DNA of 64,000 nucleotides from an uncultured Bizionia sp. (GCA_947496215.1 CANMCF010000023.1:2111-66110), one strand, 5' to 3'; numbered from the stretch's first letter, positions 1-64,000 are shown. A program made the numbers and translations. Notes: a model not told the origin generated them from the letters alone.

Positions 1-168
1 GTAAAACTGATGTTAAGAGGTGAATTTTTACAGATGAAATACACGCTTTTAAAGGTTTATAAGCTTTTTGTTTTATGAATAGTTTAATGAAATAAGAATA
101 AAAGAGGTTTAAAATATTGAAAAAACGCTAAAATTAGGTTTTTGCTGAAAATACTTCAAAAAAAAGAA

Positions 169-1029
169 CTACTTGCTTTTACCTACGTAAGTTATTAAAA
201 TCTCTACGCGACGATCGTGTTTTGCTTCTCCTCCTAGAGGGAATTTACGTCGCAAACCAACATATTTCATTCGCTTTTTGTTTATTCCTTTTTTGGCTAG
301 GTAATCATAGATGTATTTTGCACGTGCAACGGACAAATTACGTTTTCTTGTTTTTTTGTCTACTGCATCTCTACTCATTTGTGTACAACAAACATGACCT
401 TGTATGGTAAAATAGATGTTATCGTGTTCTAACAGAAGCTTAGCTATTTTCTCTAGGGTTTTCTTGGATTCTGAAGTAACGTAGCTATAACTCGTTTTAA
501 AGTATATTTTTTCCAGGCGTATCTTATCCCCTTTCTTTATGTTTCCTTTTTTAATGTCCTCTGTCGTCTTTGGTCCATCATCGAGGACTATATTTTCATC
601 TGTTGTGGCAGTTTCTTCAATCTCCGGTTGTTTTTTGGAAATGATGATCTCCACCTTTCTGTTTAAACCTCTAATCTTATGAACTTCGGTTTCATTCAAT
701 ATTTTCAATAGAATCTCTCCTTTTCCATTAACATTGGTAATTAAATTAGGGTCGATGCCATAACCGGAAAAAACCTCCTTTATTTTGTCTGCCCTATTTT
801 GGGATAACTCTAAATTATACTTGTCGGTACCTCGATCATCACAAAAGCCATAGATGGAAATTCTTTCTATTTCGATGTCGTCCAAAGATGAGATGAATAG
901 GAGCAATCTGTTTTCCTCTGTTAAAGGAACATCATATTTATCCGTATCAAAGTACACATCGTGTGTGATTTCATCTTGAGATGATGCAAGGTTCGAAATT
1001 AAGAATAATATTATAAATAGTCTTTTCAT
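169..1029 (-). CDS. OmpA family protein with signal peptide and two OmpA-like peptidoglycan-binding domains
   Basis: N-terminal signal peptide MKRLFIILFLISNLASSQ. Two OmpA_C-like motifs (LSQNRADKIKEVF...NRKVEI and LSVARAKYIYDYL...DRRVEI). Confidence 0.85.
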   Translation of the reverse strand: MKRLFIILFLISNLASSQDEITHDVYFDTDKYDVPLTEENRLLLFISSLDDIEIERISIYGFCDDRGTDKYNLELSQNRADKIKEVFSGYGIDPNLITNVNGKGEILLKILNETEVHKIRGLNRKVEIIISKKQPEIEETATTDENIVLDDGPKTTEDIKKGNIKKGDKIRLEKIYFKTSYSYVTSESKKTLEKIAKLLLEHDNIYFTIQGHVCCTQMSRDAVDKKTRKRNLSVARAKYIYDYLAKKGINKKRMKYVGLRRKFPLGGEAKHDRRVEILITYVGKSK

Positions 1030-1089
1030 GATTATAAGTACATCATTAAATATACCAAAATTTTATATGGCTGATGTTTTTTGTTTTCT

Positions 1090-2733
1090 CTATTTTAAAT
1101 ATTTGTTGTATTTGGATGGGTTTGCGAGTATTTCCGTTGCTTTTTTTATTTCTTCATTATGTACTTTGTAATAGTCATACAAACCTTCTCTATATACATA
1201 TCGTTTTACGATTTCATCCGTCAACAATCCAACCAACTGTACTTTGTTTTCATCGATGGCCTTTAATTTTGAGTTGTTTAAATTGGATATTAGCCTATTG
1301 TAATCTTTTTGTATGTCGTCATCCAACTTTTCAGTTTTGGCAACTTTTAAAACTTTCGACAATGATTTTTCTGTTTTTGTTTCAAAGGAGAAATTGGTTG
1401 TCTTGAGATAGTTTTTAAAATCGGAAAAATCGGAATCATTGAATTTAAATGTATTTATGTCTTCTATCTTATGGCTATAATGATACTTTGTGGCATAATC
1501 GAATATGCTTTGGTTGTTCAATATTGCTTTTGTTATTGCTGAATTCTTTGAATAAGCCAAAACCTCATCAGGAAAAACACCACCACCATCAAATACTTTG
1601 CGACCATTTTTTGTTTTGAACTCGTTGTAGTCTTTTTGTTCCACGCGAATGGCATTTCCCTTGTCATCCTTGTTCCAATAGTCCAAAGCTTGTATACAGC
1701 GTCCAGAAGGCGTATAATAGCGGGAAATGGTAACCTTTAGTTGTGTGCCATACGTTAGTTTCTTTGGGCGTTGAACCAAACCTTTTCCAAAACTCCTTGA
1801 GCCGACCACTACGGCACGATCCAAATCTTGTAGTGTTCCGGATACTATTTCACTAGCAGAGGCACTACCTCCATTTATCAATACTACAACCGGTATTTCG
1901 GTATCTATGGGATCTTTTTTTGTGTAATAGGTCCTGTTGTATTTTTTAACCTTGGATTTTGTGGTTACCACCAACTGTCCTTTGGGAACAAATAGGTTTA
2001 CTACATTTACGGCTTCACGAAGCAAACCTCCAGGATTTCCTCTTAAGTCCAGAATAATTCTTTCTGCCCCTTGCGCCTTTAAATCTTTCAAGGCATAGCC
2101 AGTTTGTGAGGATGCTTTGGTGTTGAACTTTCTAAGAACGATATAACCAGTTTTTTCATCTACCATCGAAAAATGAGGTACGGCATCAATTTCTATTTCA
2201 GAACGTTTTACAGTGGCTGTGTTTTCTTTTCCTTGTCTTAGGTAGGTTACCTGAAAAGAGGAGTTGGGAGCGCCTTTCAAAAGGTTTGAGGCATCATCTT
2301 TGTATGTGGATATCAATATGTCCCCTACTTTTATGATTTCGTCTCCGGCTTTTAAACCCGCCTTGTCTGCTGGATAATCCTTGTATGGCTCTATGACTAC
2401 GAGCTTGTCTTTCAATGTTCTTATTCTTGCTCCTACACCAGTATAGTCGCCAGTTCGTTTTATACGTTCGGCTTCAACGTCCTGTTCATTGTAAAAACGT
2501 GTATATGGATCCAATTCATTAAGCATATTCTTAATGGCGTTGTCCATTAAATCACCAGGGTTTGTCTCATCGACATAGTTCATGTTCAACTCTTTGAACA
2601 ATGTGGTGAAAATTTCTATTTGCTTGGCAATTTCAAAGAAATCGTTGTTATAGGCCTTGAATGCGGTTCCGGTTAATAAGATAGAGAGCGCTAGGGTCGG
2701 AATGATTAGTTTGCGTTTCAGAATTGTTTTCAT
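1090..2733 (-). CDS. S41 family carboxy-terminal processing peptidase (PDZ domain)
   Basis: PDZ-like segment (AGLKAGDEIIKVGD), LRGNPGGLL, and the catalytic-serine region GGSASASEIVSG. The ORF extends to 2796, but MKTILKRKL with a signal-like helix at 2733 is the more plausible start. Confidence 0.9.
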   Translation of the reverse strand: MKTILKRKLIIPTLALSILLTGTAFKAYNNDFFEIAKQIEIFTTLFKELNMNYVDETNPGDLMDNAIKNMLNELDPYTRFYNEQDVEAERIKRTGDYTGVGARIRTLKDKLVVIEPYKDYPADKAGLKAGDEIIKVGDILISTYKDDASNLLKGAPNSSFQVTYLRQGKENTATVKRSEIEIDAVPHFSMVDEKTGYIVLRKFNTKASSQTGYALKDLKAQGAERIILDLRGNPGGLLREAVNVVNLFVPKGQLVVTTKSKVKKYNRTYYTKKDPIDTEIPVVVLINGGSASASEIVSGTLQDLDRAVVVGSRSFGKGLVQRPKKLTYGTQLKVTISRYYTPSGRCIQALDYWNKDDKGNAIRVEQKDYNEFKTKNGRKVFDGGGVFPDEVLAYSKNSAITKAILNNQSIFDYATKYHYSHKIEDINTFKFNDSDFSDFKNYLKTTNFSFETKTEKSLSKVLKVAKTEKLDDDIQKDYNRLISNLNNSKLKAIDENKVQLVGLLTDEIVKRYVYREGLYDYYKVHNEEIKKATEILANPSKYNKYLK

Positions 2734-2832
2734 CTGTTCTTTTTTATTGTTTTTAATAGTCAGATGGAATTTGCCAAAATTATGATCTCGGCTCATTTCA
2801 TAGCTTGGTATTTCCGAATATTAGGATAATTT

Positions 2833-3201
2833 CTAAATATTGGAAATATGGACCTTAAATTTACTAAATAAAGCTTTCATTTTGGTGTTTAATAGCTTAA
2901 AATCTGGCTTTTCTTTGCCAATGTATAAAATCATAAACGAATAACCATAAATGTTGTTGTCTATTAACATATTTTTATTAAGTCTGTAATTTTCACGCAA
3001 TAAGCGCTTTATCATAATACGATCCACAGCTTTTTTAAAATTTCGCTTACTTACGGAAACTCCTACCTTCAAGCCAATGGTTTCGTTCTTTAGATAAACC
3101 AATCGCAAAGGATATGCCGAAATGCTCTGACCTTCGGTAAACAATTTACCGATGGCTTTCTCGTTTTTAAGTTTTTCGGTCTTGTTATAGGTAAACTTCA
3201 T
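2833..3201 (-). CDS. rnpA: Ribonuclease P protein component
   Basis: 122-aa basic protein. It has the RnpA-type motif VSVSKRNFKKAVDRIMIKRLLRENYR and typical size. Confidence 0.85.
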   Translation of the reverse strand: MKFTYNKTEKLKNEKAIGKLFTEGQSISAYPLRLVYLKNETIGLKVGVSVSKRNFKKAVDRIMIKRLLRENYRLNKNMLIDNNIYGYSFMILYIGKEKPDFKLLNTKMKALFSKFKVHISNI

Positions 3202-3224
3202 AGGTTTTAGAGATGTGCTAGGGT

Positions 3225-4037
3225 CTAATTTCTCAAAGCTTTGTTACTAATGGATTCCTTTAGTTCCAACAACTGGCTTTCCAATTCATGAAGCCTATCA
3301 TAGACATCCACAGGTTCTGGCATTTGTTTTGAGGCAAACATCGTGACGTACCACACTTCCATGATGTCCTCGATGTCTATGGTGTAGGTTGGATAGTTAC
3401 CATCCTTGTTGTCACTCTTTAGAATTAACTTTCCTCGTTTGTCTATTCTGTTTATTACACGTTTTAGGACAATCCCATCATTCTTGCTTACAATGACGTA
3501 GACACGTCCGTCTTTTACTTCATTCAAGTCCTCTACATATTTTCCAAAAACCAAATCACCATCGAAAAAAGTACGCACCATGGAGTTACCTTGTACCTCG
3601 AAGCACCTGAAGGTCCCATTGGTAAGTTGTGGCATATGGAAAGATGGCAATGTTTCTATGTATTCCGTGTCTCCATACCCATCCAAGTATCCCGCACGAG
3701 CTTTAATTGGAACATAAACGACGTTTTCTTCGTTGTCTTGGTTGACGGCTATAACTTGAGGTACTCCAGAATATGTTTGAATTTGAGGCACTTCATCTTT
3801 TAACATTATAGTACTTCTTCCAAAAAGGTAATCCGGATTTATATCGAATTCTTCAATTATTGCAGATAGGACATCATATCCAGGTTTTGTTTTTTTTCGA
3901 GAACCATCAGATTGAGGTCTTCCATTGACTATGCTATCTATGGTAGTTCCCGTAACTCCTATGCGTTTTGAAAAAGAAAAGTTGTTTAGTTGGAAGTGAT
4001 TAATAATCGCTTTTATTTTATCATCTATGGTCTCCAT
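3225..4037 (-). CDS. HTH + peptidase S24 (LexA / phage CI-like) transcriptional repressor
   Basis: N-terminal HTH-like region (FSFSKRIGVTGTTIDSIVNG). C-terminal S24 fold signature with the GNSM serine motif (VQGNSMVRTF) and a downstream Lys (IVLKRV). Divergent from the large gene at 4387. Confidence 0.8.
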   Translation of the reverse strand: METIDDKIKAIINHFQLNNFSFSKRIGVTGTTIDSIVNGRPQSDGSRKKTKPGYDVLSAIIEEFDINPDYLFGRSTIMLKDEVPQIQTYSGVPQVIAVNQDNEENVVYVPIKARAGYLDGYGDTEYIETLPSFHMPQLTNGTFRCFEVQGNSMVRTFFDGDLVFGKYVEDLNEVKDGRVYVIVSKNDGIVLKRVINRIDKRGKLILKSDNKDGNYPTYTIDIEDIMEVWYVTMFASKQMPEPVDVYDRLHELESQLLELKESISNKALRN

Positions 4038-4066
4038 AAGCTATTTCAAATTAAATTAAACTTTTT

Positions 4067-4110
4067 ACAGAATACACTGTAAAATGTTTGTTTTTATTTG
4101 TAAAATGTTT
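4067..4110 (+). promoter_or_regulatory. Bacteroidota-type promoter (-33 TTTG at 4077-4080, -7 TATATTTG at 4101-4108) overlapped by two direct TGTAAAATGTTT boxes (4069-4080, 4089-4100)
   Basis: The sequence ctgtaaaatgtttgtttttatttgtaaaatgttttatatttgta matches the TTTG/TAnnTTTG consensus with about 20 nt spacing. The same architecture recurs at 13090-13152 and 22420-22463. Confidence 0.6.
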
Positions 4111-4386
4111 TATATTTGTACTGCAATAATGTTGCTAATATACAAAATTATCTATAAATCAAACATTTGTATAAAAACAGAGCAACAATTTCTTGATTTT
4201 ACATAAAAGACGTCTTGAAAAATCAAAACGACGGATAACTATTCAAACATTTTTTTGAATAGGGTGGAGAGTTATGCCTTTCATTATTAAGGCTTTGTAT
4301 TGAGGTTTACCTGTTGGAAAAGCGAAATGAAGACAGTTCTTGATAACAAGAACCCAATAATGATTATAAATTTTAAAACAATTAGA
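4111..4386 (+). promoter_or_regulatory. Long conserved 5' leader of large gene 1, containing a 9-bp-stem hairpin (4239-4247/4254-4262) and a 9-codon uORF MPFIIKALY (4274-4303)
   Basis: About 235 nt (from 4158) are nearly identical to 13187-13418, with roughly 14 differences by eye. The coding sequence that follows is clearly more diverged than that. Confidence 0.5.
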
Positions 4387-7300
4387 ATGAGAAAAGAGAT
4401 TAAACAAAACCTATTTAGATTCGTAACCTTACGTAATCCACAATTAATAGACAAAAAGGAAAGCCATCCGGGATTTGTGTATCATCCAGACGATAATTAT
4501 GAAAGAAGTGTTTATTCTGAGGTGCTTTCAGAGACAGATGAAGCAAGTAAAATGGCCTTGTCAAAAGCAGTGTCAGATGAATTTGTTCCTTTGAAGGGAA
4601 GAAAAGGCGTAAAAGACTATAGGCAAACCATATATGACTTTTCATTATGGTTGATGCGTAACAAAAACCATTTGTCGTACAAAAGCATAAAATCAAATGC
4701 ACAAGGAGTAGATAATTTGACGACAGAAGCACTTTTGGTTATCTGGGACAATTTGATATATCAAACGATAAACAAGAAATCCGTCTATGTGAGGGAAGCT
4801 TTGATACAAGTCTTGATAGCAGATCAATTCTTTAAGGCGTTCAAAGATTTCTCTGCTGGTTTATCTGGAGATATCTTGTTCACGGAAGATCAAGAAAAGG
4901 AGTTTGTTCGTAGAGCCAATGCGAGTGTTGTAATTTCGAAGGCATTATTGGCTGCAACGACGATAAAACCAACAACAAAGGAAAAAAGGGTAAGCATATC
5001 TAAAATCAAAGAGCTTGAAAATGCTACTGATGTTGCGTTGGCAAAAGAGCGAGTACAAAGATACCAAACCTTGGTTGAAGAGTTGAAAAGTGTCGAGACC
5101 AAGTATAAAAATGAGAATCAAGTCAAGTATGAAAAAGCTTTGACTGACTATAACCAGACGATTGAAAACCTTTTGAAAAAGGTGGAACCGGTAATTGTAG
5201 AGGAAACCAATACCAAAGGAGAGGTTTCAAAAATAGAAACATATCCAAATTTGGATTTGCCAAAATTTGTTTACAACAAGGAAGCGGCAATCAACAAGGA
5301 ATATTTGACGAACAAGATTTCCAAAGACTCATTGGCTATTTTGGAGGAACAAGGATTGGATGTCCATAAGGATTTTTCAGAAGTGTTTGATGCAGTAAAA
5401 ACAAAAGTCAAAGATGAAAATGAAATTATTCTTGGCAAGGCGCCTAAACAAATAAAAACGCTCAAAGTAGGAGGGGCAAGCGTTACCGTCAATCCGAGTT
5501 TGGAATCCGAACCATATGACTATAACATTAGTCCATTGCATTCTATAAATCCAGGAGGGTTGAGAAATATCAACATGTTGATATTCAATTACGTTCAAGA
5601 TTCTCAAATAACGGATGTATCCTATAAGATAACTTTTAACAATGGTACGGAAAAAACAAGTACGGATTTCACCATATTCAATTCAGGAACAACGCAAATT
5701 TTAAGATTGTTTCCAAACTTGATTGCTTTTCCATTTGGGACGCTGTCATACACATTAGAAGGGGAGATCACATTGGAAGATCAAACAAAGCTTAGCTTTA
5801 GTAAGCTTGTAAAAATGAAAAGCAGACACAACTTTGGAATGTTTGATTTGCAAAATGATGATTCTGGTGACAACCCTGTGGATTCTCAGGTATTTGGAGT
5901 TACCAACCTGGGAATAGCCGACTTTAGACGTGTGGAACAAGAAGTATGCTGTTATGTGCCTGGGGAAGTGTCCCATATAGAAAACATCATGGCGCGAGAA
6001 TACAAAGAACGTGCAACGAGAAGTTTGAACAGCATAGAGACCACCAGTGAAGAAACCTCGGAGCGTGAAACGGAAAAACTTACAGATACCACAACAACGG
6101 AGCGTAATGAAATGCAAAGTGAAGTATCTTCTGTAATCAATGAAGACAAATCCAAGAACTATGGGGCAAACGCAAGTGTAAGTGGCAAGTTTGGTACCAC
6201 AAGTTTCAATGCAGGAGCACATTTCGATGCATCATCATCCAGTTCCACATCAAACTCCAACAGCCAAGCACAGACGTATGCACAGGAAGTCACGGAAAGA
6301 GCCATGGAGCGTATTGTGCAAAAGGTGAGCAGCAAGCGTACATCCCGTATATTGAAGGAGTTTGAAGAAAACAACAAGCATGGTTTCGATAACACGAAGG
6401 GAGACAAACATATTACAGGAGTATATCGTTGGGTGGATAAAATCTACAAGAATAAATTGATAAACTATGGTAAACGTCTAATGTATGAATTTGCTATTCC
6501 AGAACCTGCAAGATTCTTAAAAGATGCATTGATTAAAAAAGCAGACGATGGGCAATTGGATTCAGGTATCATTTTACCGGTAGAGCCAGTAAAACCAAGT
6601 ACGATAGGGTTGAATTCAGCGACCAACATAAATGAAAGCAGCTACCAAGGATTTGCATCCAAATATGCTGCCGAAGTTAGTGCTCCAGTAGATCAATACT
6701 TGAAAATTGGTCGCGCTTTCTCCAAAGACGATCAGAGTTATGATGCCAAAGGATATGCATTTAACGACATTGATGTTCCAGAAGGATATTATGCAACGTC
6801 GGGAACAGTTAATTGGGCTGTGATCCAGAAGAACAATTCGCATAAGTTCATGTCCATTGGGTTGGGAGATTCAAGACATTCTGTAATTGGAGGATCTGGA
6901 AGTACGTCTTTTTATAATTTTTCTGACATCTATAAAAAGAATATCCCATTCTCATTCAACACTTGGTACATTCACTCAGGGCATTTCAATGTTACGATAA
7001 ACTGTACAAGAAGCAATGAAGAGTACAAGCAATGGCAAAATGAAACATATACTGCCATCATGGATGCCTACAACGATCGTTTGCGTGAGTATAACGAAGC
7101 TATGGCCGCAAACAACATTGTTCCAGACAACGATGAGAAAGTTTCTTTCAATCCGGCCTTCAATAGAAGTCTTGAGAAAAAAGAGTTGAAACGCATTGCC
7201 ATCGAGTTGTTGATAGATCAAGACAGAGTATCCAAAAACGATTATGTGGACGATTCTTTGGTCAAGGTTAAAAACGATGAAGCCTTCCATGCACATGCGG

Positions 7301-8337
7301 CTACGGTGAAGTTCTTTGAGCAAGCCTTCGATTGGGACATCATGGCTTATGTCTTATATCCGTATTTCTATGCGAAGCAATCGGATTGGAAGACATTGTT
7401 CCAAGAAACAGACGTTGCAGATCCTATTTTCCAAGCCTTTTTACAGTCGGGTATGGCAAGAACGGTTGTTCCTGTGCGTCCAGGGTTCGAAGATGCGGTA
7501 AACTGGTACATGTCCACGGGCGAAATCTGGAATGGGGAAGGATTGATCACAGATCAAGACGATGATCTTTACGTGTCCATCTCAGAAGAAATGGAAACTG
7601 TGGAAGGAGTAGTGGAAGAGACTTGGGAAACACGTTTGCCTACGAGTTTGACGGTGATACAAGCTGGGTCCATAGGTTTGAATGTGGAAGGCCTACCATG
7701 CAATGTGGATTGTGATGACTTTGCGTTGTTCGATTCTGATGGAAACCCAGTATTGGATTCAAACGGAAACCCATTGACAAACAACCCTATAGAGCAAACC
7801 GATGTTTTGATTGGAGGAGCCTCTGGGGTAGGAGGAACTGGTACAGAGGAACTTAAAATGGTCGAGTTTACCTTTGTGGACAACACGGGAAGCAATTTTG
7901 CCAATATAGGGGAGTATGATGCAGAAGGAGCCTTTCCTTTGGTTTTCAAATGCATGGATCAAAAAATAGAGATTCAAAGAGAAGCCCAATGGCATGCCTC
8001 AAACAGCGTTGGTGTAATCTATCAGAAATTGGCGGAACAAGTGTCTTTGATTTCAGGGATTCAGGCAAATCAAGTCTTTAGTAAGAAAGGAGATCCATTG
8101 GGAATTAGATTCAAGGTAGAGATAGCCAAAATTCCAACATTCACATTTGAGAAATTCGTTGAAAAAGGAGCGTTCTCCGAACCAAACCACGATTTATTGA
8201 AGCTAATCATCAATGATACTGCTGTAAAGGTGATATCTCCTACCGTGTATTTGGATAGAATCTTCGATAAAGCAAATACAGGGCTCAAGGAAGCAGAATT
8301 AAACATCAATTTACCTATCGATAGGTTTTTGGTATGA
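4387..8337 (+). CDS. Giant protein 1 of an unrecognised family (about 1316 aa). No signal peptide. Mosaic of conserved and variable modules.
   Basis: Uninterrupted ORF 4300-8337; the track start is a TTG, and ATG 4387 (MRKEIKQNLFRFVTLRNPQLI) aligns with the paralog. Paralog of 13419-17081. I recognise no known domain signature. Confidence 0.85.
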   Translation: MRKEIKQNLFRFVTLRNPQLIDKKESHPGFVYHPDDNYERSVYSEVLSETDEASKMALSKAVSDEFVPLKGRKGVKDYRQTIYDFSLWLMRNKNHLSYKSIKSNAQGVDNLTTEALLVIWDNLIYQTINKKSVYVREALIQVLIADQFFKAFKDFSAGLSGDILFTEDQEKEFVRRANASVVISKALLAATTIKPTTKEKRVSISKIKELENATDVALAKERVQRYQTLVEELKSVETKYKNENQVKYEKALTDYNQTIENLLKKVEPVIVEETNTKGEVSKIETYPNLDLPKFVYNKEAAINKEYLTNKISKDSLAILEEQGLDVHKDFSEVFDAVKTKVKDENEIILGKAPKQIKTLKVGGASVTVNPSLESEPYDYNISPLHSINPGGLRNINMLIFNYVQDSQITDVSYKITFNNGTEKTSTDFTIFNSGTTQILRLFPNLIAFPFGTLSYTLEGEITLEDQTKLSFSKLVKMKSRHNFGMFDLQNDDSGDNPVDSQVFGVTNLGIADFRRVEQEVCCYVPGEVSHIENIMAREYKERATRSLNSIETTSEETSERETEKLTDTTTTERNEMQSEVSSVINEDKSKNYGANASVSGKFGTTSFNAGAHFDASSSSSTSNSNSQAQTYAQEVTERAMERIVQKVSSKRTSRILKEFEENNKHGFDNTKGDKHITGVYRWVDKIYKNKLINYGKRLMYEFAIPEPARFLKDALIKKADDGQLDSGIILPVEPVKPSTIGLNSATNINESSYQGFASKYAAEVSAPVDQYLKIGRAFSKDDQSYDAKGYAFNDIDVPEGYYATSGTVNWAVIQKNNSHKFMSIGLGDSRHSVIGGSGSTSFYNFSDIYKKNIPFSFNTWYIHSGHFNVTINCTRSNEEYKQWQNETYTAIMDAYNDRLREYNEAMAANNIVPDNDEKVSFNPAFNRSLEKKELKRIAIELLIDQDRVSKNDYVDDSLVKVKNDEAFHAHAATVKFFEQAFDWDIMAYVLYPYFYAKQSDWKTLFQETDVADPIFQAFLQSGMARTVVPVRPGFEDAVNWYMSTGEIWNGEGLITDQDDDLYVSISEEMETVEGVVEETWETRLPTSLTVIQAGSIGLNVEGLPCNVDCDDFALFDSDGNPVLDSNGNPLTNNPIEQTDVLIGGASGVGGTGTEELKMVEFTFVDNTGSNFANIGEYDAEGAFPLVFKCMDQKIEIQREAQWHASNSVGVIYQKLAEQVSLISGIQANQVFSKKGDPLGIRFKVEIAKIPTFTFEKFVEKGAFSEPNHDLLKLIINDTAVKVISPTVYLDRIFDKANTGLKEAELNINLPIDRFLV

Positions 8338-8681
8338 GTCAAGTAAAATTGGAAATGATATGGCAACACGAGAAAGTGTTGCCATACATTCTCAATGATC
8401 TAAAAAAGCAAGTAGAGACCATCACAACAGTACATGGTATTGTGTTGTATGGTAGTCGTGCAAAAACGAACATTGAGAATTGGGACACTTTAAAAGGCAA
8501 GGATTGGGATGTTGTGGTGGTAACAGATTTTCCAATAGTCAATACTCAAATATGGACTCAGGATGAAAACTACCATATAGACTTGAGGGTCATTGATAAA
8601 AAAAGAGCGGATGAAATACTGGGGTTTTTGAAACAGACCATAGAATTATATCCTGTGAATCAATTGAAACAGCCTTTTTAA
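8334..8681 (+). CDS. Small Pol-beta-superfamily (minimal) nucleotidyltransferase-like protein
   Basis: VLYGSRAKTN...KDWDVVVVTD fits the G-S...DxD minimal NTase pattern. Its start overlaps the giant gene stop (ATGA), which suggests translational coupling. Confidence 0.45.
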   Translation: MSQVKLEMIWQHEKVLPYILNDLKKQVETITTVHGIVLYGSRAKTNIENWDTLKGKDWDVVVVTDFPIVNTQIWTQDENYHIDLRVIDKKRADEILGFLKQTIELYPVNQLKQPF

Positions 8682-8718
8682 CTCAAAAATTTCAAGTGTA
8701 ATTTAAAAAAAAGAAAGA

Positions 8719-11088
8719 ATGAACAATACAATATACAATGAAACGATTAGAGATATGACACATGTGAGCAAGTTGGCGTCTCAAAAGTTTTATAATAGGA
8801 CGGCTCCGGAAATCTCACAAATCTACTTCCCACAATCTGACCAAAAAAAAATCAAGAACATCGTGGTTGAAACAGATGTGGATACAAGTGGCAAGCTGTT
8901 GGAATATGTGACGAAACGGGTGTATTTCTATGACAAGAACAACAACAACAAGCTGGATGATGATGAACAGTTGGCCTACAATGCTTACATATACACGTCA
9001 ACAGATGCCATAAAGTTGAAAGAGACATATGAAGTGGCCGAAGCAGGGGAAGACGATGTCTTGATTTTTGTAGAAGACAACCAAGGAGACGTAAGTTCCC
9101 AGTTTTGTAGAGCTAGAGTTGGAAAAAATGTTTTGAGCAATTTAAAGAATGCAGGCCATTTATACAACAACAGGAAACTTTTGGCAAGAATAAACGAACA
9201 TGCCCCTATCGATGAAGCCGTTTTAAATGAATTGTTGAAAAAGGGAAAGATAGAGAATACCACGTTGAAGGTGTTGGAATTCTTGTTTGCAGTTCCGGAT
9301 TATCTAGGCCCTTTCAGTCCAAATACTTTTGTAATGAAAGGCTTGGGAACTATATGTGAGGAGATTGCAAAGTTTATAAACAAGGCAAAAGTAGACGATT
9401 ACAGGTGGAACCCCCAAGCTAAAAAACGCAATGAGGATGGGACAGAAGATGAAACACATGAGTTTGCTCCTTTCCTGTTTCCCTTTGTGACAGAAGCATT
9501 GGATAGCATTGATGATTCCAAGGTAAATGGATATATGCAAAAATCCATTGCAGAATTGAAAAGTTTATACGCTTCTCAAGATCAAGCCATTCAAAATTAC
9601 GTTAAGAATGTGGATGTCGGCCGCTTGGGCAATGTGCCAATTTATTTTCCCTATGGAGGTTACGTGAACGTGGAAGTGGATTTGGTTCCGGATTCCATAG
9701 AACTGTTTTTGTTTAACAAGTACTTGCAAGTGAAAAAAGTGATAGATGCGGTATTCGAGAAATTGGAAGGGTTTGATTTCACGGACCTCATCAAAAAAGG
9801 GATTACCACGGCCAATGCATTCCTATGTGGTGTTTGGAATGGTTTGGTAGATGCCATTTCCGGTATTTTCGTGCTTTTGGAAATGGTGTTCAAAGCCGCC
9901 GCTGCAATGAATGATTTCAGGCAAAACTTCAGTACGGAATTTCCAATATTGTTGGAGTATATCGATAACTTTACGGAAGCATTGAGCAGTATAGATTTCA
10001 AAGAGCTCTATACACATCTAAAAACAAAGTTGTCAGATGCATCCATAGGAAGCATATCTTTGGAAACGATTGCTTATTTTAGTGGAGCGTTCATTGGGTT
10101 TGTAATAAGTTTGGTTATTGAAATAGTCGTAGGGATTCTATTTACAGGTGGTACGTTGAGTGTGGCAGCTGTAATAGAAAAGCTAGCGGCCATATTTTCA
10201 GGATTGCTCAGAGCAGGAGCCAAGGTTTTGAAAAAGACTTTTGATTTTTCAAAAAAATTGGTGGTCAACACCTTCAAGGGGTTCAAAAAGTTGTTGCAAG
10301 GAATGATAACTCTTTTGCGTAAGGGAACAGCTGGTTTCAAAGTAATGATAGATGACATATTCAAGGCATTCGGAATTTATGCCAAGGAAGCATTGAGTAA
10401 TGCAAATTCAGGATTGATACCGTTGTTGACAAAAGCAGAATTAAACCTCTACAAGAATTTGGCAAAAGCTTTTTTCAAGCCATTCAAAAAGTTGCTTTTA
10501 AGATATGCGGATAATGCAAGGGTGTTAAGGAGGTGGAGAAAGTTGAACCCTATGGATAGTCTATTAAAAGTTGATATAGACGAACTTTTAAGACTTAGGT
10601 CTTTAAATAAAAGAGGTTACAACAAAAATACTGCAACTATGAAAGCTCAAGTAGAGGTAAATGGAGAAGTTCTTGAGTTGGAATATAAAGCTTTGGCTGG
10701 TAATAAGACTAGTGGAGAAGGATTGCTTGGTAATGTGAATAAAGACTATATAGCTAAGCAATTAGGTATTAGTATAGAAGATTTAATGAAACATTTTGAT
10801 GATATTGCTGATGATGATTTGATAAGAAGGTTTCATGATAGTGAGCATAAGATCTTTAGTGCTTTCGATGATGATGTGTTGAAGCTTCAAACCCGTTATG
10901 GTAAAGAAAGTGTAAATGTTAAGAGTGTAAACTTTAAAACACTTTACGAACCATGTATATCTTGTAAACGTCAAATGATCATTCGTCAAGAAATGCACGA
11001 ATTTTCACTTAAAGTTCAGGCAATATTAATAAAAGGTAAGAATTACGCAAAAAATAATTCAGACTTACAAAGTTTAATGTTAAAATAA
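8719..11088 (+). CDS. Membrane-module protein with polymorphic C-terminal toxin domain (deaminase-like)
   Basis: Central hydrophobic helices (GVWNGLVDAISGIFVLLEMVFKAAAA; IAYFSGAFIGFVISLVIEIVVGILFTGG) are shared with 17278-19125. The C-terminus has FHDSEHKIF followed about 35 aa later by LYEPCISCKRQM, resembling the deaminase HxE...PCxxC layout. An immunity gene starts 6 nt downstream. Confidence 0.6.
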   Translation: MNNTIYNETIRDMTHVSKLASQKFYNRTAPEISQIYFPQSDQKKIKNIVVETDVDTSGKLLEYVTKRVYFYDKNNNNKLDDDEQLAYNAYIYTSTDAIKLKETYEVAEAGEDDVLIFVEDNQGDVSSQFCRARVGKNVLSNLKNAGHLYNNRKLLARINEHAPIDEAVLNELLKKGKIENTTLKVLEFLFAVPDYLGPFSPNTFVMKGLGTICEEIAKFINKAKVDDYRWNPQAKKRNEDGTEDETHEFAPFLFPFVTEALDSIDDSKVNGYMQKSIAELKSLYASQDQAIQNYVKNVDVGRLGNVPIYFPYGGYVNVEVDLVPDSIELFLFNKYLQVKKVIDAVFEKLEGFDFTDLIKKGITTANAFLCGVWNGLVDAISGIFVLLEMVFKAAAAMNDFRQNFSTEFPILLEYIDNFTEALSSIDFKELYTHLKTKLSDASIGSISLETIAYFSGAFIGFVISLVIEIVVGILFTGGTLSVAAVIEKLAAIFSGLLRAGAKVLKKTFDFSKKLVVNTFKGFKKLLQGMITLLRKGTAGFKVMIDDIFKAFGIYAKEALSNANSGLIPLLTKAELNLYKNLAKAFFKPFKKLLLRYADNARVLRRWRKLNPMDSLLKVDIDELLRLRSLNKRGYNKNTATMKAQVEVNGEVLELEYKALAGNKTSGEGLLGNVNKDYIAKQLGISIEDLMKHFDDIADDDLIRRFHDSEHKIFSAFDDDVLKLQTRYGKESVNVKSVNFKTLYEPCISCKRQMIIRQEMHEFSLKVQAILIKGKNYAKNNSDLQSLMLK

Positions 11089-11094
11089 TAAAAA

Positions 11095-11574
11095 ATGGAA
11101 ATACAATTTTTACAAAAATTAAAACAGAATCCTAAGATTGGTGTAAGAGAAATAAAAGGAGTTTTGGAATCAGAGATCTTTGAGGTAGAGAATAAACTTA
11201 ATATTAGTTTTCCAAAATCGTATAAAGAGTTTTTATTTTTAGCAGGAGAGTCTTGTGGAGCATTACAAATATTGGATACTACAGATTTGAAAACTATTTC
11301 TTCAGATTGGCATAAAGAAATACAAAAAGAAGAATTAGAATCTACAAGGACTGAATTTGATGGACCTTTTTGGTTGTTTGCTGAAAGCAATGGATGTGAG
11401 GTTTTTCATTTCTTTTATTTGGAAGATGGTATTGATGATCCAGTGGTATTTTCTGTAGACTATGATATATATGATGATAATAAACGTATAATTAAGACCA
11501 GTGATAAAAAATTCAGCGTATTTATTGAAAATAAGATAAAATCGGCTATAAGAATAGATAAACAAGGATATTAA
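11095..11574 (+). CDS. SMI1/KNR4 (SUKH-1) family immunity protein
   Basis: N-terminal pattern ESEIFEVENKLNISFPKSYKEFLFLAGESCG is typical of SMI1_KNR4. It lies immediately after the toxin gene. Confidence 0.8.
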   Translation: MEIQFLQKLKQNPKIGVREIKGVLESEIFEVENKLNISFPKSYKEFLFLAGESCGALQILDTTDLKTISSDWHKEIQKEELESTRTEFDGPFWLFAESNGCEVFHFFYLEDGIDDPVVFSVDYDIYDDNKRIIKTSDKKFSVFIENKIKSAIRIDKQGY

Positions 11575-11627
11575 TTAGTAAAGTATTCAAAACAAAAAGC
11601 CGAACTCTAGCCAGGTTTAAGAATAAA

Positions 11628-11876
11628 ATGATTATGAAAAAAACATTTATTTGTACTGGATATATTGAAACGAGTTTGGATAGTATCATCTCAATTTTAA
11701 AAACTTTTTTAGATGCATCCAATATTACAGATAGATATGCTGTAGATATAGAAAGAGAAGTTAAATATAGAGATGAAAAAATAGACATTTACTCATACAA
11801 GTACTCAGAAAAAGGGAGTTTATTTCAAGTAGAACTCAACGGAACGAAGAAGCTCAAAGCTTTATTGATACAATAA
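11628..11876 (+). CDS. Small hypothetical protein, possibly the 5' part of a frameshifted gene extending to 11986
   Basis: 82-aa ORF. A different frame stays open from about 11770 to 11986 and reads protein-like (EEAQSFIDTITEKLREDSIVHQFEWNEVDENEDQVGEEFEIRFPED) but has no start codon. Confidence 0.35.
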   Translation: MIMKKTFICTGYIETSLDSIISILKTFLDASNITDRYAVDIEREVKYRDEKIDIYSYKYSEKGSLFQVELNGTKKLKALLIQ

Positions 11877-12038
11877 CTGAAAAATTAAGAGAGGATTCAA
11901 TAGTTCATCAATTCGAATGGAATGAGGTTGATGAAAATGAGGATCAAGTAGGAGAAGAGTTTGAAATTCGATTTCCAGAAGATTAATTTCCAGGTTATTA
12001 AGTAATAGTTATGCTTTGCTAATAAAACATAAAGCCTA

Positions 12039-12075
12039 AAAAAGCTCTTACATCTTATAGTAAGAGCTTTTTTAA
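12039..12075 (+). terminator. Rho-independent terminator
   Basis: aaaaagctcttac / 8-nt loop / gtaagagcttttttt: a GC-containing 11-13 bp stem followed by a T-run. Confidence 0.65.
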
Positions 12076-12098
12076 ATATTTTGTAGACTTTTAAAAAG

Positions 12099-12404
12099 AT
12101 GACCTTAACAGAAGAAAAAGCAATACAATTAGGAAAGAAGATAATGTCTGACATTAATTTCGATTATGATAAAGAGGCGGAAATAACAGCTAAGTTTGTT
12201 GAAGAAAGTGATGAAGCTTTAGTTATTCCAAATAAATCTTGGTTGGTTAGTTTTCCATATGGATATGAGGATTTTGGAAGATATGTTAGAGGACATTTAA
12301 TAATTTTGGATGAAAATATGATTGGTGTAGATGTTTCAATAAGAAATGGTAGTATTAAATTGGAATATAATTCAGGTGAAGACAGGTATTATGTTAAAGA
12401 GTAA
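12099..12404 (+). CDS. Small hypothetical protein (candidate orphan immunity protein)
   Basis: 101-aa acidic ORF located between the two SUKH genes. No recognisable motif. Confidence 0.45.
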   Translation: MTLTEEKAIQLGKKIMSDINFDYDKEAEITAKFVEESDEALVIPNKSWLVSFPYGYEDFGRYVRGHLIILDENMIGVDVSIRNGSIKLEYNSGEDRYYVKE

Positions 12405-12493
12405 TTGTAATGTCAATTTATTTTTTCAGAGATAAAATCATATAGAATCTGTAATATGGTTAAGCGTTATCGTATGATGACTTGTTGGATACA

Positions 12494-12976
12494 ATGAATA
12501 TAGAATATTTAAATAGTTTAAAAGAAAACTCAGAAATTGGAAATAGAAAAATTAAAGGAGTTTCCGAATCAGAGATAACAAGTGTAGAACAAAAACTAAA
12601 TATTGCTTTCCCAAAATCATATAGGGAGTTTTTGTTTTTGGCTGGGGAATCTTGTGGGGCTTTGCCTTTATTGGAATCTGCAGATTTAAAGACATTGTCA
12701 TCAGATTTTTACAAGGAGGTTTTGGAAGAAGACATGAAAGACACCAACACTGTTATAGAGCGACCATTTTGGGTTTTTGCAGACAGTATTGGGGACCAAG
12801 GATTTTGGTTTTTCTATCTTGATGAAGAATCAGAAGATCCGCAAACCTATTATTATGCATATAAAGAAACTGAGCCTTATGAAGCGGTCATTGGTTCTCA
12901 TGAATTGATCTTTAGTGAGTTTATTGATGGAAGAATAGACTTTGGTAATCAAATAGAAAAAGAAGGTATTTGGTAA
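12494..12976 (+). CDS. SMI1/KNR4 (SUKH-1) family immunity protein, paralog of 11095-11574
   Basis: ESEITSVEQKLNIAFPKSYREFLFLAGESCGALPLL aligns with the first SUKH protein. The track start at 12482 is a TTG; ATG 12494 is more likely. Confidence 0.8.
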   Translation: MNIEYLNSLKENSEIGNRKIKGVSESEITSVEQKLNIAFPKSYREFLFLAGESCGALPLLESADLKTLSSDFYKEVLEEDMKDTNTVIERPFWVFADSIGDQGFWFFYLDEESEDPQTYYYAYKETEPYEAVIGSHELIFSEFIDGRIDFGNQIEKEGIW

Positions 12977-13000
12977 CTTAAAATCATTTAATATATCAAT

Positions 13001-13040
13001 AAAAAAAGCCGAACTCTAATCTGAGTTCGGCTTTTTTATT
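13001..13040 (+). terminator. Rho-independent terminator closing locus 1
   Basis: Stem gccgaactc (13008-13016) pairs with gagttcggc (13023-13031). An A-run precedes it and a T-run follows. Confidence 0.75.
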
Positions 13041-13089
13041 TTGAATGTATATGTATATATCATATGTTTGATTGTGTTAAAACCATTAT

Positions 13090-13152
13090 AAACATTTTAC
13101 AAAACAAATAGTGTTGTAGTTGCTTTTGTTTGTAAAATGTTGTATATTTGTA
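13090..13152 (+). promoter_or_regulatory. Second copy of the promoter/operator. The upstream TGTAAAATGTT box is inverted here (13091-13101). A direct box at 13131-13142 abuts the -7 element TATATTTG at 13143-13150.
   Basis: aaacattttacaaaacaaa ... tttgtttgtaaaatgttgtatatttgta forms a 17-18 nt inverted repeat around an approximately 19-nt spacer. Confidence 0.55.
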
Positions 13153-13418
13153 ATGTAATAAGGCTGCTAATGTGCTGAAAAACTATAAATCAAACATTTG
13201 TATAAAAACAAAGCAGCAATTTCTTGATTTTACATAAAAGACGTCTTGAAAAATCAAAAACGACGGATAACTATTCAAACATTTTTTTGAATAGGGTGAA
13301 GAGTTATGCCTTTTATTATTAAGGCTTTGTATTAAGTTAAACCTGTTGGAAAAGCGAAACGATGACAGTTCTTAAAGACAAGAACCTAATAATAATTATA
13401 AATTTTAAAACAATTAGA
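13153..13418 (+). promoter_or_regulatory. Second copy of the conserved 5' leader, including the same hairpin and the uORF MPFIIKALY (13306-13335)
   Basis: Near-identity to 4111-4386. Within the uORF the only differences are ttc to ttt (synonymous) and tga to taa (stop to stop). Confidence 0.5.
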
Positions 13419-16400
13419 ATGAGCAAAGAGATTAAACAAAACCTATTTAGGTTTGTAACCCTACGTAATCCACAATTAATAGAAGACAAAAAAGAACATC
13501 CAGGTTTTGTATATCATCCAAGTGAAGATTATGACGGGAGTGCATACAGAACCATGCTTACAGAAACAGATGTTGCAAGTAAAAAAGCATTGTCTAAAGT
13601 CGTTTCGGATGAATTCACCCCTTTAAAAGGTCGTAAAGGTGTAAAGGACTATTCACAAGCAATGTATGACTTTTCGTTGTGGTTGATGCGCAATAAGAAC
13701 CATTTGTCTTATCAAAGCATAAAATCCAATGCAGAAGGAGTTGGCAATTTGACAACAGAGGCACTTTTGGTTGTTTGGGACAATTTAATATATCAAACAA
13801 TAAACAAAGAATCCGTTTATGCGCGAGAAGCTTTGATACAAGTTTTAATTGCAAATCAATTTTTAAAGGCATTTAAAGGTCTTTCAATAGGAATGGAAGA
13901 ATTTACAGATGACACTGAAAAGGAGTTTGTGCGAAGAGCAAATGCAAGCGTTGTAATTTCGAAATCCTTATTTGTTGAGAATGGAGAGAAAAGTCAATCT
14001 AAAAAAAGATTGACAGAATCTCAAGAAAAAGCAATGCTTAAAGTGATTGAAACAGAAGAAGCCAAGGAGAATTTGGCAGCTTATAAAAAATTGAATGCTG
14101 AGCTTAAAGGAATAGAGATAGGTTACAACAAGGAATCTCAAAGATCATACGATAATACTTTAAAAACGCACAAAGCATCTATAGCTAAAATATTGGCGTC
14201 AACAGAACCTGTAGTAGTTAGTGAGACAGACCCAAGAACAGGAGTTGTTAAAAAAGTTAAAACATATCCAAACTTGGAACTGCCATCGTTTAACTTTGAA
14301 AACACAAAAGCAATAGATTCCAAATACTTGAAAGAGCGATTGTCTCCAGAATCTATGCAGGTTTTCGATGCAGTAGAGTTAGGGGTTTACGATGATTTTT
14401 CTGAAGTGAACAACGCTATTAATAATCAAATTCAGCTTGTAAATCAAACGATTCTAAATAACGATTCTTCAACATCAGGAACGGTATTGGTTGGGGGAAC
14501 CACAACTACCGTAAGTGAAAACATGGCAACTTTAGACCCTTATTGCTTTTTTGTTTCTAGGTTGAGTTCAATAGGAAACCCCGGATTGACCATGTTTTTA
14601 GGAACTGGGTACTTGGGAGCTTTAGCATCGAATGCGTCTTACACTTTGGAAAACTTGGATTCTAACATAAAGTATGAAGGAACAGTAATACAAACAAATT
14701 CTAGTTTCAACAATACAAGTACGCGTTTGTTTTTTCCAATAGCTCATCCTATAGACAATAATGGGAGTTATCGTTTTTCGGGAAAATTCACATTGGATAA
14801 TGGCGTGACATTAAGTTTCGATGTTACAAACGACGTATCTAAACGAGGTGTGAGATTTAATGGTTGTTGTGATGCCGTAAAAGGAGATGATACTACAGAT
14901 CCAGCAGGAGGAGAGGTTAAGCCACAAGTGTTTGGAGTCACCAATTTAGGTATTGCGGATTTCAGACGTGTAGAACAAGAGGTGTGCTGCTATGTGCCTG
15001 GAGAAGTGTCACACATAGAAAATATCATGGCACGTGAATACAAAGAACGTGCAACAAGAAGTTTGAACAGTGTAGAAACTACCAGTGAGGAAACGACAGA
15101 ACATGAAACAGAAAACTTAACAGATACAACTACAACCGAGCGCAATGAAATGCAGAGTGAAGTTGCTTCCGTTATTAATGAGGATAAATCTCAAAACTAT
15201 GGAGCAAATGCAAGTGTGAGCTATAGTCCTACAAAAGCATTGTCCATAAATGCAGGAGGTTATGCGGATTTTTCATCATCAAGCTCTACGTCAAACTCCA
15301 ATAGTCAAGCTCAAACCTATGCACAAGAAGTGACTGAGAGAGCAATGGAGCGTATTGTTCAAAAAGTAAGCAATAAACGTACTTCTCGTATTTTAAGAGA
15401 GTTCGAAGAGAATAACAAGCATGGTTTTGACAATACCAAAGGCGATAAGCATATTACAGGTGTGTACCGTTGGGTTGATAAGATTTACAAGAATAAATTA
15501 ATCAATTATGGTAAGCGTTTAATGTATGAATTTGCGATACCGGAACCAGCTAAATTTTTTAAGGAGGCATTATGGAAAAAGTTCAAAAACGATGAATTGG
15601 GGGCTGAGGTTGTATTGCCTATAAAACCAGCTCATCCAAGAGACATTGGTGTGACTTCTCCAACGAGTATTATAGAGTCGACTTACCAATTAAAGGCGGC
15701 TGAATACAATGCAGAGGTTATTGCAGCTCCAGAAAAATACGATTATGTCGGTACGTCGTTTACTAAATCGCAACAAGGTGGAGACGGCGGAGATAACACC
15801 AATAAATCTGCCAAAGATGTCATTAAAATCCCAAAAGGATATAAAAGCATTGCAGCAAAAACAACAGGAAGACAAAAAAATGGTGCAGTTTTAATTTCTG
15901 TTGCCGGTGAAGACTTTCCTGTTAATAGTTCGTACTATTCTACAATAACTCCTCATTTGGACGAATTACCTGTTTCTGTTTCTTTTGAATGGAACTGGGT
16001 GACGAATGTAAATATAGATGTAAAGTGTGAGAGAACGGATGGAGCCTACAAACAATGGCAAAATGAGACGTTCAATGCTATCATGGAAGCTTATAATGAC
16101 CGTTTGCGAGAGTATAACGAATCGATTATTGCAAATGAGATCAACCAGAATGCCAGTGGTGAAAAATTAAAATTCAATCCATTGTTCAATAGAAGTATAG
16201 AAAAGAAAGAGTTAAAACGTATTGCGATTGAATTGATCATTGATCAAGACAGGATTTCCAAAAACAATTATAATGCAATCAATGATGCTACAGGTTTGTC
16301 AAAAGTGATGAAAACACAAGGTTTGCAAGATCATGCAGCTACCGTTAAATTCTTTGAGCAAGCATTCGATTGGGATATCATGTCATACATCTTTTATCCA

Positions 16401-17081
16401 TATTTTTATGCTAATGAAGAGAATTGGAAAGACTTGTTTCAGTCTCAAGATGCAGCAGATCCGTTATTTCAAGGTTTCTTGCAATCCGGTATGGCTAGAA
16501 CAATTGTTCCTGTTCGCCCAGGGTTTGAAGACGCAATGAACTGGTATATGTCTACTGGAGAAATCTGGAATGGTCAAGGATTGATCACGGATCAAGATGA
16601 TGACCTTTATGTGTCCATTGCAGAAGAAATGCAAACCGTGGAAGGAGAAGTGGAAGATACGTGGGAAACACGTTTGCCAACCAATTTAACTGTAATACAA
16701 GCAGGTTCAATAGGTTTAAATGTGGAAGGGTTGCCATGTAACATTGATTGCGACGATTTTGCGTTGTTTGATTCTGATGGCAAGCCAATTTTGGATGACA
16801 ATGGAAAGCAGGTGACTGAAAACCCGATAGAGCAAACCAATACAATGGTTGGGGGCGAGCTTGATCCAACCGAGTTGGAAAAGGTACAAAGCCGCTTGAT
16901 CGAAAATGTAGACATAGACAATGGTTACCTTAAACTGACCACAGAAGGAAGCAACAGGCAGACAGTTGCACAAATTTCCGTGGAAGCAATCAAACGAGCC
17001 ATAGATGAGTCGGTAGCTACTACGACGACCAGAACGTCTACCCTTGAAAAAGGCTCTGAAACAACTACGGCTTCAAGATAA
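13419..17081 (+). CDS. Giant protein 2 of the same unrecognised family (about 1220 aa)
   Basis: Uninterrupted ORF 13362-17081. ATG 13419 (MSKEIKQNLFRFVTLRNPQLI) aligns with protein 1. The N-terminal, core and C-proximal modules are shared, while two internal regions and the tail differ. Confidence 0.85.
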   Translation: MSKEIKQNLFRFVTLRNPQLIEDKKEHPGFVYHPSEDYDGSAYRTMLTETDVASKKALSKVVSDEFTPLKGRKGVKDYSQAMYDFSLWLMRNKNHLSYQSIKSNAEGVGNLTTEALLVVWDNLIYQTINKESVYAREALIQVLIANQFLKAFKGLSIGMEEFTDDTEKEFVRRANASVVISKSLFVENGEKSQSKKRLTESQEKAMLKVIETEEAKENLAAYKKLNAELKGIEIGYNKESQRSYDNTLKTHKASIAKILASTEPVVVSETDPRTGVVKKVKTYPNLELPSFNFENTKAIDSKYLKERLSPESMQVFDAVELGVYDDFSEVNNAINNQIQLVNQTILNNDSSTSGTVLVGGTTTTVSENMATLDPYCFFVSRLSSIGNPGLTMFLGTGYLGALASNASYTLENLDSNIKYEGTVIQTNSSFNNTSTRLFFPIAHPIDNNGSYRFSGKFTLDNGVTLSFDVTNDVSKRGVRFNGCCDAVKGDDTTDPAGGEVKPQVFGVTNLGIADFRRVEQEVCCYVPGEVSHIENIMAREYKERATRSLNSVETTSEETTEHETENLTDTTTTERNEMQSEVASVINEDKSQNYGANASVSYSPTKALSINAGGYADFSSSSSTSNSNSQAQTYAQEVTERAMERIVQKVSNKRTSRILREFEENNKHGFDNTKGDKHITGVYRWVDKIYKNKLINYGKRLMYEFAIPEPAKFFKEALWKKFKNDELGAEVVLPIKPAHPRDIGVTSPTSIIESTYQLKAAEYNAEVIAAPEKYDYVGTSFTKSQQGGDGGDNTNKSAKDVIKIPKGYKSIAAKTTGRQKNGAVLISVAGEDFPVNSSYYSTITPHLDELPVSVSFEWNWVTNVNIDVKCERTDGAYKQWQNETFNAIMEAYNDRLREYNESIIANEINQNASGEKLKFNPLFNRSIEKKELKRIAIELIIDQDRISKNNYNAINDATGLSKVMKTQGLQDHAATVKFFEQAFDWDIMSYIFYPYFYANEENWKDLFQSQDAADPLFQGFLQSGMARTIVPVRPGFEDAMNWYMSTGEIWNGQGLITDQDDDLYVSIAEEMQTVEGEVEDTWETRLPTNLTVIQAGSIGLNVEGLPCNIDCDDFALFDSDGKPILDDNGKQVTENPIEQTNTMVGGELDPTELEKVQSRLIENVDIDNGYLKLTTEGSNRQTVAQISVEAIKRAIDESVATTTTRTSTLEKGSETTTASR

Positions 17082-17277
17082 CGTTTGGCACATTTCCTAA
17101 TGCTGGGAAAATAAATGTTTAATCCATCTTACTTGTCATTTTAGGTAACCTCAAACTTAATCAGCAGGTTCCAAAATAAGATTCCTCATTCTTTTTTTCA
17201 AAGGAGAATGAGGAAACAGGTAAGGTGTGTTTAAATGTTGCCAGACAAATGTTTAACAATTGAAAAAAGAATAAATA

Positions 17278-19125
17278 ATGAGTAATATAAATGAGAACAA
17301 TCCATTGGAGGGAATCGATTTCCCGGATGGTGTTTCAAATGCCTCTAACCTCTTTGCTGCAAATGCACCGATTTCGAATTCCATATTTCAAACTTGTACT
17401 ACAGATAATTTTTTGAATTACTTCTTTCAAGGAGCAGAGCGTAAGGATGTCGTGGAAAAAATGGGAGCTTTTGGAGGCAAGATAGTAGAAGAAACTTATG
17501 TTGGAGGAGGAATCGAAAAAGTATATAGGACAAACCGATATGTCAAAAAAGATGGAATTAGGCAAGAAGCGGGAACAGTGGTTTTGATTATTGGTACAGA
17601 TGGAGCAGAAATACTGAAGACCCATAATGGCTTGGTGCCAAAAAAAGGGGAACAAATTATCCTTCTGGAAAAAAATGACAATGATTTCTCTGGAGCCATA
17701 ATGCGTTTTAAACAGGATACAAGTATAAACATCAACAAATCCGCAGTTTCATTGACCAGTTTCATCAATAAACGCTATGAGATCACATTGGATCAATTTA
17801 AAGACATTGTCAATAGGGTAGACAACACCTCTGCTCTGGAAAGTTTGGTGATCTCGATACTTGACAATACCAAAACAGTTAGAACCGTGGCAACGGTAGG
17901 TTTGGCATTGGCAGGTAAAATGATAGACTCAGCCATAAAGGGGTTTGATGAATTTGTGGATGGTTCGCTAAAGATCGATCCTAGTTTTTGGAACCCGGAC
18001 CATAAGGATTTCAAACAGAAGGTAAATGTAACATCAGAACAAATAAAGGAGTTAACAGCCTCTTTGGATGTTATTGGTGGAAAAGTGGATGGATTGAGTT
18101 TTAAAAGCGTGGTTGCTGCCGGAGGAGCTGCATCTGTGGCAGCAGGACCGTTTGCACTTGCATTTCTGGCTCCCGGAGCAGTGGCATACAAATTATATTC
18201 CGAAGAAATAGAATTGGTGTTCGATAAGATGAAGGCTCAAATAAAAAGCGCCCTAAAGACTCTTAAGGAATTTTTGAACAATACGTTGGAAAGCCTGATA
18301 AAAGGCATAAATACGACAATAAATGTCGTATTGGCTTTTATTTCCGGAGTTTGGTCAGGTTTGGTGGACTTTGTTGCAGACATCATAAGGCTCTTCCTGT
18401 TCTTGGTGAAATTGGCTGTGGCCGGTGCAGGAAAAGTAAATGAGGTGATTGGTGTTAAAGAAGGGGATTCCAAAGCATTTGTAAAGAACTTTGGGTTGTA
18501 CTATAACCTCATCTTGGAAAACATAGATAATACGTTGCAAGGTTTGGGAGCAGTAAACTGGTTGGAATTCTTCAAGGAATCCTTTTTAAAGTTCGAACTG
18601 TTGAAAATACGTATCCTAGCCAAGATCTTCGATAAGGCCGGGAAGACTCTGGACGGATTGAATTATGCTGAGTGGGCCTATTACATAGCCTATGCCATAC
18701 TATTGATTGCAGATATCATATTGTCCTTCTTCTTTCCTGGTCTGTTGGCAACCAAAATAGCCAAATTAGGCAAGGCAGGAAAGGTGTTGGCGAAAATCAT
18801 TGTAGCTGTGCAGGATGCTATGGCACTTGTATTTAAAATAGGGTTTAAGACAGTTGCCTTTGGTGTGAAAAGCATTATAGGTGTTTGGTCCAGCATTGTA
18901 GGTATTTTAAGAAAGGGAACTAAAAAACTCTTGGAGTTTTTGGATGTAGTGTTCGCTAATCTGGCAAAGGTGTTCGATGAGGTTATTACTGGGGTGTCTA
19001 AAGCGGCAGAAAAGGCTTACAAGTCTTTGTTTAATGTAACTGAACGAAGTTTGATAGATAAGTTGGGCTTAAAGGTAAGTAAATACGAGGATGACATATT
19101 AACACTTTGTCCGATAGGCAAATAA
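17278..19125 (+). CDS. Membrane-module protein, paralog of the central part of 8719-11088
   Basis: LAFISGVWSGLVDFVADIIRLFLFLVKLAVAGAG and GILRKGTKKLLEFLDVVF align with GVWNGLVDAISGIFVLLEMVF and LLRKGTAGFKVMIDDIF of the 789-aa protein. The N- and C-termini are unrelated. Confidence 0.7.
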   Translation: MSNINENNPLEGIDFPDGVSNASNLFAANAPISNSIFQTCTTDNFLNYFFQGAERKDVVEKMGAFGGKIVEETYVGGGIEKVYRTNRYVKKDGIRQEAGTVVLIIGTDGAEILKTHNGLVPKKGEQIILLEKNDNDFSGAIMRFKQDTSININKSAVSLTSFINKRYEITLDQFKDIVNRVDNTSALESLVISILDNTKTVRTVATVGLALAGKMIDSAIKGFDEFVDGSLKIDPSFWNPDHKDFKQKVNVTSEQIKELTASLDVIGGKVDGLSFKSVVAAGGAASVAAGPFALAFLAPGAVAYKLYSEEIELVFDKMKAQIKSALKTLKEFLNNTLESLIKGINTTINVVLAFISGVWSGLVDFVADIIRLFLFLVKLAVAGAGKVNEVIGVKEGDSKAFVKNFGLYYNLILENIDNTLQGLGAVNWLEFFKESFLKFELLKIRILAKIFDKAGKTLDGLNYAEWAYYIAYAILLIADIILSFFFPGLLATKIAKLGKAGKVLAKIIVAVQDAMALVFKIGFKTVAFGVKSIIGVWSSIVGILRKGTKKLLEFLDVVFANLAKVFDEVITGVSKAAEKAYKSLFNVTERSLIDKLGLKVSKYEDDILTLCPIGK

Positions 19126-19138
19126 AACCGATACATGT

Positions 19139-19960
19139 ATGAAACAGACAATAAAAAAACTGTGCTTGTATTGGCAAGCCAAAAAAGTAGAAGCCAAAGC
19201 AATTAAAAAAATTGTTGATTTACCAATGTTAAAAGTGGTATATAAAAAAGATACTAGTATAACATTGGGTTGTTTAACGACAGGAATGTCCAATAGCAAA
19301 CCGACTTTGTCATGGAATAGTGTGGAACTATTGGTCAAAAACAAAACTGGAGATGTCAGGGATTTTTTTAAAAAGGTTTATAAGGAATCCAAGGCCAAAA
19401 ATATCTCTCCACAAAAGTATTTGGATGAGTTGGCTGAATTAACTGAAAAAGCTAATTTACGTAGGATAGCTTTAGGGAAATGGGCTAATAAGTTTGATTC
19501 TAGTTTTTTCAATCATCTGAGCGGAGATGTTGGGACTGAGAAAATAACAATTTTTTTTAAAGAATTAGTTTATGTTGCCCCTAAAGGGCAAGGAGGACAT
19601 TGGCTTAATAAATTTTTAAAAGTAGATCAGGTTACTTTTCCTCCAGGAATTAGCAAGGTTAGTCAAATAGCAGATGATGTTCCTTTTAAAGCAAAAGTTA
19701 CCATTAAATCTGCAAAAGGTAAAGTATTTCCAAAAACAGCAGAGTCTTCTATGTTTCCTAAAAATTGGAGTAAAACAAGAATACAGGAAGAAATTGCTTG
19801 GGTTTATGAAAATACTGTAGTTAAAAATATTAATAGAAAAATAAAAGGACCAAACGATTTATTTAATAAGTTTGAAGGAGATACAACAACTGGGTTTAAA
19901 GTATTGTTAGAGGTTGATGACTTAGGAAAAATTGTTAATGCATATCCAATTATTATTTAA
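19139..19960 (+). CDS. Stand-alone toxin with C-terminal bacterial EndoU-like RNase domain
   Basis: GQGGHW ... SSMFPKNWSKTRIQEEIAWVYEN ... GKIVNAYPI matches my recollection of the EndoU_bacteria pattern (GGH ... FFP..WS ... I.taYP). Confidence 0.6.
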   Translation: MKQTIKKLCLYWQAKKVEAKAIKKIVDLPMLKVVYKKDTSITLGCLTTGMSNSKPTLSWNSVELLVKNKTGDVRDFFKKVYKESKAKNISPQKYLDELAELTEKANLRRIALGKWANKFDSSFFNHLSGDVGTEKITIFFKELVYVAPKGQGGHWLNKFLKVDQVTFPPGISKVSQIADDVPFKAKVTIKSAKGKVFPKTAESSMFPKNWSKTRIQEEIAWVYENTVVKNINRKIKGPNDLFNKFEGDTTTGFKVLLEVDDLGKIVNAYPIII

Positions 19961-19970
19961 AAAAACAAAA

Positions 19971-20327
19971 ATGAATTATAAGTTTTATAAAGAAGAAATA
20001 GACGGAATTATTACTTTAGGCGTAATGCCTGAAAAAAAAGAGTATAATATATTGTTTAGGTTTGGTAACTATGGTTGGACATCATTAAAGGCGCAGGAAA
20101 TAATAGATGGAGTTCAAGAAAGCAAAGAAAAACCTAAAGGAGAAGAATATGTTTGGGCAAACGAGGATGTTACATTGTATTCTAATGAAAATGGAATATT
20201 GTTGATTGATGACATCTCTCAAAGAGCAGGAGAAAAGAATCCTGAAAAATTGAATTTTGGCATTGGTACTGACGAGTTTATTGTATTTATGCAAGAGTTT
20301 AAGTTGTTCATTGAGGAGAATAGTTAA
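19971..20327 (+). CDS. Small cytoplasmic protein, candidate cognate immunity protein for the EndoU-like toxin
   Basis: 118-aa ORF (MNYKFYKEEIDG) starting 10 nt after the toxin stop. The track start at 19932 overlaps the toxin gene and is less likely. Confidence 0.5.
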   Translation: MNYKFYKEEIDGIITLGVMPEKKEYNILFRFGNYGWTSLKAQEIIDGVQESKEKPKGEEYVWANEDVTLYSNENGILLIDDISQRAGEKNPEKLNFGIGTDEFIVFMQEFKLFIEENS

Positions 20328-20368
20328 ATATCGTTGGGTTACCATTTAAGTAAACCAAATGATTAAAT

Positions 20369-20399
20369 AAAAAGAGCGCCAACATTGGCGCTCTTTTTA
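20369..20399. terminator. Bidirectional terminator between convergent genes
   Basis: aaaaagagcgccaacattggcgctcttttt: a GC-rich palindrome flanked by an A-run and a T-run. Confidence 0.75.
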
Positions 20400-20416
20400 T
20401 TTATGTTCTAAAACTT

Positions 20417-21655
20417 TTAGTTTCCGGCGATGTTGTTTGTGTCTTTCCTTGACGTTGCATGTCTGAAATCCGGAGCGTCTTTCAAATTTGGGTTTATGAA
20501 AAAGCGGGTTATTGAATCATCTGTTATATTGATGCCTTCATTGCTGTTGGCTACAAAGTGATTTTCACAATGACTTATTTTTAAATCTTTCAATTTCAGA
20601 AACTCCTTAAGCTCTTTTTTTGGTAGTTGCCTAGCTATGATCAAGAAATCTCTAAAGCCGTAAGCGATGCTGTTTTCAAAAGTCAAATGACTATTTTCAC
20701 CTAGATGGATGGCTTCCTTGATCAAGCCTTGATCGTTATCCTCGACATTTACCAAAGTGATGTTGGTTGCTTTTACATTTGTCTTGTCTCCATTCGGGTT
20801 GAAATCTTCAAATTTTTTGTAGGTGTCTATCTCAAAAGCCCTGGATTTTCTATTGTCCGAAGAATAAGGATGTCTTATGGCAATGCTATTGCTTATGATC
20901 GATTGAGCACCTTTTGTGAAATCGAAGTCGTCATCGGTTGCCCTATACGAAATCAAGTTTTTCATTTTTACGTCACCTCCATAGAATTCGAAAGAGTCGT
21001 CGTTGGAGAAGCTTATCTGAATGTTTTCTATTGTCGTCTTGTTTCCCACACCGGCAAACGAAATTCCATTCAACTCTTTTTTCAAGCTTAGCTTTCTTCC
21101 ACAATACTCCACTCTCACGTATTTTAAGGTTCCAGACGAACTCTCGGGGTTATTTCCCCCATAGACTTTGAATTCTGGTTTTAAATCAAATCCTAGGACT
21201 CCCAGTCCGCCGTAGGCATTTACAGGAGCGTCACCCATGATTATGATTCCTCCCCAATCCCCTGGCCTTCTGGAATAGGTGTTTTTATTGGATGTAAATA
21301 CAATGGGGCTTACATCTGTGCCTTCGGCAATTATTTCGGATCCTTTCGTCACGACCAAGGTTCCACAGGACTTGTAGTCACCTCTAATGATCGTGCCTGG
21401 TTCTATTGTCAAAGTGGCATTGTTTGTGACATAGACAACGCCTTGCAATAAGTATGTGTGTCTACTGGATAGAGTAGTGTCTTCGGTTATGATGCCCGCC
21501 AAGGTCTTGTTTGTTTTTCTGTATTCTTGCTTCATGGGATTGAAATTGGTCCAATTTTCAAACCAATTCTCTTCACCAAAAATACCTGGGTTTACTTGTG
21601 AATGACTTAATACACAGCTTAAAACTACGCTAAATGCTAAAATGATCTTCTTCAT
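20417..21655 (-). CDS. Secreted hypothetical protein (signal peptide; possibly beta-helix-like)
   Basis: Signal peptide MKKIILAFSVVLSCVLSHSQ. Long ORF with no catalytic motif that I recognise. Confidence 0.6.
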   Translation of the reverse strand: MKKIILAFSVVLSCVLSHSQVNPGIFGEENWFENWTNFNPMKQEYRKTNKTLAGIITEDTTLSSRHTYLLQGVVYVTNNATLTIEPGTIIRGDYKSCGTLVVTKGSEIIAEGTDVSPIVFTSNKNTYSRRPGDWGGIIIMGDAPVNAYGGLGVLGFDLKPEFKVYGGNNPESSSGTLKYVRVEYCGRKLSLKKELNGISFAGVGNKTTIENIQISFSNDDSFEFYGGDVKMKNLISYRATDDDFDFTKGAQSIISNSIAIRHPYSSDNRKSRAFEIDTYKKFEDFNPNGDKTNVKATNITLVNVEDNDQGLIKEAIHLGENSHLTFENSIAYGFRDFLIIARQLPKKELKEFLKLKDLKISHCENHFVANSNEGINITDDSITRFFINPNLKDAPDFRHATSRKDTNNIAGN

Positions 21656-21871
21656 GGTACTTGCTTGTTATTTGGAATGTAAAGCTATTGCTTATCCATT
21701 ATGCTAGTATTTGGATAGGTTTATGCTTACGTTACCATAGATTGCTCAATGCGAAATAATTGTTAAATCTAGGCATGTGTAAATGAAAAAGGTATTGAGA
21801 ATATGTTTTCAAAATACAAGTTTGTCCATGGCTATTGCATAAGTTTGCATACACCATAAAACCAGATTCAG

Positions 21872-22372
21872 ATGTTATTGGCTCTAGATGTCCATTATAA
21901 AGAGAATTATGCGAAAAGCGTTGGAGTGATTTTCAATGCCACAGAGGGCACTTTGCAAGCTAGCCTCATAGAGATCATAGATGAGGTTGAGGATTATGTG
22001 TCTGGACAATTCTACAAACGCGAACTGCCATGTTTGTTGAAGGTTGTGGATAAGGTAAATTTGACGACTATTGATGCAATTGTCGTAGATGGTCATGTAT
22101 ATGTGGACAATGATTGCAATCTGGGGTTGGGCGGACACTTGTACAAGGCATTGGATGAACAAATACCAATTATTGGGGTTGCCAAACGCTCTTTTCATGA
22201 CACTGAGGCTGTTTCAAAGGAGGTCTTCAAAGGGAAAAGTAAGAATCCGCTTTATGTTTCTGCGATTGGCATGGATTTACAGGATGCCATAAGCATTATC
22301 TCTCAGCTTCATGGGGAGCATAGAATACCAACGATTCTCAAGGCGTTGGACGATATTACAAAAGAAGCATGA
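21872..22372 (+). CDS. nfi: Endonuclease V family protein
   Basis: Aligns by eye with E. coli Nfi: LDVHY vs ADVGF, YVSGQFYKRELPCLL vs YIPGFLSFREYPALL, VVDGH...IPIIGVAKRSF vs FVDGHG...VPTIGVAKKRL, and NPLYVS vs NPLFIA. Confidence 0.75.
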   Translation: MLLALDVHYKENYAKSVGVIFNATEGTLQASLIEIIDEVEDYVSGQFYKRELPCLLKVVDKVNLTTIDAIVVDGHVYVDNDCNLGLGGHLYKALDEQIPIIGVAKRSFHDTEAVSKEVFKGKSKNPLYVSAIGMDLQDAISIISQLHGEHRIPTILKALDDITKEA

Positions 22373-22419
22373 TTGCAAGATTCTGTCTTAAAACAAATTA
22401 CAAAAAACAATAAATTAAT

Positions 22420-22463
22420 CTGTAAAATGTTTGTTTATTTTCTGCAAAATGATTATATTTGTA
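22420..22463 (+). promoter_or_regulatory. Third copy of the promoter/operator (boxes tgtaaaatgttt 22421-22432 and tgcaaaatgatt 22443-22454; -7 TATATTTG at 22454-22461)
   Basis: ctgtaaaatgtttgtttattttctgcaaaatgattatatttgta has the same architecture as 4067-4110. The downstream leader is unrelated. Confidence 0.55.
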
Positions 22464-22623
22464 TTCGCTTTTCTAACAACGGTTTACCGAAGTTAAAATT
22501 AATTCGTGTTAAGTAGAAACCCAAAAACCTAGGCTTAATCTATATCTGATTAAGAAAAAACAAGCAATGGAAGTCTTTGGTCAGTGGTTTGGTCTACTTG
22601 AAGTTAAAAAATCAAACATATGT

Positions 22624-23061
22624 ATGAGTATAATTAATAAAGCGCTATCCGAGTATGGCGTTAAGGAAATTGTAGGCTCCAAAGACAACCTTAGAATCTT
22701 GAAGTATTTTGATGAAATAGGTTTCAATGGCTCAAAATTACATGACGAGACAGCTTGGTGTAGTGCTTTTGCAAATTGGGTTGCAAAAACCTCAGGTCAT
22801 GAGTATTCCAAGAAGTTGAATGCTAGAAGTTGGCTGGCTGTTGGAGACTCCACTAACAGACCCAAGGTGGGAGATGTAGTGGTACTTTGGCGAGAAAGCC
22901 CAAACAGCTGGAAAGGGCATGTTGGGTTCTTTGTCAAGGAGACCAAGAATTTCGTGTATGTCTTGGGAGGCAACCAACGTAATATGGTATGTATCAAGGC
23001 TTACCCAAAAAGTCGTGTGTTAGACTATAAAAAACTCAAAAAAAATAACAAATTAAAATAG
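22624..23061 (+). CDS. TIGR02594-type NlpC/P60-CHAP-like peptidoglycan hydrolase (endolysin-like)
   Basis: GVKEIVGSKDN..ILKYF...DETAWCSAFANWV...ARSW...GDVVVLWR...KGHVGFF...VLGGNQRNMV matches the TIGR02594 family pattern. Confidence 0.8.
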   Translation: MSIINKALSEYGVKEIVGSKDNLRILKYFDEIGFNGSKLHDETAWCSAFANWVAKTSGHEYSKKLNARSWLAVGDSTNRPKVGDVVVLWRESPNSWKGHVGFFVKETKNFVYVLGGNQRNMVCIKAYPKSRVLDYKKLKKNNKLK

Positions 23062-23068
23062 ATGAGAT

Positions 23069-23503
23069 ATGGACAGAGTAATCAAATTAATGTTTTGGTT
23101 GCTTACGCTCTTGTCTCCTGTTAATGGTGTTATGGTAACTATGGTTTTTTTAATTGTAGTCGATTTTATAACAGGATCGTATGCAGCTATCAAAAATCAC
23201 ATCCCTATTAGAAGTTCACGAATTGGACATACCATTTCTAAATTTTTTATTTATAACCTGGTTATTCTGGCTGCATTCTTTTTAGAGAAGCACATCGTGG
23301 ACGAAGTGCCTTTTTTAAAGATAATAGCAGGCTTTATAGCGATAACCGAAATAAAATCGGTTTTGGAGAACTTTAATAAAATTTATGGAGTAAATCCTTT
23401 TAAAGCTTTGGTCAACTTGATAAAGATGACACCTTTGAAGGATACGATAGAAACACTTACAGAAGATGAAGACGCTTCGAAAGAAGCTTCCAAGAAGGCG
23501 TAA
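23069..23503 (+). CDS. Phage_holin_4_1-type holin
   Basis: Multiple TM helices with VVDFITGSYAAIKNH...SSRIGHTISK...ITEIKSVLENFNKIYG, a pattern typical of this holin family. Confidence 0.75.
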   Translation: MDRVIKLMFWLLTLLSPVNGVMVTMVFLIVVDFITGSYAAIKNHIPIRSSRIGHTISKFFIYNLVILAAFFLEKHIVDEVPFLKIIAGFIAITEIKSVLENFNKIYGVNPFKALVNLIKMTPLKDTIETLTEDEDASKEASKKA

Positions 23504-23625
23504 AAAACTAAAACCAAACCTTTCAAAAGCAAGAAATCCTTCCTAAGAAGCTTAGGAAGGAGGCTTTTGATTGTTTAAACAATGAGATTCCTCTGAGATG
23601 GGGATTGAATAAAAAACTTTTTTCG

Positions 23626-24228
23626 ATGATACAATTTTCAATAAAAACAGAAAGATTGCTCTTGTTGATCATACTGGCATTGGTAATCTGCAATTTACTT
23701 TTAAAACAGTGTCGTGGTGGGGAACCCATTGAAAAACCTGTGGTGACCATTAAAAGAGATACGGTTTGGCAAACTAAGGTAGACACGTTCAAGTTGCAAA
23801 CGGTGAAATATGAAACAGTTTATGTAAAAAAGGATGATGTCTCGGACATCGTTGAAGATGCAACCAAAATAGTTGACCTGTCCCTTTATGATAAAGCAAG
23901 GATTTACAAAGACACTCTGAGTAACGATGACATAGATATATATAGTTATAATTTACTCGATGGAAATTTACTGGATGGCCAATTGTCCTATAAATTGAAA
24001 GTGCCTCGGGAAATAACCGTTACAAAGACGATAGAGCACCCAAAGAGCTTCAGGAGTGGATTATATGTGTTTAGTGAGGTTGGTGGCAACGTGAGTACTT
24101 TAGACAACCTTAGTTTGGGTTTGCAATACAATAGAAAAGGGAATTGGTTTGCGAGCTATAGATTGAATTTTAATAGCTTGAGACAGCCAACACACAATGT
24201 AGGCATAGGTGTACGGTTGTTCAAGTAG
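23626..24228 (+). CDS. N-terminally membrane-anchored hypothetical protein (third gene of the lysis cassette; spanin-like role possible)
   Basis: TM anchor LLLLIILALVICNLLL followed by a beta-rich region. Preceded by the hairpin 23537-23561 (tccttcctaag/cttaggaagga). The function is an inference from position only. Confidence 0.45.
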   Translation: MIQFSIKTERLLLLIILALVICNLLLKQCRGGEPIEKPVVTIKRDTVWQTKVDTFKLQTVKYETVYVKKDDVSDIVEDATKIVDLSLYDKARIYKDTLSNDDIDIYSYNLLDGNLLDGQLSYKLKVPREITVTKTIEHPKSFRSGLYVFSEVGGNVSTLDNLSLGLQYNRKGNWFASYRLNFNSLRQPTHNVGIGVRLFK

Positions 24229-24271
24229 GTCTTCTTTGGAAGAATCCCGTGAACATTTCATAGTTAATAAT

Positions 24272-24305
24272 AAAAAGCCTCATCTTGAAGATGAGGCTTT
24301 TTATT
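24272..24305. terminator. Bidirectional terminator
   Basis: aaaaagcctcatcttgaagatgaggcttttt palindrome located between convergent genes. Confidence 0.75.
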
Positions 24306-24321
24306 CTATGAAAAAGAAATA

Positions 24322-26145
24322 TTAATTCTTGTTGTTTTCCCGATTTATATCGGCCATCAACCCTTTTGAGTCTATTTCAACGGATTTCACGGCTTTTTTT
24401 GCCTCAAAGGAATAGGTGGGGTGTGCCCAAGCCCAATCTGCTATTCTGGTCGCAGAGCTTGGTTTTTCCCCACGCATCATTTGTAGAGGGATGTAGATGT
24501 CCTCCTTGGAGCCATCTTCGTAGCTCACGGTCAAGTCCAAAGGCATTGGCATTGTACCAATACGTTCCAAGGTAACCGTCTTGTTGTCCACGCTTTTTAC
24601 GGCGTAGTCAATGGTGTTGGTCGTTTGTGTCCAATCCGTCAAGTACCAATCCAATTCCAGTCCAGATACTTTTTCTGCACAACGAATGAAATCGTTTGGA
24701 GTAGGGTGTTTAAACGCCCAGTCGTCAAAGTATTTCTTTATGGTCTTCTTTAGGTTGTCTTGGCCAATCACATAGCCCAATTGGGAAAGGAATACAGAGC
24801 CTTTGTTATAGGCTGCAATGCCGTAGGCCATGTTGGAGTCAAAACGATCGGCGTGAGTTGTCTGTGGTCTTTCTTTTCCAGATTTCGCCAAATAGTCATA
24901 ACCACGATATGCTCCCAAGTTTGGGACATCCTTGTTGGAGCCCATGATTTCATTCATGGCGTGGTCGCTTATGTAACTTGTAAAGCCTTCATCCATCCAT
25001 TCGTGTTTACCTTCATGTGTAGCCAATAAGAATTGAAACCAAGTATGTGCCAACTCATGTGCAGTTACACCTACCAAGCTTCCAAACTTGCGTTTACCAG
25101 TGATCAAAGTACACATGGCATATTCCATTCCTCCATCACCTCCTTGAATGACGGAATATTGCTTGTATGGATATTTACCGATGTTGGCGCTGAAGTATTC
25201 CATTAATTGAACTGTTTTTGGTTGAAGGTCTTTCCAGAACTTCAAGTTTTCCGTTGGCAATGTTTTCTTGTAATAGAAATGAAGCATTGGGCCATTTGGA
25301 ACTTGCATCGTATCATGAACATATTCAGGATCTGCAGCCCAAGTGAAATCATGCACATTTGGAGCAATGAAATGCAGTGTTTTTTTGTTGCCTTTGATTT
25401 CCGTATCGTTTTGAAGATATCCAGAACCTCCAACGACGTAGTCTTTGTCTATGGTCAACTTCAAGTCGAAATCCCCCCAAACACCGTGGAATTCCCTTCC
25501 TATGTATGGGTCTGCATGCCATCCTTGAAAGTCGTACTCAGCCAATTTCGGGTACCATTGTGTCATGGACAAGGCAACACCTTCTTTGTTGTTCCTTCCC
25601 GAACGACGAATTTGTACAGGTACCTGTGCATTGAAAACCATGTCGAAGGTTACGCGTTCACCAGGTTGAATGGGTTTAGCCAACTCTACCTCCAATACAG
25701 TTCCCGCTGTTTCGTGTTTTACCACGGCACCGTTTTGCTTTAACGAGGTGACTTTTATGTAACCAATCTCATTGGGTTTCAATGTGCTTATTCTGCTTCC
25801 TACCCTTGGGTCGGCATCTTCGATGGTTCTCGAACGCACATCCATTTCGCTTCCAGGTTGGAAGGCATTGAAATGCAAGTGATAAAAGACCTTGTTTAAG
25901 ACATCCGGTGAATTGTTGGTGTAAATTAATTTTTGTGTGCCTTGATATTGGAAATTGTTTACATCCATATCAATTTCCATCTTGTAATCTGCATGTTGTT
26001 GCCAATATGTGGATTTTGAGATGGTGTTTGTGCTAGGGGCTTTTACAGGATTGTTGTTGGATGCAGTGTCTGTTGTACTTTTGGAAGCATCGCAAGAACT
26101 TAGCAACAAAGAGGCGGAAAAGCCATACAATAAAATCTTTTTCAT
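24322..26145 (-). CDS. M1 family metallopeptidase (aminopeptidase N-like), lipoprotein signal
   Basis: HELAHTWF (HExxH) followed by WMDEGFTSY. Signal peptide ending with SSC. Confidence 0.9.
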   Translation of the reverse strand: MKKILLYGFSASLLLSSCDASKSTTDTASNNNPVKAPSTNTISKSTYWQQHADYKMEIDMDVNNFQYQGTQKLIYTNNSPDVLNKVFYHLHFNAFQPGSEMDVRSRTIEDADPRVGSRISTLKPNEIGYIKVTSLKQNGAVVKHETAGTVLEVELAKPIQPGERVTFDMVFNAQVPVQIRRSGRNNKEGVALSMTQWYPKLAEYDFQGWHADPYIGREFHGVWGDFDLKLTIDKDYVVGGSGYLQNDTEIKGNKKTLHFIAPNVHDFTWAADPEYVHDTMQVPNGPMLHFYYKKTLPTENLKFWKDLQPKTVQLMEYFSANIGKYPYKQYSVIQGGDGGMEYAMCTLITGKRKFGSLVGVTAHELAHTWFQFLLATHEGKHEWMDEGFTSYISDHAMNEIMGSNKDVPNLGAYRGYDYLAKSGKERPQTTHADRFDSNMAYGIAAYNKGSVFLSQLGYVIGQDNLKKTIKKYFDDWAFKHPTPNDFIRCAEKVSGLELDWYLTDWTQTTNTIDYAVKSVDNKTVTLERIGTMPMPLDLTVSYEDGSKEDIYIPLQMMRGEKPSSATRIADWAWAHPTYSFEAKKAVKSVEIDSKGLMADINRENNKN

Positions 26146-26162
26146 GATAAATATATTAAAAA

Positions 26163-26196
26163 CAAAAAAGCCTCAACGTTAAATATTGAGGCTCTT
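26163..26196 (-). terminator. Terminator downstream of the S8 peptidase gene
   Basis: agcctcaa ... ttgaggct stem, followed by a T-run on the minus strand. Confidence 0.6.
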
Positions 26197-26210
26197 TAGA
26201 TATGTTTAAG

Positions 26211-27824
26211 TTATTTGGATAATTGTGCTGCCATTATCAAGGCATTGTAAGCATTTACCATCTTTGTGGATTTGCTTAATTCTGCAAAAGGTCTTACATC
26301 GTCGGCATTGCCTCCAACTACTACTTTCGAGGAAACCGGCAAACCGGAATCCATGATGATTTGTTTTACCTGGGCAGCCGTCAATTTTGGATATTGAGAC
26401 CAAACCAAAGCAGCAACACCGGCTACGGCTGGTGCAGCCATCGAAGTACCACCTTTAGTGTCATATTCGTTTTTTGGAGTAGTGGAATATACTTGAGCTC
26501 CTGGAGCAAATACATCAACATTCTTTTTACCGTAGTTGGAGAAGCCAGCTACCATTTCACTACCATATTTTGGAGCCAATGCACCTACTCTTATGTAAGT
26601 GTTGGAAACTTCCACATAGTCAACGTTGTCATCTGGGAAATTAGGTTCGGTATCCACATCCTTGCTGTCGTTTCCAGCAGCATGAACAAAAATGACATTG
26701 TTGTCACTTGCATATTTGATTGCATCTCGTACCCAATCGGCATGAGGAGAAAAGCTCTTTCCAAAACTTCCATTGATTACCTTTGCACCATTGTCAACCG
26801 CATAACGGATTGCCTTTGCTACGTCCTTATCGTATTCGTCACCGTTAGGTACTGCACGAATGCTCATGATCTCAACGTTGTTTGCAACACCATTGGCACC
26901 CAAACCGTTATTGCGTTCTGCAGCAATAATACCGGTAACGTGTGTACCATGGCTTTCGGATTTCTTTACAGGGATGACATTTCCGTTTCCGTAACCTGGT
27001 TTATCTCCAAAAATATCTGGGTTGTCTCCAGTCTTACGACCTTTGAATTCTTTATTGTAATTATAGTTCAAGCCATCTGTAACTTGTTCGATACCACCTT
27101 TTATTTCTTTTTTTGCTTGTGTAACGCTTTCTAATCCAAAACCATAGATTTGTTTAATGACAGCAACGTGTTTCAATAATTCCTCATCCGTAGTTTCAAT
27201 GGCATTTACCTCATCTTTGGAATAGGTTTCCTTTTTCAAATGTTTTGAAACAGCTTCATCTGCTGCTAAAAGAGCACTATAAATTTGCTCATACTGTCCT
27301 TTGATTTGTGTATAGCGTTGTGTGGTCTTGTCAAATTGTGCTTGAGCCTCTTCATAACGAGGATTGCTAGTGTCTCCGCTAGCCAATAAACGTGTTAATT
27401 CCAATTGCTCGTCGTAGCCATCTCCAAGGAAGTTCCAACCGTGGATGTCATCGACATATCCATTGTTGTCATCATCTTTTCCGTTACCCGCTATCTCCTT
27501 TTTGTTAGTCCAAAGAACACCATCCAAATCCTCATGTTCTATGTCGATCCCAGAATCGATGACAGCAACGATTATCGTCTTTCCTTTTTTTCCTTTGATT
27601 ATTTCTGCATAGGCCTTGTCTACGCTCATTCCTGGAATGGTGTCTTTCACCAAGTCCAAATGACCCCAGTTGTGCTTTTCAGCTTCGGTTAATTCCGACT
27701 CTTTCAAAGGTGTGGTGTCAATGTTTTCAATTGGAGTTGATAGAATGGGAGCTCCACCACCACAACTGGAGAGCATTACAGCCGAAATAGCTGAAAATAG
27801 CACTGTTTTATTAATTAGCTTCAT
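26211..27824 (-). CDS. S8 family (subtilisin-like) serine peptidase
   Basis: Catalytic-triad motifs VAVIDSGID, HGTHVTGIIAA and GGTSMAAPAVAG. Confidence 0.9.
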   Translation of the reverse strand: MKLINKTVLFSAISAVMLSSCGGGAPILSTPIENIDTTPLKESELTEAEKHNWGHLDLVKDTIPGMSVDKAYAEIIKGKKGKTIIVAVIDSGIDIEHEDLDGVLWTNKKEIAGNGKDDDNNGYVDDIHGWNFLGDGYDEQLELTRLLASGDTSNPRYEEAQAQFDKTTQRYTQIKGQYEQIYSALLAADEAVSKHLKKETYSKDEVNAIETTDEELLKHVAVIKQIYGFGLESVTQAKKEIKGGIEQVTDGLNYNYNKEFKGRKTGDNPDIFGDKPGYGNGNVIPVKKSESHGTHVTGIIAAERNNGLGANGVANNVEIMSIRAVPNGDEYDKDVAKAIRYAVDNGAKVINGSFGKSFSPHADWVRDAIKYASDNNVIFVHAAGNDSKDVDTEPNFPDDNVDYVEVSNTYIRVGALAPKYGSEMVAGFSNYGKKNVDVFAPGAQVYSTTPKNEYDTKGGTSMAAPAVAGVAALVWSQYPKLTAAQVKQIIMDSGLPVSSKVVVGGNADDVRPFAELSKSTKMVNAYNALIMAAQLSK

Positions 27825-27835
27825 ATAATTAGAGT

Positions 27836-28708
27836 TTAATGTAAAATATCTTTACAAGTGAATGTTTCTTTTAATCGTACGCCTTTGTCAGTATGTTTCA
27901 CGGTGATGATTTCGTTATGGGCATCGTGTTCCAAAAATAAGTAATAATTATTGTCTGCTGCCAAGTTTAGAAATTTTTCTTTTTCTCCAATGGTCAGTAA
28001 AGGCCTTGTGTCGTAACCCATTACAAACGGAATTGGCAAATGTCCAGCGGTTGGCAATAGATCTGCCATGAAACAAATTGTCTTTCCCTTGTAGTTGATC
28101 ATGGGAATCATTTGTTTTTCAGTATGCCCATTGGCAAAGAAAATGTCAAAACCAAGTTCGGAGTTTTTTAATATGTCGTCTTTGGGAAGGGAGGTAAAGT
28201 TCAAATGACCACTTTCTTCCATTGGCAAGATGTTCTCTTTTAGAAAAGAGGCAACTTCACGACGATTTGGCTGTATTGCCCATTGCCAATGTTTTTTGTT
28301 GCTCCAAAGCTTGGCGTTTTTAAAGGCAGGTTCCAACAATGTTCTGTCTTTGTTGTATTTTATGGTTCCGCCACAGTGATCAAAGTGGAGATGCGTCATA
28401 AACACATCAGTGATGTCATCGCGATTAAAACCATGTAGAGCCAATGATTTGTCTAGGGTGTGATCTCCCCAAAGGTGATAATAACCATAGAATTTGTCGC
28501 TTTGCTTGTCTCCCATTCCTGTGTCTATCAAAATAAGTCTGTTTCCATCTTCGATTAATAGGCATCGTGCAGCAATGTCAATCATGTTGTTGCCATCTGC
28601 GGGGTTCGTTCTGGTCCATAAGGATTTTGGGACGACGCCAAACATTGCGCCTCCATCCAATTTAAAATTACCAGCAAGTATTGGATATAAGTTCATATTG
28701 CTCCGCAA
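27836..28708 (-). CDS. MBL-fold metallo-hydrolase
   Basis: THLHFDHCGG (HxHxDH) motif. Confidence 0.85.
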   Translation of the reverse strand: MRSNMNLYPILAGNFKLDGGAMFGVVPKSLWTRTNPADGNNMIDIAARCLLIEDGNRLILIDTGMGDKQSDKFYGYYHLWGDHTLDKSLALHGFNRDDITDVFMTHLHFDHCGGTIKYNKDRTLLEPAFKNAKLWSNKKHWQWAIQPNRREVASFLKENILPMEESGHLNFTSLPKDDILKNSELGFDIFFANGHTEKQMIPMINYKGKTICFMADLLPTAGHLPIPFVMGYDTRPLLTIGEKEKFLNLAADNNYYLFLEHDAHNEIITVKHTDKGVRLKETFTCKDILH

Positions 28709-28820
28709 AGTACTAAAATACCTTGTAAAATTGGAAAACGTTAAGAATTTATTAAGAGACGAGTAGCATGATGAAAAGCAAATAGGTTAAATTTGCGGCC
28801 ATATTTAATTTATTGTTCAA

Positions 28821-29207
28821 TTGAAAATTTATTTTACATACATTTTATTTCTTGCCTTTTCATTGAGGCCTGCATATAATTTGGGGTATGTTGCTTATTT
28901 CGAGTTGAATATAGATTATATCATTGAGACGTACTGCGTCAACAAGGAAAAACCAGAACTTGAATGCAATGGAAAATGCCATTTGGCCGATCAATTGTCA
29001 ATAACGGTTGATGGTCCGGATGACAATACATCACATTCAGCCACTTTTTTCGAAGCCTTTTTCCCTGTTTATTTTCAACAATGCAATTACAATTATAGAT
29101 TGGGGACCAATGTAACATCCAATTGTAGCAATTGGAATTACAGCGCTCAATTCACTTCTTTGTTCAAACAATGTTTGGATCCACCTCCAAGAGTATGTTT
29201 TACATAA
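28821..29207 (+). CDS. Small Cys-containing hypothetical membrane protein upstream of a TonB-dependent receptor
   Basis: ORF with an N-terminal hydrophobic segment. TTG start in the track. No recognisable motif. Confidence 0.4.
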   Translation: MKIYFTYILFLAFSLRPAYNLGYVAYFELNIDYIIETYCVNKEKPELECNGKCHLADQLSITVDGPDDNTSHSATFFEAFFPVYFQQCNYNYRLGTNVTSNCSNWNYSAQFTSLFKQCLDPPPRVCFT

Positions 29208-29381
29208 ATGATTAGGATTTTTTCAATGCAGACTGTTTCAAGGTTGTCATTGAGAACACCTATTTCGTATGCATACCAAATAAAATTTCAATTTTAAAAT
29301 AGATGAACCATAATCTTAGATCGTAAAGATCGAAGAGATTGCTGGTCAATTCTTGTAATAAACAAAATACATAAAGAACGA

Positions 29382-31721
29382 ATGAAAAACATATTACTGC
29401 TAGTTATGGCTCTTGTGAGCTCATACCTACATGCGCAGAATAATTACAATGGAAAAATAGTGGACGAAAACAACAACCCCTTGGGAGGGGCTACAATACA
29501 TTCCAAGACGAACTTGAACAATATGGTTGTTTCGGATTGGGAGGGAAACTTTTCCATAAGCCTTCAAGGTAGTCAGGATGTCATTGTCAGATTCGTTGGT
29601 TTCACAACGGTTGAAAAAACACTTCTGTCATCCAATAACACAATCATATTGACAGAAAATGACGAACTTTTGGACGAGGTGGTTATTTCTGCCAGCAGAG
29701 AATCACAGCAAAGAAAAGAAGTGCCGGCTTCTATTTCTGTAATCTCAGCCAAGGAAATAGATGCATCGAAGGCCTTTGGAATAGATCAGTTGGTAAATGA
29801 CGTGCCTGGGGTTGTAATGTCTACTTCCAGAGCAGCAAGCAACGAGCAACATTTTATGTCAGTGCGTTCACCGATATCTACAAAATCCTTGTTTTTGTAT
29901 GTGGAAGATGGCTTGCCAATTCGTCCAACGGCAGTGTTCAACCATAATGCATTGTTGGAAATGAATGACCTTTCGTACAACCGCGTTGAGGTTTTAAAGG
30001 GGCCAGCATCCAGCATTTATGGAAGTGAAGCCATTGGAGGAAGTTTCAACTTCATAACAAAGAATCCGACTAGAGACTTTTCAGGTAGTGCGGGTTTTCA
30101 AATCAATGATCTTGGATTGACGCGTTATGATTTCGAGTTGTCCAAATATGCAGGGGAAAACGTTGGTTTTTATTTGGGAACACAATATGTGCAGAGAGAA
30201 GATGGCCCAGTACAACATAGTGATTACGAAAAATTCGCGTTGACATTCAAGAATGTGAACCACTTGTCTCCAAAATTGGATTGGACAAATGTGTTCAACT
30301 TGATAGATTATAGATCGGATATGTCTGGTTCTCTAAGTGAAGACGATTATACAGGAGGGAATTTTGAGAGCGATCAAACATTTACTGAGCGTGAAGCTTT
30401 GGCGTTTAGAATAAGAAGTACCGTAAACAAAAGATGGAACAACAAAAACAAGACGACTTTCAATTTCGTTTTCAGAAACAATGAAATGGGGCAAAATCCA
30501 TCTTACCGCATCCGCCAATTTAGGGATCAAGGACAATTGACAGGTTTTGGAAGTGGAGAAATCAACAACAACGCATTTAAAAGTTATGTTGGATTGATAC
30601 AACATAAAGTAGATTTTGACTATGCAAAGTCCTCATTGATCGTAGGATCTTCGTTGGATTATTCTCCGCAAGACTATGTAGCAGAAACATTGTCTGTAAT
30701 TGTAAATCCCGAAACAGGGCAGAATATTGATTTTACCATCAATTCAGGGGATTATATATTAAACTATGATGCCAGCATTTTAAATTATGCAGGGTATTTG
30801 CAATATGAAATAAATCCAACTGAAGCCTTAAAGCTGACAGCAGCATTGAGGTATGATGGCTTTGAATATGATTACAACAATTTGGTGGACGGCATAGCTG
30901 GGCCAAAAGACTCCAAAAACAGCTACGATAACATATCACCTAAATTAGGATTGAATTACAATGTTAACAAAGATCTTGGCCTATATGCCAATTATTCCAA
31001 TGGATTCACACCACCACAAACATCAACGTTGTATCGAAATAGTTTTGTTGGAGTGGGAGGAGATGTTTTCGATTTGAAACCTAGCAGTTATGATAATTTT
31101 GAATTGGGAACCTATTTCAAGATTCCGAACACCTTGCAAGCCGATGTGGCGGTATATCTTTTGGAAGGTAAGAACACATTGATAACATTGAGAGATGAGA
31201 ATGATGAGTTTTTTAATGCAAATGCTGGAAAAACAAGGTCTTTTGGTATAGAATATGGGATAAGATACAACCCAATCGAAGCACTGACCATTAGCCATAA
31301 TGGAAGTTTCGCGAGGCATGGATACGTAGATTTCTTCGAGAGGGGAGTCGACTATTCTGATACCGACAGGGCAACTGCACCAAAACTTTTGGGAACATCG
31401 AAAATAACTTATAGACCCGATGCAATAAAGAACCTTACAGTAAGTATGACACACGAATTGGTTGGTAAGTACAACACCAGTTTTGAAGGGCAAGTAGCTA
31501 ATGATGATGGTTCCTTTGGTACGGCAATCTACAATGGGCACAACATATTCAATGTCTTGGCTTCCTATGAGATCAAAGGAGTGAATGTTTGGGTTCACGC
31601 ATTGAACATTTTCGATGAGCTGTATTCGGCAAGAGCATCGTATAATAGATTTAGAAGTGCCAACACATATACTATCGGGAACCCGAGAGCTTTTCATTTT
31701 GGAGTAAAATACAAGTTTTAA
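29382..31721 (+). CDS. TonB-dependent receptor (CarboxypepD_reg + plug + barrel)
   Basis: Signal peptide, plug motifs (VEVLKGPASSIYGSEAIGG), and a C-terminal aromatic terminus (FGVKYKF). Confidence 0.9.
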   Translation: MKNILLLVMALVSSYLHAQNNYNGKIVDENNNPLGGATIHSKTNLNNMVVSDWEGNFSISLQGSQDVIVRFVGFTTVEKTLLSSNNTIILTENDELLDEVVISASRESQQRKEVPASISVISAKEIDASKAFGIDQLVNDVPGVVMSTSRAASNEQHFMSVRSPISTKSLFLYVEDGLPIRPTAVFNHNALLEMNDLSYNRVEVLKGPASSIYGSEAIGGSFNFITKNPTRDFSGSAGFQINDLGLTRYDFELSKYAGENVGFYLGTQYVQREDGPVQHSDYEKFALTFKNVNHLSPKLDWTNVFNLIDYRSDMSGSLSEDDYTGGNFESDQTFTEREALAFRIRSTVNKRWNNKNKTTFNFVFRNNEMGQNPSYRIRQFRDQGQLTGFGSGEINNNAFKSYVGLIQHKVDFDYAKSSLIVGSSLDYSPQDYVAETLSVIVNPETGQNIDFTINSGDYILNYDASILNYAGYLQYEINPTEALKLTAALRYDGFEYDYNNLVDGIAGPKDSKNSYDNISPKLGLNYNVNKDLGLYANYSNGFTPPQTSTLYRNSFVGVGGDVFDLKPSSYDNFELGTYFKIPNTLQADVAVYLLEGKNTLITLRDENDEFFNANAGKTRSFGIEYGIRYNPIEALTISHNGSFARHGYVDFFERGVDYSDTDRATAPKLLGTSKITYRPDAIKNLTVSMTHELVGKYNTSFEGQVANDDGSFGTAIYNGHNIFNVLASYEIKGVNVWVHALNIFDELYSARASYNRFRSANTYTIGNPRAFHFGVKYKF

Positions 31722-31727
31722 TCATAA

Positions 31728-31762
31728 AGCAAGGGAGTAAATAACTCCCTTGCTAAATTTTT
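31728..31762 (+). terminator. Hairpin/terminator between the TonB-dependent receptor gene and the PepSY gene
   Basis: agcaagggagt / loop / actcccttgct followed by aaatttttt. Confidence 0.6.
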
Positions 31763-31768
31763 TCAAAG

Positions 31769-33016
31769 ATGTTTAAAAAGAACAATAAATTGAATCAATG
31801 GCTGTGGAAATGGCACTTTGTTGCAGGATTGGTATCGTTGCCATTTGTGCTGGTATTGGCCATTACTGGTGGAATCTATCTCTTCAAGGACAATTACGAA
31901 GCGTCGAAGCAACAACATATAAAAACCGTAAAAAAAGAAGGGGATCCCATTTCATTTCAAAAACAATGGAAGCTAGCAAAGGCAGCCATGCACAAGGAAC
32001 CAAACATCATGGTTATTCCTGAAGGTGAAAACCTAGCGACAGAATTTGTCTCTGGGAGGTTTAGTCACAAGAACAGCACATATGTGAACCCATACAATTC
32101 AGAGATCACTGGTACGATCAATCCAAAGGATTCCAACATGCATACCGTTAGAAAGTTGCACGGGGAGTTGCTTTTGGGGAAATTTGGAACCAAGATAGTC
32201 GAACTCATAGCAAGTTGGATGATCGTATTGATCATTACGGGAATATATGTGTTTTGGCCAAGTAAAAAACAGGGTTTCAAAGCTTTTTTCACCATACGAT
32301 TAAAACAGGGTAAACGTATTCTATTTCGCGATTTACATACTGTTTTCGGGTTTTGGACCTCGGTTTTGCTATTAATCACATTGGCTGGAGGCTTGCCTTG
32401 GACCGATGTTTTTGGAGATGGCTTCAAATGGGTGCAGAAGGTAACCGATACAGGTTACCCGAAGACTTGGGATGCTCGAGGATTGCAATCTAAAGTTACA
32501 GGAGAAGCTATTGCTTTAGATGATATGGTTATCCTTGCAAAATCAATGAACTTGGCAGGAGAGTTAAGCATAGGATTGCCAAAGGGAGAGAAAGGAGTGT
32601 ACAGCATTTTTAATACCACTTTGGATTTTGGTGCCCAAAAGCGTTTTCATTTCGATCAATACTCTGGTGAACAATTGGTGGAGCACGACTGGGGGGATGT
32701 TGGAGCTTTGATGAAAGGTAGATTGTGGTTGATGGCTTTTCATCAAGGAGAATTTGGAAGATGGAATTGGTTTTTAATGCTAGGTGTCGCCATCTTGTTG
32801 TTGTTTATTGGCATAGCAGGATTGTTGTCTTATTCAAAACGTAAGAAAAAGGGGAATTGGGGTACGCCAAAAGTGCCAGAAACGCTTAAAATAGGTTATG
32901 GTATCGTCATTTGCATTTTTGTCTTGGGTATTGTATTTCCTTTGTTTGGAATAAGTGTGATACTAATTGCTTTGGTAGAATACATGAAAACCAAAAAGAA
33001 ACAAAAGTCAGTTTAG
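31769..33016 (+). CDS. PepSY-associated TM helix domain protein
   Basis: WKWHFVAGLVSLPFVLVLAITGGIYLF and repeated TM/PepSY_TM architecture. Located next to the TonB-dependent receptor. Confidence 0.8.
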   Translation: MFKKNNKLNQWLWKWHFVAGLVSLPFVLVLAITGGIYLFKDNYEASKQQHIKTVKKEGDPISFQKQWKLAKAAMHKEPNIMVIPEGENLATEFVSGRFSHKNSTYVNPYNSEITGTINPKDSNMHTVRKLHGELLLGKFGTKIVELIASWMIVLIITGIYVFWPSKKQGFKAFFTIRLKQGKRILFRDLHTVFGFWTSVLLLITLAGGLPWTDVFGDGFKWVQKVTDTGYPKTWDARGLQSKVTGEAIALDDMVILAKSMNLAGELSIGLPKGEKGVYSIFNTTLDFGAQKRFHFDQYSGEQLVEHDWGDVGALMKGRLWLMAFHQGEFGRWNWFLMLGVAILLLFIGIAGLLSYSKRKKKGNWGTPKVPETLKIGYGIVICIFVLGIVFPLFGISVILIALVEYMKTKKKQKSV

Positions 33017-35208
33017 GAAAGCACGGCCCTTAGACGTTTGCCAAAATCGAAAAGGGCTTTTATTTCCTTGATGCTCGCTTGGCGTTCACGTCCAAAAATC
33101 AGTAGACAGCTTCCGTTGGACTCAATGTGGTAATAAGGATTGCTTTCGAAGAAATGAGTCAGGTCATCATTAAAAAGCGCTTTTATCCTATCCTCGTCTT
33201 CTCCCAATAGATAAAAACGTTTCGAGAAGTCGTTGTGATTTTGGATGGGAATGTCACTGAAGCCGGCAAAGGCATATATCTTTTCCAAGAAACCTTCCCT
33301 ATCCAATGTGAATTCTGGAATGTCTTTGTTCAAATTAATGTAGAACATTGTGGAACGCACTACTTCTTTGGCAATGAACTCACCTTCGGAAAACTCAATG
33401 TCAAAAAGGTTCAATGCACCATTGTCTGCGGTCAGTTGATTGTAGATATGATTTATTTTCTTGGTTCTGAAGAACAGGAAGTTATTTAAGAACCCTATTT
33501 CCTTTTGTTTTTCGTGTGTATAATTTAGTTTGTAATCAACAGCCAATTCCTCGATCGACGTTTGTCTTCTTGTTAAATTGTTTTTGATGATGTTGGGTAC
33601 TGGAAGTAAACGCCTCAAGGCAAAAGGGTGTTTGGAATCTGTATCATGCATGTCCAAACCTACGACTTCGAATGACCCTCCTCTTTTTTTGAACAACTCT
33701 TGATAGTTGTTGAGGTTTTCCATTACAGTATGGTCTACGAACGCACAAAGCGAGAAATCGATGATCACATTTTCATCTTCGGGAATGGCGTCTATTTTTT
33801 CCTTTAACTTGTAATAATTCAGAAAACTACAAAAGTGCTTTACACTCAAATAATAGTTGTTTTCCCCTTTATCTTCCTTAAACATCAGTACATTCGGCTT
33901 TAGCACATTTTTTGCAAACAATGAGAAATCACGATTAATCACGATGTGAATGATAAACGTAACCAACACACCAGAGGTAATACCGGTGATTAATCCAATT
34001 TTCAATGTCACGAAGAGGGTTACAAAGAAGATAATGAGTTGTTCCCTACCAATGGAAAAAATATTGCGAATGGTGCTTGGCGAAGCCAACTTGTAACCCG
34101 TATAAACCAATATGGCCATCAACGCGGGCAATGGAATTCTCGTTAATTGTGAGCTGAACAATACTATGAATACGACCAAAAAGGTGGCGTGGAAAAAGTT
34201 GGAAGAACGGTTGCTACCACCATTGTTGACATTTACAGAACTTCTGGCAATAACGGTTACTACATTCAACCCTCCTAGAAAACCACTTCCGACAGTTGCC
34301 AATCCCAAAGCTTTCAAATCCCTATTAACATTGGATCGACGTTTTTCCGGATCGAGCTTGTCTACGGCTTTAATACTCAACAAGGACTCAATGCTTGCAA
34401 TTAGCGTCAAAGCCAAAACACTTGTCCAAAAGGGTAGGCTTCCTATTTTACCAAAGTCTATCGTTGGTAGTTGTGCTATGATTTCAGAGAATTGAGGTAT
34501 ACCGGAAATCATATAATTAGGATCTATGGGATTGCTTTCATGTGCTACTAATTCAAAATAATAACTAAAGGTAATAGACAAAATAACAATCCACATTGGA
34601 GCGGGAATAAGCTGTAAATACTTATTCCTGATTTTTGAATAGAATATCATGATTGCAAAACTTAAAACACCTGCAATTGCTGCATAGATAAGCCCTGTAT
34701 TATCATAGTGAATGGCATCGTTTATAGTATATGGAATCTCTAAAAGATAATCGATGGTGTCTTCTCGTTTTATTTTATGCGCTAGCATGATATGAAATTG
34801 CTTTCCTAGAATAATTAAGCCAATGGCAGCTAACATACCTTGAATTGCAGAAGAAGGGAAAAAATCCGCCAACTTGCCTAGACGAAGGAAACCCAGTATC
34901 AAAAGAAGAACACCGGAGCAAATGATTGCCGCATAGGCACTCTCTATGCCCAATGTCGTAATGGCAATTAAAAGGACGCCAACCAAACCGTTTCCGGGAC
35001 CAGCGATGGTAACGTTGCTTCCACCCAGCAAGGAGACGACAAAACCACCTATCACAGCTGCAATTATACCGGATATTGGAGGGGCTTCACTGGCCATGGC
35101 CAATCCCAACCCTAGAGGTAATGCTATTAGACTAACAACAAAGCCTGAAAATATGTTTTTTGGCAATGCTTTGAAAAAATGGACTATGTTATCCTTCTTT
35201 GGGCTCAT
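33013..35208 (-). CDS. SulP family inorganic anion transporter with C-terminal STAS region and extension
   Basis: Multi-TM N-terminal half with a SulP-like start (LPKNIFSGFVVSLIALPLGLGLAMASEAPP). Confidence 0.85.
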   Translation of the reverse strand: MSPKKDNIVHFFKALPKNIFSGFVVSLIALPLGLGLAMASEAPPISGIIAAVIGGFVVSLLGGSNVTIAGPGNGLVGVLLIAITTLGIESAYAAIICSGVLLLILGFLRLGKLADFFPSSAIQGMLAAIGLIILGKQFHIMLAHKIKREDTIDYLLEIPYTINDAIHYDNTGLIYAAIAGVLSFAIMIFYSKIRNKYLQLIPAPMWIVILSITFSYYFELVAHESNPIDPNYMISGIPQFSEIIAQLPTIDFGKIGSLPFWTSVLALTLIASIESLLSIKAVDKLDPEKRRSNVNRDLKALGLATVGSGFLGGLNVVTVIARSSVNVNNGGSNRSSNFFHATFLVVFIVLFSSQLTRIPLPALMAILVYTGYKLASPSTIRNIFSIGREQLIIFFVTLFVTLKIGLITGITSGVLVTFIIHIVINRDFSLFAKNVLKPNVLMFKEDKGENNYYLSVKHFCSFLNYYKLKEKIDAIPEDENVIIDFSLCAFVDHTVMENLNNYQELFKKRGGSFEVVGLDMHDTDSKHPFALRRLLPVPNIIKNNLTRRQTSIEELAVDYKLNYTHEKQKEIGFLNNFLFFRTKKINHIYNQLTADNGALNLFDIEFSEGEFIAKEVVRSTMFYINLNKDIPEFTLDREGFLEKIYAFAGFSDIPIQNHNDFSKRFYLLGEDEDRIKALFNDDLTHFFESNPYYHIESNGSCLLIFGRERQASIKEIKALFDFGKRLRAVLS

Positions 35209-36053
35209 TGAATAATTAAGACGTCGGTTGGTAATTCAGTTAGGATATGTTCAATATCATGTGGAAACAAACGATCCCAAAAAGTCATCTTCGAAGGAGC
35301 GTTCATCACCAATAGATCGGCACGCGAGATTTGTGCATAATGACCAATGGAATAACCTTGCTTCCCAAAGATCGGTTGTGATTTTATGGCTATGTCATTG
35401 GTATACTTCTCGGGAATGTGTTCAATTATTTCTTTGACCCGAGATTCTTCTCTAAGTTTTATGCGCTCTTTGAAAATAGCAGCTTTTCTCAGCGATTTGT
35501 CATCATTTACTTTTATGGAAACTTCGTTTTGTTTGATTTCCTCAACGATGGTGATGCGATCTGCTCGTAATTGTTTGGCAATATAAAAGGCCGTAGATAT
35601 GGTTTGTTCCGTTTTTGGATCTTTCAATCCGTTCACTACGATATGTTCACAAGGAATCCGTTCTATGGAAGGTTTTATCAACAAAAGAATGGAGCATTTT
35701 GCTTTTCTGGTGATTTTTCGAGCAATTGAACCCACATAGTACTTTAGAAAGTTTTCACGCTGGAGTGCTCCTAGAACCAACAAGTCTATTTTTTTCTCGT
35801 CGGAAATCGATAGAATGACATCGACAGGGTCTCCAGTTTTGAATACGACTTCGTAATCTAGGAGATCTCTTTTGAAAGCACTTAATATGAGGGCCAAAGC
35901 CTCTGTTTTTTCTTTGGAGGCATCGCCAACATGAATCAAAATCAATTTTGATTTTAAAAATAAGGACAATCGTGCCGCCTCATAGAGGTTGGCTTTCAGG
36001 TTTGGTGAAAATGCGACACCAATACCAATGGTTTTGAAGGGTTTTAAGTTCAC
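35205..36053 (-). CDS. Universal stress protein (tandem Usp domains)
   Basis: Two Usp-like halves (ILIHV...LLVLG and ADLLVMN...). Overlaps the SulP start by 4 nt. Confidence 0.7.
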   Translation of the reverse strand: MNLKPFKTIGIGVAFSPNLKANLYEAARLSLFLKSKLILIHVGDASKEKTEALALILSAFKRDLLDYEVVFKTGDPVDVILSISDEKKIDLLVLGALQRENFLKYYVGSIARKITRKAKCSILLLIKPSIERIPCEHIVVNGLKDPKTEQTISTAFYIAKQLRADRITIVEEIKQNEVSIKVNDDKSLRKAAIFKERIKLREESRVKEIIEHIPEKYTNDIAIKSQPIFGKQGYSIGHYAQISRADLLVMNAPSKMTFWDRLFPHDIEHILTELPTDVLIIQ

Positions 36054-36211
36054 GAATTTAATTAATTTCTCAAAAATTGAAAGATAACGTTTTTTTCAAT
36101 CTAAAAAAATGTTGAGGGGAGACGCTTTTGATTAATTTAAATCTATTTTTCAATTAATTTCATTTTCATTGTCCTTGTAAATTGCTAATTTCACGAAAAA
36201 AACAATAATAA

Positions 36212-38053
36212 ATGTTAGCATTAGGAGGAATAATCATTTTAGGTATATTGGCACAATGGGTGGCTTGGAAGTTTAAGATTCCGGCTATTTTACCCTTGAT
36301 ATTGATAGGGCTTTTGGTAGGGCCGATCGCTGCCGAATTTTTAAGCAATGATGGTACGAAATGGATTGAACCGATTTGGAATGGTAAGGAAGGCTTGTTT
36401 CCAGGGGAAAGCTTATTTTACTTTGTCTCATTGGCAATAAGCATTATATTGTTCGAAGGAGGTTTGACTTTAAAGATGGGAGAGATAAAGAATGTTGGAC
36501 CTGTAATTACAAAACTAATATCCATAGGTTCTTTGGTTACTTTCATTGGGGCGGCGGTTGCAGCTCACTTTATTTTTAGTCTGAGTTGGGAGATTTCATT
36601 TTTATTTTCAGGTTTGATCATTGTTACTGGGCCAACGGTTATTACGCCCATTCTAAGAAACATACCTCTAAAGAAAGATGTGTCGGCAGTATTGAAATGG
36701 GAAGGTATCTTGATAGATCCCATAGGAGCTTTGGTTGCAGTTTTGGTTTTCGAATTCATAAGTGTTGATGCTGGTGGGGAGTTTACCAAGACGGCCTTTA
36801 TAGAATTCGGTAAGATCGTGCTGTTTGGTACAACTTTTGGTTTTACGTTTGCACATGCCATGAATTTCATTATAAATAGGAAATGGGTGCCTCATTATTT
36901 ACTGAACGTCTTTGCATTGGCTGCTGTCCTTGGTGTATTCATCTTGTCCGATAGTTTTGCTCATGAATCCGGATTGTTGGCGGTAGTTGTGATGGGTATG
37001 GTTTTGGGTAATTCCAATTCCCCATATTTGAAAGAGCTGTTGTATTTTAAAGAATCGTTGAGTGTCTTGTTGATCTCCATTCTATTCATCTTGCTTGCAG
37101 CAAATATAAATATGGAGGACCTATATCTTATCTATACATGGAAGACTGCACTTTTATTCGTAGTCGTAATTCTTTTGGTAAGGCCTTTGGGAGTGTTTTT
37201 AAGTACATCGGGATCTAGCCTTAAACTAAAGGAGAAAGTATTCATAAGCTGGGTTGGGCCTAGAGGTATCGTGGCAGCTGGAATAGCATCTCTTTTTGGA
37301 TTGAAGTTGGCTAAAAATGGTGTCGTAGATGCAGAATACATTACCCCTTTGGTATTTATGATCGTATTGGGTACTGTATTGCTTAATGCAACGACTGCAA
37401 GATTTTTTGCCAAGTTGATTGGTGTGTTCTTGACTAAATCCGATGGTATCCTAATAGTAGGAGCTTCAAAAGTATCCCGTTTGTTGGGACACTACCTTGA
37501 GTCCAATGGGAGACATGTCGTATTGATTGACAGCAATCAATCAAATGTTTCAAAAGCAAAGGAATTGGGTTTGGAGGCCATCAATACAGATATCTATTCT
37601 GATAATCTGTTAGATAACATAGAACTAAATCACATGGGGTATTTAATGGCGTTGACGGGCAATGCGGACATCAATAAATATGCGATCAATAAATTCAGCA
37701 AGCAATTTGGTGAAAACGGGTCTTTTCGATTGGTTTCGGTAGATGAGATGAAGGACGAAAACAACAACCCAAAAGAAGGATTGTTTTCCCATACGGACGA
37801 TTTTACGACTTTGACGAATACCACGCGAAAATACCCAAGTATCCAAGAGATTGTAATAAGAAACAAGGAGCATTATGAAACCTTGATTGACATCACTAAC
37901 AAGGACAAGGACATAATTCCACTTTTCATAAAAGATGTGGAGGGGGAATTAATCATCATTTCCTCTTACAATACGGCTATTGAAAATGTTGGAGAGGATT
38001 GGAGTTTGGTGTATTTGGGGAAACCCTTTGATGTGGAAGTCGGGACAAGTTGA
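36212..38053 (+). CDS. Cation:proton antiporter (CPA1 Na+/H+ exchanger) with C-terminal TrkA-N/RCK-like domain
   Basis: About 12 TM segments, followed by ILIVGASKVSRLLGHYLESNGRHVVLID (Rossmann-like). Confidence 0.85.
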   Translation: MLALGGIIILGILAQWVAWKFKIPAILPLILIGLLVGPIAAEFLSNDGTKWIEPIWNGKEGLFPGESLFYFVSLAISIILFEGGLTLKMGEIKNVGPVITKLISIGSLVTFIGAAVAAHFIFSLSWEISFLFSGLIIVTGPTVITPILRNIPLKKDVSAVLKWEGILIDPIGALVAVLVFEFISVDAGGEFTKTAFIEFGKIVLFGTTFGFTFAHAMNFIINRKWVPHYLLNVFALAAVLGVFILSDSFAHESGLLAVVVMGMVLGNSNSPYLKELLYFKESLSVLLISILFILLAANINMEDLYLIYTWKTALLFVVVILLVRPLGVFLSTSGSSLKLKEKVFISWVGPRGIVAAGIASLFGLKLAKNGVVDAEYITPLVFMIVLGTVLLNATTARFFAKLIGVFLTKSDGILIVGASKVSRLLGHYLESNGRHVVLIDSNQSNVSKAKELGLEAINTDIYSDNLLDNIELNHMGYLMALTGNADINKYAINKFSKQFGENGSFRLVSVDEMKDENNNPKEGLFSHTDDFTTLTNTTRKYPSIQEIVIRNKEHYETLIDITNKDKDIIPLFIKDVEGELIIISSYNTAIENVGEDWSLVYLGKPFDVEVGTS

Positions 38054-38073
38054 TCAGCAGTTAAGTTACGTAT

Positions 38074-38109
38074 AAAAAAAATGCCTCCATAATTGGAGGC
38101 GTTTTTTTT
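38074..38109. terminator. Bidirectional terminator
   Basis: aaaaaaaatgcctccataattggaggcgtttttttt. Confidence 0.75.
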
Positions 38110-38112
38110 ATA

Positions 38113-39909
38113 TTAGTCATTCAACTTCAATACGGCCATAAATGCCTCTTGAGGTATTTCAACGTTACCTACTTGACGCATACGTTTCTTTCCTTTTTTC
38201 TGTTTTTCCAGCAACTTACGCTTACGGGAAATATCACCACCGTAACACTTGGCTGTTACATCTTTACGAAGAGCCTTTGTGGTTTCACGAGAAATTATCT
38301 TTGCTCCAATTGCAGCCTGGATTGGGATGTCGAACTGTTGTCTTGGAATCAATTCCTTTAATTTTTCACACATCTTTTTTCCAATCGTATGTGCGTTGTC
38401 AGCATGAATCAATGCAGAAAGGGCATCCACGGGTTGTGCATTCAATAAGATGTCGACACGCACCAATTTTGATTTACGCATTCCTATAGGAGAATAGTCG
38501 AACGAGGCATAACCCTTGGAAACGGTTTTCAAACGATCATAAAAGTCGAAGACTATTTCTGCCAGAGGCATATCGAAAGTCAATTCGACGCGCTCGGTCG
38601 TCAAATAGGTTTGATTTGTTATTAGTCCACGTTTTTCGATACACAATGACATGACATTACCAACAAAATCAGATTTTGTGATGATGGTAGCTTTTATGTA
38701 TGGCTCTTCCACACGGTCCAAGCTCGAAGGATCTGGTAGATCCGTTGGATTGTTTACGATGATGACCTCTTCTGTGTTCTTTCTGGTGAAGGCATGGTAG
38801 CTTACATTGGGAACCGTCGTTATTACAGTCATGTTGAACTCACGCTCTAAACGTTCTTGGATAATTTCCATATGCAACATTCCCAAGAATCCACAACGGA
38901 AACCAAAGCCTAAGGCTGCAGAGCTTTCGGGAGCAAAAATCAATGAAGCATCATTTAATTGTAGCTTCTCCATAGAGTTGCGAAGCTCTTCATATTCATC
39001 TGTGTCCACAGGATAGATACCTGCAAAAACCATTGGTTTTACATCTTCAAAACCATCAATGGCGTTGGTTGTAGGAGTTTTTGCATCGGTAATGGTATCA
39101 CCTACCTTTACTTCCTTGGCTTCTTTTATACCTGTGATCAAGTAGCCAACATCACCAGCCTTGATTTCTTTTTTTGGTTCTTGCGTAAGTTTTAGAGTTC
39201 CAACTTCATCTGCGCCATAGGTCTTGCCAGTGGCTATGAATTTTATTTCTTGATTTTTTTTGATCGAACCGTTTATGACTCTAAAATAAGTTTCGACTCC
39301 TCTAAACGGGTTGTAGACAGAATCGAATATCAAAGCTTGTAGAGGCTCATCTATGTTTCCTTTTGGAGCAGGAACTCGTTCTATGATGGCAGTCAAGATA
39401 TCCTCGATACCCAAGCCGGTTTTAGCACTGGCCGGTATGACTTCTTCAGGGTCGCAGCCCAAAAGATCGACGATGTCATCAGTTACCTCCTCAGGGTTAG
39501 CACTCGGTAAATCCACTTTGTTGAGTACTGGTATGATTTCCAAATCGTTTTCCAATGCCAAATAAAGGTTGGAGATTGTTTGTGCTTGTATGCTTTGTGC
39601 TGCATCCACGATAAGCAATGCGCCTTCACAGGCAGCAATGGATCGTGATACCTCATAGGAGAAGTCCACGTGACCAGGAGTATCAATGAGGTTTAGAACA
39701 TACTGTTCCCCTTTGTGAGTGTACTCCATTTGTATGGCGTGGGACTTTATGGTAATACCACGTTCGCGTTCCAAGTCCATACTATCTAAAAGTTGATCTT
39801 GTTTTTCACGATCTGTTACGGAACCTGTAAAATCAAGCAATCTATCTGCAAGTGTACTTTTTCCGTGATCTATATGTGCAATGATGCAAAAATTTCTAAT
39901 GTTCTTCAT
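38113..39909 (-). CDS. lepA: Translation elongation factor 4
   Basis: [32 protein letters not shown], and the LepA C-terminal region. Confidence 0.97.
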
Positions 39910-40045
39910 AGTCTAAAATCTTCCCAAAAGTAAGATGGTGCAAATATAAAGTATTTATTAAGCTTTTTTCGAATTTTATTTTCCATAGTAAAGCCTTGAA
40001 ATTTACGGTTTTTACCGTAATGGAAAGTAATAAACAAGTAGTATC

Positions 40046-42493
40046 TTGCAATGGAATTTAATATTGTCATTTTTGAAGCTCTCTCTCCACATATTTTTAT
40101 TCTTTTACTTTCCCTTGGCTTTTTCTCAAAATTTCACTGTTTCCGGCACCTTGGTTAACGAATCCAATGAGCCGATAGCTTATGCAAATGTCTTGCTTTT
40201 CAAATCGGTAGTAGAAGATTTGAACATTAGTTCGGGCTTTGACAAGCCAATAGGAACGACGACAGATGAAAAGGGTTATTTTAAGTTCGATGACTTGGGA
40301 GGATGGGGATATGCATTGGAAACCAGTTTTATAGGGTATAAGACAACAAGGCAACAATTTCAATTATCGAACGACATAGAACTAAACTTAACCTTGAAGG
40401 AAACAATGGAAAACATAGGGGAAGTGGTAATTACCTCCAAAAGGCCGACCTTGAAGAAGGAGGTAGATAGGTTGATTTTCAACGTTGCAGATACAGCTTT
40501 GAGTGAAGGGACGATTTTAGATGTGTTGAGAAGTACACCAGGTGTTCTGATATTGGACAATAAGATTTCAATCAAGAATACGATGCCAACCGTCTATATA
40601 AATGATAGAAAGGTCAATCTATCATTTGGAGAGCTAACACAGTTGTTGGAAAGTTCATCGGCCAATAGCATTCAAAAAGTTGAGGTTATAACAAACCCTC
40701 CTGCAAAATACGATGCAGAAAGTGGAGCTGTCCTAAATATCGTTATGCTTAAAAACTTGGTTACGGGCTATAGGGGGAATGTCTTCACCAATTATACTCA
40801 AGGTATTTTTCCTAGATACAACGCAGGAATAAATCAGTTTTACAAAACCAAGAAGATCAATGTCAATGTCAATTATGGTTTTACCAGAAACAAAATTGAC
40901 AGAAATAGTGAAGACCAAATAAACTATATGGACGACAATGGGGTTTATGAACGCTGGAATACCAAGTTGGATCGGAATACATGGTCTAAAACCCATAATT
41001 TAAACTTTAATTTCGATTTTTTCATAAATGACAAAAACACGTTGAGTTTGTCATCCAATTTATTGTTTTTGCCATATTTCAAGTATTTGACAAGAGGAAA
41101 ATCAATGGTTTTCGATGAGATGAATGACTTGGGGTATCATTTCGATTCTCACAACTTGTCTCGGGACAAAAAGCATAACCTAGGTTTTGATTTGGATTTC
41201 GTGCACCATTTCAATGACAAATCGAAGTTGTCCTTTAATAGTCATGTCACGGAATACGACTATAATAGGAATCAAGATGTGAATAGCAATTATTTTGACG
41301 AGAATGACGCTTTCGACTTCAGTACGGCATTCAATACCAAAAACAACCAGAGCACGACAATATTCACATCCCAATTGGATTACGAATTACCAATGGGAGA
41401 GGGTGCTTCTTTCAGTGTGGGAGTGAAATCGTCCCATATTGAAGTGATAAGTGACATCATACAATTCGATGTCGATACAAATACGAACGAGCAATCGTTA
41501 AACATTGAAAATACCAACAACTATCATTATGATGAGTCTATTTTTGCAGGTTATGTAAGTTTTTCGAAACGCTGGGAAAAATGGAATGCCTCTGCAGGTG
41601 TTCGAGTAGAACAGACTAGTATTAAAGGCATATCCATAACGACTAATGATAAAAACACACAGGATTACCTTGAGTTGTTTCCAACATTCAATCTAAGCTA
41701 TCGGCTTTCTGAAAAAACGGATGTCTATGCAAATTACAAACGAAGCATAGGAAGGCCAGGTTACAAGAACCTTAATCCGTTTAATTTTTTCTTGAATGAC
41801 AATACCATAGTTTCTGGAAACCCGAAGCTGCAACCTGCCTTTACAGGTCATATGACAATTGGGACTTCCATATCCAAATTCACCTTCGAAGTGTATCATA
41901 AGGAGATTAAATCCAATATCCTCGAACTCCCATTGCAGAACAACGAAGAAAACGTTATCGTATATTCTCCTGCGAACCTGAAAAAGACAAAGGAGTTTGG
42001 GGTTGATTTCATCACCTCTTTCGACATGCTTAAGAACTGGTCTGTCTATTTTCTCACATCATTTTACAATGTCCAAGATGAGTCTATTATCGATGAAATT
42101 CCGTTGAAGAGAAGTCAATGGTCCAACTACTCTACTTTGAGCAATAGTTTTTCCTTTTTGAAGGACAAGAGTTTGAGTGCTAACCTATCATTGATATACA
42201 GCAGTAAGAATCAATATGGATTTAGAATTACTGAAAGAAGGTTGACCTCCAACCTGTCCATAAAAAAGAAAGTACTCAAAACAAAGGGAGTGATCTCCTT
42301 GTCCGTAGCGGATTTGTTTGATACCCAGGATTATGAAATCACTTCCAAATATGCTAATCAAGACAATTTCAATCTAACGGATTTGGATACACGCCGAATA
42401 AGGTTGGGATTCAATTACAAATTTGGCAATACCAATTTGAAAACCAACGCACGCACAAAATCCACAAATGAGCGAGATAGGTTGAACAACTAG
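40046..42493 (+). CDS. Outer membrane beta-barrel / TonB-dependent receptor-like protein
   Basis: CarboxypepD_reg-like N-terminus, a plug-like segment and long beta-rich barrel region. Confidence 0.8.
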   Translation: MQWNLILSFLKLSLHIFLFFYFPLAFSQNFTVSGTLVNESNEPIAYANVLLFKSVVEDLNISSGFDKPIGTTTDEKGYFKFDDLGGWGYALETSFIGYKTTRQQFQLSNDIELNLTLKETMENIGEVVITSKRPTLKKEVDRLIFNVADTALSEGTILDVLRSTPGVLILDNKISIKNTMPTVYINDRKVNLSFGELTQLLESSSANSIQKVEVITNPPAKYDAESGAVLNIVMLKNLVTGYRGNVFTNYTQGIFPRYNAGINQFYKTKKINVNVNYGFTRNKIDRNSEDQINYMDDNGVYERWNTKLDRNTWSKTHNLNFNFDFFINDKNTLSLSSNLLFLPYFKYLTRGKSMVFDEMNDLGYHFDSHNLSRDKKHNLGFDLDFVHHFNDKSKLSFNSHVTEYDYNRNQDVNSNYFDENDAFDFSTAFNTKNNQSTTIFTSQLDYELPMGEGASFSVGVKSSHIEVISDIIQFDVDTNTNEQSLNIENTNNYHYDESIFAGYVSFSKRWEKWNASAGVRVEQTSIKGISITTNDKNTQDYLELFPTFNLSYRLSEKTDVYANYKRSIGRPGYKNLNPFNFFLNDNTIVSGNPKLQPAFTGHMTIGTSISKFTFEVYHKEIKSNILELPLQNNEENVIVYSPANLKKTKEFGVDFITSFDMLKNWSVYFLTSFYNVQDESIIDEIPLKRSQWSNYSTLSNSFSFLKDKSLSANLSLIYSSKNQYGFRITERRLTSNLSIKKKVLKTKGVISLSVADLFDTQDYEITSKYANQDNFNLTDLDTRRIRLGFNYKFGNTNLKTNARTKSTNERDRLNN

Positions 42494-42497
42494 TCAC

Positions 42498-43598
42498 CTA
42501 GTCTTGCCACTCTGCAATAAATAGATTGGTATCACGCCCACCACCGTTGTTTCTATTGGAGGAAAAAGCCAGCTTTTTTCCATCGTTGGAAAAGACTGGG
42601 AAGGCATCGAAGGTTTCACCATGAGTAATACGTTTCAGGTTTTTTCCATCGATGTCTATAAGGTATAGATTAAAAGGAAAACCACGTTCGGATTCAAAGT
42701 TTGAGGAAAACAATATCTTCTTTCCGGAAGGGTGGAAGAATGGGCTCCAATTGGCATTTCCCAAATCCGTCAATTGTTGTAATTCGCTGCCATCCGCATT
42801 GCATATGTAAAGCTCCATTTCAGTAGGTTCCACCAAGCCTTCTGCCAACAAACCTTTGTAATCTTTGACTTCTTCATCTGTTTTCGGGCGAGAAGAACGA
42901 AAAATCAATTTAGTCCCGTCTGGAGAGAAAAACGCTCCACCATCGTACCCTAGTTCATTTGTGATCTGTTTGACATCGCTACCATCGATGTTCATCGTGT
43001 ATAATTCTAAATCACCACTTCTGGTTGAGGTAAAGACTATTTTATCTCCTTTTGGAGAAACCGTAGGTTCTGCATCATAACCAATTTCATTTGTTAATTG
43101 CTTGACTATGTTTCCTTCCAGATCTGCCACAAAAATATCGTAGGAGTCGTAGATTGGCCAAATGTATTTCCCGTTCTTACGTAAGGGGGTATCTGGGCAT
43201 TCTTCAGCTCCTAAATGTGTCGAGGCATATATGATATGCTTGTTGTCTGGCAAAAAATAAGCACAGGTAGTACGTCCTTTTCCCGTACTTATCATTGGAG
43301 GTATTTTGTCTTTGAATGTTTCATTTGCATTCATCAAAAACATTTGATCACAACCAACGTTCCATTTTGCATTGTTGGATTGAAACACCAATTGTTTGTC
43401 ATCGAAACTCCAATAGGCTTCTGCGTTGTCGCCTCCATAGGTTATTTGGCGTATGTTCTTGAAATGAGTTTCCTCTGGGTAGATCAACGGATTTGTAATT
43501 TTCGAAGTTTCAATGGAAGATTTTGATTCTTCTGGTTTTTCTTTCGTTTTGCAAGAAACAAACAACAAAGAAAGTAGTAAAAAGTGAGTAAATCGCAT
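42498..43598 (-). CDS. PD40/WD40-like beta-propeller (TolB-like) protein
   Basis: Repeated PD40 motifs (SPDGTKLIF, SPKGDKIVFTS, SNDGKKLAFSS). Confidence 0.85.
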   Translation of the reverse strand: MRFTHFLLLSLLFVSCKTKEKPEESKSSIETSKITNPLIYPEETHFKNIRQITYGGDNAEAYWSFDDKQLVFQSNNAKWNVGCDQMFLMNANETFKDKIPPMISTGKGRTTCAYFLPDNKHIIYASTHLGAEECPDTPLRKNGKYIWPIYDSYDIFVADLEGNIVKQLTNEIGYDAEPTVSPKGDKIVFTSTRSGDLELYTMNIDGSDVKQITNELGYDGGAFFSPDGTKLIFRSSRPKTDEEVKDYKGLLAEGLVEPTEMELYICNADGSELQQLTDLGNANWSPFFHPSGKKILFSSNFESERGFPFNLYLIDIDGKNLKRITHGETFDAFPVFSNDGKKLAFSSNRNNGGGRDTNLFIAEWQD

Positions 43599-43654
43599 AA
43601 TGGGTGAAAATGATAATTAATGCCTAATTTTGTATAAAATTAATACTTCTAGAA

Positions 43655-44878
43655 ATGAAATATGGCATTGCTTTCCTTTTTTTAATGTTTTTAATGAGTT
43701 GTAAAACAGAGGTAAAGTCTGTTTTGAGCATGAAAGACGATGTCACCTTTTTGGCTTCGGATGCTTTGGAAGGGCGTCAGACTGGAAGCAATGGAGAACA
43801 GAAAGCGGCCGAATACATAGCGAAGCGTTTTGAAGACTTGGGATTGGAAGCCAAAGGGACGAATGCCTATTTCCAGACTTTTTCCTTCAAGCCAAAGACG
43901 GATCCACACCAAGAAATAAACTATGTCGTAAAGGATGGAGATAGCACGATTACTGGGACAAATGTTGTTGGTTACATTGATAACAAGGCTAAGAATACCA
44001 TAATCATAGGGGCACATTATGACCATTTGGGACTAGGAGCGGAGGGGTCTTTACATAGAGGCGAGAAGGCCATTCACAATGGTGCCGATGACAATGCAAG
44101 TGGTGTGGCTGTAATGTTGGATTTGGTAAACAGGTTAAAAGCAACAAACACAGGGAGCAATTATTTGTTCATAGCTTTTTCTGGAGAGGAAATGGGGTTG
44201 TTGGGATCCAATTATTTTGTGAAAAACCCGACAATAGAGATCAAGCAAGCTAATTACATGATTAATATGGATATGGTTGGACGTTTGAAAAAGGACAGTA
44301 CCTTGGCGGTTTATGGTGTAGGAACTTCTCCAATATTGAAACAAACGCTCAAAGCCCACAACAAGGGTTTTAAATTGATTCAAAGAGAATCTGGGGTAGG
44401 GCCAAGCGATCATACTTCTTTCTATAATGTGAATATCCCTGTTTTGCATTTCTTCACAGGACAACACGGAGACTATCATAAGCCAGGGGATGACATTGAA
44501 AAACTGAATTATCAGGGAATGCAAAAAATCTCCGATTATATATTTGAGATCATTTCAGATTTGGATGACAATGGCAAACTGTCCTTCAGGAAAACCAAGA
44601 ATGAGAGCGACTTGGTGCCTCGTTTTGAAGTTGGATTGGGCGTTACACCAGATTATTTGTTTGATGGCAAAGGGATGCGCATAGATGGCACGAGAGACGA
44701 AACTCCAGCTGTAAATGCAGGATTGCAAAAAGGAGACGTCGTGATAAAGTTGGGTGCATTTGAAATCACGGACATGACGACTTATATGCAAGCATTGTCC
44801 ACTTTCAAGAAAGGCGACACGACGAATATAACTGTAAATAGGAATGGTGAGCAAATTAATGCTGAGGTGACATTTTAA
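43655..44878 (+). CDS. M28 family peptidase with C-terminal PDZ domain
   Basis: GAHYDHLG, GADDNASG, EEMGLLGS, and a PDZ-like segment AGLQKGDVVIKLG. Confidence 0.85.
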   Translation: MKYGIAFLFLMFLMSCKTEVKSVLSMKDDVTFLASDALEGRQTGSNGEQKAAEYIAKRFEDLGLEAKGTNAYFQTFSFKPKTDPHQEINYVVKDGDSTITGTNVVGYIDNKAKNTIIIGAHYDHLGLGAEGSLHRGEKAIHNGADDNASGVAVMLDLVNRLKATNTGSNYLFIAFSGEEMGLLGSNYFVKNPTIEIKQANYMINMDMVGRLKKDSTLAVYGVGTSPILKQTLKAHNKGFKLIQRESGVGPSDHTSFYNVNIPVLHFFTGQHGDYHKPGDDIEKLNYQGMQKISDYIFEIISDLDDNGKLSFRKTKNESDLVPRFEVGLGVTPDYLFDGKGMRIDGTRDETPAVNAGLQKGDVVIKLGAFEITDMTTYMQALSTFKKGDTTNITVNRNGEQINAEVTF

Positions 44879-44902
44879 ATATATGATTCAATTTCAGTAC
44901 TT

Positions 44903-45919
44903 TTGCAGCCTTATATAATAGATTTGGTAAAGATAGACAACATAGAACTTCCTGATTTTCCATTGCTTTTGGCTCCAATGGAGGATGTTAGCGATCCGCC
45001 TTTTCGTGCATTGTGCAAGGAGCAAGGGGCAGATGTCGTGTATACGGAATTTATTTCCAGTGAAGGATTGATACGAGATGCAGCCAAAAGTGTCATGAAA
45101 CTCGATATCTACGAAAAGGAAAGACCAGTAGGGATTCAAATTTTTGGAGCCAATTTGGATAGTATGCTTCAAACAGTGGATATCGTTGAGAGATCCAAAC
45201 CAGACATCATAGACATCAATTTTGGATGCCCGGTAAAAAAAGTGGTATCCAAAGGAGCTGGAGCGGGTATTTTAAAAGACATAGATCTAATGGTATCCCT
45301 GACGGAGGCGATGGTGAAGAGAACGCATTTACCAATTACCGTGAAGACACGGTTGGGTTGGGATCATGATTCCATAAAAATAGTCGAGGTTGCAGAGCGA
45401 TTGCAGGATGTTGGTTGCAAAGCTATTTCGATTCATGGACGAACGCGAGCACAAATGTATAAAGGTGATGCAGATTGGAAACCAATTGCAGCGGTTAAAA
45501 ACAACCCTAGAATGCATATTCCCGTATTTGGCAATGGAGACATCACCAGTCCAGAACGAGCTATGGAAATGCGTGATGACTACGGGTTGGATGGAGCTAT
45601 GATTGGTAGGGCTACCATTGGTAACCCTTGGTTTTTCAAACAGGTAAAGCATTTTTTCGAAACAGGTGAGCACTTGGCTCCGATTTCTATCAAGGAACGT
45701 GTAGAGGCTGCTCGCAGGCACTTGCAGATGTCCATAGATTGGAAAGGGCCGGTTTTAGGTGTTTTGGAAACGAGAAGGCACTATACCAATTATTTCAAAG
45801 GAATTCCGCATTTCAAGGAGTACAGAACAAAGATGGTGACCAGTGATGATGCAAAAGATGTTTTTAATGCCTTGGATGAGGTATTGGAAAAATTCGCAGA
45901 ATATCAATTTGAGAGATAA
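44903..45919 (+). CDS. dusB: tRNA-dihydrouridine synthase
   Basis: LAPMEDVSDPPFR, DINFGCP and GRTR motifs of the Dus family. The start codon is uncertain (TTG in the track). Confidence 0.9.
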   Translation: MQPYIIDLVKIDNIELPDFPLLLAPMEDVSDPPFRALCKEQGADVVYTEFISSEGLIRDAAKSVMKLDIYEKERPVGIQIFGANLDSMLQTVDIVERSKPDIIDINFGCPVKKVVSKGAGAGILKDIDLMVSLTEAMVKRTHLPITVKTRLGWDHDSIKIVEVAERLQDVGCKAISIHGRTRAQMYKGDADWKPIAAVKNNPRMHIPVFGNGDITSPERAMEMRDDYGLDGAMIGRATIGNPWFFKQVKHFFETGEHLAPISIKERVEAARRHLQMSIDWKGPVLGVLETRRHYTNYFKGIPHFKEYRTKMVTSDDAKDVFNALDEVLEKFAEYQFER

Positions 45920-45921
45920 AG

Positions 45922-47124
45922 TTACCCTTTAATCAGATTTCTTGTAATTCTTGCCGAAGCCATTTTTGAGGCAATGATTCCCAAAACGGATATCGTGATG
46001 AAAACAATAAGAAAGTTCTCCAAGTTCAAGGACATTGGGTAAGGAAGTTTTTGTGTTATCATTACCAGGGAAAACTGTTGTTGCATGATCACTACGATGA
46101 ATCCTATAAATAGACCAATTGCAGTGCCAACCACTGTCATTGTCACACCTTGATAAAAGAAGATGCGACGAATGTTCTTTAAAGTCGTACCAAGGCTAAA
46201 AAGTGTATTCAAAGTTTTCTTCTTGTCCAGAATCATCATGATGAGTGAACCAATGACATTGAATATCAGTATTATGGATACCAATGTGAGTATCAAATAG
46301 ACTGCAAGGTTTTCGGTGTTCAACATCTTGTACAGCGCATCGTTCAGCTGTACCCTGTTCCTAATACGAATCTTGTCACCTAAAATGATTTGTATTCGAG
46401 ATCTTACGAGATCCTCGTCTGCACCTTCATCCAATTTGAATTCTATGCCAGTTACTTGATTTTGAGAATAATTCAACAACTCCCTAGCCAAACCGATGGA
46501 CGAATAGATATAAGTATCGTTTAATTTTTCATTGACATCGAAAATACCGACGTTTACGGAACTTAATTGTTTAAAGGCTTGCTTGGTCGAGGTTATTTGT
46601 CCTTTTCCAGGTCTGGGCACATAAAGGTGTACGCGCCTGCCGTAATCCAACACTCCAACGGATAAACTGTTGGAAACCCCTAATCCGACGACTATTTGAT
46701 TGGTGTTTTGGATGAGCCAACTACCATATTTAACTATGGAATCCACGGTGTTTACCTTATTGTAATTTTCGTCTACGCCTTTAATGAAGGCAGGGTGCTT
46801 GTTGTCGTCAAAAGAAGCCAAGACACGTTCCTTGACAATTTTAGAGTATGATACAATGCCGTCTACTTCAAGTAGTTCATTCTCATTGTCTTGAGTTAGT
46901 ACGAAAGATTTTCCAACTGTTGCTTCCACTTTTAGATCTGGATCAATAATGGTAGAGAATTCCAAGGTGAACACCTTTAAACCTGCAAATCCGGACAATA
47001 CCACAAATAGCGAAGCAGAACCAAGAATGATACCGACAATGGCTATGTAAGTGATGAAATTAATGGCATTGTTGCTGCTTTTTGAGCGTAGATACCGTTT
47101 TGCAATGTAATAGGAGACATTCAT
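45922..47124 (-). CDS. FtsX-like ABC transporter permease (LolC/E-like)
   Basis: N-terminal TM segment, large periplasmic loop and three C-terminal TM segments. IAKRYLRSK start typical of the family. Confidence 0.85.
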   Translation of the reverse strand: MNVSYYIAKRYLRSKSSNNAINFITYIAIVGIILGSASLFVVLSGFAGLKVFTLEFSTIIDPDLKVEATVGKSFVLTQDNENELLEVDGIVSYSKIVKERVLASFDDNKHPAFIKGVDENYNKVNTVDSIVKYGSWLIQNTNQIVVGLGVSNSLSVGVLDYGRRVHLYVPRPGKGQITSTKQAFKQLSSVNVGIFDVNEKLNDTYIYSSIGLARELLNYSQNQVTGIEFKLDEGADEDLVRSRIQIILGDKIRIRNRVQLNDALYKMLNTENLAVYLILTLVSIILIFNVIGSLIMMILDKKKTLNTLFSLGTTLKNIRRIFFYQGVTMTVVGTAIGLFIGFIVVIMQQQFSLVMITQKLPYPMSLNLENFLIVFITISVLGIIASKMASARITRNLIKG

Positions 47125-47204
47125 AGTTTATAATATTATAAAAAAATAATGATATTATGAATGTAAAGGTGAATCATTAAGAGCAATGAAGTTGATATGT
47201 GAGA

Positions 47205-47606
47205 TTAGGATTTTTTTCGTTTTCCCAAAAGATCTGGATCATTTATAGGGTCGTCTTTTCCTTTTAGGGATTGTTCAATCTTATCAATGTACTCCAAGGA
47301 ATCATCGATGAAGAATTGCAATTGGGGCATACGTCTCAATTGGTTTTTCGTGCGTTGTGCCAATTCGTGCTTAATAAACGGCTGATTGGATCTAATGCCA
47401 ACTATGAGCTCTTGCGCCTTGTCGTTTGGGAAAATGCTTAAATATACTTTTGCCATGGACAGGTCCACGGTAACCGACACTTTGGAAACAGATATGATTA
47501 CGCCTCTCATACCTCCTTGAGTAGCAGCTCCTTGTAGGATGTCTACTAAATCACGTTGCAATACCGAAGCTATTTTCTTTTGTCTTTGACTTTCTTCCAT
47601 CTTCAT
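47205..47606 (-). CDS. rbfA: Ribosome-binding factor A
   Basis: SQRQKKIASVLQRDL...ISVSKVSVTVDLSMAKVYLS, an RbfA pattern. Confidence 0.9.
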   Translation of the reverse strand: MKMEESQRQKKIASVLQRDLVDILQGAATQGGMRGVIISVSKVSVTVDLSMAKVYLSIFPNDKAQELIVGIRSNQPFIKHELAQRTKNQLRRMPQLQFFIDDSLEYIDKIEQSLKGKDDPINDPDLLGKRKKS

Positions 47607-47813
47607 TAAAATTTAAAATCCCATTGCTTTGTAATTGTCTATATTTTAGTACAATGGCTTTGGTAAATACCAGTTATTGGGTTTCTACGATGCAAAAATA
47701 GATGTTATTTAAAGATTATCTTACTTTTGGAGCAAAATTCGTACCTTAAAAGGTAATATATAAGTATAATAAAAGGGATTTTCACTAAAGTGAGAATGAA
47801 AAATATTTTTTTG

Positions 47814-48218
47814 ATGAACAAAATTGAACACATAGGCATAGCTGTAAAGAACTTGAAAAACTCCAACGAATTGTTCGCTAAACTTTTTGGAGAGCCACAT
47901 TATAAGGTTGAAGAAGTAAAAAGTGAAGGGGTAAACACCTCTTTTTTCAGAGTAGGAGAAAATAAAATAGAATTGTTGGAAGCTACGAAAGAAGATAGTC
48001 CCATTGCAAAGTTCATAGATAAAAAAGGAGAAGGAATACACCATATCGCTTTTGATGTGGATGACATAGAAGCTGAAATAAAGCGACTTAAGTCGGAAGG
48101 GTTCATCGTGTTGAACGAGATACCAAAAAAAGGTGCTGACAATAAGTTGGTGGCCTTTTTACATCCAAAATCATCAAACGGAGTATTAATTGAGCTTTGT
48201 CAAGAGATAAAGGAATAA
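47814..48218 (+). CDS. Methylmalonyl-CoA epimerase (VOC family)
   Basis: IEHIGIAV...GEGIHHIAFDV...HPKSSNGVLIEL. The ORF extends to a GTG at 47790. Confidence 0.85.
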   Translation: MNKIEHIGIAVKNLKNSNELFAKLFGEPHYKVEEVKSEGVNTSFFRVGENKIELLEATKEDSPIAKFIDKKGEGIHHIAFDVDDIEAEIKRLKSEGFIVLNEIPKKGADNKLVAFLHPKSSNGVLIELCQEIKE

Positions 48219-48266
48219 AAAATCTTGTAAGGTTATAAAAATAATATTAGATTTGCACCCGATTTC

Positions 48267-48340
48267 GGTCCCATAGCTCAGTTGGTTAGAGCACCTGACT
48301 CATAATCAGGTGGTCCTTGGTTCGAGCCCAAGTGGGACCA
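48267..48340 (+). tRNA. tRNA with anticodon CAU (elongator Met, or Ile2 if lysidinylated)
   Basis: Cloverleaf readable by eye: acceptor ggtccca/tgggacc, anticodon stem cctga/tcagg with loop ctCATaa, and T-arm ggttcgagcc. Confidence 0.9.
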
Positions 48341-48345
48341 CGCTT

Positions 48346-48375
48346 AAAACCCTTCTTTTAAAGAAGGGTTTTTTG
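48346..48375 (+). terminator. Terminator after the tRNA gene
   Basis: aaaacccttcttttaaagaagggtttttt. Confidence 0.7.
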
Positions 48376-48980
48376 TTTTTGTAATCTTACACAAGAGGAA
48401 GTGTTCTTTTAACTAGGGAGTAGTGGCATCAATGAATTACTTGAAATGCGCATCACCTAAAAGAAAAAGCAAGGCATCATGCCAAACGAAAACACACACT
48501 AAAGTGTTTTTGCAATGTGGCTCAATAATTTTATTTGACTTACTCAATGCGGCACTCTCGTCAAATACAAAGCCCTAGAATACCATACTAGAACTTGTAA
48601 GGACTTCAAAGCTCAAGATGAGATGTTGGAAATAACTTATAACTGATTTGAGTTATAGCTTCTTTCGGCTCGAAATCCATTTTTTTACTGAAATATCATT
48701 AAAGCTTAGACAATATGTCTTGACATCACCTAATTTACCATACTACGATTTGAAGAAGCCTTATTTTAAAACCTCTAACAAACTTTTGTTCAAAGAACGT
48801 TAAAAAGGTAATTGTTTTCTAATCCAAATGCTGGTTCTCAGTATTCAGACGATGCCCTTTTTTAGTTACGATACTCGTGTGATTAATTTAGGGTTATTTC
48901 ATAATTGCCTGTTTTATAAATAGATGGATGCTGAGAAATGTTGCGATTACAGAAATTGGTTTAACTCTAAATATAAAATT

Positions 48981-51176
48981 ATGAAACAAACAACTACATT
49001 ATTAAGAAAGGGTATTTGCATGATATTCGCATTAGTCTTGAGTAGCTTTGCCTATGCACAACACAAGAAGACCGATTGGATTGAGCAAGATTTAAAAGAT
49101 CAAAAAAATACCGAAGAAACCATTATGAATCAACTTCCAACGCATTATGCGGTTTGGAAAATATTTACAGAAAAATTCACCAATGACATGCGTAAAGTTG
49201 GTACGCAGGAAATCATTTTTCCAACACCAAATGGTGAGTTTGAAACATATGTTATTTCCCCATCTAAGGTGGTGGCAGATGAAGTGGCTCACTTATATAC
49301 GATCCAAACATTTACAGGTTATAAAAAAGATGATCCTACAACTCTTGTTTCTTGCGATATAAGTAATGCTGGTTTTCATGCAGCTGTCTATAATGCTCAG
49401 GAAACATTTTTTATAGAGCCAATGTATAGGAATGCATCAGAAACGGTTATCGCCTATTATAAAAAGGACAATGTTTCCGATAAACTAAAATGTAACACTG
49501 CAAGTTCGTATGCAAGGAATCAAATTGAAAATATTACAAATTTTAGAACGCCAACCTCCAAAAAAACATTTAGATTGGCAATAGCCGCAGCTGGGGAATA
49601 TTCACAACAGTTTGGTGGAAGTCCAGTTAATACTACGGATGTATTGAATGCTTTGGCATCTGGTGTAAATATGATAAACCCTGTTTTTTTAAGAGATTTG
49701 GGAGTAGAATTCACCCTTGTCAGCAATGCCGCTTTGGTTTATCCAGATCCAAACACAGACCCATTTAATGTCGGGGATGACGTTTCGGCAGCCAACACGG
49801 CTTGTTTAAATGCTTTAGGTGCTTCGGGTTTCGATGTCGGGCATATGGTTATTTGGGCCAATACCGGAGGTGCTGCAGCCTTTGAGGTTGTATGCAATGA
49901 TGCTCAAAAAGGGTTGGGTTTTTCGGGTATAAATACTAGTATTACTACGTTATGGATAGATTATGTGGCTCACGAAATAGGACATCAATTTGGCTCCGAA
50001 CACAATTTTGTAGCTCAAGAGTGTGGGACATCTGTAGGTGGTTTCAGATACGAGCCGGGAGAAGGGTCTTCAATTATGTCCTATGCCAATGTATGTGGTC
50101 CACAATCTCAATATGCGCCAGGCTCCGATCCATTTTTTCATTATGCATCCATTCTTCAAATGCAAACATTTATCAACACTACAAGTTGTGCTGTAACTGA
50201 TGCTTCTGGCAATACGGCATCTCCAGAAGCCAATGCCAATGCAGATTTGACCATACCAAAACAAACACCGTTTATTTTGGTCGGCACTGGTACTGATGCA
50301 AATGATGCAGTTAACAATTTAACCTACGATTGGGTTCAGTACGATGGTTCAAGTCCAGCTGTAACAGGTTCTCCCAATTGCAATTCTACAAATGCGCCAA
50401 TGTTTAGATATCGTCCTGCAGTAAGTGACAATTATCGTAGCTTTCCACAATATGATGATATTTTAGCAGGTAATAATGACCAGCAATGGGAAAAGTTGCC
50501 TTGCGCAGCTAGAACAATGAATTTTTCTTTGACCGTGAGAGATAACAATACCTCTTTTGGTAGAATTGGAGAAGACAAAACTGTAGTTACCGTGGCTAAC
50601 ACGGGACCATTTGATGTTACAAGTCCAAATGGAGGTGAAACATTGACAGGGAATACTTCCCATACAGTGACATGGACGGTAAATGGTACCGATTCGCATT
50701 GCAATAACGTAGATGTCTTGGTTTCTACAGATGGCGGCGCAAGTTACACGGTAGTGGCAGATGCGACGACCAACGATGGAACAGAAAGCATTACCATACC
50801 TAATGTTGCAACCACCACAGCAAGAGTTTTGGTTAGATGTGATGTTGCCGGAGGCTTTAGGGCAGCATCTACTTTTTATGATGTATCCAACGCTAATTTT
50901 ACCATAGATGAAAACTTAAGTGTGGATGATGTTGAGGCTTTAGGCATTTCGATTTATCCTAACCCAGCATCTAGTGAAGTGTTTATCAATTTGGCAAACC
51001 CTGAAAATTATTCGTATAGTTTGGTCGATATTAGAGGAAGAAGTGTCCTAAAAGGACAATTTGACAATTCTACACGTATTCAAACAAGTTACTTGCATGC
51101 AGGAGTCTATTTTTTGGAATTGCATAAAGAACGCTCTAGAAGAACTGTTGTCAAGAAACTTGTCATTCAGAATTAA
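48981..51176 (+). CDS. Secreted metzincin-type zinc metalloprotease with T9SS C-terminal sorting domain
   Basis: HEIGHQFGSEHNF (HExxHxxGxxH), signal peptide from MKQTTTLL, and a T9SS type A CTD (SIYPNPASSEVFINL...GVYFLEL). Confidence 0.85.
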   Translation: MKQTTTLLRKGICMIFALVLSSFAYAQHKKTDWIEQDLKDQKNTEETIMNQLPTHYAVWKIFTEKFTNDMRKVGTQEIIFPTPNGEFETYVISPSKVVADEVAHLYTIQTFTGYKKDDPTTLVSCDISNAGFHAAVYNAQETFFIEPMYRNASETVIAYYKKDNVSDKLKCNTASSYARNQIENITNFRTPTSKKTFRLAIAAAGEYSQQFGGSPVNTTDVLNALASGVNMINPVFLRDLGVEFTLVSNAALVYPDPNTDPFNVGDDVSAANTACLNALGASGFDVGHMVIWANTGGAAAFEVVCNDAQKGLGFSGINTSITTLWIDYVAHEIGHQFGSEHNFVAQECGTSVGGFRYEPGEGSSIMSYANVCGPQSQYAPGSDPFFHYASILQMQTFINTTSCAVTDASGNTASPEANANADLTIPKQTPFILVGTGTDANDAVNNLTYDWVQYDGSSPAVTGSPNCNSTNAPMFRYRPAVSDNYRSFPQYDDILAGNNDQQWEKLPCAARTMNFSLTVRDNNTSFGRIGEDKTVVTVANTGPFDVTSPNGGETLTGNTSHTVTWTVNGTDSHCNNVDVLVSTDGGASYTVVADATTNDGTESITIPNVATTTARVLVRCDVAGGFRAASTFYDVSNANFTIDENLSVDDVEALGISIYPNPASSEVFINLANPENYSYSLVDIRGRSVLKGQFDNSTRIQTSYLHAGVYFLELHKERSRRTVVKKLVIQN

Positions 51177-51201
51177 TTATATTTTGATAAATTGTTCAGA
51201 T

Positions 51202-51645
51202 ATGTTAAATGTGAGTTTACATAAAGTAGTTTTTATAATGACAATGTCTTTGTTGTTATTCTACGGTTGTTCTTCTTTAAATGTCAAAAAGTCGAATTTT
51301 CAAGTCTCTTATGTAAAATCCAAGGGGAGGCTCTTAACAAAACCACATTTTACAATTAAGCTAGAAGGCGATTCCGTTTATTATAATGGAATCGCTAATA
51401 TGCTTGTTTTAGGTGAGCGAAATTTCACGATTTCAAAAGTAGAGTTAGAGGAAATTGAAGAAGCCTTTGAACAAAGCGATTTTTCTGATTTCGATGAACT
51501 TTATCAAGGAAACATAAGGGATTTGCCATTGACCTCAATGATTTACAACAATCATGAGGTAAGGTTTCAAGACAAACAAGCACCTGAAAAACTAAAGAGG
51601 CTAGAGCACTTGTTAGAAGGCTTGATAACACGTATTGAAGAATAG
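51202..51645 (+). CDS. Hypothetical lipoprotein
   Basis: Lipobox LLLFYGCSS. The track ORF starting at 51061 overlaps the preceding gene and is unlikely to be the real start. Confidence 0.5.
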   Translation: MLNVSLHKVVFIMTMSLLLFYGCSSLNVKKSNFQVSYVKSKGRLLTKPHFTIKLEGDSVYYNGIANMLVLGERNFTISKVELEEIEEAFEQSDFSDFDELYQGNIRDLPLTSMIYNNHEVRFQDKQAPEKLKRLEHLLEGLITRIEE

Positions 51646-51770
51646 ACCACATCATAATTAAGTATATAATATGGTCTTTGTTTTTTTATTTGATCGTTCT
51701 TACCGCCACAAGAAAAATTCTAGTGGTAGCCATACTGGGGAGAGTTGAGGCTCTTATTAGTCAAATAACG

Positions 51771-53237
51771 TTAAACTCTAGGTAGATCATCATCGGACTT
51801 CAATGGTAATATTGAGTTTCCCATCAAATACCTGTCAACGTGGTGCGCAACATGTCGACCTTCGGAAATGGCCCAGACAATTAATGATTGCCCTCTTCTC
51901 ATATCGCCAGCCGCAAAGATTCCCGTAATGTTTGTCTTGTAGTTTTTGGTCGTAGCTCTTATGTTGTTTCTAAAATCCAATTCCAAATCAAATTGCTCAG
52001 CCAAGGTCTTTTCAGAGCCAGTAAAGCCCAGTGCCAATAGGGCTAGGTCACAATCCCAGATTTTTTCGGTATTGGGAACTTCTTTTAACTCAGGTCGTTC
52101 ACCTTCTTTGAAGATCCATTCGACTTCAACAGTTTTCAAAGCTTTTAAGTGGCCATTCTCGTCACCAATGAATTCCTTTGTGGAAATGCTGAAGAAACGC
52201 TCCACGCCTTCTTGGTGAGACGAGCTGGATCTTAACCTCATAGGCCAATAGGGCCAAGGTTGATGTGCTGGACGCCCTTCTGTGGGTTTGCTCAATATTT
52301 CAAAATTCACAATGGATCTTGCGCCTTGACGATTGGAGGTTCCAATGCAATCCGATCCTGTGTCGCCTCCTCCAATCACAATTACGTTTTTGTCGGTTGC
52401 CAGAATTACATTTTTAAAATCATTGATGCCGTCTACACGTTGGTTGTTCTGTTTCAAGAAGTCCATGGCCTGGACGACTCCTTTCAAGTGTGTTCCCTTT
52501 ATGGGGATACTTCTTCTAACGGTTGCTCCACCACATAGTACCACCGCATCATAATTGTCTTTCAATCTTTTCACACTTACGTTTTTTCCGACGTGTGCAT
52601 TGGTTTCAAATAGGATGCCTTCTTCCTTTAAAATGTCCAATCGCCTGTCTATGACATTTTTTTGGAGTTTGAAATCGGGGATGCCATAACGTAACAATCC
52701 ACCAACTTTAGCATCACGTTCGAAAACCGTTACCAAATGGCCTACTCGATTCAGTTGTTGCGCTGCTGCCAAACCAGAAGGGCCAGAACCTACGATTGCT
52801 ACTTTTTTTCCTGTGCGTTCCTTTGGTGGTCGTGCGGTGATCCATCCTTCTGAAAAGGCGGTTTCCACTATGTTTTTCTCAATGTTTTCAATGGAAACGG
52901 GATCTTCGTTGATACCTAAAACGCAGGCCTCCTCGCAAGGAGCTGGACACAGGCGCCCCGTAAATTCCGGGAAGTTGTTTGTTGTATGTAGTATTTGCGC
53001 TGCTTGTTTCCAATGCCCCTTGTAGACGAGGTCGTTGAAATCTGGAATCAAATTACCCAGTGGACAACCGCTGTGACAAAATGGGACACCACAATCCATA
53101 CAACGTGCTCCTTGGTCTTTCAACTCCTTTTCTTGCATCGGAATTGTGAATTCCTTATAGTTCTTGAGTCTATTCTCTACGGTGTCCAGAGCATCTACTT
53201 GTCTATTGATTTCTAAAAATCCTGTTGTCTTTCCCAT
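51771..53237 (-). CDS. gltD: Glutamate synthase small subunit (NADPH)
   Basis: CMDCGVPFCH, VAIVGSGPSGLAAA and GDTGSDC motifs. Confidence 0.95.
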   Translation of the reverse strand: MGKTTGFLEINRQVDALDTVENRLKNYKEFTIPMQEKELKDQGARCMDCGVPFCHSGCPLGNLIPDFNDLVYKGHWKQAAQILHTTNNFPEFTGRLCPAPCEEACVLGINEDPVSIENIEKNIVETAFSEGWITARPPKERTGKKVAIVGSGPSGLAAAQQLNRVGHLVTVFERDAKVGGLLRYGIPDFKLQKNVIDRRLDILKEEGILFETNAHVGKNVSVKRLKDNYDAVVLCGGATVRRSIPIKGTHLKGVVQAMDFLKQNNQRVDGINDFKNVILATDKNVIVIGGGDTGSDCIGTSNRQGARSIVNFEILSKPTEGRPAHQPWPYWPMRLRSSSSHQEGVERFFSISTKEFIGDENGHLKALKTVEVEWIFKEGERPELKEVPNTEKIWDCDLALLALGFTGSEKTLAEQFDLELDFRNNIRATTKNYKTNITGIFAAGDMRRGQSLIVWAISEGRHVAHHVDRYLMGNSILPLKSDDDLPRV

Positions 53238-53241
53238 CTTG

Positions 53242-56200
53242 CTATGCGCTTGCTTTTTGTTCTTTTTTTAATCTAATCAATGCTTGTTTGTATTCTTCTG
53301 GCAATACTTTGATGAATTTTGTTCGCTCTTTTTTCCAATTTTCAAGAATACGCTGTGCCAATGGACTCAGGGTTGCATTGTAATGGTTTTCTATGAGTCG
53401 TTTTAACGAAGTCACATCTTCGGAAAGATCGACAGGAATCAAATTCAACCCTTTTTGGTTGCATCGTGCTTCGAAGGTTTTGTTCTTGTCGTAGACATAG
53501 GCTATTCCTCCACTCATTCCCGCTCCGAAGTTTCGTCCGACTTCACCAAGGATAACTGCTGTTCCTCCAGTCATGTATTCGCAACCATGATCCCCGATAC
53601 CTTCAACAACGGCAATTGCACCCGAGTTTCTAACACAAAAGCGCTCTCCTGCCTTTCCGTTTACATATACTTCTCCAGATGTAGCACCATATAGGGCAAC
53701 ATTGCCAATGATGATGTTCTCTTCAGGAATGATCGTTGCTTCCTCTGGTACCTTTACAATCACTTTTGCACCAGATAGTCCTTTGCCCAAGTAATCGTTG
53801 GAACTTCCGTTGAGAATCAAAGTCAAGCCTTTGGTCGCAAATGCGGCAAAGCTTTGTCCAGCGGAACCGGTAAAGTTGATTTTCAATGTGTTTTCAGGTA
53901 AGCCCTGTGCGCCATGGATCTTGGAAATCTCGTTGCTTAAAATCGCCCCAAAGGCTCGATCCATATTTGTGATTTTGGAATCTATGACTGTTTTTTCCTT
54001 TCTGAATAATGCTGGGTGTGCTTGATGGATGATTTTGAAATCCAATGCTTTTTCAAGATTGTGATCTTGTAATTCCGTATTGTATAGTTTTGTGCCTTCC
54101 GAAACTTCTACCTTATGTAGAATGGGAGATAGGTCCAAACCATTGGACTTGTAGAAATCAATGGTTTGATTCCTGTCTAATTTTTGTACTTGCCCAACCA
54201 TTTCATCAATTGTCCTGAAACCAAGTTTAGCCATTATTTCACGCAATTCTTGAGCAACGAAATACATGAAATTTACTACGTGTTCTGGTTTTCCTTTGAA
54301 CTTTTTACGTAATTCAGGATTTTGAGTTGCTATGCCGACCGGGCATGTGTTTAGATGGCACACACGCATCATCACGCAACCGGAAGCAACCAATGGGGCT
54401 GTAGCAAAACCAAACTCCTCGGCTCCTAGAAGACATGCTATTGCTACGTCTCGTCCTGTTTTTAATTGTCCGTCGCACTCTAAGGTTACGCGATTTCTCA
54501 AGTTGTTCATCACCAGGGTTTGTTGCGCTTCTGCCAGACCCAACTCCCATGGGAGGCCAGCGTGTTTCAATGATGTTAGTGGAGAGGCGCCAGTTCCTCC
54601 ATCGTGGCCAGAAATGAGAATGACATCCCCTTTGGCTTTGGCAACTCCTGCTGCTACTGTGCCTATGCCGACTTCGGAAACTAATTTCACATTGATTCTT
54701 GCTTCTCTGTTGGCAGATTTTAAATCGTAGATTAATTGAGAAAGGTCTTCAATGGAGTAGATGTCGTGATGAGGTGGTGGTGAAATCAACCCAACATAAG
54801 GTGTGGAATTTCTTGTTTTGGCGATCTCCGGATTCACTTTTGAGCCTGGCAATTGTCCTCCTTCTCCAGGTTTTGCTCCTTGAGCCATCTTTATTTGGAT
54901 TTCTGAAGCGTTCGTCAAATAATTTGAGGTAACTCCAAAACGACCGGAAGCGACTTGTTTGATTGCTGAGTTTTTCCAGTCTCCATTGGAACCTTTGTAG
55001 AAACGATCTTCATCCTCTCCTCCCTCTCCAGAGTTGCTTTTCCCTCCAATTCGATTCATAGCTATCGCTAGATTCTCATGGGCTTCCTTGCTAATGGAGC
55101 CATAGGACATGGCTCCCGTTTTAAAGCGTTTTACTATTTCTGTCCATGGCTCTACATCATCCAAGGGGATAGGATCGAAATTGGTAAATTCGAACAAACC
55201 TCTAATGGTCATCAATTGTTTGGTTTGCTCATTTACCAGTTTGGAGTATTCCTTGTAACTGCTATGTTTGTTACTGCGAACCGATTCTTGTAGTTTTGCT
55301 ATGGTCAGTGGGTTGAACAAGTGTTTTTCCCCATTGCGTCTCCATTTGTATTGTCCACCGAATTCTACGCCAAGAGTCGTCTTATACGCTTTTTTATGAC
55401 GTTTGTAAATCTCTTTTTCAATTTCCCTGAGGCCGATACCTTGAATCCTTGTAATGGTATTTGGGAAATAATCGTTTACCACTTTGGAGCTTAAACCAAT
55501 GCATTCGAAGAGTTGTGAGCCGCGATAGGAGTTTAAAGTGGAAATTCCAATCTTGTTCATTACCTTCAAGATTCCCATTCCGATTGCCTTGTTGTAGTTT
55601 TTAATTGCTGTTAGATAGTCCAAACCTTCAATGTCATTGCCCTCAACTTGATCGTAGACGATTTCGTTTACTATATAAGGATTGACTGCGCTTGCACCAT
55701 AACCGAACAACAAGGCAAAATGATGTACTTCACGAGGTTCGGCAGATTCTATGATCAAGCTTGCCTTTGCGCGTTTTCCTAATTTGTGCAATTCATGATT
55801 TACATATGAACAAGCCAACAAGGCTGGGATTGGGGCGTGTTTTTCGTCTACGCCCCTATCTGATAGGATAATGATGTTTCCTCCTTTGTCTATGGCCTTG
55901 CTTGCTTGTTCTACCAGCTTTTCCAAAGCGTGTTCCAATTCATTTAAGCCGTTTCCAATCTTGTATAGCATTGGAATGGTAGTGACTACAAAATTTGGAT
56001 TATGGGTGTAGTTCTTGATCTTGTCCAGATCGTGTTTTGAAATTACGGGGTTTTGAATTTTAAGTTTGCGACACTGATCTTCGTTTATTTTGAAAAGGTT
56101 GGTGTCGCTACCCAGTGTAAGACTAATGTCCGTGATGAGTTTTTCACGGATGCCATCCAATGGAGGGTTTGTTACTTGAGCGAACAATTGTTTGAAGTAA

Positions 56201-57732
56201 TTGTAGATTAACTGGGGTCTTTCAGATAAAATGGCGATTGGCGTATCGTTTCCCATGGATCCAATGGGTTCCTTTGCCAATTGTGCCATTGGCTTAATAA
56301 TGGTGTTCAAGTCTTCTTCTGTATAACCGAAAACGATTTTTCGTTTATTCAAGCTATCTTCATTGTGTCGTATAACCCCTTTCTTTGCTGGAATGTCTGC
56401 CAAGTGAATCAAGTTTTCATCTAACCATTTCTCATAGGGATGTTTGGAAACGATATCTTCCTTTATTTCTTCATCTTTGATGATTCGACCTTTGTTCATG
56501 TCTACCAGAAACATCTTTCCAGGTTCCAATCTACCGTGGTGTTCTATGTTTTTTGGATCGATGTCTATTACGCCTGTTTCAGAAGACATGATGACATAGC
56601 CATCTTTTGTTACCGAATAACGAGATGGACGTAAACCATTTCTATCCAAGACAGCTCCAATGTAGTTTCCGTCGGTAAATGGTATCGATGCAGGGCCATC
56701 CCAAGGCTCCATAATGCATGAGTTATATTCGTAAAAGGCTTTTTTTGATGCAGACATATGTGGGTTTTTCTCCCAAGCTTCAGGAACCAACATCATCATT
56801 GTTTCTGGTAGTGAACGCCCTGTCATCAATAACAACTCCACGACCATGTCCATTGATGCCGAATCTGATTTTCCAGGGAGTATTATTGGGAACAGGCTTT
56901 TTATGTTGCCATCGAACCATTTGCTTTCCATTAATTCCTGGCGAGACAAGGTACGTGTTACATTTCCACGAAGTGTATTGATTTCACCATTGTGACACAT
57001 ATAACGAAATGGTTGTGCCAAATCCCAAGTTGGAAACGTATTCGTCGAAAAACGTTGGTGTACCAATGCCAATCGTGTCACTAGTGAGGGGTCTTGTAAT
57101 TCCTTGTAAAACAACTTGATGTCCTCGGGTATTAATAGACCTTTGTATATTATGGTTTTTGATGATAGGCTAGGTAGATAAAAACGAGCGCTTTCCGACA
57201 GTTTTGAATTGGATATGTGATGCTCTACTTGTTTTCTGGCGGAGAATAACTTTAAGTTGAACTGAAAATCTTCTTGATTCTTTTCTGCCTTGCCTATGAA
57301 TACTTGTTTTATGAAAGGAACGGTTTTAGCTGCCACACTTCCAATGACTGATTCATCCACTGGTACATTTCTCCAGCCTAAAACTTCCAACCCTTGTTCT
57401 TTGACATGGAATTCAAATTGACGAATGCAATAATCTCTTTGGTTTTCTTTCTGTGGAAGGAATACGTTGCTTACTGCATAATCTCCTGCTTTAGGTAAAT
57501 CGAAGTTGCAATTTTTCACAAAGAAATCATGGGGAATGTCTATTAGGATACCAGCTCCATCACCCGTTTTTCCATCACTGCTAACTGCTCCTCGATGTTC
57601 AAGCTTTTCTAAAATTTCAAGAGCTTTGTGGATGATGTCATTGGAGGTGTTGCCTTTTAAACTACAAATAAAACCTGCGCCACAATTTTCGTGTTCAAAT
57701 TCTGGTAGATAAAGTCCTTGTTTTTTCAGCAT
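53242..57732 (-). CDS. gltB: Glutamate synthase large subunit
   Basis: N-terminal Ntn amidotransferase start (CGAGFI), FMN/Fe-S central domains and a GXGXG C-terminal domain. Confidence 0.97.
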   Translation of the reverse strand: MLKKQGLYLPEFEHENCGAGFICSLKGNTSNDIIHKALEILEKLEHRGAVSSDGKTGDGAGILIDIPHDFFVKNCNFDLPKAGDYAVSNVFLPQKENQRDYCIRQFEFHVKEQGLEVLGWRNVPVDESVIGSVAAKTVPFIKQVFIGKAEKNQEDFQFNLKLFSARKQVEHHISNSKLSESARFYLPSLSSKTIIYKGLLIPEDIKLFYKELQDPSLVTRLALVHQRFSTNTFPTWDLAQPFRYMCHNGEINTLRGNVTRTLSRQELMESKWFDGNIKSLFPIILPGKSDSASMDMVVELLLMTGRSLPETMMMLVPEAWEKNPHMSASKKAFYEYNSCIMEPWDGPASIPFTDGNYIGAVLDRNGLRPSRYSVTKDGYVIMSSETGVIDIDPKNIEHHGRLEPGKMFLVDMNKGRIIKDEEIKEDIVSKHPYEKWLDENLIHLADIPAKKGVIRHNEDSLNKRKIVFGYTEEDLNTIIKPMAQLAKEPIGSMGNDTPIAILSERPQLIYNYFKQLFAQVTNPPLDGIREKLITDISLTLGSDTNLFKINEDQCRKLKIQNPVISKHDLDKIKNYTHNPNFVVTTIPMLYKIGNGLNELEHALEKLVEQASKAIDKGGNIIILSDRGVDEKHAPIPALLACSYVNHELHKLGKRAKASLIIESAEPREVHHFALLFGYGASAVNPYIVNEIVYDQVEGNDIEGLDYLTAIKNYNKAIGMGILKVMNKIGISTLNSYRGSQLFECIGLSSKVVNDYFPNTITRIQGIGLREIEKEIYKRHKKAYKTTLGVEFGGQYKWRRNGEKHLFNPLTIAKLQESVRSNKHSSYKEYSKLVNEQTKQLMTIRGLFEFTNFDPIPLDDVEPWTEIVKRFKTGAMSYGSISKEAHENLAIAMNRIGGKSNSGEGGEDEDRFYKGSNGDWKNSAIKQVASGRFGVTSNYLTNASEIQIKMAQGAKPGEGGQLPGSKVNPEIAKTRNSTPYVGLISPPPHHDIYSIEDLSQLIYDLKSANREARINVKLVSEVGIGTVAAGVAKAKGDVILISGHDGGTGASPLTSLKHAGLPWELGLAEAQQTLVMNNLRNRVTLECDGQLKTGRDVAIACLLGAEEFGFATAPLVASGCVMMRVCHLNTCPVGIATQNPELRKKFKGKPEHVVNFMYFVAQELREIMAKLGFRTIDEMVGQVQKLDRNQTIDFYKSNGLDLSPILHKVEVSEGTKLYNTELQDHNLEKALDFKIIHQAHPALFRKEKTVIDSKITNMDRAFGAILSNEISKIHGAQGLPENTLKINFTGSAGQSFAAFATKGLTLILNGSSNDYLGKGLSGAKVIVKVPEEATIIPEENIIIGNVALYGATSGEVYVNGKAGERFCVRNSGAIAVVEGIGDHGCEYMTGGTAVILGEVGRNFGAGMSGGIAYVYDKNKTFEARCNQKGLNLIPVDLSEDVTSLKRLIENHYNATLSPLAQRILENWKKERTKFIKVLPEEYKQALIRLKKEQKASA

Positions 57733-58208
57733 GATTGTCCGTTTTTAGGGGTTCGTTTTGTCTCTTGACTGACACTAATGTATAATGAAGAATTCGCAAT
57801 ATGAAATTTGGTATCAATTATTCCGAAATTGAAGAAATAAGCCTTTTAAAACATTGATTTGCTATTTTTAGGTATCAAATTTTATCAAATGAGTATCATA
57901 TATCTTGAGAAAACAATTGAGTTCATTTTTAAATATTATTTATTTTTGTGTTCAAATTGATGTGTATTTTTTGTTAAAATGCTGGAATTTTTAGCAATAG
58001 TGCAAAGTGGGTTGTTTGAAGGATTATGATCAAAAGTAGTTTGTTCTTGCAGAATGAATAAAAGGATGGGTGTTAATTTCGATATTGCATAATTGGATCA
58101 ATTCTCCTTAAATTGAGACTAGTGAACCACTAAATAAACCAAAATGGCCATTCTGTCCAGATCTTAAAGTCTCTATGATGGACGCAAATTTATTGTTACA
58201 TTGATTTT

Positions 58209-58565
58209 TTAACAGACCACGATCTCTTCCAGAAAGAGAAACTCAAATAGAATTTTTATAATTATGCTTTTCATAATTAGTCCTCTAACGTAAATGGTTG
58301 TTCCTTCAAAATCCAAATTTAAGAAGCCTCTTGTTTTAACAATTTTTTCATCATATTTATCAGGGTGATCAATAAGTTCTTTAATTGAAACAAACATTAT
58401 TTCCTCTGAAGAATTCTCTTTATTCTCTTGAATAAATTTTTTTAAAGCATTTTTTCTTGACTTGAAGAAAAAGAGACAATGGATAAAAGGATGATCAGCA
58501 ACAATGACTTTTTCATAAGGAGTTTGTCGGCTTTGTTCAGAATAAACAAACGGAAACGAGAGCAA
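58209..58565 (-). CDS. Doubtful small hypothetical ORF
   Basis: ORF only. The central part (IKELIDHPDKYDEKIVKTRGFLNLDFEGTTIYV) looks protein-like, but the ends are low-complexity. Confidence 0.25.
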   Translation of the reverse strand: MLSFPFVYSEQSRQTPYEKVIVADHPFIHCLFFFKSRKNALKKFIQENKENSSEEIMFVSIKELIDHPDKYDEKIVKTRGFLNLDFEGTTIYVRGLIMKSIIIKILFEFLFLEEIVVC

Positions 58566-58629
58566 AATATTTCAATTTAGCGTAAAAAAAGAAACAACTG
58601 GACTATAAGTATTAGGTCTTAAAATAAAC

Positions 58630-61209
58630 TTATGCCGAATTCCGGCTGGCATTTATGTTTCCAAACAATGAGCGGGTAACCAATTTCTCAAAGATGGCGA
58701 TACGTTCTGTATCTTTTACTTCTGCTTTTTCAAGTTCTTGAATTTGTTTCAAGGCAAATTGCTGTATGGTCAACAATGGCAATACGATGGATTCTCGAAT
58801 GTTGATTGATGCTTTGCCAGCTGGTTCTTCCTGCATTAGATCAGTATATCCCGTCAGTTTCAAAATGAGACGTTTCGTGGTTTTGTATTCTGTGAAGATG
58901 ATAGTCCAGAATTCACCATACTCAGCATCTTCACTCATATATTTCGTTAAATCGAAAAACGACTTGGATAGGGACATCATGCTGTTTTCAATCAATGTCT
59001 TGAAGAAACTCGAGGTTTTGAATAGTTTTTGCACTTTTTCAAATTCACCAGAATTTTCATAATGCTTCAAAGCTGTACCTACACCAAAAAAGCCAGGTAC
59101 GTTTTGTTTCAATTGACTCCATGATCCAACAAATGGGATTGCCCTTAAATCTTCAAACACCAAACCGTCAGCCTTGCCTCTTTTGGAAGGGCGGCTACCA
59201 ATGTTGGTTTTTGCATAGTACTTTAAAGTACTCATATGTTCCAGATATGAAATGAATTTTGGATGTTGCTTGAAATCGACATAAGCCTTGTAGCTGAGCT
59301 TTGCCAAGTTGTCCATTACGGTTCTGTTTTCTGGTAGCATCCTCAAATCTGAATCACTCAAACTATTGTGTATGCCTGAGCTGATGAGTTGTTCCAAGTT
59401 GTATTGGGAGGAATCCAAAGTTCCGAAATTAGAACTTATTGTTTGTCCTTGAATGGTCAGTTGTACTTCTTTGTCCTCAATCGTAGGGCCTAATGAGGCA
59501 TAAAAATTATGTGTTTTCCCACCTCCTCTGGCTGGCGGTCCACCACGACCATCAAAAAATATTACAGTAATGCCATATTGCCTTGAAATTGTAGTTAATC
59601 GTTCTTTGGCTTTGTATATAGCCCAATTAGCCATCAAATATCCTCCATCTTTGGTTCCATCGCTAAAACCAAGCATTATGGTTTGCTTGTTTCCTCGTTT
59701 TGCCAAATGTGCACTGTATTCTGGGTTGGTATATAGTTCCTCCATTACCAAATGTGCGTTTTCCAAGTCGGTAATGGTTTCAAAAAGGGGACCGATGTCT
59801 ACGGTTAATTCATCCTGAAAGGCAACCAATTTCAACATGGCAAACAATTGCATTACGTTTAGTGTGGTTTGGTTGTTGCTAATGATATAGCGGTTTGCCG
59901 CACGTTCTCCGTTGGTTTCTTGAATGGTCTTTATGGCTTTCATCGTGTTCAATGCCTTCAATGTGTCTTCGTCTTCTATCAACGACAAATCCACTGTTCC
60001 CTTTATTTTGGATAGAACTTGTACTTGCTCGCTTTCAGGAAGATCGTAATAGTTTTCAGGAAAGATGTCGTTTCCATTCTTGGCCAAGGCACTTACCATG
60101 TTGTTGAAGGTTTTGTCATGTGCTCGACTATCTTGCCTAATGTCCAATGTCGAGAAATGAAAGCCAAACAAATGGATTTTGTTGAGTAGACTTGTGATTT
60201 CTGAAACGTAAAGCGATTGATGTTTGTCTATAACCAATTGCTTGATGTCTTTCAATTCTGAAACGAATTGCTCTAAGGTTAGCTCGGATTCCTTGTGAAG
60301 CAAAGTAGAATACAATCCTCTTTCTAGTTTGGCAATGCGGTTTTCAACACCTTCAAATGTTAGTTTTCTCTTTAATTTTCGAATATCCCTATAATAGTTT
60401 TTGATTATGGTTTCATGGAGGCGAGCTGCGACTTTCAATGTCGTTTCTGGAGTCACGAATGGGTTGCCATCTCTATCGCCTCCGGGCCAAAAGCCAATGT
60501 TTACAATGTCGTTGTCTATTTGTTCTCCGTTGAATATGTTTTGTTGAATGTAATCGTAAATCTTTCCGAAGGACTGATAGAATACATTTTCCAAATACCA
60601 AATCAAACTCACAGCCTCGTCATAAGGCGTTGGTTTCTCATGTTTGAAAAATGGTGTTTTCCCCAATTGCGCCAAAAGGTCGTTTATCATGAGTAGATCA
60701 TTGTCTTTTATGGCTTCCGTCAAATCGGTAATGATACCCAAAACCGAACCTGGATAAAATTGTGTAGGATGGGCAGTCAATACGATACGAACCTTAAACT
60801 CTTCCAAATAGCTGCGTAAGGTATCCAACTTGTTTTCGGCAGAGGCAGTTTCTTTCAAACTGCGCAAGGTGCCAATGCCATCCATGTTGTTTATTACTGG
60901 AAAGGCTGCATCTTCGATGGCATCAAACAATACTACCTGACGTTCTATGTATTGTATGAAGCGAAAGAGCAGATTTATTTGGCTTTCTGGTGTACGTCTA
61001 GCTTGGTATTTTTCAAAAAAATCATTGACAATCGACGTTGGGTCGTCTCCTTTGGAAAATCCTTTTGTACATGTTTCGTGAAATAGTGGTAGCAATACAC
61101 CTGTTTTTGTAATGGTATCAAAGGGTAAAGTCATAAATATGCTGTTGTATATTTGATATTTCGACAATACATTTTGATTGAAACGAGTTAATTTTGGTTG
61201 AGTTGCCAT
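58630..61209 (-). CDS. ppc: Phosphoenolpyruvate carboxylase
   Basis: VLTAHPTQ, GFSDGTKDGG, FDGRGGPPARGGG, and a C-terminal NASRNSA-type end. Confidence 0.95.
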   Translation of the reverse strand: MATQPKLTRFNQNVLSKYQIYNSIFMTLPFDTITKTGVLLPLFHETCTKGFSKGDDPTSIVNDFFEKYQARRTPESQINLLFRFIQYIERQVVLFDAIEDAAFPVINNMDGIGTLRSLKETASAENKLDTLRSYLEEFKVRIVLTAHPTQFYPGSVLGIITDLTEAIKDNDLLMINDLLAQLGKTPFFKHEKPTPYDEAVSLIWYLENVFYQSFGKIYDYIQQNIFNGEQIDNDIVNIGFWPGGDRDGNPFVTPETTLKVAARLHETIIKNYYRDIRKLKRKLTFEGVENRIAKLERGLYSTLLHKESELTLEQFVSELKDIKQLVIDKHQSLYVSEITSLLNKIHLFGFHFSTLDIRQDSRAHDKTFNNMVSALAKNGNDIFPENYYDLPESEQVQVLSKIKGTVDLSLIEDEDTLKALNTMKAIKTIQETNGERAANRYIISNNQTTLNVMQLFAMLKLVAFQDELTVDIGPLFETITDLENAHLVMEELYTNPEYSAHLAKRGNKQTIMLGFSDGTKDGGYLMANWAIYKAKERLTTISRQYGITVIFFDGRGGPPARGGGKTHNFYASLGPTIEDKEVQLTIQGQTISSNFGTLDSSQYNLEQLISSGIHNSLSDSDLRMLPENRTVMDNLAKLSYKAYVDFKQHPKFISYLEHMSTLKYYAKTNIGSRPSKRGKADGLVFEDLRAIPFVGSWSQLKQNVPGFFGVGTALKHYENSGEFEKVQKLFKTSSFFKTLIENSMMSLSKSFFDLTKYMSEDAEYGEFWTIIFTEYKTTKRLILKLTGYTDLMQEEPAGKASINIRESIVLPLLTIQQFALKQIQELEKAEVKDTERIAIFEKLVTRSLFGNINASRNSA

Positions 61210-61497
61210 AAAAAGGAATTTACATTAAAAGTACTAAAGATTAACTAGGTAGTCTGGTCGATTGACCATTTTTACGAATATTCGTATAATCGTTTGAAGA
61301 AATAAGGAAATGGTAAAAAAGCACTACGAATAATTCCATATTTTCATTTTGGGTTTGCGCCCTTGTTGTTTCAAAAAACCATTCGTCGACACTTAAACGT
61401 CATTCACCGATACTAAAAACGGATTAAACGAAACCTAAAAGCAATTCAATCTTATTTATGTTATTTTCCATGGATTAATCCAATAATAAACTCCTTA

Positions 61498-61914
61498 ATG
61501 AATAAGATTTTAAATGTTCTTTTAATAGAAGACGACACAATAGAAATAATGAAATTGAATAGAACGATTTCATCATTGAAACTCAATCATAACGTTATTG
61601 AAGCAAACAATGGGGAAGATGCATTGAAAATTCTAGAAAAAAAAGATACGCTTCCCGACATTATTTTATTAGATTTAAACATGCCTAAGATAAATGGCGT
61701 AGAATTTTTGTCTATTTTGAAGAATGACAGCCTATTAAAACACATCCCTACCATAGTGTTGACAACCTCCAACAACCAAAAAGATTTGTTGGAGTGCTAT
61801 AAAATAGGCATTGCAGGTTATGTATTGAAACCATTGCGTTATGAAGATTATGTTTCCAAGATGGAAATACTATTGTCATATTGGGCCATTAACGAGTTAA
61901 CAAAAGAAATATAA
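61498..61914 (+). CDS. Single-domain response regulator (CheY-like receiver)
   Basis: VLLIEDD...DIILLDLNMPKING...LTTS...K receiver motifs. Confidence 0.9.
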   Translation: MNKILNVLLIEDDTIEIMKLNRTISSLKLNHNVIEANNGEDALKILEKKDTLPDIILLDLNMPKINGVEFLSILKNDSLLKHIPTIVLTTSNNQKDLLECYKIGIAGYVLKPLRYEDYVSKMEILLSYWAINELTKEI

Positions 61915-62454
61915 ATGAAAGGTATAGTTTTTACAGAGTTCTTGGATTTGGTGGAAAAAAAATTTGGGTTGGAAATGGTGGATAGCATCATCAGTGGATC
62001 TCAATTGGAGTCTGAAGGCGTTTATACAGCAGTTGGAACGTACAAGTTTTCAGAAATGCTACAATTGCTTAAGAATTTAAGCGAAAACACTGGACTCTCC
62101 ATCGATGATTTGTTACTTGTCTATGCCGAGCATTTTTTCAGTGTCCTAAAAATTAGTTACCCAGGATTGTTGGCTACATACAAGGATCCAATAGAAATGC
62201 TGGCATCCATAGAAAATCACATACATGTGGAGGTGAGAAAAATATATCCAGATGCAGAGTTGCCAACCTTTGTAGTAGAGGAAAAAACGAAAAATTCCCT
62301 AATAATGATCTATAAGTCAAGTCGGGCAATGCATCATTTTGGTTTGGGATTAATGAACAAAACCTTTGAACACTTCAACGAAACAGCCACAATTACCCTA
62401 GAAAAAATAAAAGAAGACGGAACAGAGGTGAAATTCATTGTCAATAAAAATTAA
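61915..62454 (+). CDS. H-NOX (heme NO/O2-binding) domain protein
   Basis: MKGIVFTEFLDLVE start and the YxSxR motif (YKSSR). Confidence 0.85.
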   Translation: MKGIVFTEFLDLVEKKFGLEMVDSIISGSQLESEGVYTAVGTYKFSEMLQLLKNLSENTGLSIDDLLLVYAEHFFSVLKISYPGLLATYKDPIEMLASIENHIHVEVRKIYPDAELPTFVVEEKTKNSLIMIYKSSRAMHHFGLGLMNKTFEHFNETATITLEKIKEDGTEVKFIVNKN

Positions 62455-64000
62455 TGAGTCAAAACCAGATTGACATATTGCAGCGGGCATTGAATCGTGA
62501 AAAATTAGCCAGGAAGCAAGCTGAAAAAATTCTTGAGGATAAATCGTTGCAACTATACAATATTGCTCAAGAACTAAAGCTGGCCAATGAAAAATTAGGC
62601 GAACTCCTAGATGAGAAGACGTCACAATTGCAAGGGATATTCGAAAATATAAATGATGCTTATCTGGTTATGGACTTTAGAGGGAATGTTCTAAAAATGA
62701 ATGATGCAGCAATAGATCTCTTTGGCTACGACATAGATGAAGAAGACCTTAATGTGATTAATCTCATTTACAAGGAAGACTATACCTATGCAATGGAATC
62801 CTTCATGCAGTTAAGGGAGGAAGGTTTTTTTACAGATTATACAGCCCGTGTCTTTACCAGGCGAAAGGAAGTGAAGTGGGTACATATTAATGCCAGCGTT
62901 GTTTACGACAAACAAAATAAGCCAATAGCAGCCCAAGGTGTAGTAAGAGACATTACTGAAACAAAATATACTACAGAGTTAATTGAAGAGCAAAAAAAGC
63001 AATTGGATGTCATAGTCGAAAATGCACCATTTGGCATAGCGTTGACACAATTTGGAAAGATGTTAAAAACCAATAGGGCATTTCAAAACCTATTGGGATA
63101 TACGGAAGAAGAGCTTAAAGTTACCACGGTAAAAGATATTTCTGTAGTTGAAGACTATCCAGAATCTAGAATTCAAATGGAAAAAATGAACTCGGGAGTC
63201 ATCGACAATTTCGTCATAAACAAAAGATACAAAAAGAAGGATGGTTCTATAATATGGGCAAAAACCAATGTGAATGCTGTTAGAGATCAATTGGGAAATA
63301 CAAAATATCAAGTAGCCTTAATAGAGGACATTACCTCAGAAAGAGAAAAGACATTGATCATAGACATGATCAATGAAGTTGCCAAATCCATTTTGGGAAA
63401 GGTAGACATCTATGAGATAGCTTGGGAAATAACCAACAGCATAGCCAAGTTTTTGGGAACTGAAGATTGTGTTATTTATTTGGTAAACAACAAGGAAAAG
63501 ACGATAGAGCAAATTGCAACTTATGGTGAAAAGTTAAATGAGAAGAACCAAATTGCCAATAAGATGACATTGCATCTTGGGCAAGGCATAGTGGGAATGG
63601 TAGCGCAAACTGGAAAGGCGCAAATTGTAAACGACACCTCAAAGGATGACAGGTATGTTGTGGATGGAAAAAGGAGGTTATCGGAAATAACGGTGCCAAT
63701 TTTAAGAGACGGGGAGGTTATCGGAATAATAGATGCAGAGCACAACGATAAAAACTATTATACGAAAGAACACCTAAGAACGATACAGAACATTGCAAAT
63801 TTGGTGGCAATGCAACTGAAGAGTGCCATCAATTTGAGAGAACGTGAAAAAGCCGAATCACAAAATGTAGAGTTGCTGAAGGCATTGGAGAAGAGGAATA
63901 ATGAACTGCAAGAGTATGCACATGTTGTTTCACATGATTTAAAGTCTCCATTGCGTAGTATCAATGCTTTGACAGCCTGGATCAAAGAAGACAACAAAGG
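62454..64000 (+). CDS. Sensor histidine kinase (coiled coil, 2 PAS, GAF, HisKA), truncated by the window end
   Basis: My translation from the ATG that overlaps the H-NOX stop (TAATG) shows PAS-like repeats, a GAF region (GIVGMVAQTGKAQIVND) and the H-box HVVSHDLKSPLRSI. This ORF is not in the track because no stop is reached. Confidence 0.85.
   Translation, partial: MSQNQIDILQRALNREKLARKQAEKILEDKSLQLYNIAQELKLANEKLGELLDEKTSQLQGIFENINDAYLVMDFRGNVLKMNDAAIDLFGYDIDEEDLNVINLIYKEDYTYAMESFMQLREEGFFTDYTARVFTRRKEVKWVHINASVVYDKQNKPIAAQGVVRDITETKYTTELIEEQKKQLDVIVENAPFGIALTQFGKMLKTNRAFQNLLGYTEEELKVTTVKDISVVEDYPESRIQMEKMNSGVIDNFVINKRYKKKDGSIIWAKTNVNAVRDQLGNTKYQVALIEDITSEREKTLIIDMINEVAKSILGKVDIYEIAWEITNSIAKFLGTEDCVIYLVNNKEKTIEQIATYGEKLNEKNQIANKMTLHLGQGIVGMVAQTGKAQIVNDTSKDDRYVVDGKRRLSEITVPILRDGEVIGIIDAEHNDKNYYTKEHLRTIQNIANLVAMQLKSAINLREREKAESQNVELLKALEKRNNELQEYAHVVSHDLKSPLRSINALTAWIKEDNK

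Follow-up and report, generated by a model that had tools for sequence, protein, structure and literature searches.

What is a phage-type lysis cassette doing on a bacterial chromosome, beside genes for giant proteins and toxins, and what would it release? We addressed this question in a 64,000-nucleotide stretch of DNA from an uncultured Bizionia sp. (hereafter the window). A first-pass annotation had described there a compact unit of hydrolase, holin and a 200-aa protein, and had proposed it as an export route for leaderless giant proteins and toxins. We consider it moderately likely that the cassette derives from a phage lysis module which has been domesticated and is inherited vertically, that it forms one regulon with the giant-protein and polymorphic-toxin operons next to it, and that it releases their products on derepression. 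All three genes of the unit were found, on the + strand between 22624 and 24228:

22624-23061, + strand: leaderless hydrolase of the TIGR02594/CHAP type (NlpC/P60 superfamily), a candidate endolysin of 145 aa, from profile scores and motif alignment
23069-23503, + strand: holin of the Phage_holin_4_1 family, 144 aa, from profile score and hydrophobicity
23626-24228, + strand: third protein (p3), a candidate outer-membrane lysis factor, 200 aa from its ATG, from an alignment of homologues

The hydrolase scored 111.6 bits against TIGR02594 (curated cut-off 70.55) and 34 bits against Pfam CHAP (cut-off 26), with the catalytic Cys and His in place. The Cys (DETaWCSA), His (SWKGH) and LGGNQ motifs were invariant in 47 sequences. 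A hydrophobic segment or signal peptide was looked for in the sequence and none was present. The protein is a candidate muralytic enzyme, predicted to be cytoplasmic. Its earlier assignment to TIGR02594 held, but its length was 145 aa rather than 146 aa; the start at 22567 in the ORF list is an in-frame upstream ATG that is unconserved in relatives. A gap of 7 nt lies between the hydrolase stop (23061) and the holin start (23069). It scored 43.8 bits against Phage_holin_4_1 (gathering cut-off 22.2) and has the features of that family, namely small size, hydrophobic, transmembrane-type stretches (residues 4-41 and 54-77) and a charged C-terminal tail, EDEDASKEASKKA. A signal-less candidate endolysin stands beside a holin in one operon, the arrangement of a canonical lysis cassette.

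The homologues of p3 are 195-203 aa long. The N-terminus is lipoprotein-like, with hydrophobic residues 2-28 followed by a conserved Cys29, so that of the earlier description as a membrane-anchored 200-aa protein the length stands and simple anchoring gives way to a lipoprotein-type signal. No family match was found in Pfam, NCBIfam or PHROG. After the signal, p3 is predicted to be all-beta; its AlphaFold2 model was poor (pLDDT 57) and unfit for structure search. A C-terminal transmembrane segment is absent and no spanin family was matched in PHROG or Pfam; p3 may act like a spanin, yet lies outside the spanin families. Among distant homologues, one is encoded directly 3' of an Amidase_2 endolysin on a phage-like contig, another lies in a module of Phage_holin_4_1, DUF7103, an unknown protein and p3, and further ones adjoin ring/muzzle genes in crAss-like phages. 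p3 is therefore a member of a family found in lysis modules of Bacteroidota phages, including crAss-like phages. A tblastn search of GenBank phages with the window p3 and two distant homologues gave no match, a profile scan of IMG/VR with the alignment of close p3 sequences returned only one locus, of the same chromosomal type, and in the literature on crAss-phage lysis we found nothing relevant on such a system.

The surroundings of the cassette were analyzed for phage genes and for its boundaries:

21872-22372: EndoV-like gene, flank, profile match
24272-24305, both strands: bidirectional intrinsic terminator in the gap between p3 and the convergent M1 peptidase gene, AAAAA-GCCTCATC-TTGAA-GATGAGGC-TTTTTATT, read directly from the sequence
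24322-26145, - strand: M1 peptidase gene, flank, profile match

The flanking endonuclease V and M1 peptidase genes were thus recovered by profile, as annotated. Strong terminators had been placed on both sides; the one downstream of p3 is present, but none was seen upstream of the cassette. When the large ORFs of the 64 kb were scanned with Pfam or PHROG profiles, no gene for capsid, terminase, portal, integrase or tail turned up, in agreement with the first-pass annotation, and outside the island the window consists of housekeeping genes. A prophage context was rejected, as these scans of the large ORFs yielded no structural, packaging or integration genes. The location in a phage or prophage that marks a canonical Gram-negative lysis cassette is not found here, the cassette being placed between housekeeping genes in a position that is syntenic across genera. 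This supports the view that holin, cytoplasmic muralytic enzyme and accessory envelope protein form a complete module outside any prophage.

The cassette is widespread and keeps its place. We found p3 encoded in 56 loci from Bizionia, Lacinutrix, Olleya, Psychroserpens, Winogradskyella, Tenacibaculum, Kordia, Aquimarina and other genera. Within the 6-kb flank examined, the hydrolase-holin pair lies upstream of p3 in 46-50 of the 56; in six more loci fibre-type genes fill this flank, so the pair may lie farther out. Identity to the window proteins is 54-95% for hydrolase and holin and 44-85% for p3, a conservation comparable to that of the neighbouring M1 peptidase, S8 and metallo-beta-lactamase genes. 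The GC content of the cassette equals that of the window, and its position between S41/rnpA and the M1 peptidase gene is kept across genera. Physical linkage to giant-gene and polymorphic-toxin modules was seen in Bizionia-like, Winogradskyella, Tenacibaculum, Kordia and other genomes. A common layout, S24 / giant - toxin - immunity ... (EndoV) - hydrolase - holin (- fibres - p3), is found in the window, T. ovolyticum and W. luteola. A search of the literature on Tenacibaculum found nothing relevant describing such a system.

The linked genes of the window that could encode released products are:

4387-8337, + strand: giant protein 1, leaderless, putative cargo or partner, 1316 aa
8719-11088, + strand: polymorphic toxin of 789 aa with a tape-measure-like hydrophobic region and a C-terminal HxE...PCxxC deaminase-like motif, followed by SUKH immunity genes
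13419-17081, + strand: giant protein 2, a paralogue of giant 1, 1220 aa
17278-19960, + strand: toxin-family protein of 615 aa and EndoU nuclease toxin of 273 aa, from profile scans

The Tenacibaculum ovolyticum homologue of the 789-aa toxin carries a YwqJ-deaminase domain and is followed by SUKH-3; across loci the toxin domains are EndoU, YwqJ-deaminase or Tox-MPTase4, accompanied by SUKH immunity genes. Read from their sequences, the N-termini of giants and toxins have no signal-peptide-like hydrophobic start, and no T9SS C-terminal domain was found in them. The giant proteins matched nothing in Pfam, PHROG or PDB by sequence or profile search. A Foldseek search of the giant-protein AlphaFold2 model (pLDDT 63.6, pTM 0.32) against PDB and BFVD returned nothing significant and no likeness to tail or capsid proteins. 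Since neither a family nor a fold was matched, their role as cargo is an assumption. In Chryseobacterium, pairs of giant and toxin genes have no holin cassette within 10 kb, so the giants do not strictly need an adjacent cassette. The island was also considered as a defence system and rejected: no island protein had a PADLOC defence-family match at E <= 0.001, and the sole listing below the 0.01 limit was giant 1 against ZorA, at 12.8 bits.

In about 36 of the 56 related loci, one to four tail-fibre-like genes lie between holin and p3. Their products have a conserved N-terminus, MKQNKETLKxYFETGDKPTQEQY.DLIDS, and variable C-termini with tail-collar or fibre repeats, and that N-terminus has a match in a structural protein of the Flavobacterium myophage lotta8-1, whose gene comes right after the baseplate genes. 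The place of these genes inside the operon shows that the module forms the end of a larger system of phage origin and is more than a secretion device. They also suggest that the released entity may be a particle rather than free proteins. The cassette would then be the lysis and host-recognition end of a phage-derived, tailocin-like or novel bacteriocin particle, with the fibre-like proteins giving target specificity and the giants and tape-measure-like toxins being structural or ejected. Further points in its favour are the best PHROG match of the hydrolase, which is the C-terminus of a baseplate hub/tail lysozyme family, the weak tape-measure PHROG matches of the 789-aa and 615-aa toxins (E about 7e-6), and the classification of one such locus as viral in IMG/VR. 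Against it, no sheath, tube, baseplate or capsid genes were found in the window or in the 10-kb flanks of the related loci, and the sheath/tube, tape-measure and baseplate genes of an R/F-type tailocin likewise went undetected in the window and related loci. The fibre gene itself is absent from the window and from about 20 related loci, and the giant-protein model is unlike tail or capsid proteins. We regard a particle as unlikely.

The elements of the cassette promoter and its counterparts are:

22391-22402, - strand: distal inverted operator-like copy, TGTAATTTGTTT on the - strand, with two mismatches to TGTAAAATGTTT
22421-22433, + strand: operator copy TGTAAAATGTTTG, with exact copies at 4078, 4099 and 13090(-), conserved in related loci
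22443-22451, + strand: operator copy on the promoter-proximal side, TGCAAAATG (consensus TGTAAWATG), set 2 nt before the -7 box
22454-22461, + strand: TATATTTG, a -7 box of the Bacteroidota TAnnTTTG type, with little or no variation across loci
4058-4118, + strand: giant-1 promoter, whose operator array is the same (4058-, 4078+ and 4099+, then TATATTTG)
13090-13150, + strand: giant-2 promoter with the same operator array, from sequence comparison
3225-4037, - strand: HTH and Peptidase_S24 (CI/LexA-like) repressor gene, divergent from the giant-1 promoter, from profile matches and motifs

Bacteroidota promoters follow a consensus of the -33/-7 type. The last four bases (TTTG) of the copy at 22421-22433 lie 20 nt upstream of the -7 box, which we take to be the spot of the expected -33 element. 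In most related promoters an inverted copy, AAACATTTTACA, precedes two direct copies, and the promoter-proximal copy is found in about 45 related cassette promoters, in giant-gene promoters and in promoters adjoining S24 genes. An operator/promoter common to the cassette and the giant genes had been claimed, and it was borne out: 22420-22436 matches 4077-4093, upstream of giant 1, exactly over 17 nt, and the adjoining -7 box region adds to this link. The pattern of operator plus TAnnTTTG -7 box occurs exactly three times in the window, only before giant 1, giant 2 and the cassette; in first-order Markov simulations it occurred 0.18 times on average and none of 100 reached three. All three occurrences are thus at toxin/giant or lysis promoters. 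In relatives, about 45 loci have this architecture before the cassette; it also precedes the giant genes in Kordia, Winogradskyella and Tenacibaculum, adjoins the S24 gene in one unclassified MAG as well as in Kordia and Tenacibaculum, and is conserved in at least six genera before both cassette and giant genes. As far as sequence can show, this supports co-regulation of the cassette with the giant and toxin genes. Given this common promoter, the cassette most likely bursts some cells and thereby releases those proteins.

The S24 protein matched Peptidase_S24 (5e-10), weakly HTH_19, and the PHROG_4 transcriptional repressor (1.7e-22), and has the GNSM catalytic serine, the LKR lysine and an Ala-Gly site, the motifs and profiles expected of an S24 repressor capable of DNA binding and self-cleavage. 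Its homologues in Kordia and Tenacibaculum are 77-80% identical and likewise adjoin such promoters; it is likely the protein that binds the operator. In Kordia, a Cro-like helix-turn-helix gene of 51 aa is kept at the divergent promoter; the window has no counterpart. Published LexA boxes of Bacteroidota are GGA-N5-TCC or CTAA-N5-TTAG (PMC8565304), and both are absent from all three promoters. Because the operator matches neither, we infer DNA-damage control from the S24 fold only.

A repressor-controlled holin and hydrolase could serve any lysis-dependent trait. The S24 repressor with its operator array resembles a prophage switch, the more so with the Cro-like gene of Kordia. The cassette might then carry out regulated autolysis or altruistic death that does not serve release of island proteins, for example explosive lysis (eDNA, vesicles, biofilm matrix) or abortive infection through phage inactivation of the S24 repressor. 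We consider this quite improbable, as the PADLOC search left only the ZorA listing for giant 1, and a generic autolysin would leave the conserved co-regulation and synteny with toxin-immunity modules and giants unexplained.

Two non-coding elements accompany the cassette, and one of them may connect it to the giant genes:

23523-23569, + strand: hairpin with outer stem AAAAGC/GCTTTT and an inner 11-bp stem at 23537-23561, from folding and covariation
22462-22623, + strand: untranslated leader of the lysis operon, about 160 nt, conserved, from a 28-sequence alignment
22463-22499, + strand: 5' segment of this leader, reverse-complementary to both giant-gene leaders, from duplex prediction
4293-4327, + strand: stretch within the giant-1 5' UTR with complementarity to the cassette leader's 5' end; the giant-1 start at 4387 lies some 60-95 nt downstream
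13322-13358, + strand: corresponding stretch of the giant-2 5' UTR, likewise complementary to that 5' end, from duplex prediction

A hairpin had been noted at 23537-23561, between the holin and the third gene, and the folding of this intergenic region agrees (z = -3.0 against shuffles). The hairpin of the window is a shortened form of a conserved 59-nt element. Across 17 relatives, 96.7% of the alignment cells are paired and 14 of 21 pairs have compensatory changes; none of 500 shuffles was as good. In several loci the hairpin lies 19-34 nt from the p3 start codon, too near for a separate promoter, so p3 must be transcribed through it. It is probably an attenuator, processing or stability element, which fits the earlier suggestion that it modulates read-through. 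Since a strong conserved hairpin separates holin from p3, regulation of p3 could differ. A literal CTAA-N5-TTAG at 23543-23555 was considered as a LexA box and discarded as coincidence, as the corresponding arms in relatives are about 25 nt apart.

The leader has a mean column identity of 73% in the 28-sequence alignment, with conserved blocks GCTTTTCTAAC, GTTAAGTAGAAAC, CTGGTTAAGAA, TTTGGTCTGCTTAAAAT and AAACATATGT. A stable riboswitch-like fold was unsupported: the leader's own folding gave z = -0.95, and RNAalifold found a modest long-range helix with a consensus of only -6.2 kcal/mol. No Rfam 15 family matched leader or hairpin at gathering score, the best E-value for the leader being >= 3. 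(The only Rfam match above gathering score in the window is a tRNA at 48267-48340.) Conservation of the leader is better explained by protein or RNA-RNA contacts than by a stable fold. Its 5' end is predicted to form duplexes of -30.6 kcal/mol (z = -4.9) with the giant-1 leader and -29.3 kcal/mol (z = -4.8) with the giant-2 leader, and across four genera the predicted duplexes range from -25 to -44 kcal/mol (z = -4.8 to -10.9) with covarying flanks. As the leader could thus pair with the giant-gene 5' UTRs, it probably adds a post-transcriptional step of timing or coupling.

That the cassette is a decaying, functionless remnant of a defective prophage, with leftover phage late/early promoters as its common promoter, would agree with the phage-family relatives of all three genes and the CI-like repressor, but is very improbable given intact ORFs with invariant catalytic residues in 47-50 genomes of many genera, conservation equal to that of housekeeping neighbours at the same chromosomal position from S41/rnpA to the M1 peptidase gene, conserved non-coding leader, operator and hairpin with compensatory changes, and no compositional anomaly. 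Such conservation already points to purifying selection and expression.

Under the domesticated-module reading, the cassette could work as follows. In uninduced cells, the S24 repressor would sit on the array of TGTAAWATG(TTTG) sites, which overlap the -33 to -7 region of the giant-1, giant-2 and cassette promoters. A trigger of its self-cleavage, most plausibly RecA activated by DNA damage, would derepress the three promoters, and leaderless giants and toxins would then build up in the cytoplasm. The holin would permeabilise the inner membrane, so that the signal-less CHAP/TIGR02594 hydrolase could reach and cut the murein. Transcription through the conserved hairpin would supply p3, the putative lipoprotein that helps to breach the outer membrane. 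A fraction of cells would burst and let out the island products, in many relatives together with tail-fibre-like proteins of the same operon.

A bolder and more doubtful proposal is that marine Flavobacteriaceae, among them the fish pathogens of the genus Tenacibaculum, have in this island a hitherto unrecognised weapon against other bacteria that derives from phage. The S24 switch would co-induce giants of a new fold, polymorphic toxins with a tape-measure-like translocation region and, in many species, exchangeable tail-fibre-like receptor binders, which would assemble into a delivery complex that is neither tail nor capsid. The lysis module would release it, with p3 as a new family of outer-membrane lysis lipoproteins that crAss-like phages share, and antisense pairing between lysis leader and giant leaders would time lysis.

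If our reading is correct, this would be the first lysis-cassette-based release system, T10SS- or bacteriocin-like, described in Bacteroidota. It spans many genera of marine Flavobacteriaceae, Tenacibaculum and the algicidal Kordia among them. The uncharacterised leaderless family of about 1200-1300 aa and its polymorphic toxins would gain a release route, and the highly conserved CI/LexA-like repressor would gain a candidate regulon and operator. The mRNA leaders of lysis and cargo operons would be an example of possible antisense coupling. For Bacteroidota phages, crAss-like ones included, the spanin equivalents are, to our knowledge, poorly defined, and p3 would offer them a candidate factor for outer-membrane lysis.

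Serratia ChiWXYZ and Salmonella Typhi TtsA are release systems of the lysis-cassette type. In Yersinia entomophaga, a holin-endolysin-spanin cassette releases the YenTc toxin by type 10 secretion (PMC10847048, PMC10101115). The window resembles such systems in having a chromosomal holin and peptidoglycan hydrolase, with a candidate outer-membrane factor, outside any prophage and linked by synteny and a common operator to large leaderless proteins and toxins as putative cargo; by analogy, lysis of some cells is the implied mode. In contrast to these systems, the hydrolase is of the CHAP/TIGR02594 type instead of a lysozyme or L-Ala-D-Glu peptidase, a new lipoprotein family takes the place of an Rz/Rz1 spanin as third component, and control is apparently by an S24 self-cleaving repressor and common operator instead of a PhoB-like or other activator. 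The putative cargo is an uncharacterised giant family together with polymorphic toxins that are paired with immunity genes, which implies interbacterial rather than host-directed action.

Colicin operons are SOS-controlled and include lysis (bacteriocin release) lipoproteins, and Pseudomonas R/F-pyocin clusters carry a holin-endolysin-spanin cassette. The island would share with them the logic of an S24-type repressor, toxin-immunity pairs, lysis co-regulated with toxins, suicide of the producer and a phage-derived origin. Unlike theirs, its operator is no known LexA box and is shared by several promoters, where colicins and pyocins have one operon or a PrtN/PrtR cascade. The island has no tail structural genes, and its toxins are large and polymorphic, have a hydrophobic region that resembles tape-measure proteins, and come with a putative giant partner protein. 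In the PaLoc of Clostridioides difficile, the holin TcdE and the endolysin remnant TcdL accompany the giant toxins TcdA and TcdB (PMC12485765). Both loci place a phage-derived holin and a muralytic gene beside giant leaderless proteins or toxins. The PaLoc, however, is Gram-positive, with a degenerate hydrolase and the sigma factor TcdR, whereas here the hydrolase keeps its catalytic residues and a third component is predicted to be directed to the outer membrane.

The lambdoid late operon runs from a promoter through a leader of about 200 nt to holin, endolysin and spanin, and then to tail-fibre genes. The cassette has the same order of promoter, long conserved untranslated leader and lysis genes, with a CI/Cro-like switch nearby and, in relatives, fibre genes in the same transcription unit. 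It differs in that no Q-type antiterminator or morphogenetic genes were found here, and in that its leader is antisense-complementary to other operons of the island, for which we know of no description in lambda. Finally, the repressor resembles the non-canonical, phage-CI-like LexA of Bacteroidota (PMC8565304) in its predicted XRE/CI-type N-terminal helix-turn-helix, its S24 domain with an extra C-terminal helix, and a conservation that is very high for a 'phage' repressor, but its putative sites are TGTAAWATG repeats in direct and inverted orientation.

The cassette is a unit of three genes on the same strand. Its parts and immediate flanks are listed below.

22624-24228, + strand: cassette, comprising the three genes that follow
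within the cassette, + strand: hydrolase gene, 145 aa, TIGR02594 at 111.6 bits (cut-off 70.55) and a Pfam CHAP match
within the cassette, + strand: holin gene, 144 aa, Phage_holin_4_1 at 43.8 bits (cut-off 22.2)
within the cassette, + strand: p3, the third gene, 200 aa, no family match
21872-22372: EndoV-like gene, short (166 aa), on one flank
other flank, convergent: M1 peptidase gene
24272-24305: bidirectional terminator
22462-22623, + strand: leader of ~160 nt from the -7 box to the hydrolase start (alignment A2)
23537-23561 (inner stem) and 23523-23569 (outer stem): hairpin 5' of p3

The first-pass annotation had described a hydrolase, a holin and a 200-aa protein standing together without phage genes, next to endonuclease V and an M1 peptidase. 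Both neighbours are present, and the trio is borne out by the family scores. Among the large ORFs of the 64 kb, Pfam and PHROG scans turned up no gene for a capsid, terminase, portal, integrase or tail, and outside 3.2-24.3 kb the window holds housekeeping functions, which confirms the observation. No hydrophobic segment occurs in the hydrolase; its Cys, His and LGGNQ motifs do not vary among 47 relatives. The hydrophobic stretches of the holin cover residues 4-41 and 54-77, and its tail is acidic/basic. Longer starts called by the ORF finder (22567 and 23605) were not supported by homologues. In many genera the EndoV-like gene lies directly 5' of the cassette, in an island with many deaminase toxins. 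Because deaminated DNA is the substrate of endonuclease V, the gene might serve as a protective accessory and not stand there by chance.

We surveyed related loci using one genome per species and found 56 that encode p3, from Bizionia, Lacinutrix, Olleya, Psychroserpens, Winogradskyella, Tenacibaculum, Pseudotenacibaculum, Kordia, Aquimarina, Aureitalea and several MAGs. The nearest to the window, itself a chromosomal segment of a Flavobacteriaceae bacterium, is a Bizionia sp. MAG, in which the neighbouring proteins are 81-100% identical. Within the 6-kb flank examined, the hydrolase-holin pair was located 5' of p3 on the same strand in 46-50 of the 56 loci; in six more, fibre-type genes occupied the upstream flank and the pair may lie just beyond. 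Identity to the window was 54-95% for the hydrolase and holin and 44-85% for p3, comparable to the adjacent M1 peptidase, S8 protease and metallo-beta-lactamase genes. Loci anchored on homologues of the giants, the paralogous large leaderless proteins of the window, had the same island layout. In T. ovolyticum, a minus-strand gene for an S24 protein (HTH plus Peptidase_S24) is followed by giant, YwqJ-deaminase toxin and SUKH-3 genes and, further on, by Tox-MPTase4, EndoU and finally CHAP, holin and fibre genes. In W. luteola, OmpA, S41 and RnpA genes precede, at some distance, the minus-strand S24 gene, which is followed by giant, 764-aa, 120-aa, EndoV, CHAP, holin, fibre, p3, M1 peptidase and S8 genes. 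The island genes are rearranged in Kordia, where the S24 gene lies directly 5' of the cassette. The GC content of the cassette equals the window mean. Judged by these comparisons, the island is old, vertically inherited and under purifying selection; it is not a prophage acquired recently, nor a remnant in decay. The case that would have overturned the first-pass annotation, a cassette lying within a larger prophage, is contradicted by this inheritance and by the lack of phage structural genes in the 64 kb.

The remaining island genes considered here are the following.

3225-4037, - strand: S24 gene, candidate repressor, divergent from the giant-1 promoter
4387-8337: giant 1, 1316 aa, from its true start
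8719-11088: polymorphic toxin gene 3' of giant 1
13419-17081: giant 2, 1220 aa, from its true start
17278-19125: polymorphic toxin gene 3' of giant 2

The ORF finder had placed the starts of giants 1 and 2 too early, by 29 and 19 codons. The giant family is restricted to Flavobacteriales (Flavobacteriaceae and Chryseobacterium) and is annotated only as hypothetical. The giants had no match in Pfam, PHROG, PADLOC or PDB sequence families, and a Foldseek search with an AlphaFold model (pLDDT 63.6) gave no significant match. Their most conserved stretch, ADFRRVEQEVCCYVPGEVSHIENIMAREYKER ... GVYRWVDKIYKN.LINYGKRLMYEFAIPEPA, is the region that AlphaFold predicts worst. In the toxins, of 600-800 aa, the central region is hydrophobic, rich in glycine and weakly matched to phage tail tape-measure proteins in PHROG (E about 7e-6); the C-terminal toxin domains are variable, and immunity genes follow. 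The 789-aa toxin ends in a deaminase-like HxE...PCxxC motif, with SUKH immunity genes after it. Giants and toxins of the window alike lack signal peptides and T9SS C-terminal domains. Between the giant operons, the toxin/immunity stretch (10000-14000) is the only GC-poor part of the window (0.29-0.31, against a mean of 0.38), which would fit horizontal exchange of immunity or orphan cassettes. In Chryseobacterium (L065), a giant is paired with a Tox-MPTase4 toxin. An M1 peptidase again lies close by, and within 10 kb there is no holin cassette.

The region upstream of the cassette shares with the giant-1 promoter a 17-nt exact match and the adjoining -7 box region. Compared side by side, the promoters of giant 1, giant 2 and the cassette have one architecture.

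Element 1: inverted copy AAACATTTTACA
Element 2: TGTAAAATGTTTG, after the inverted copy, its terminal TTTG at the position expected for the -33 element
Element 3: TGTAAWATG, ~9 nt 3' of TGTAAAATGTTTG
Element 4: Bacteroidota -7 box TAtaTTTG, 1-4 nt 3' of TGTAAWATG

If the giant and toxin operons are co-induced with the cassette, their transcripts and its own would begin just 3' of TATATTTG. Three sites in the window carry the composite pattern, one each at giant 1 (4099), giant 2 (13131) and the cassette (22443), against a mean of 0.18 in 100 first-order Markov simulations, none of which reached three. With the exact match and the pattern sites falling precisely at these genes, the proposal that the cassette and the giant genes have a common operator/promoter holds. 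The same architecture was found 5' of the cassette in about 45 related loci, 5' of giant genes in Kordia, Winogradskyella and Tenacibaculum, and beside a divergent HTH + Peptidase_S24 gene in Kordia, Tenacibaculum and an unclassified Flavobacteriales MAG.

The S24 protein of the window carries the GNSM serine, the LKR lysine and an Ala-Gly site, matches a PHROG repressor family (1.7e-22) and is 77-80% identical between genera, exceeding the hydrolase. We infer that its binding sites are the TGTAAWATG copies of the array, and that all three promoters would be derepressed once it cleaves itself. The array sites differ from published Bacteroidota LexA boxes, which include CTAA-N5-TTAG (PMC8565304). 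In Kordia (L045:2973-3125; also L046, L049, L053 and L056), a 51-aa Cro-like helix-turn-helix gene sits 3' of the promoter divergent from the S24 gene and completes a CI/Cro-like switch. No such gene exists in the window, where the promoter drives giant 1 directly. We consider it probable, from sequence comparison, that the cassette is a domesticated phage lysis module: the S24 repressor would control the giant, toxin and cassette operons as one regulon, and a fraction of cells would burst, releasing the leaderless giant and toxin products.

The cassette leader is conserved across genera (73% column identity). It matched no Rfam family, its fold is not notably stable and the consensus yields only weak structure. 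The sequence at its 3' end, AATCAAACATATGTATG, overlaps the start codon of the hydrolase and looks like an inverted copy of the operator. Over its first ~40 nt the leader is reverse-complementary to part of the giant-gene 5' UTRs, 57-97 nt 5' of the start codons; in the window, 22463-22499 pairs with 4293-4327 (giant 1) and 13322-13358 (giant 2). Such complementarity was found in four genera, comprising the window (both giants), Winogradskyella, Tenacibaculum and three Kordia species (L066, L064, L045, L046, L053). The duplexes reach -25 to -44 kcal/mol (z = -4.8 to -10.9; 0 of 300 shuffles as good), and their flanks covary (CTAACA/TGTTGG, CTAACA/TGTTAG, CTAATAG/CTGTTAG, CTAATGA/TCATTAG). This complementarity and the covarying flanks suggest that the lysis transcript pairs with giant-gene transcripts, an mRNA-mRNA antisense coupling. 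Alternatively, the segments may form an orientation-independent (inverted) DNA site instead of pairing as RNA.

The hairpin before p3 (fold z = -3.0) is a truncated version of a 59-nt element that precedes p3 in many genera, built of AAGCC, 5 nt, an 11-bp stem, a 5-bp apical stem and GGCTT; the apical loop, AG(G/T)AAGC, hardly varies. In alignment A5 (L005-L052, about 20-95 nt 5' of p3), 17 sequences gave 96.7% of cells paired and compensatory changes in 14 of 21 pairs; no shuffle of 500 was as good, and slid controls paired at 36-55%. In several loci only 19-34 nt separate the element from the p3 start codon, leaving no space for a promoter of its own, so p3 must be transcribed through the hairpin. 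The suggestion that the hairpin modulates read-through stands as far as the conserved structure and transcription through it are concerned; modulation itself is a reasonable interpretation. So conserved a loop hints that a specific protein binds here or that the RNA is processed at this site. A literal CTAA-N5-TTAG within the hairpin (23543-23555) was judged a coincidental LexA-box match because its spacing is not conserved in relatives.

A p3 profile search of 1.8 billion representative proteins returned about 260 clusters, nearly all of 190-210 aa. The third protein had been called membrane-anchored. It has an N-terminal hydrophobic stretch, but in the aligned distant members a conserved Cys follows directly (LLLKQ before C29 in the window), so that the N-terminus is predicted to be a lipoprotein-type signal, not a plain anchor. 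Among the distant homologues with contexts (L058:8001-8627, L059:261-896, L060:2651-3253, L061:5001-5627), one lies immediately 3' of a PG_binding_1 + Amidase_2 endolysin on a phage-like contig, one in the series Phage_holin_4_1, DUF7103, unknown protein, p3, and two in crAss-like phages adjoining DUF5675 and ring/muzzle genes. From these contexts, the family is associated with lysis modules of Bacteroidota phages. p3 is predicted to be all-beta and shows no spanin architecture, with no C-terminal transmembrane segment and no spanin-family match. We propose that it acts like an outer-membrane lysis factor without belonging to the spanins; its family is a candidate for a new group of lipoproteins that serve outer-membrane lysis in Bacteroidota phages. 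It may alternatively serve in receptor masking or self-protection.

In about 36 of the 56 loci (L012-L014, L019-L021, L024, L026-L028, L030-L035, L037, L040, L041, L044-L050, L052-L054, L056), one to four fibre-like genes lie between holin and p3, within the cassette operon; there the hairpin element follows the fibres and is still directly 5' of p3. Their products share the N-terminus MKQNKETLKxYFETGDKPTQEQY.DLIDS, which matches a structural protein encoded just 3' of the baseplate genes of a Flavobacterium myophage, and have variable C-termini with a tail-collar domain or fibre repeats. The window, like about 20 other loci, has no fibre-like genes. The main rival, that a phage-derived particle bearing the fibre-like proteins is released, we regard as unlikely. 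Generic autolysis or abortive infection is less likely again and fits poorly with the conservation and linkage of the cassette. A functionless remnant, poorly compatible with the same two features, is very improbable.

The first-pass interpretation of the cassette as an export route for the giants and toxins is partly supported, in the form of the S24-controlled lysis module proposed here. The system is of a known kind, with several components that are themselves uncharacterised. Closest in logic to the proposed module are colicin/pyocin lysis genes and type 10 secretion systems (PMC10847048).
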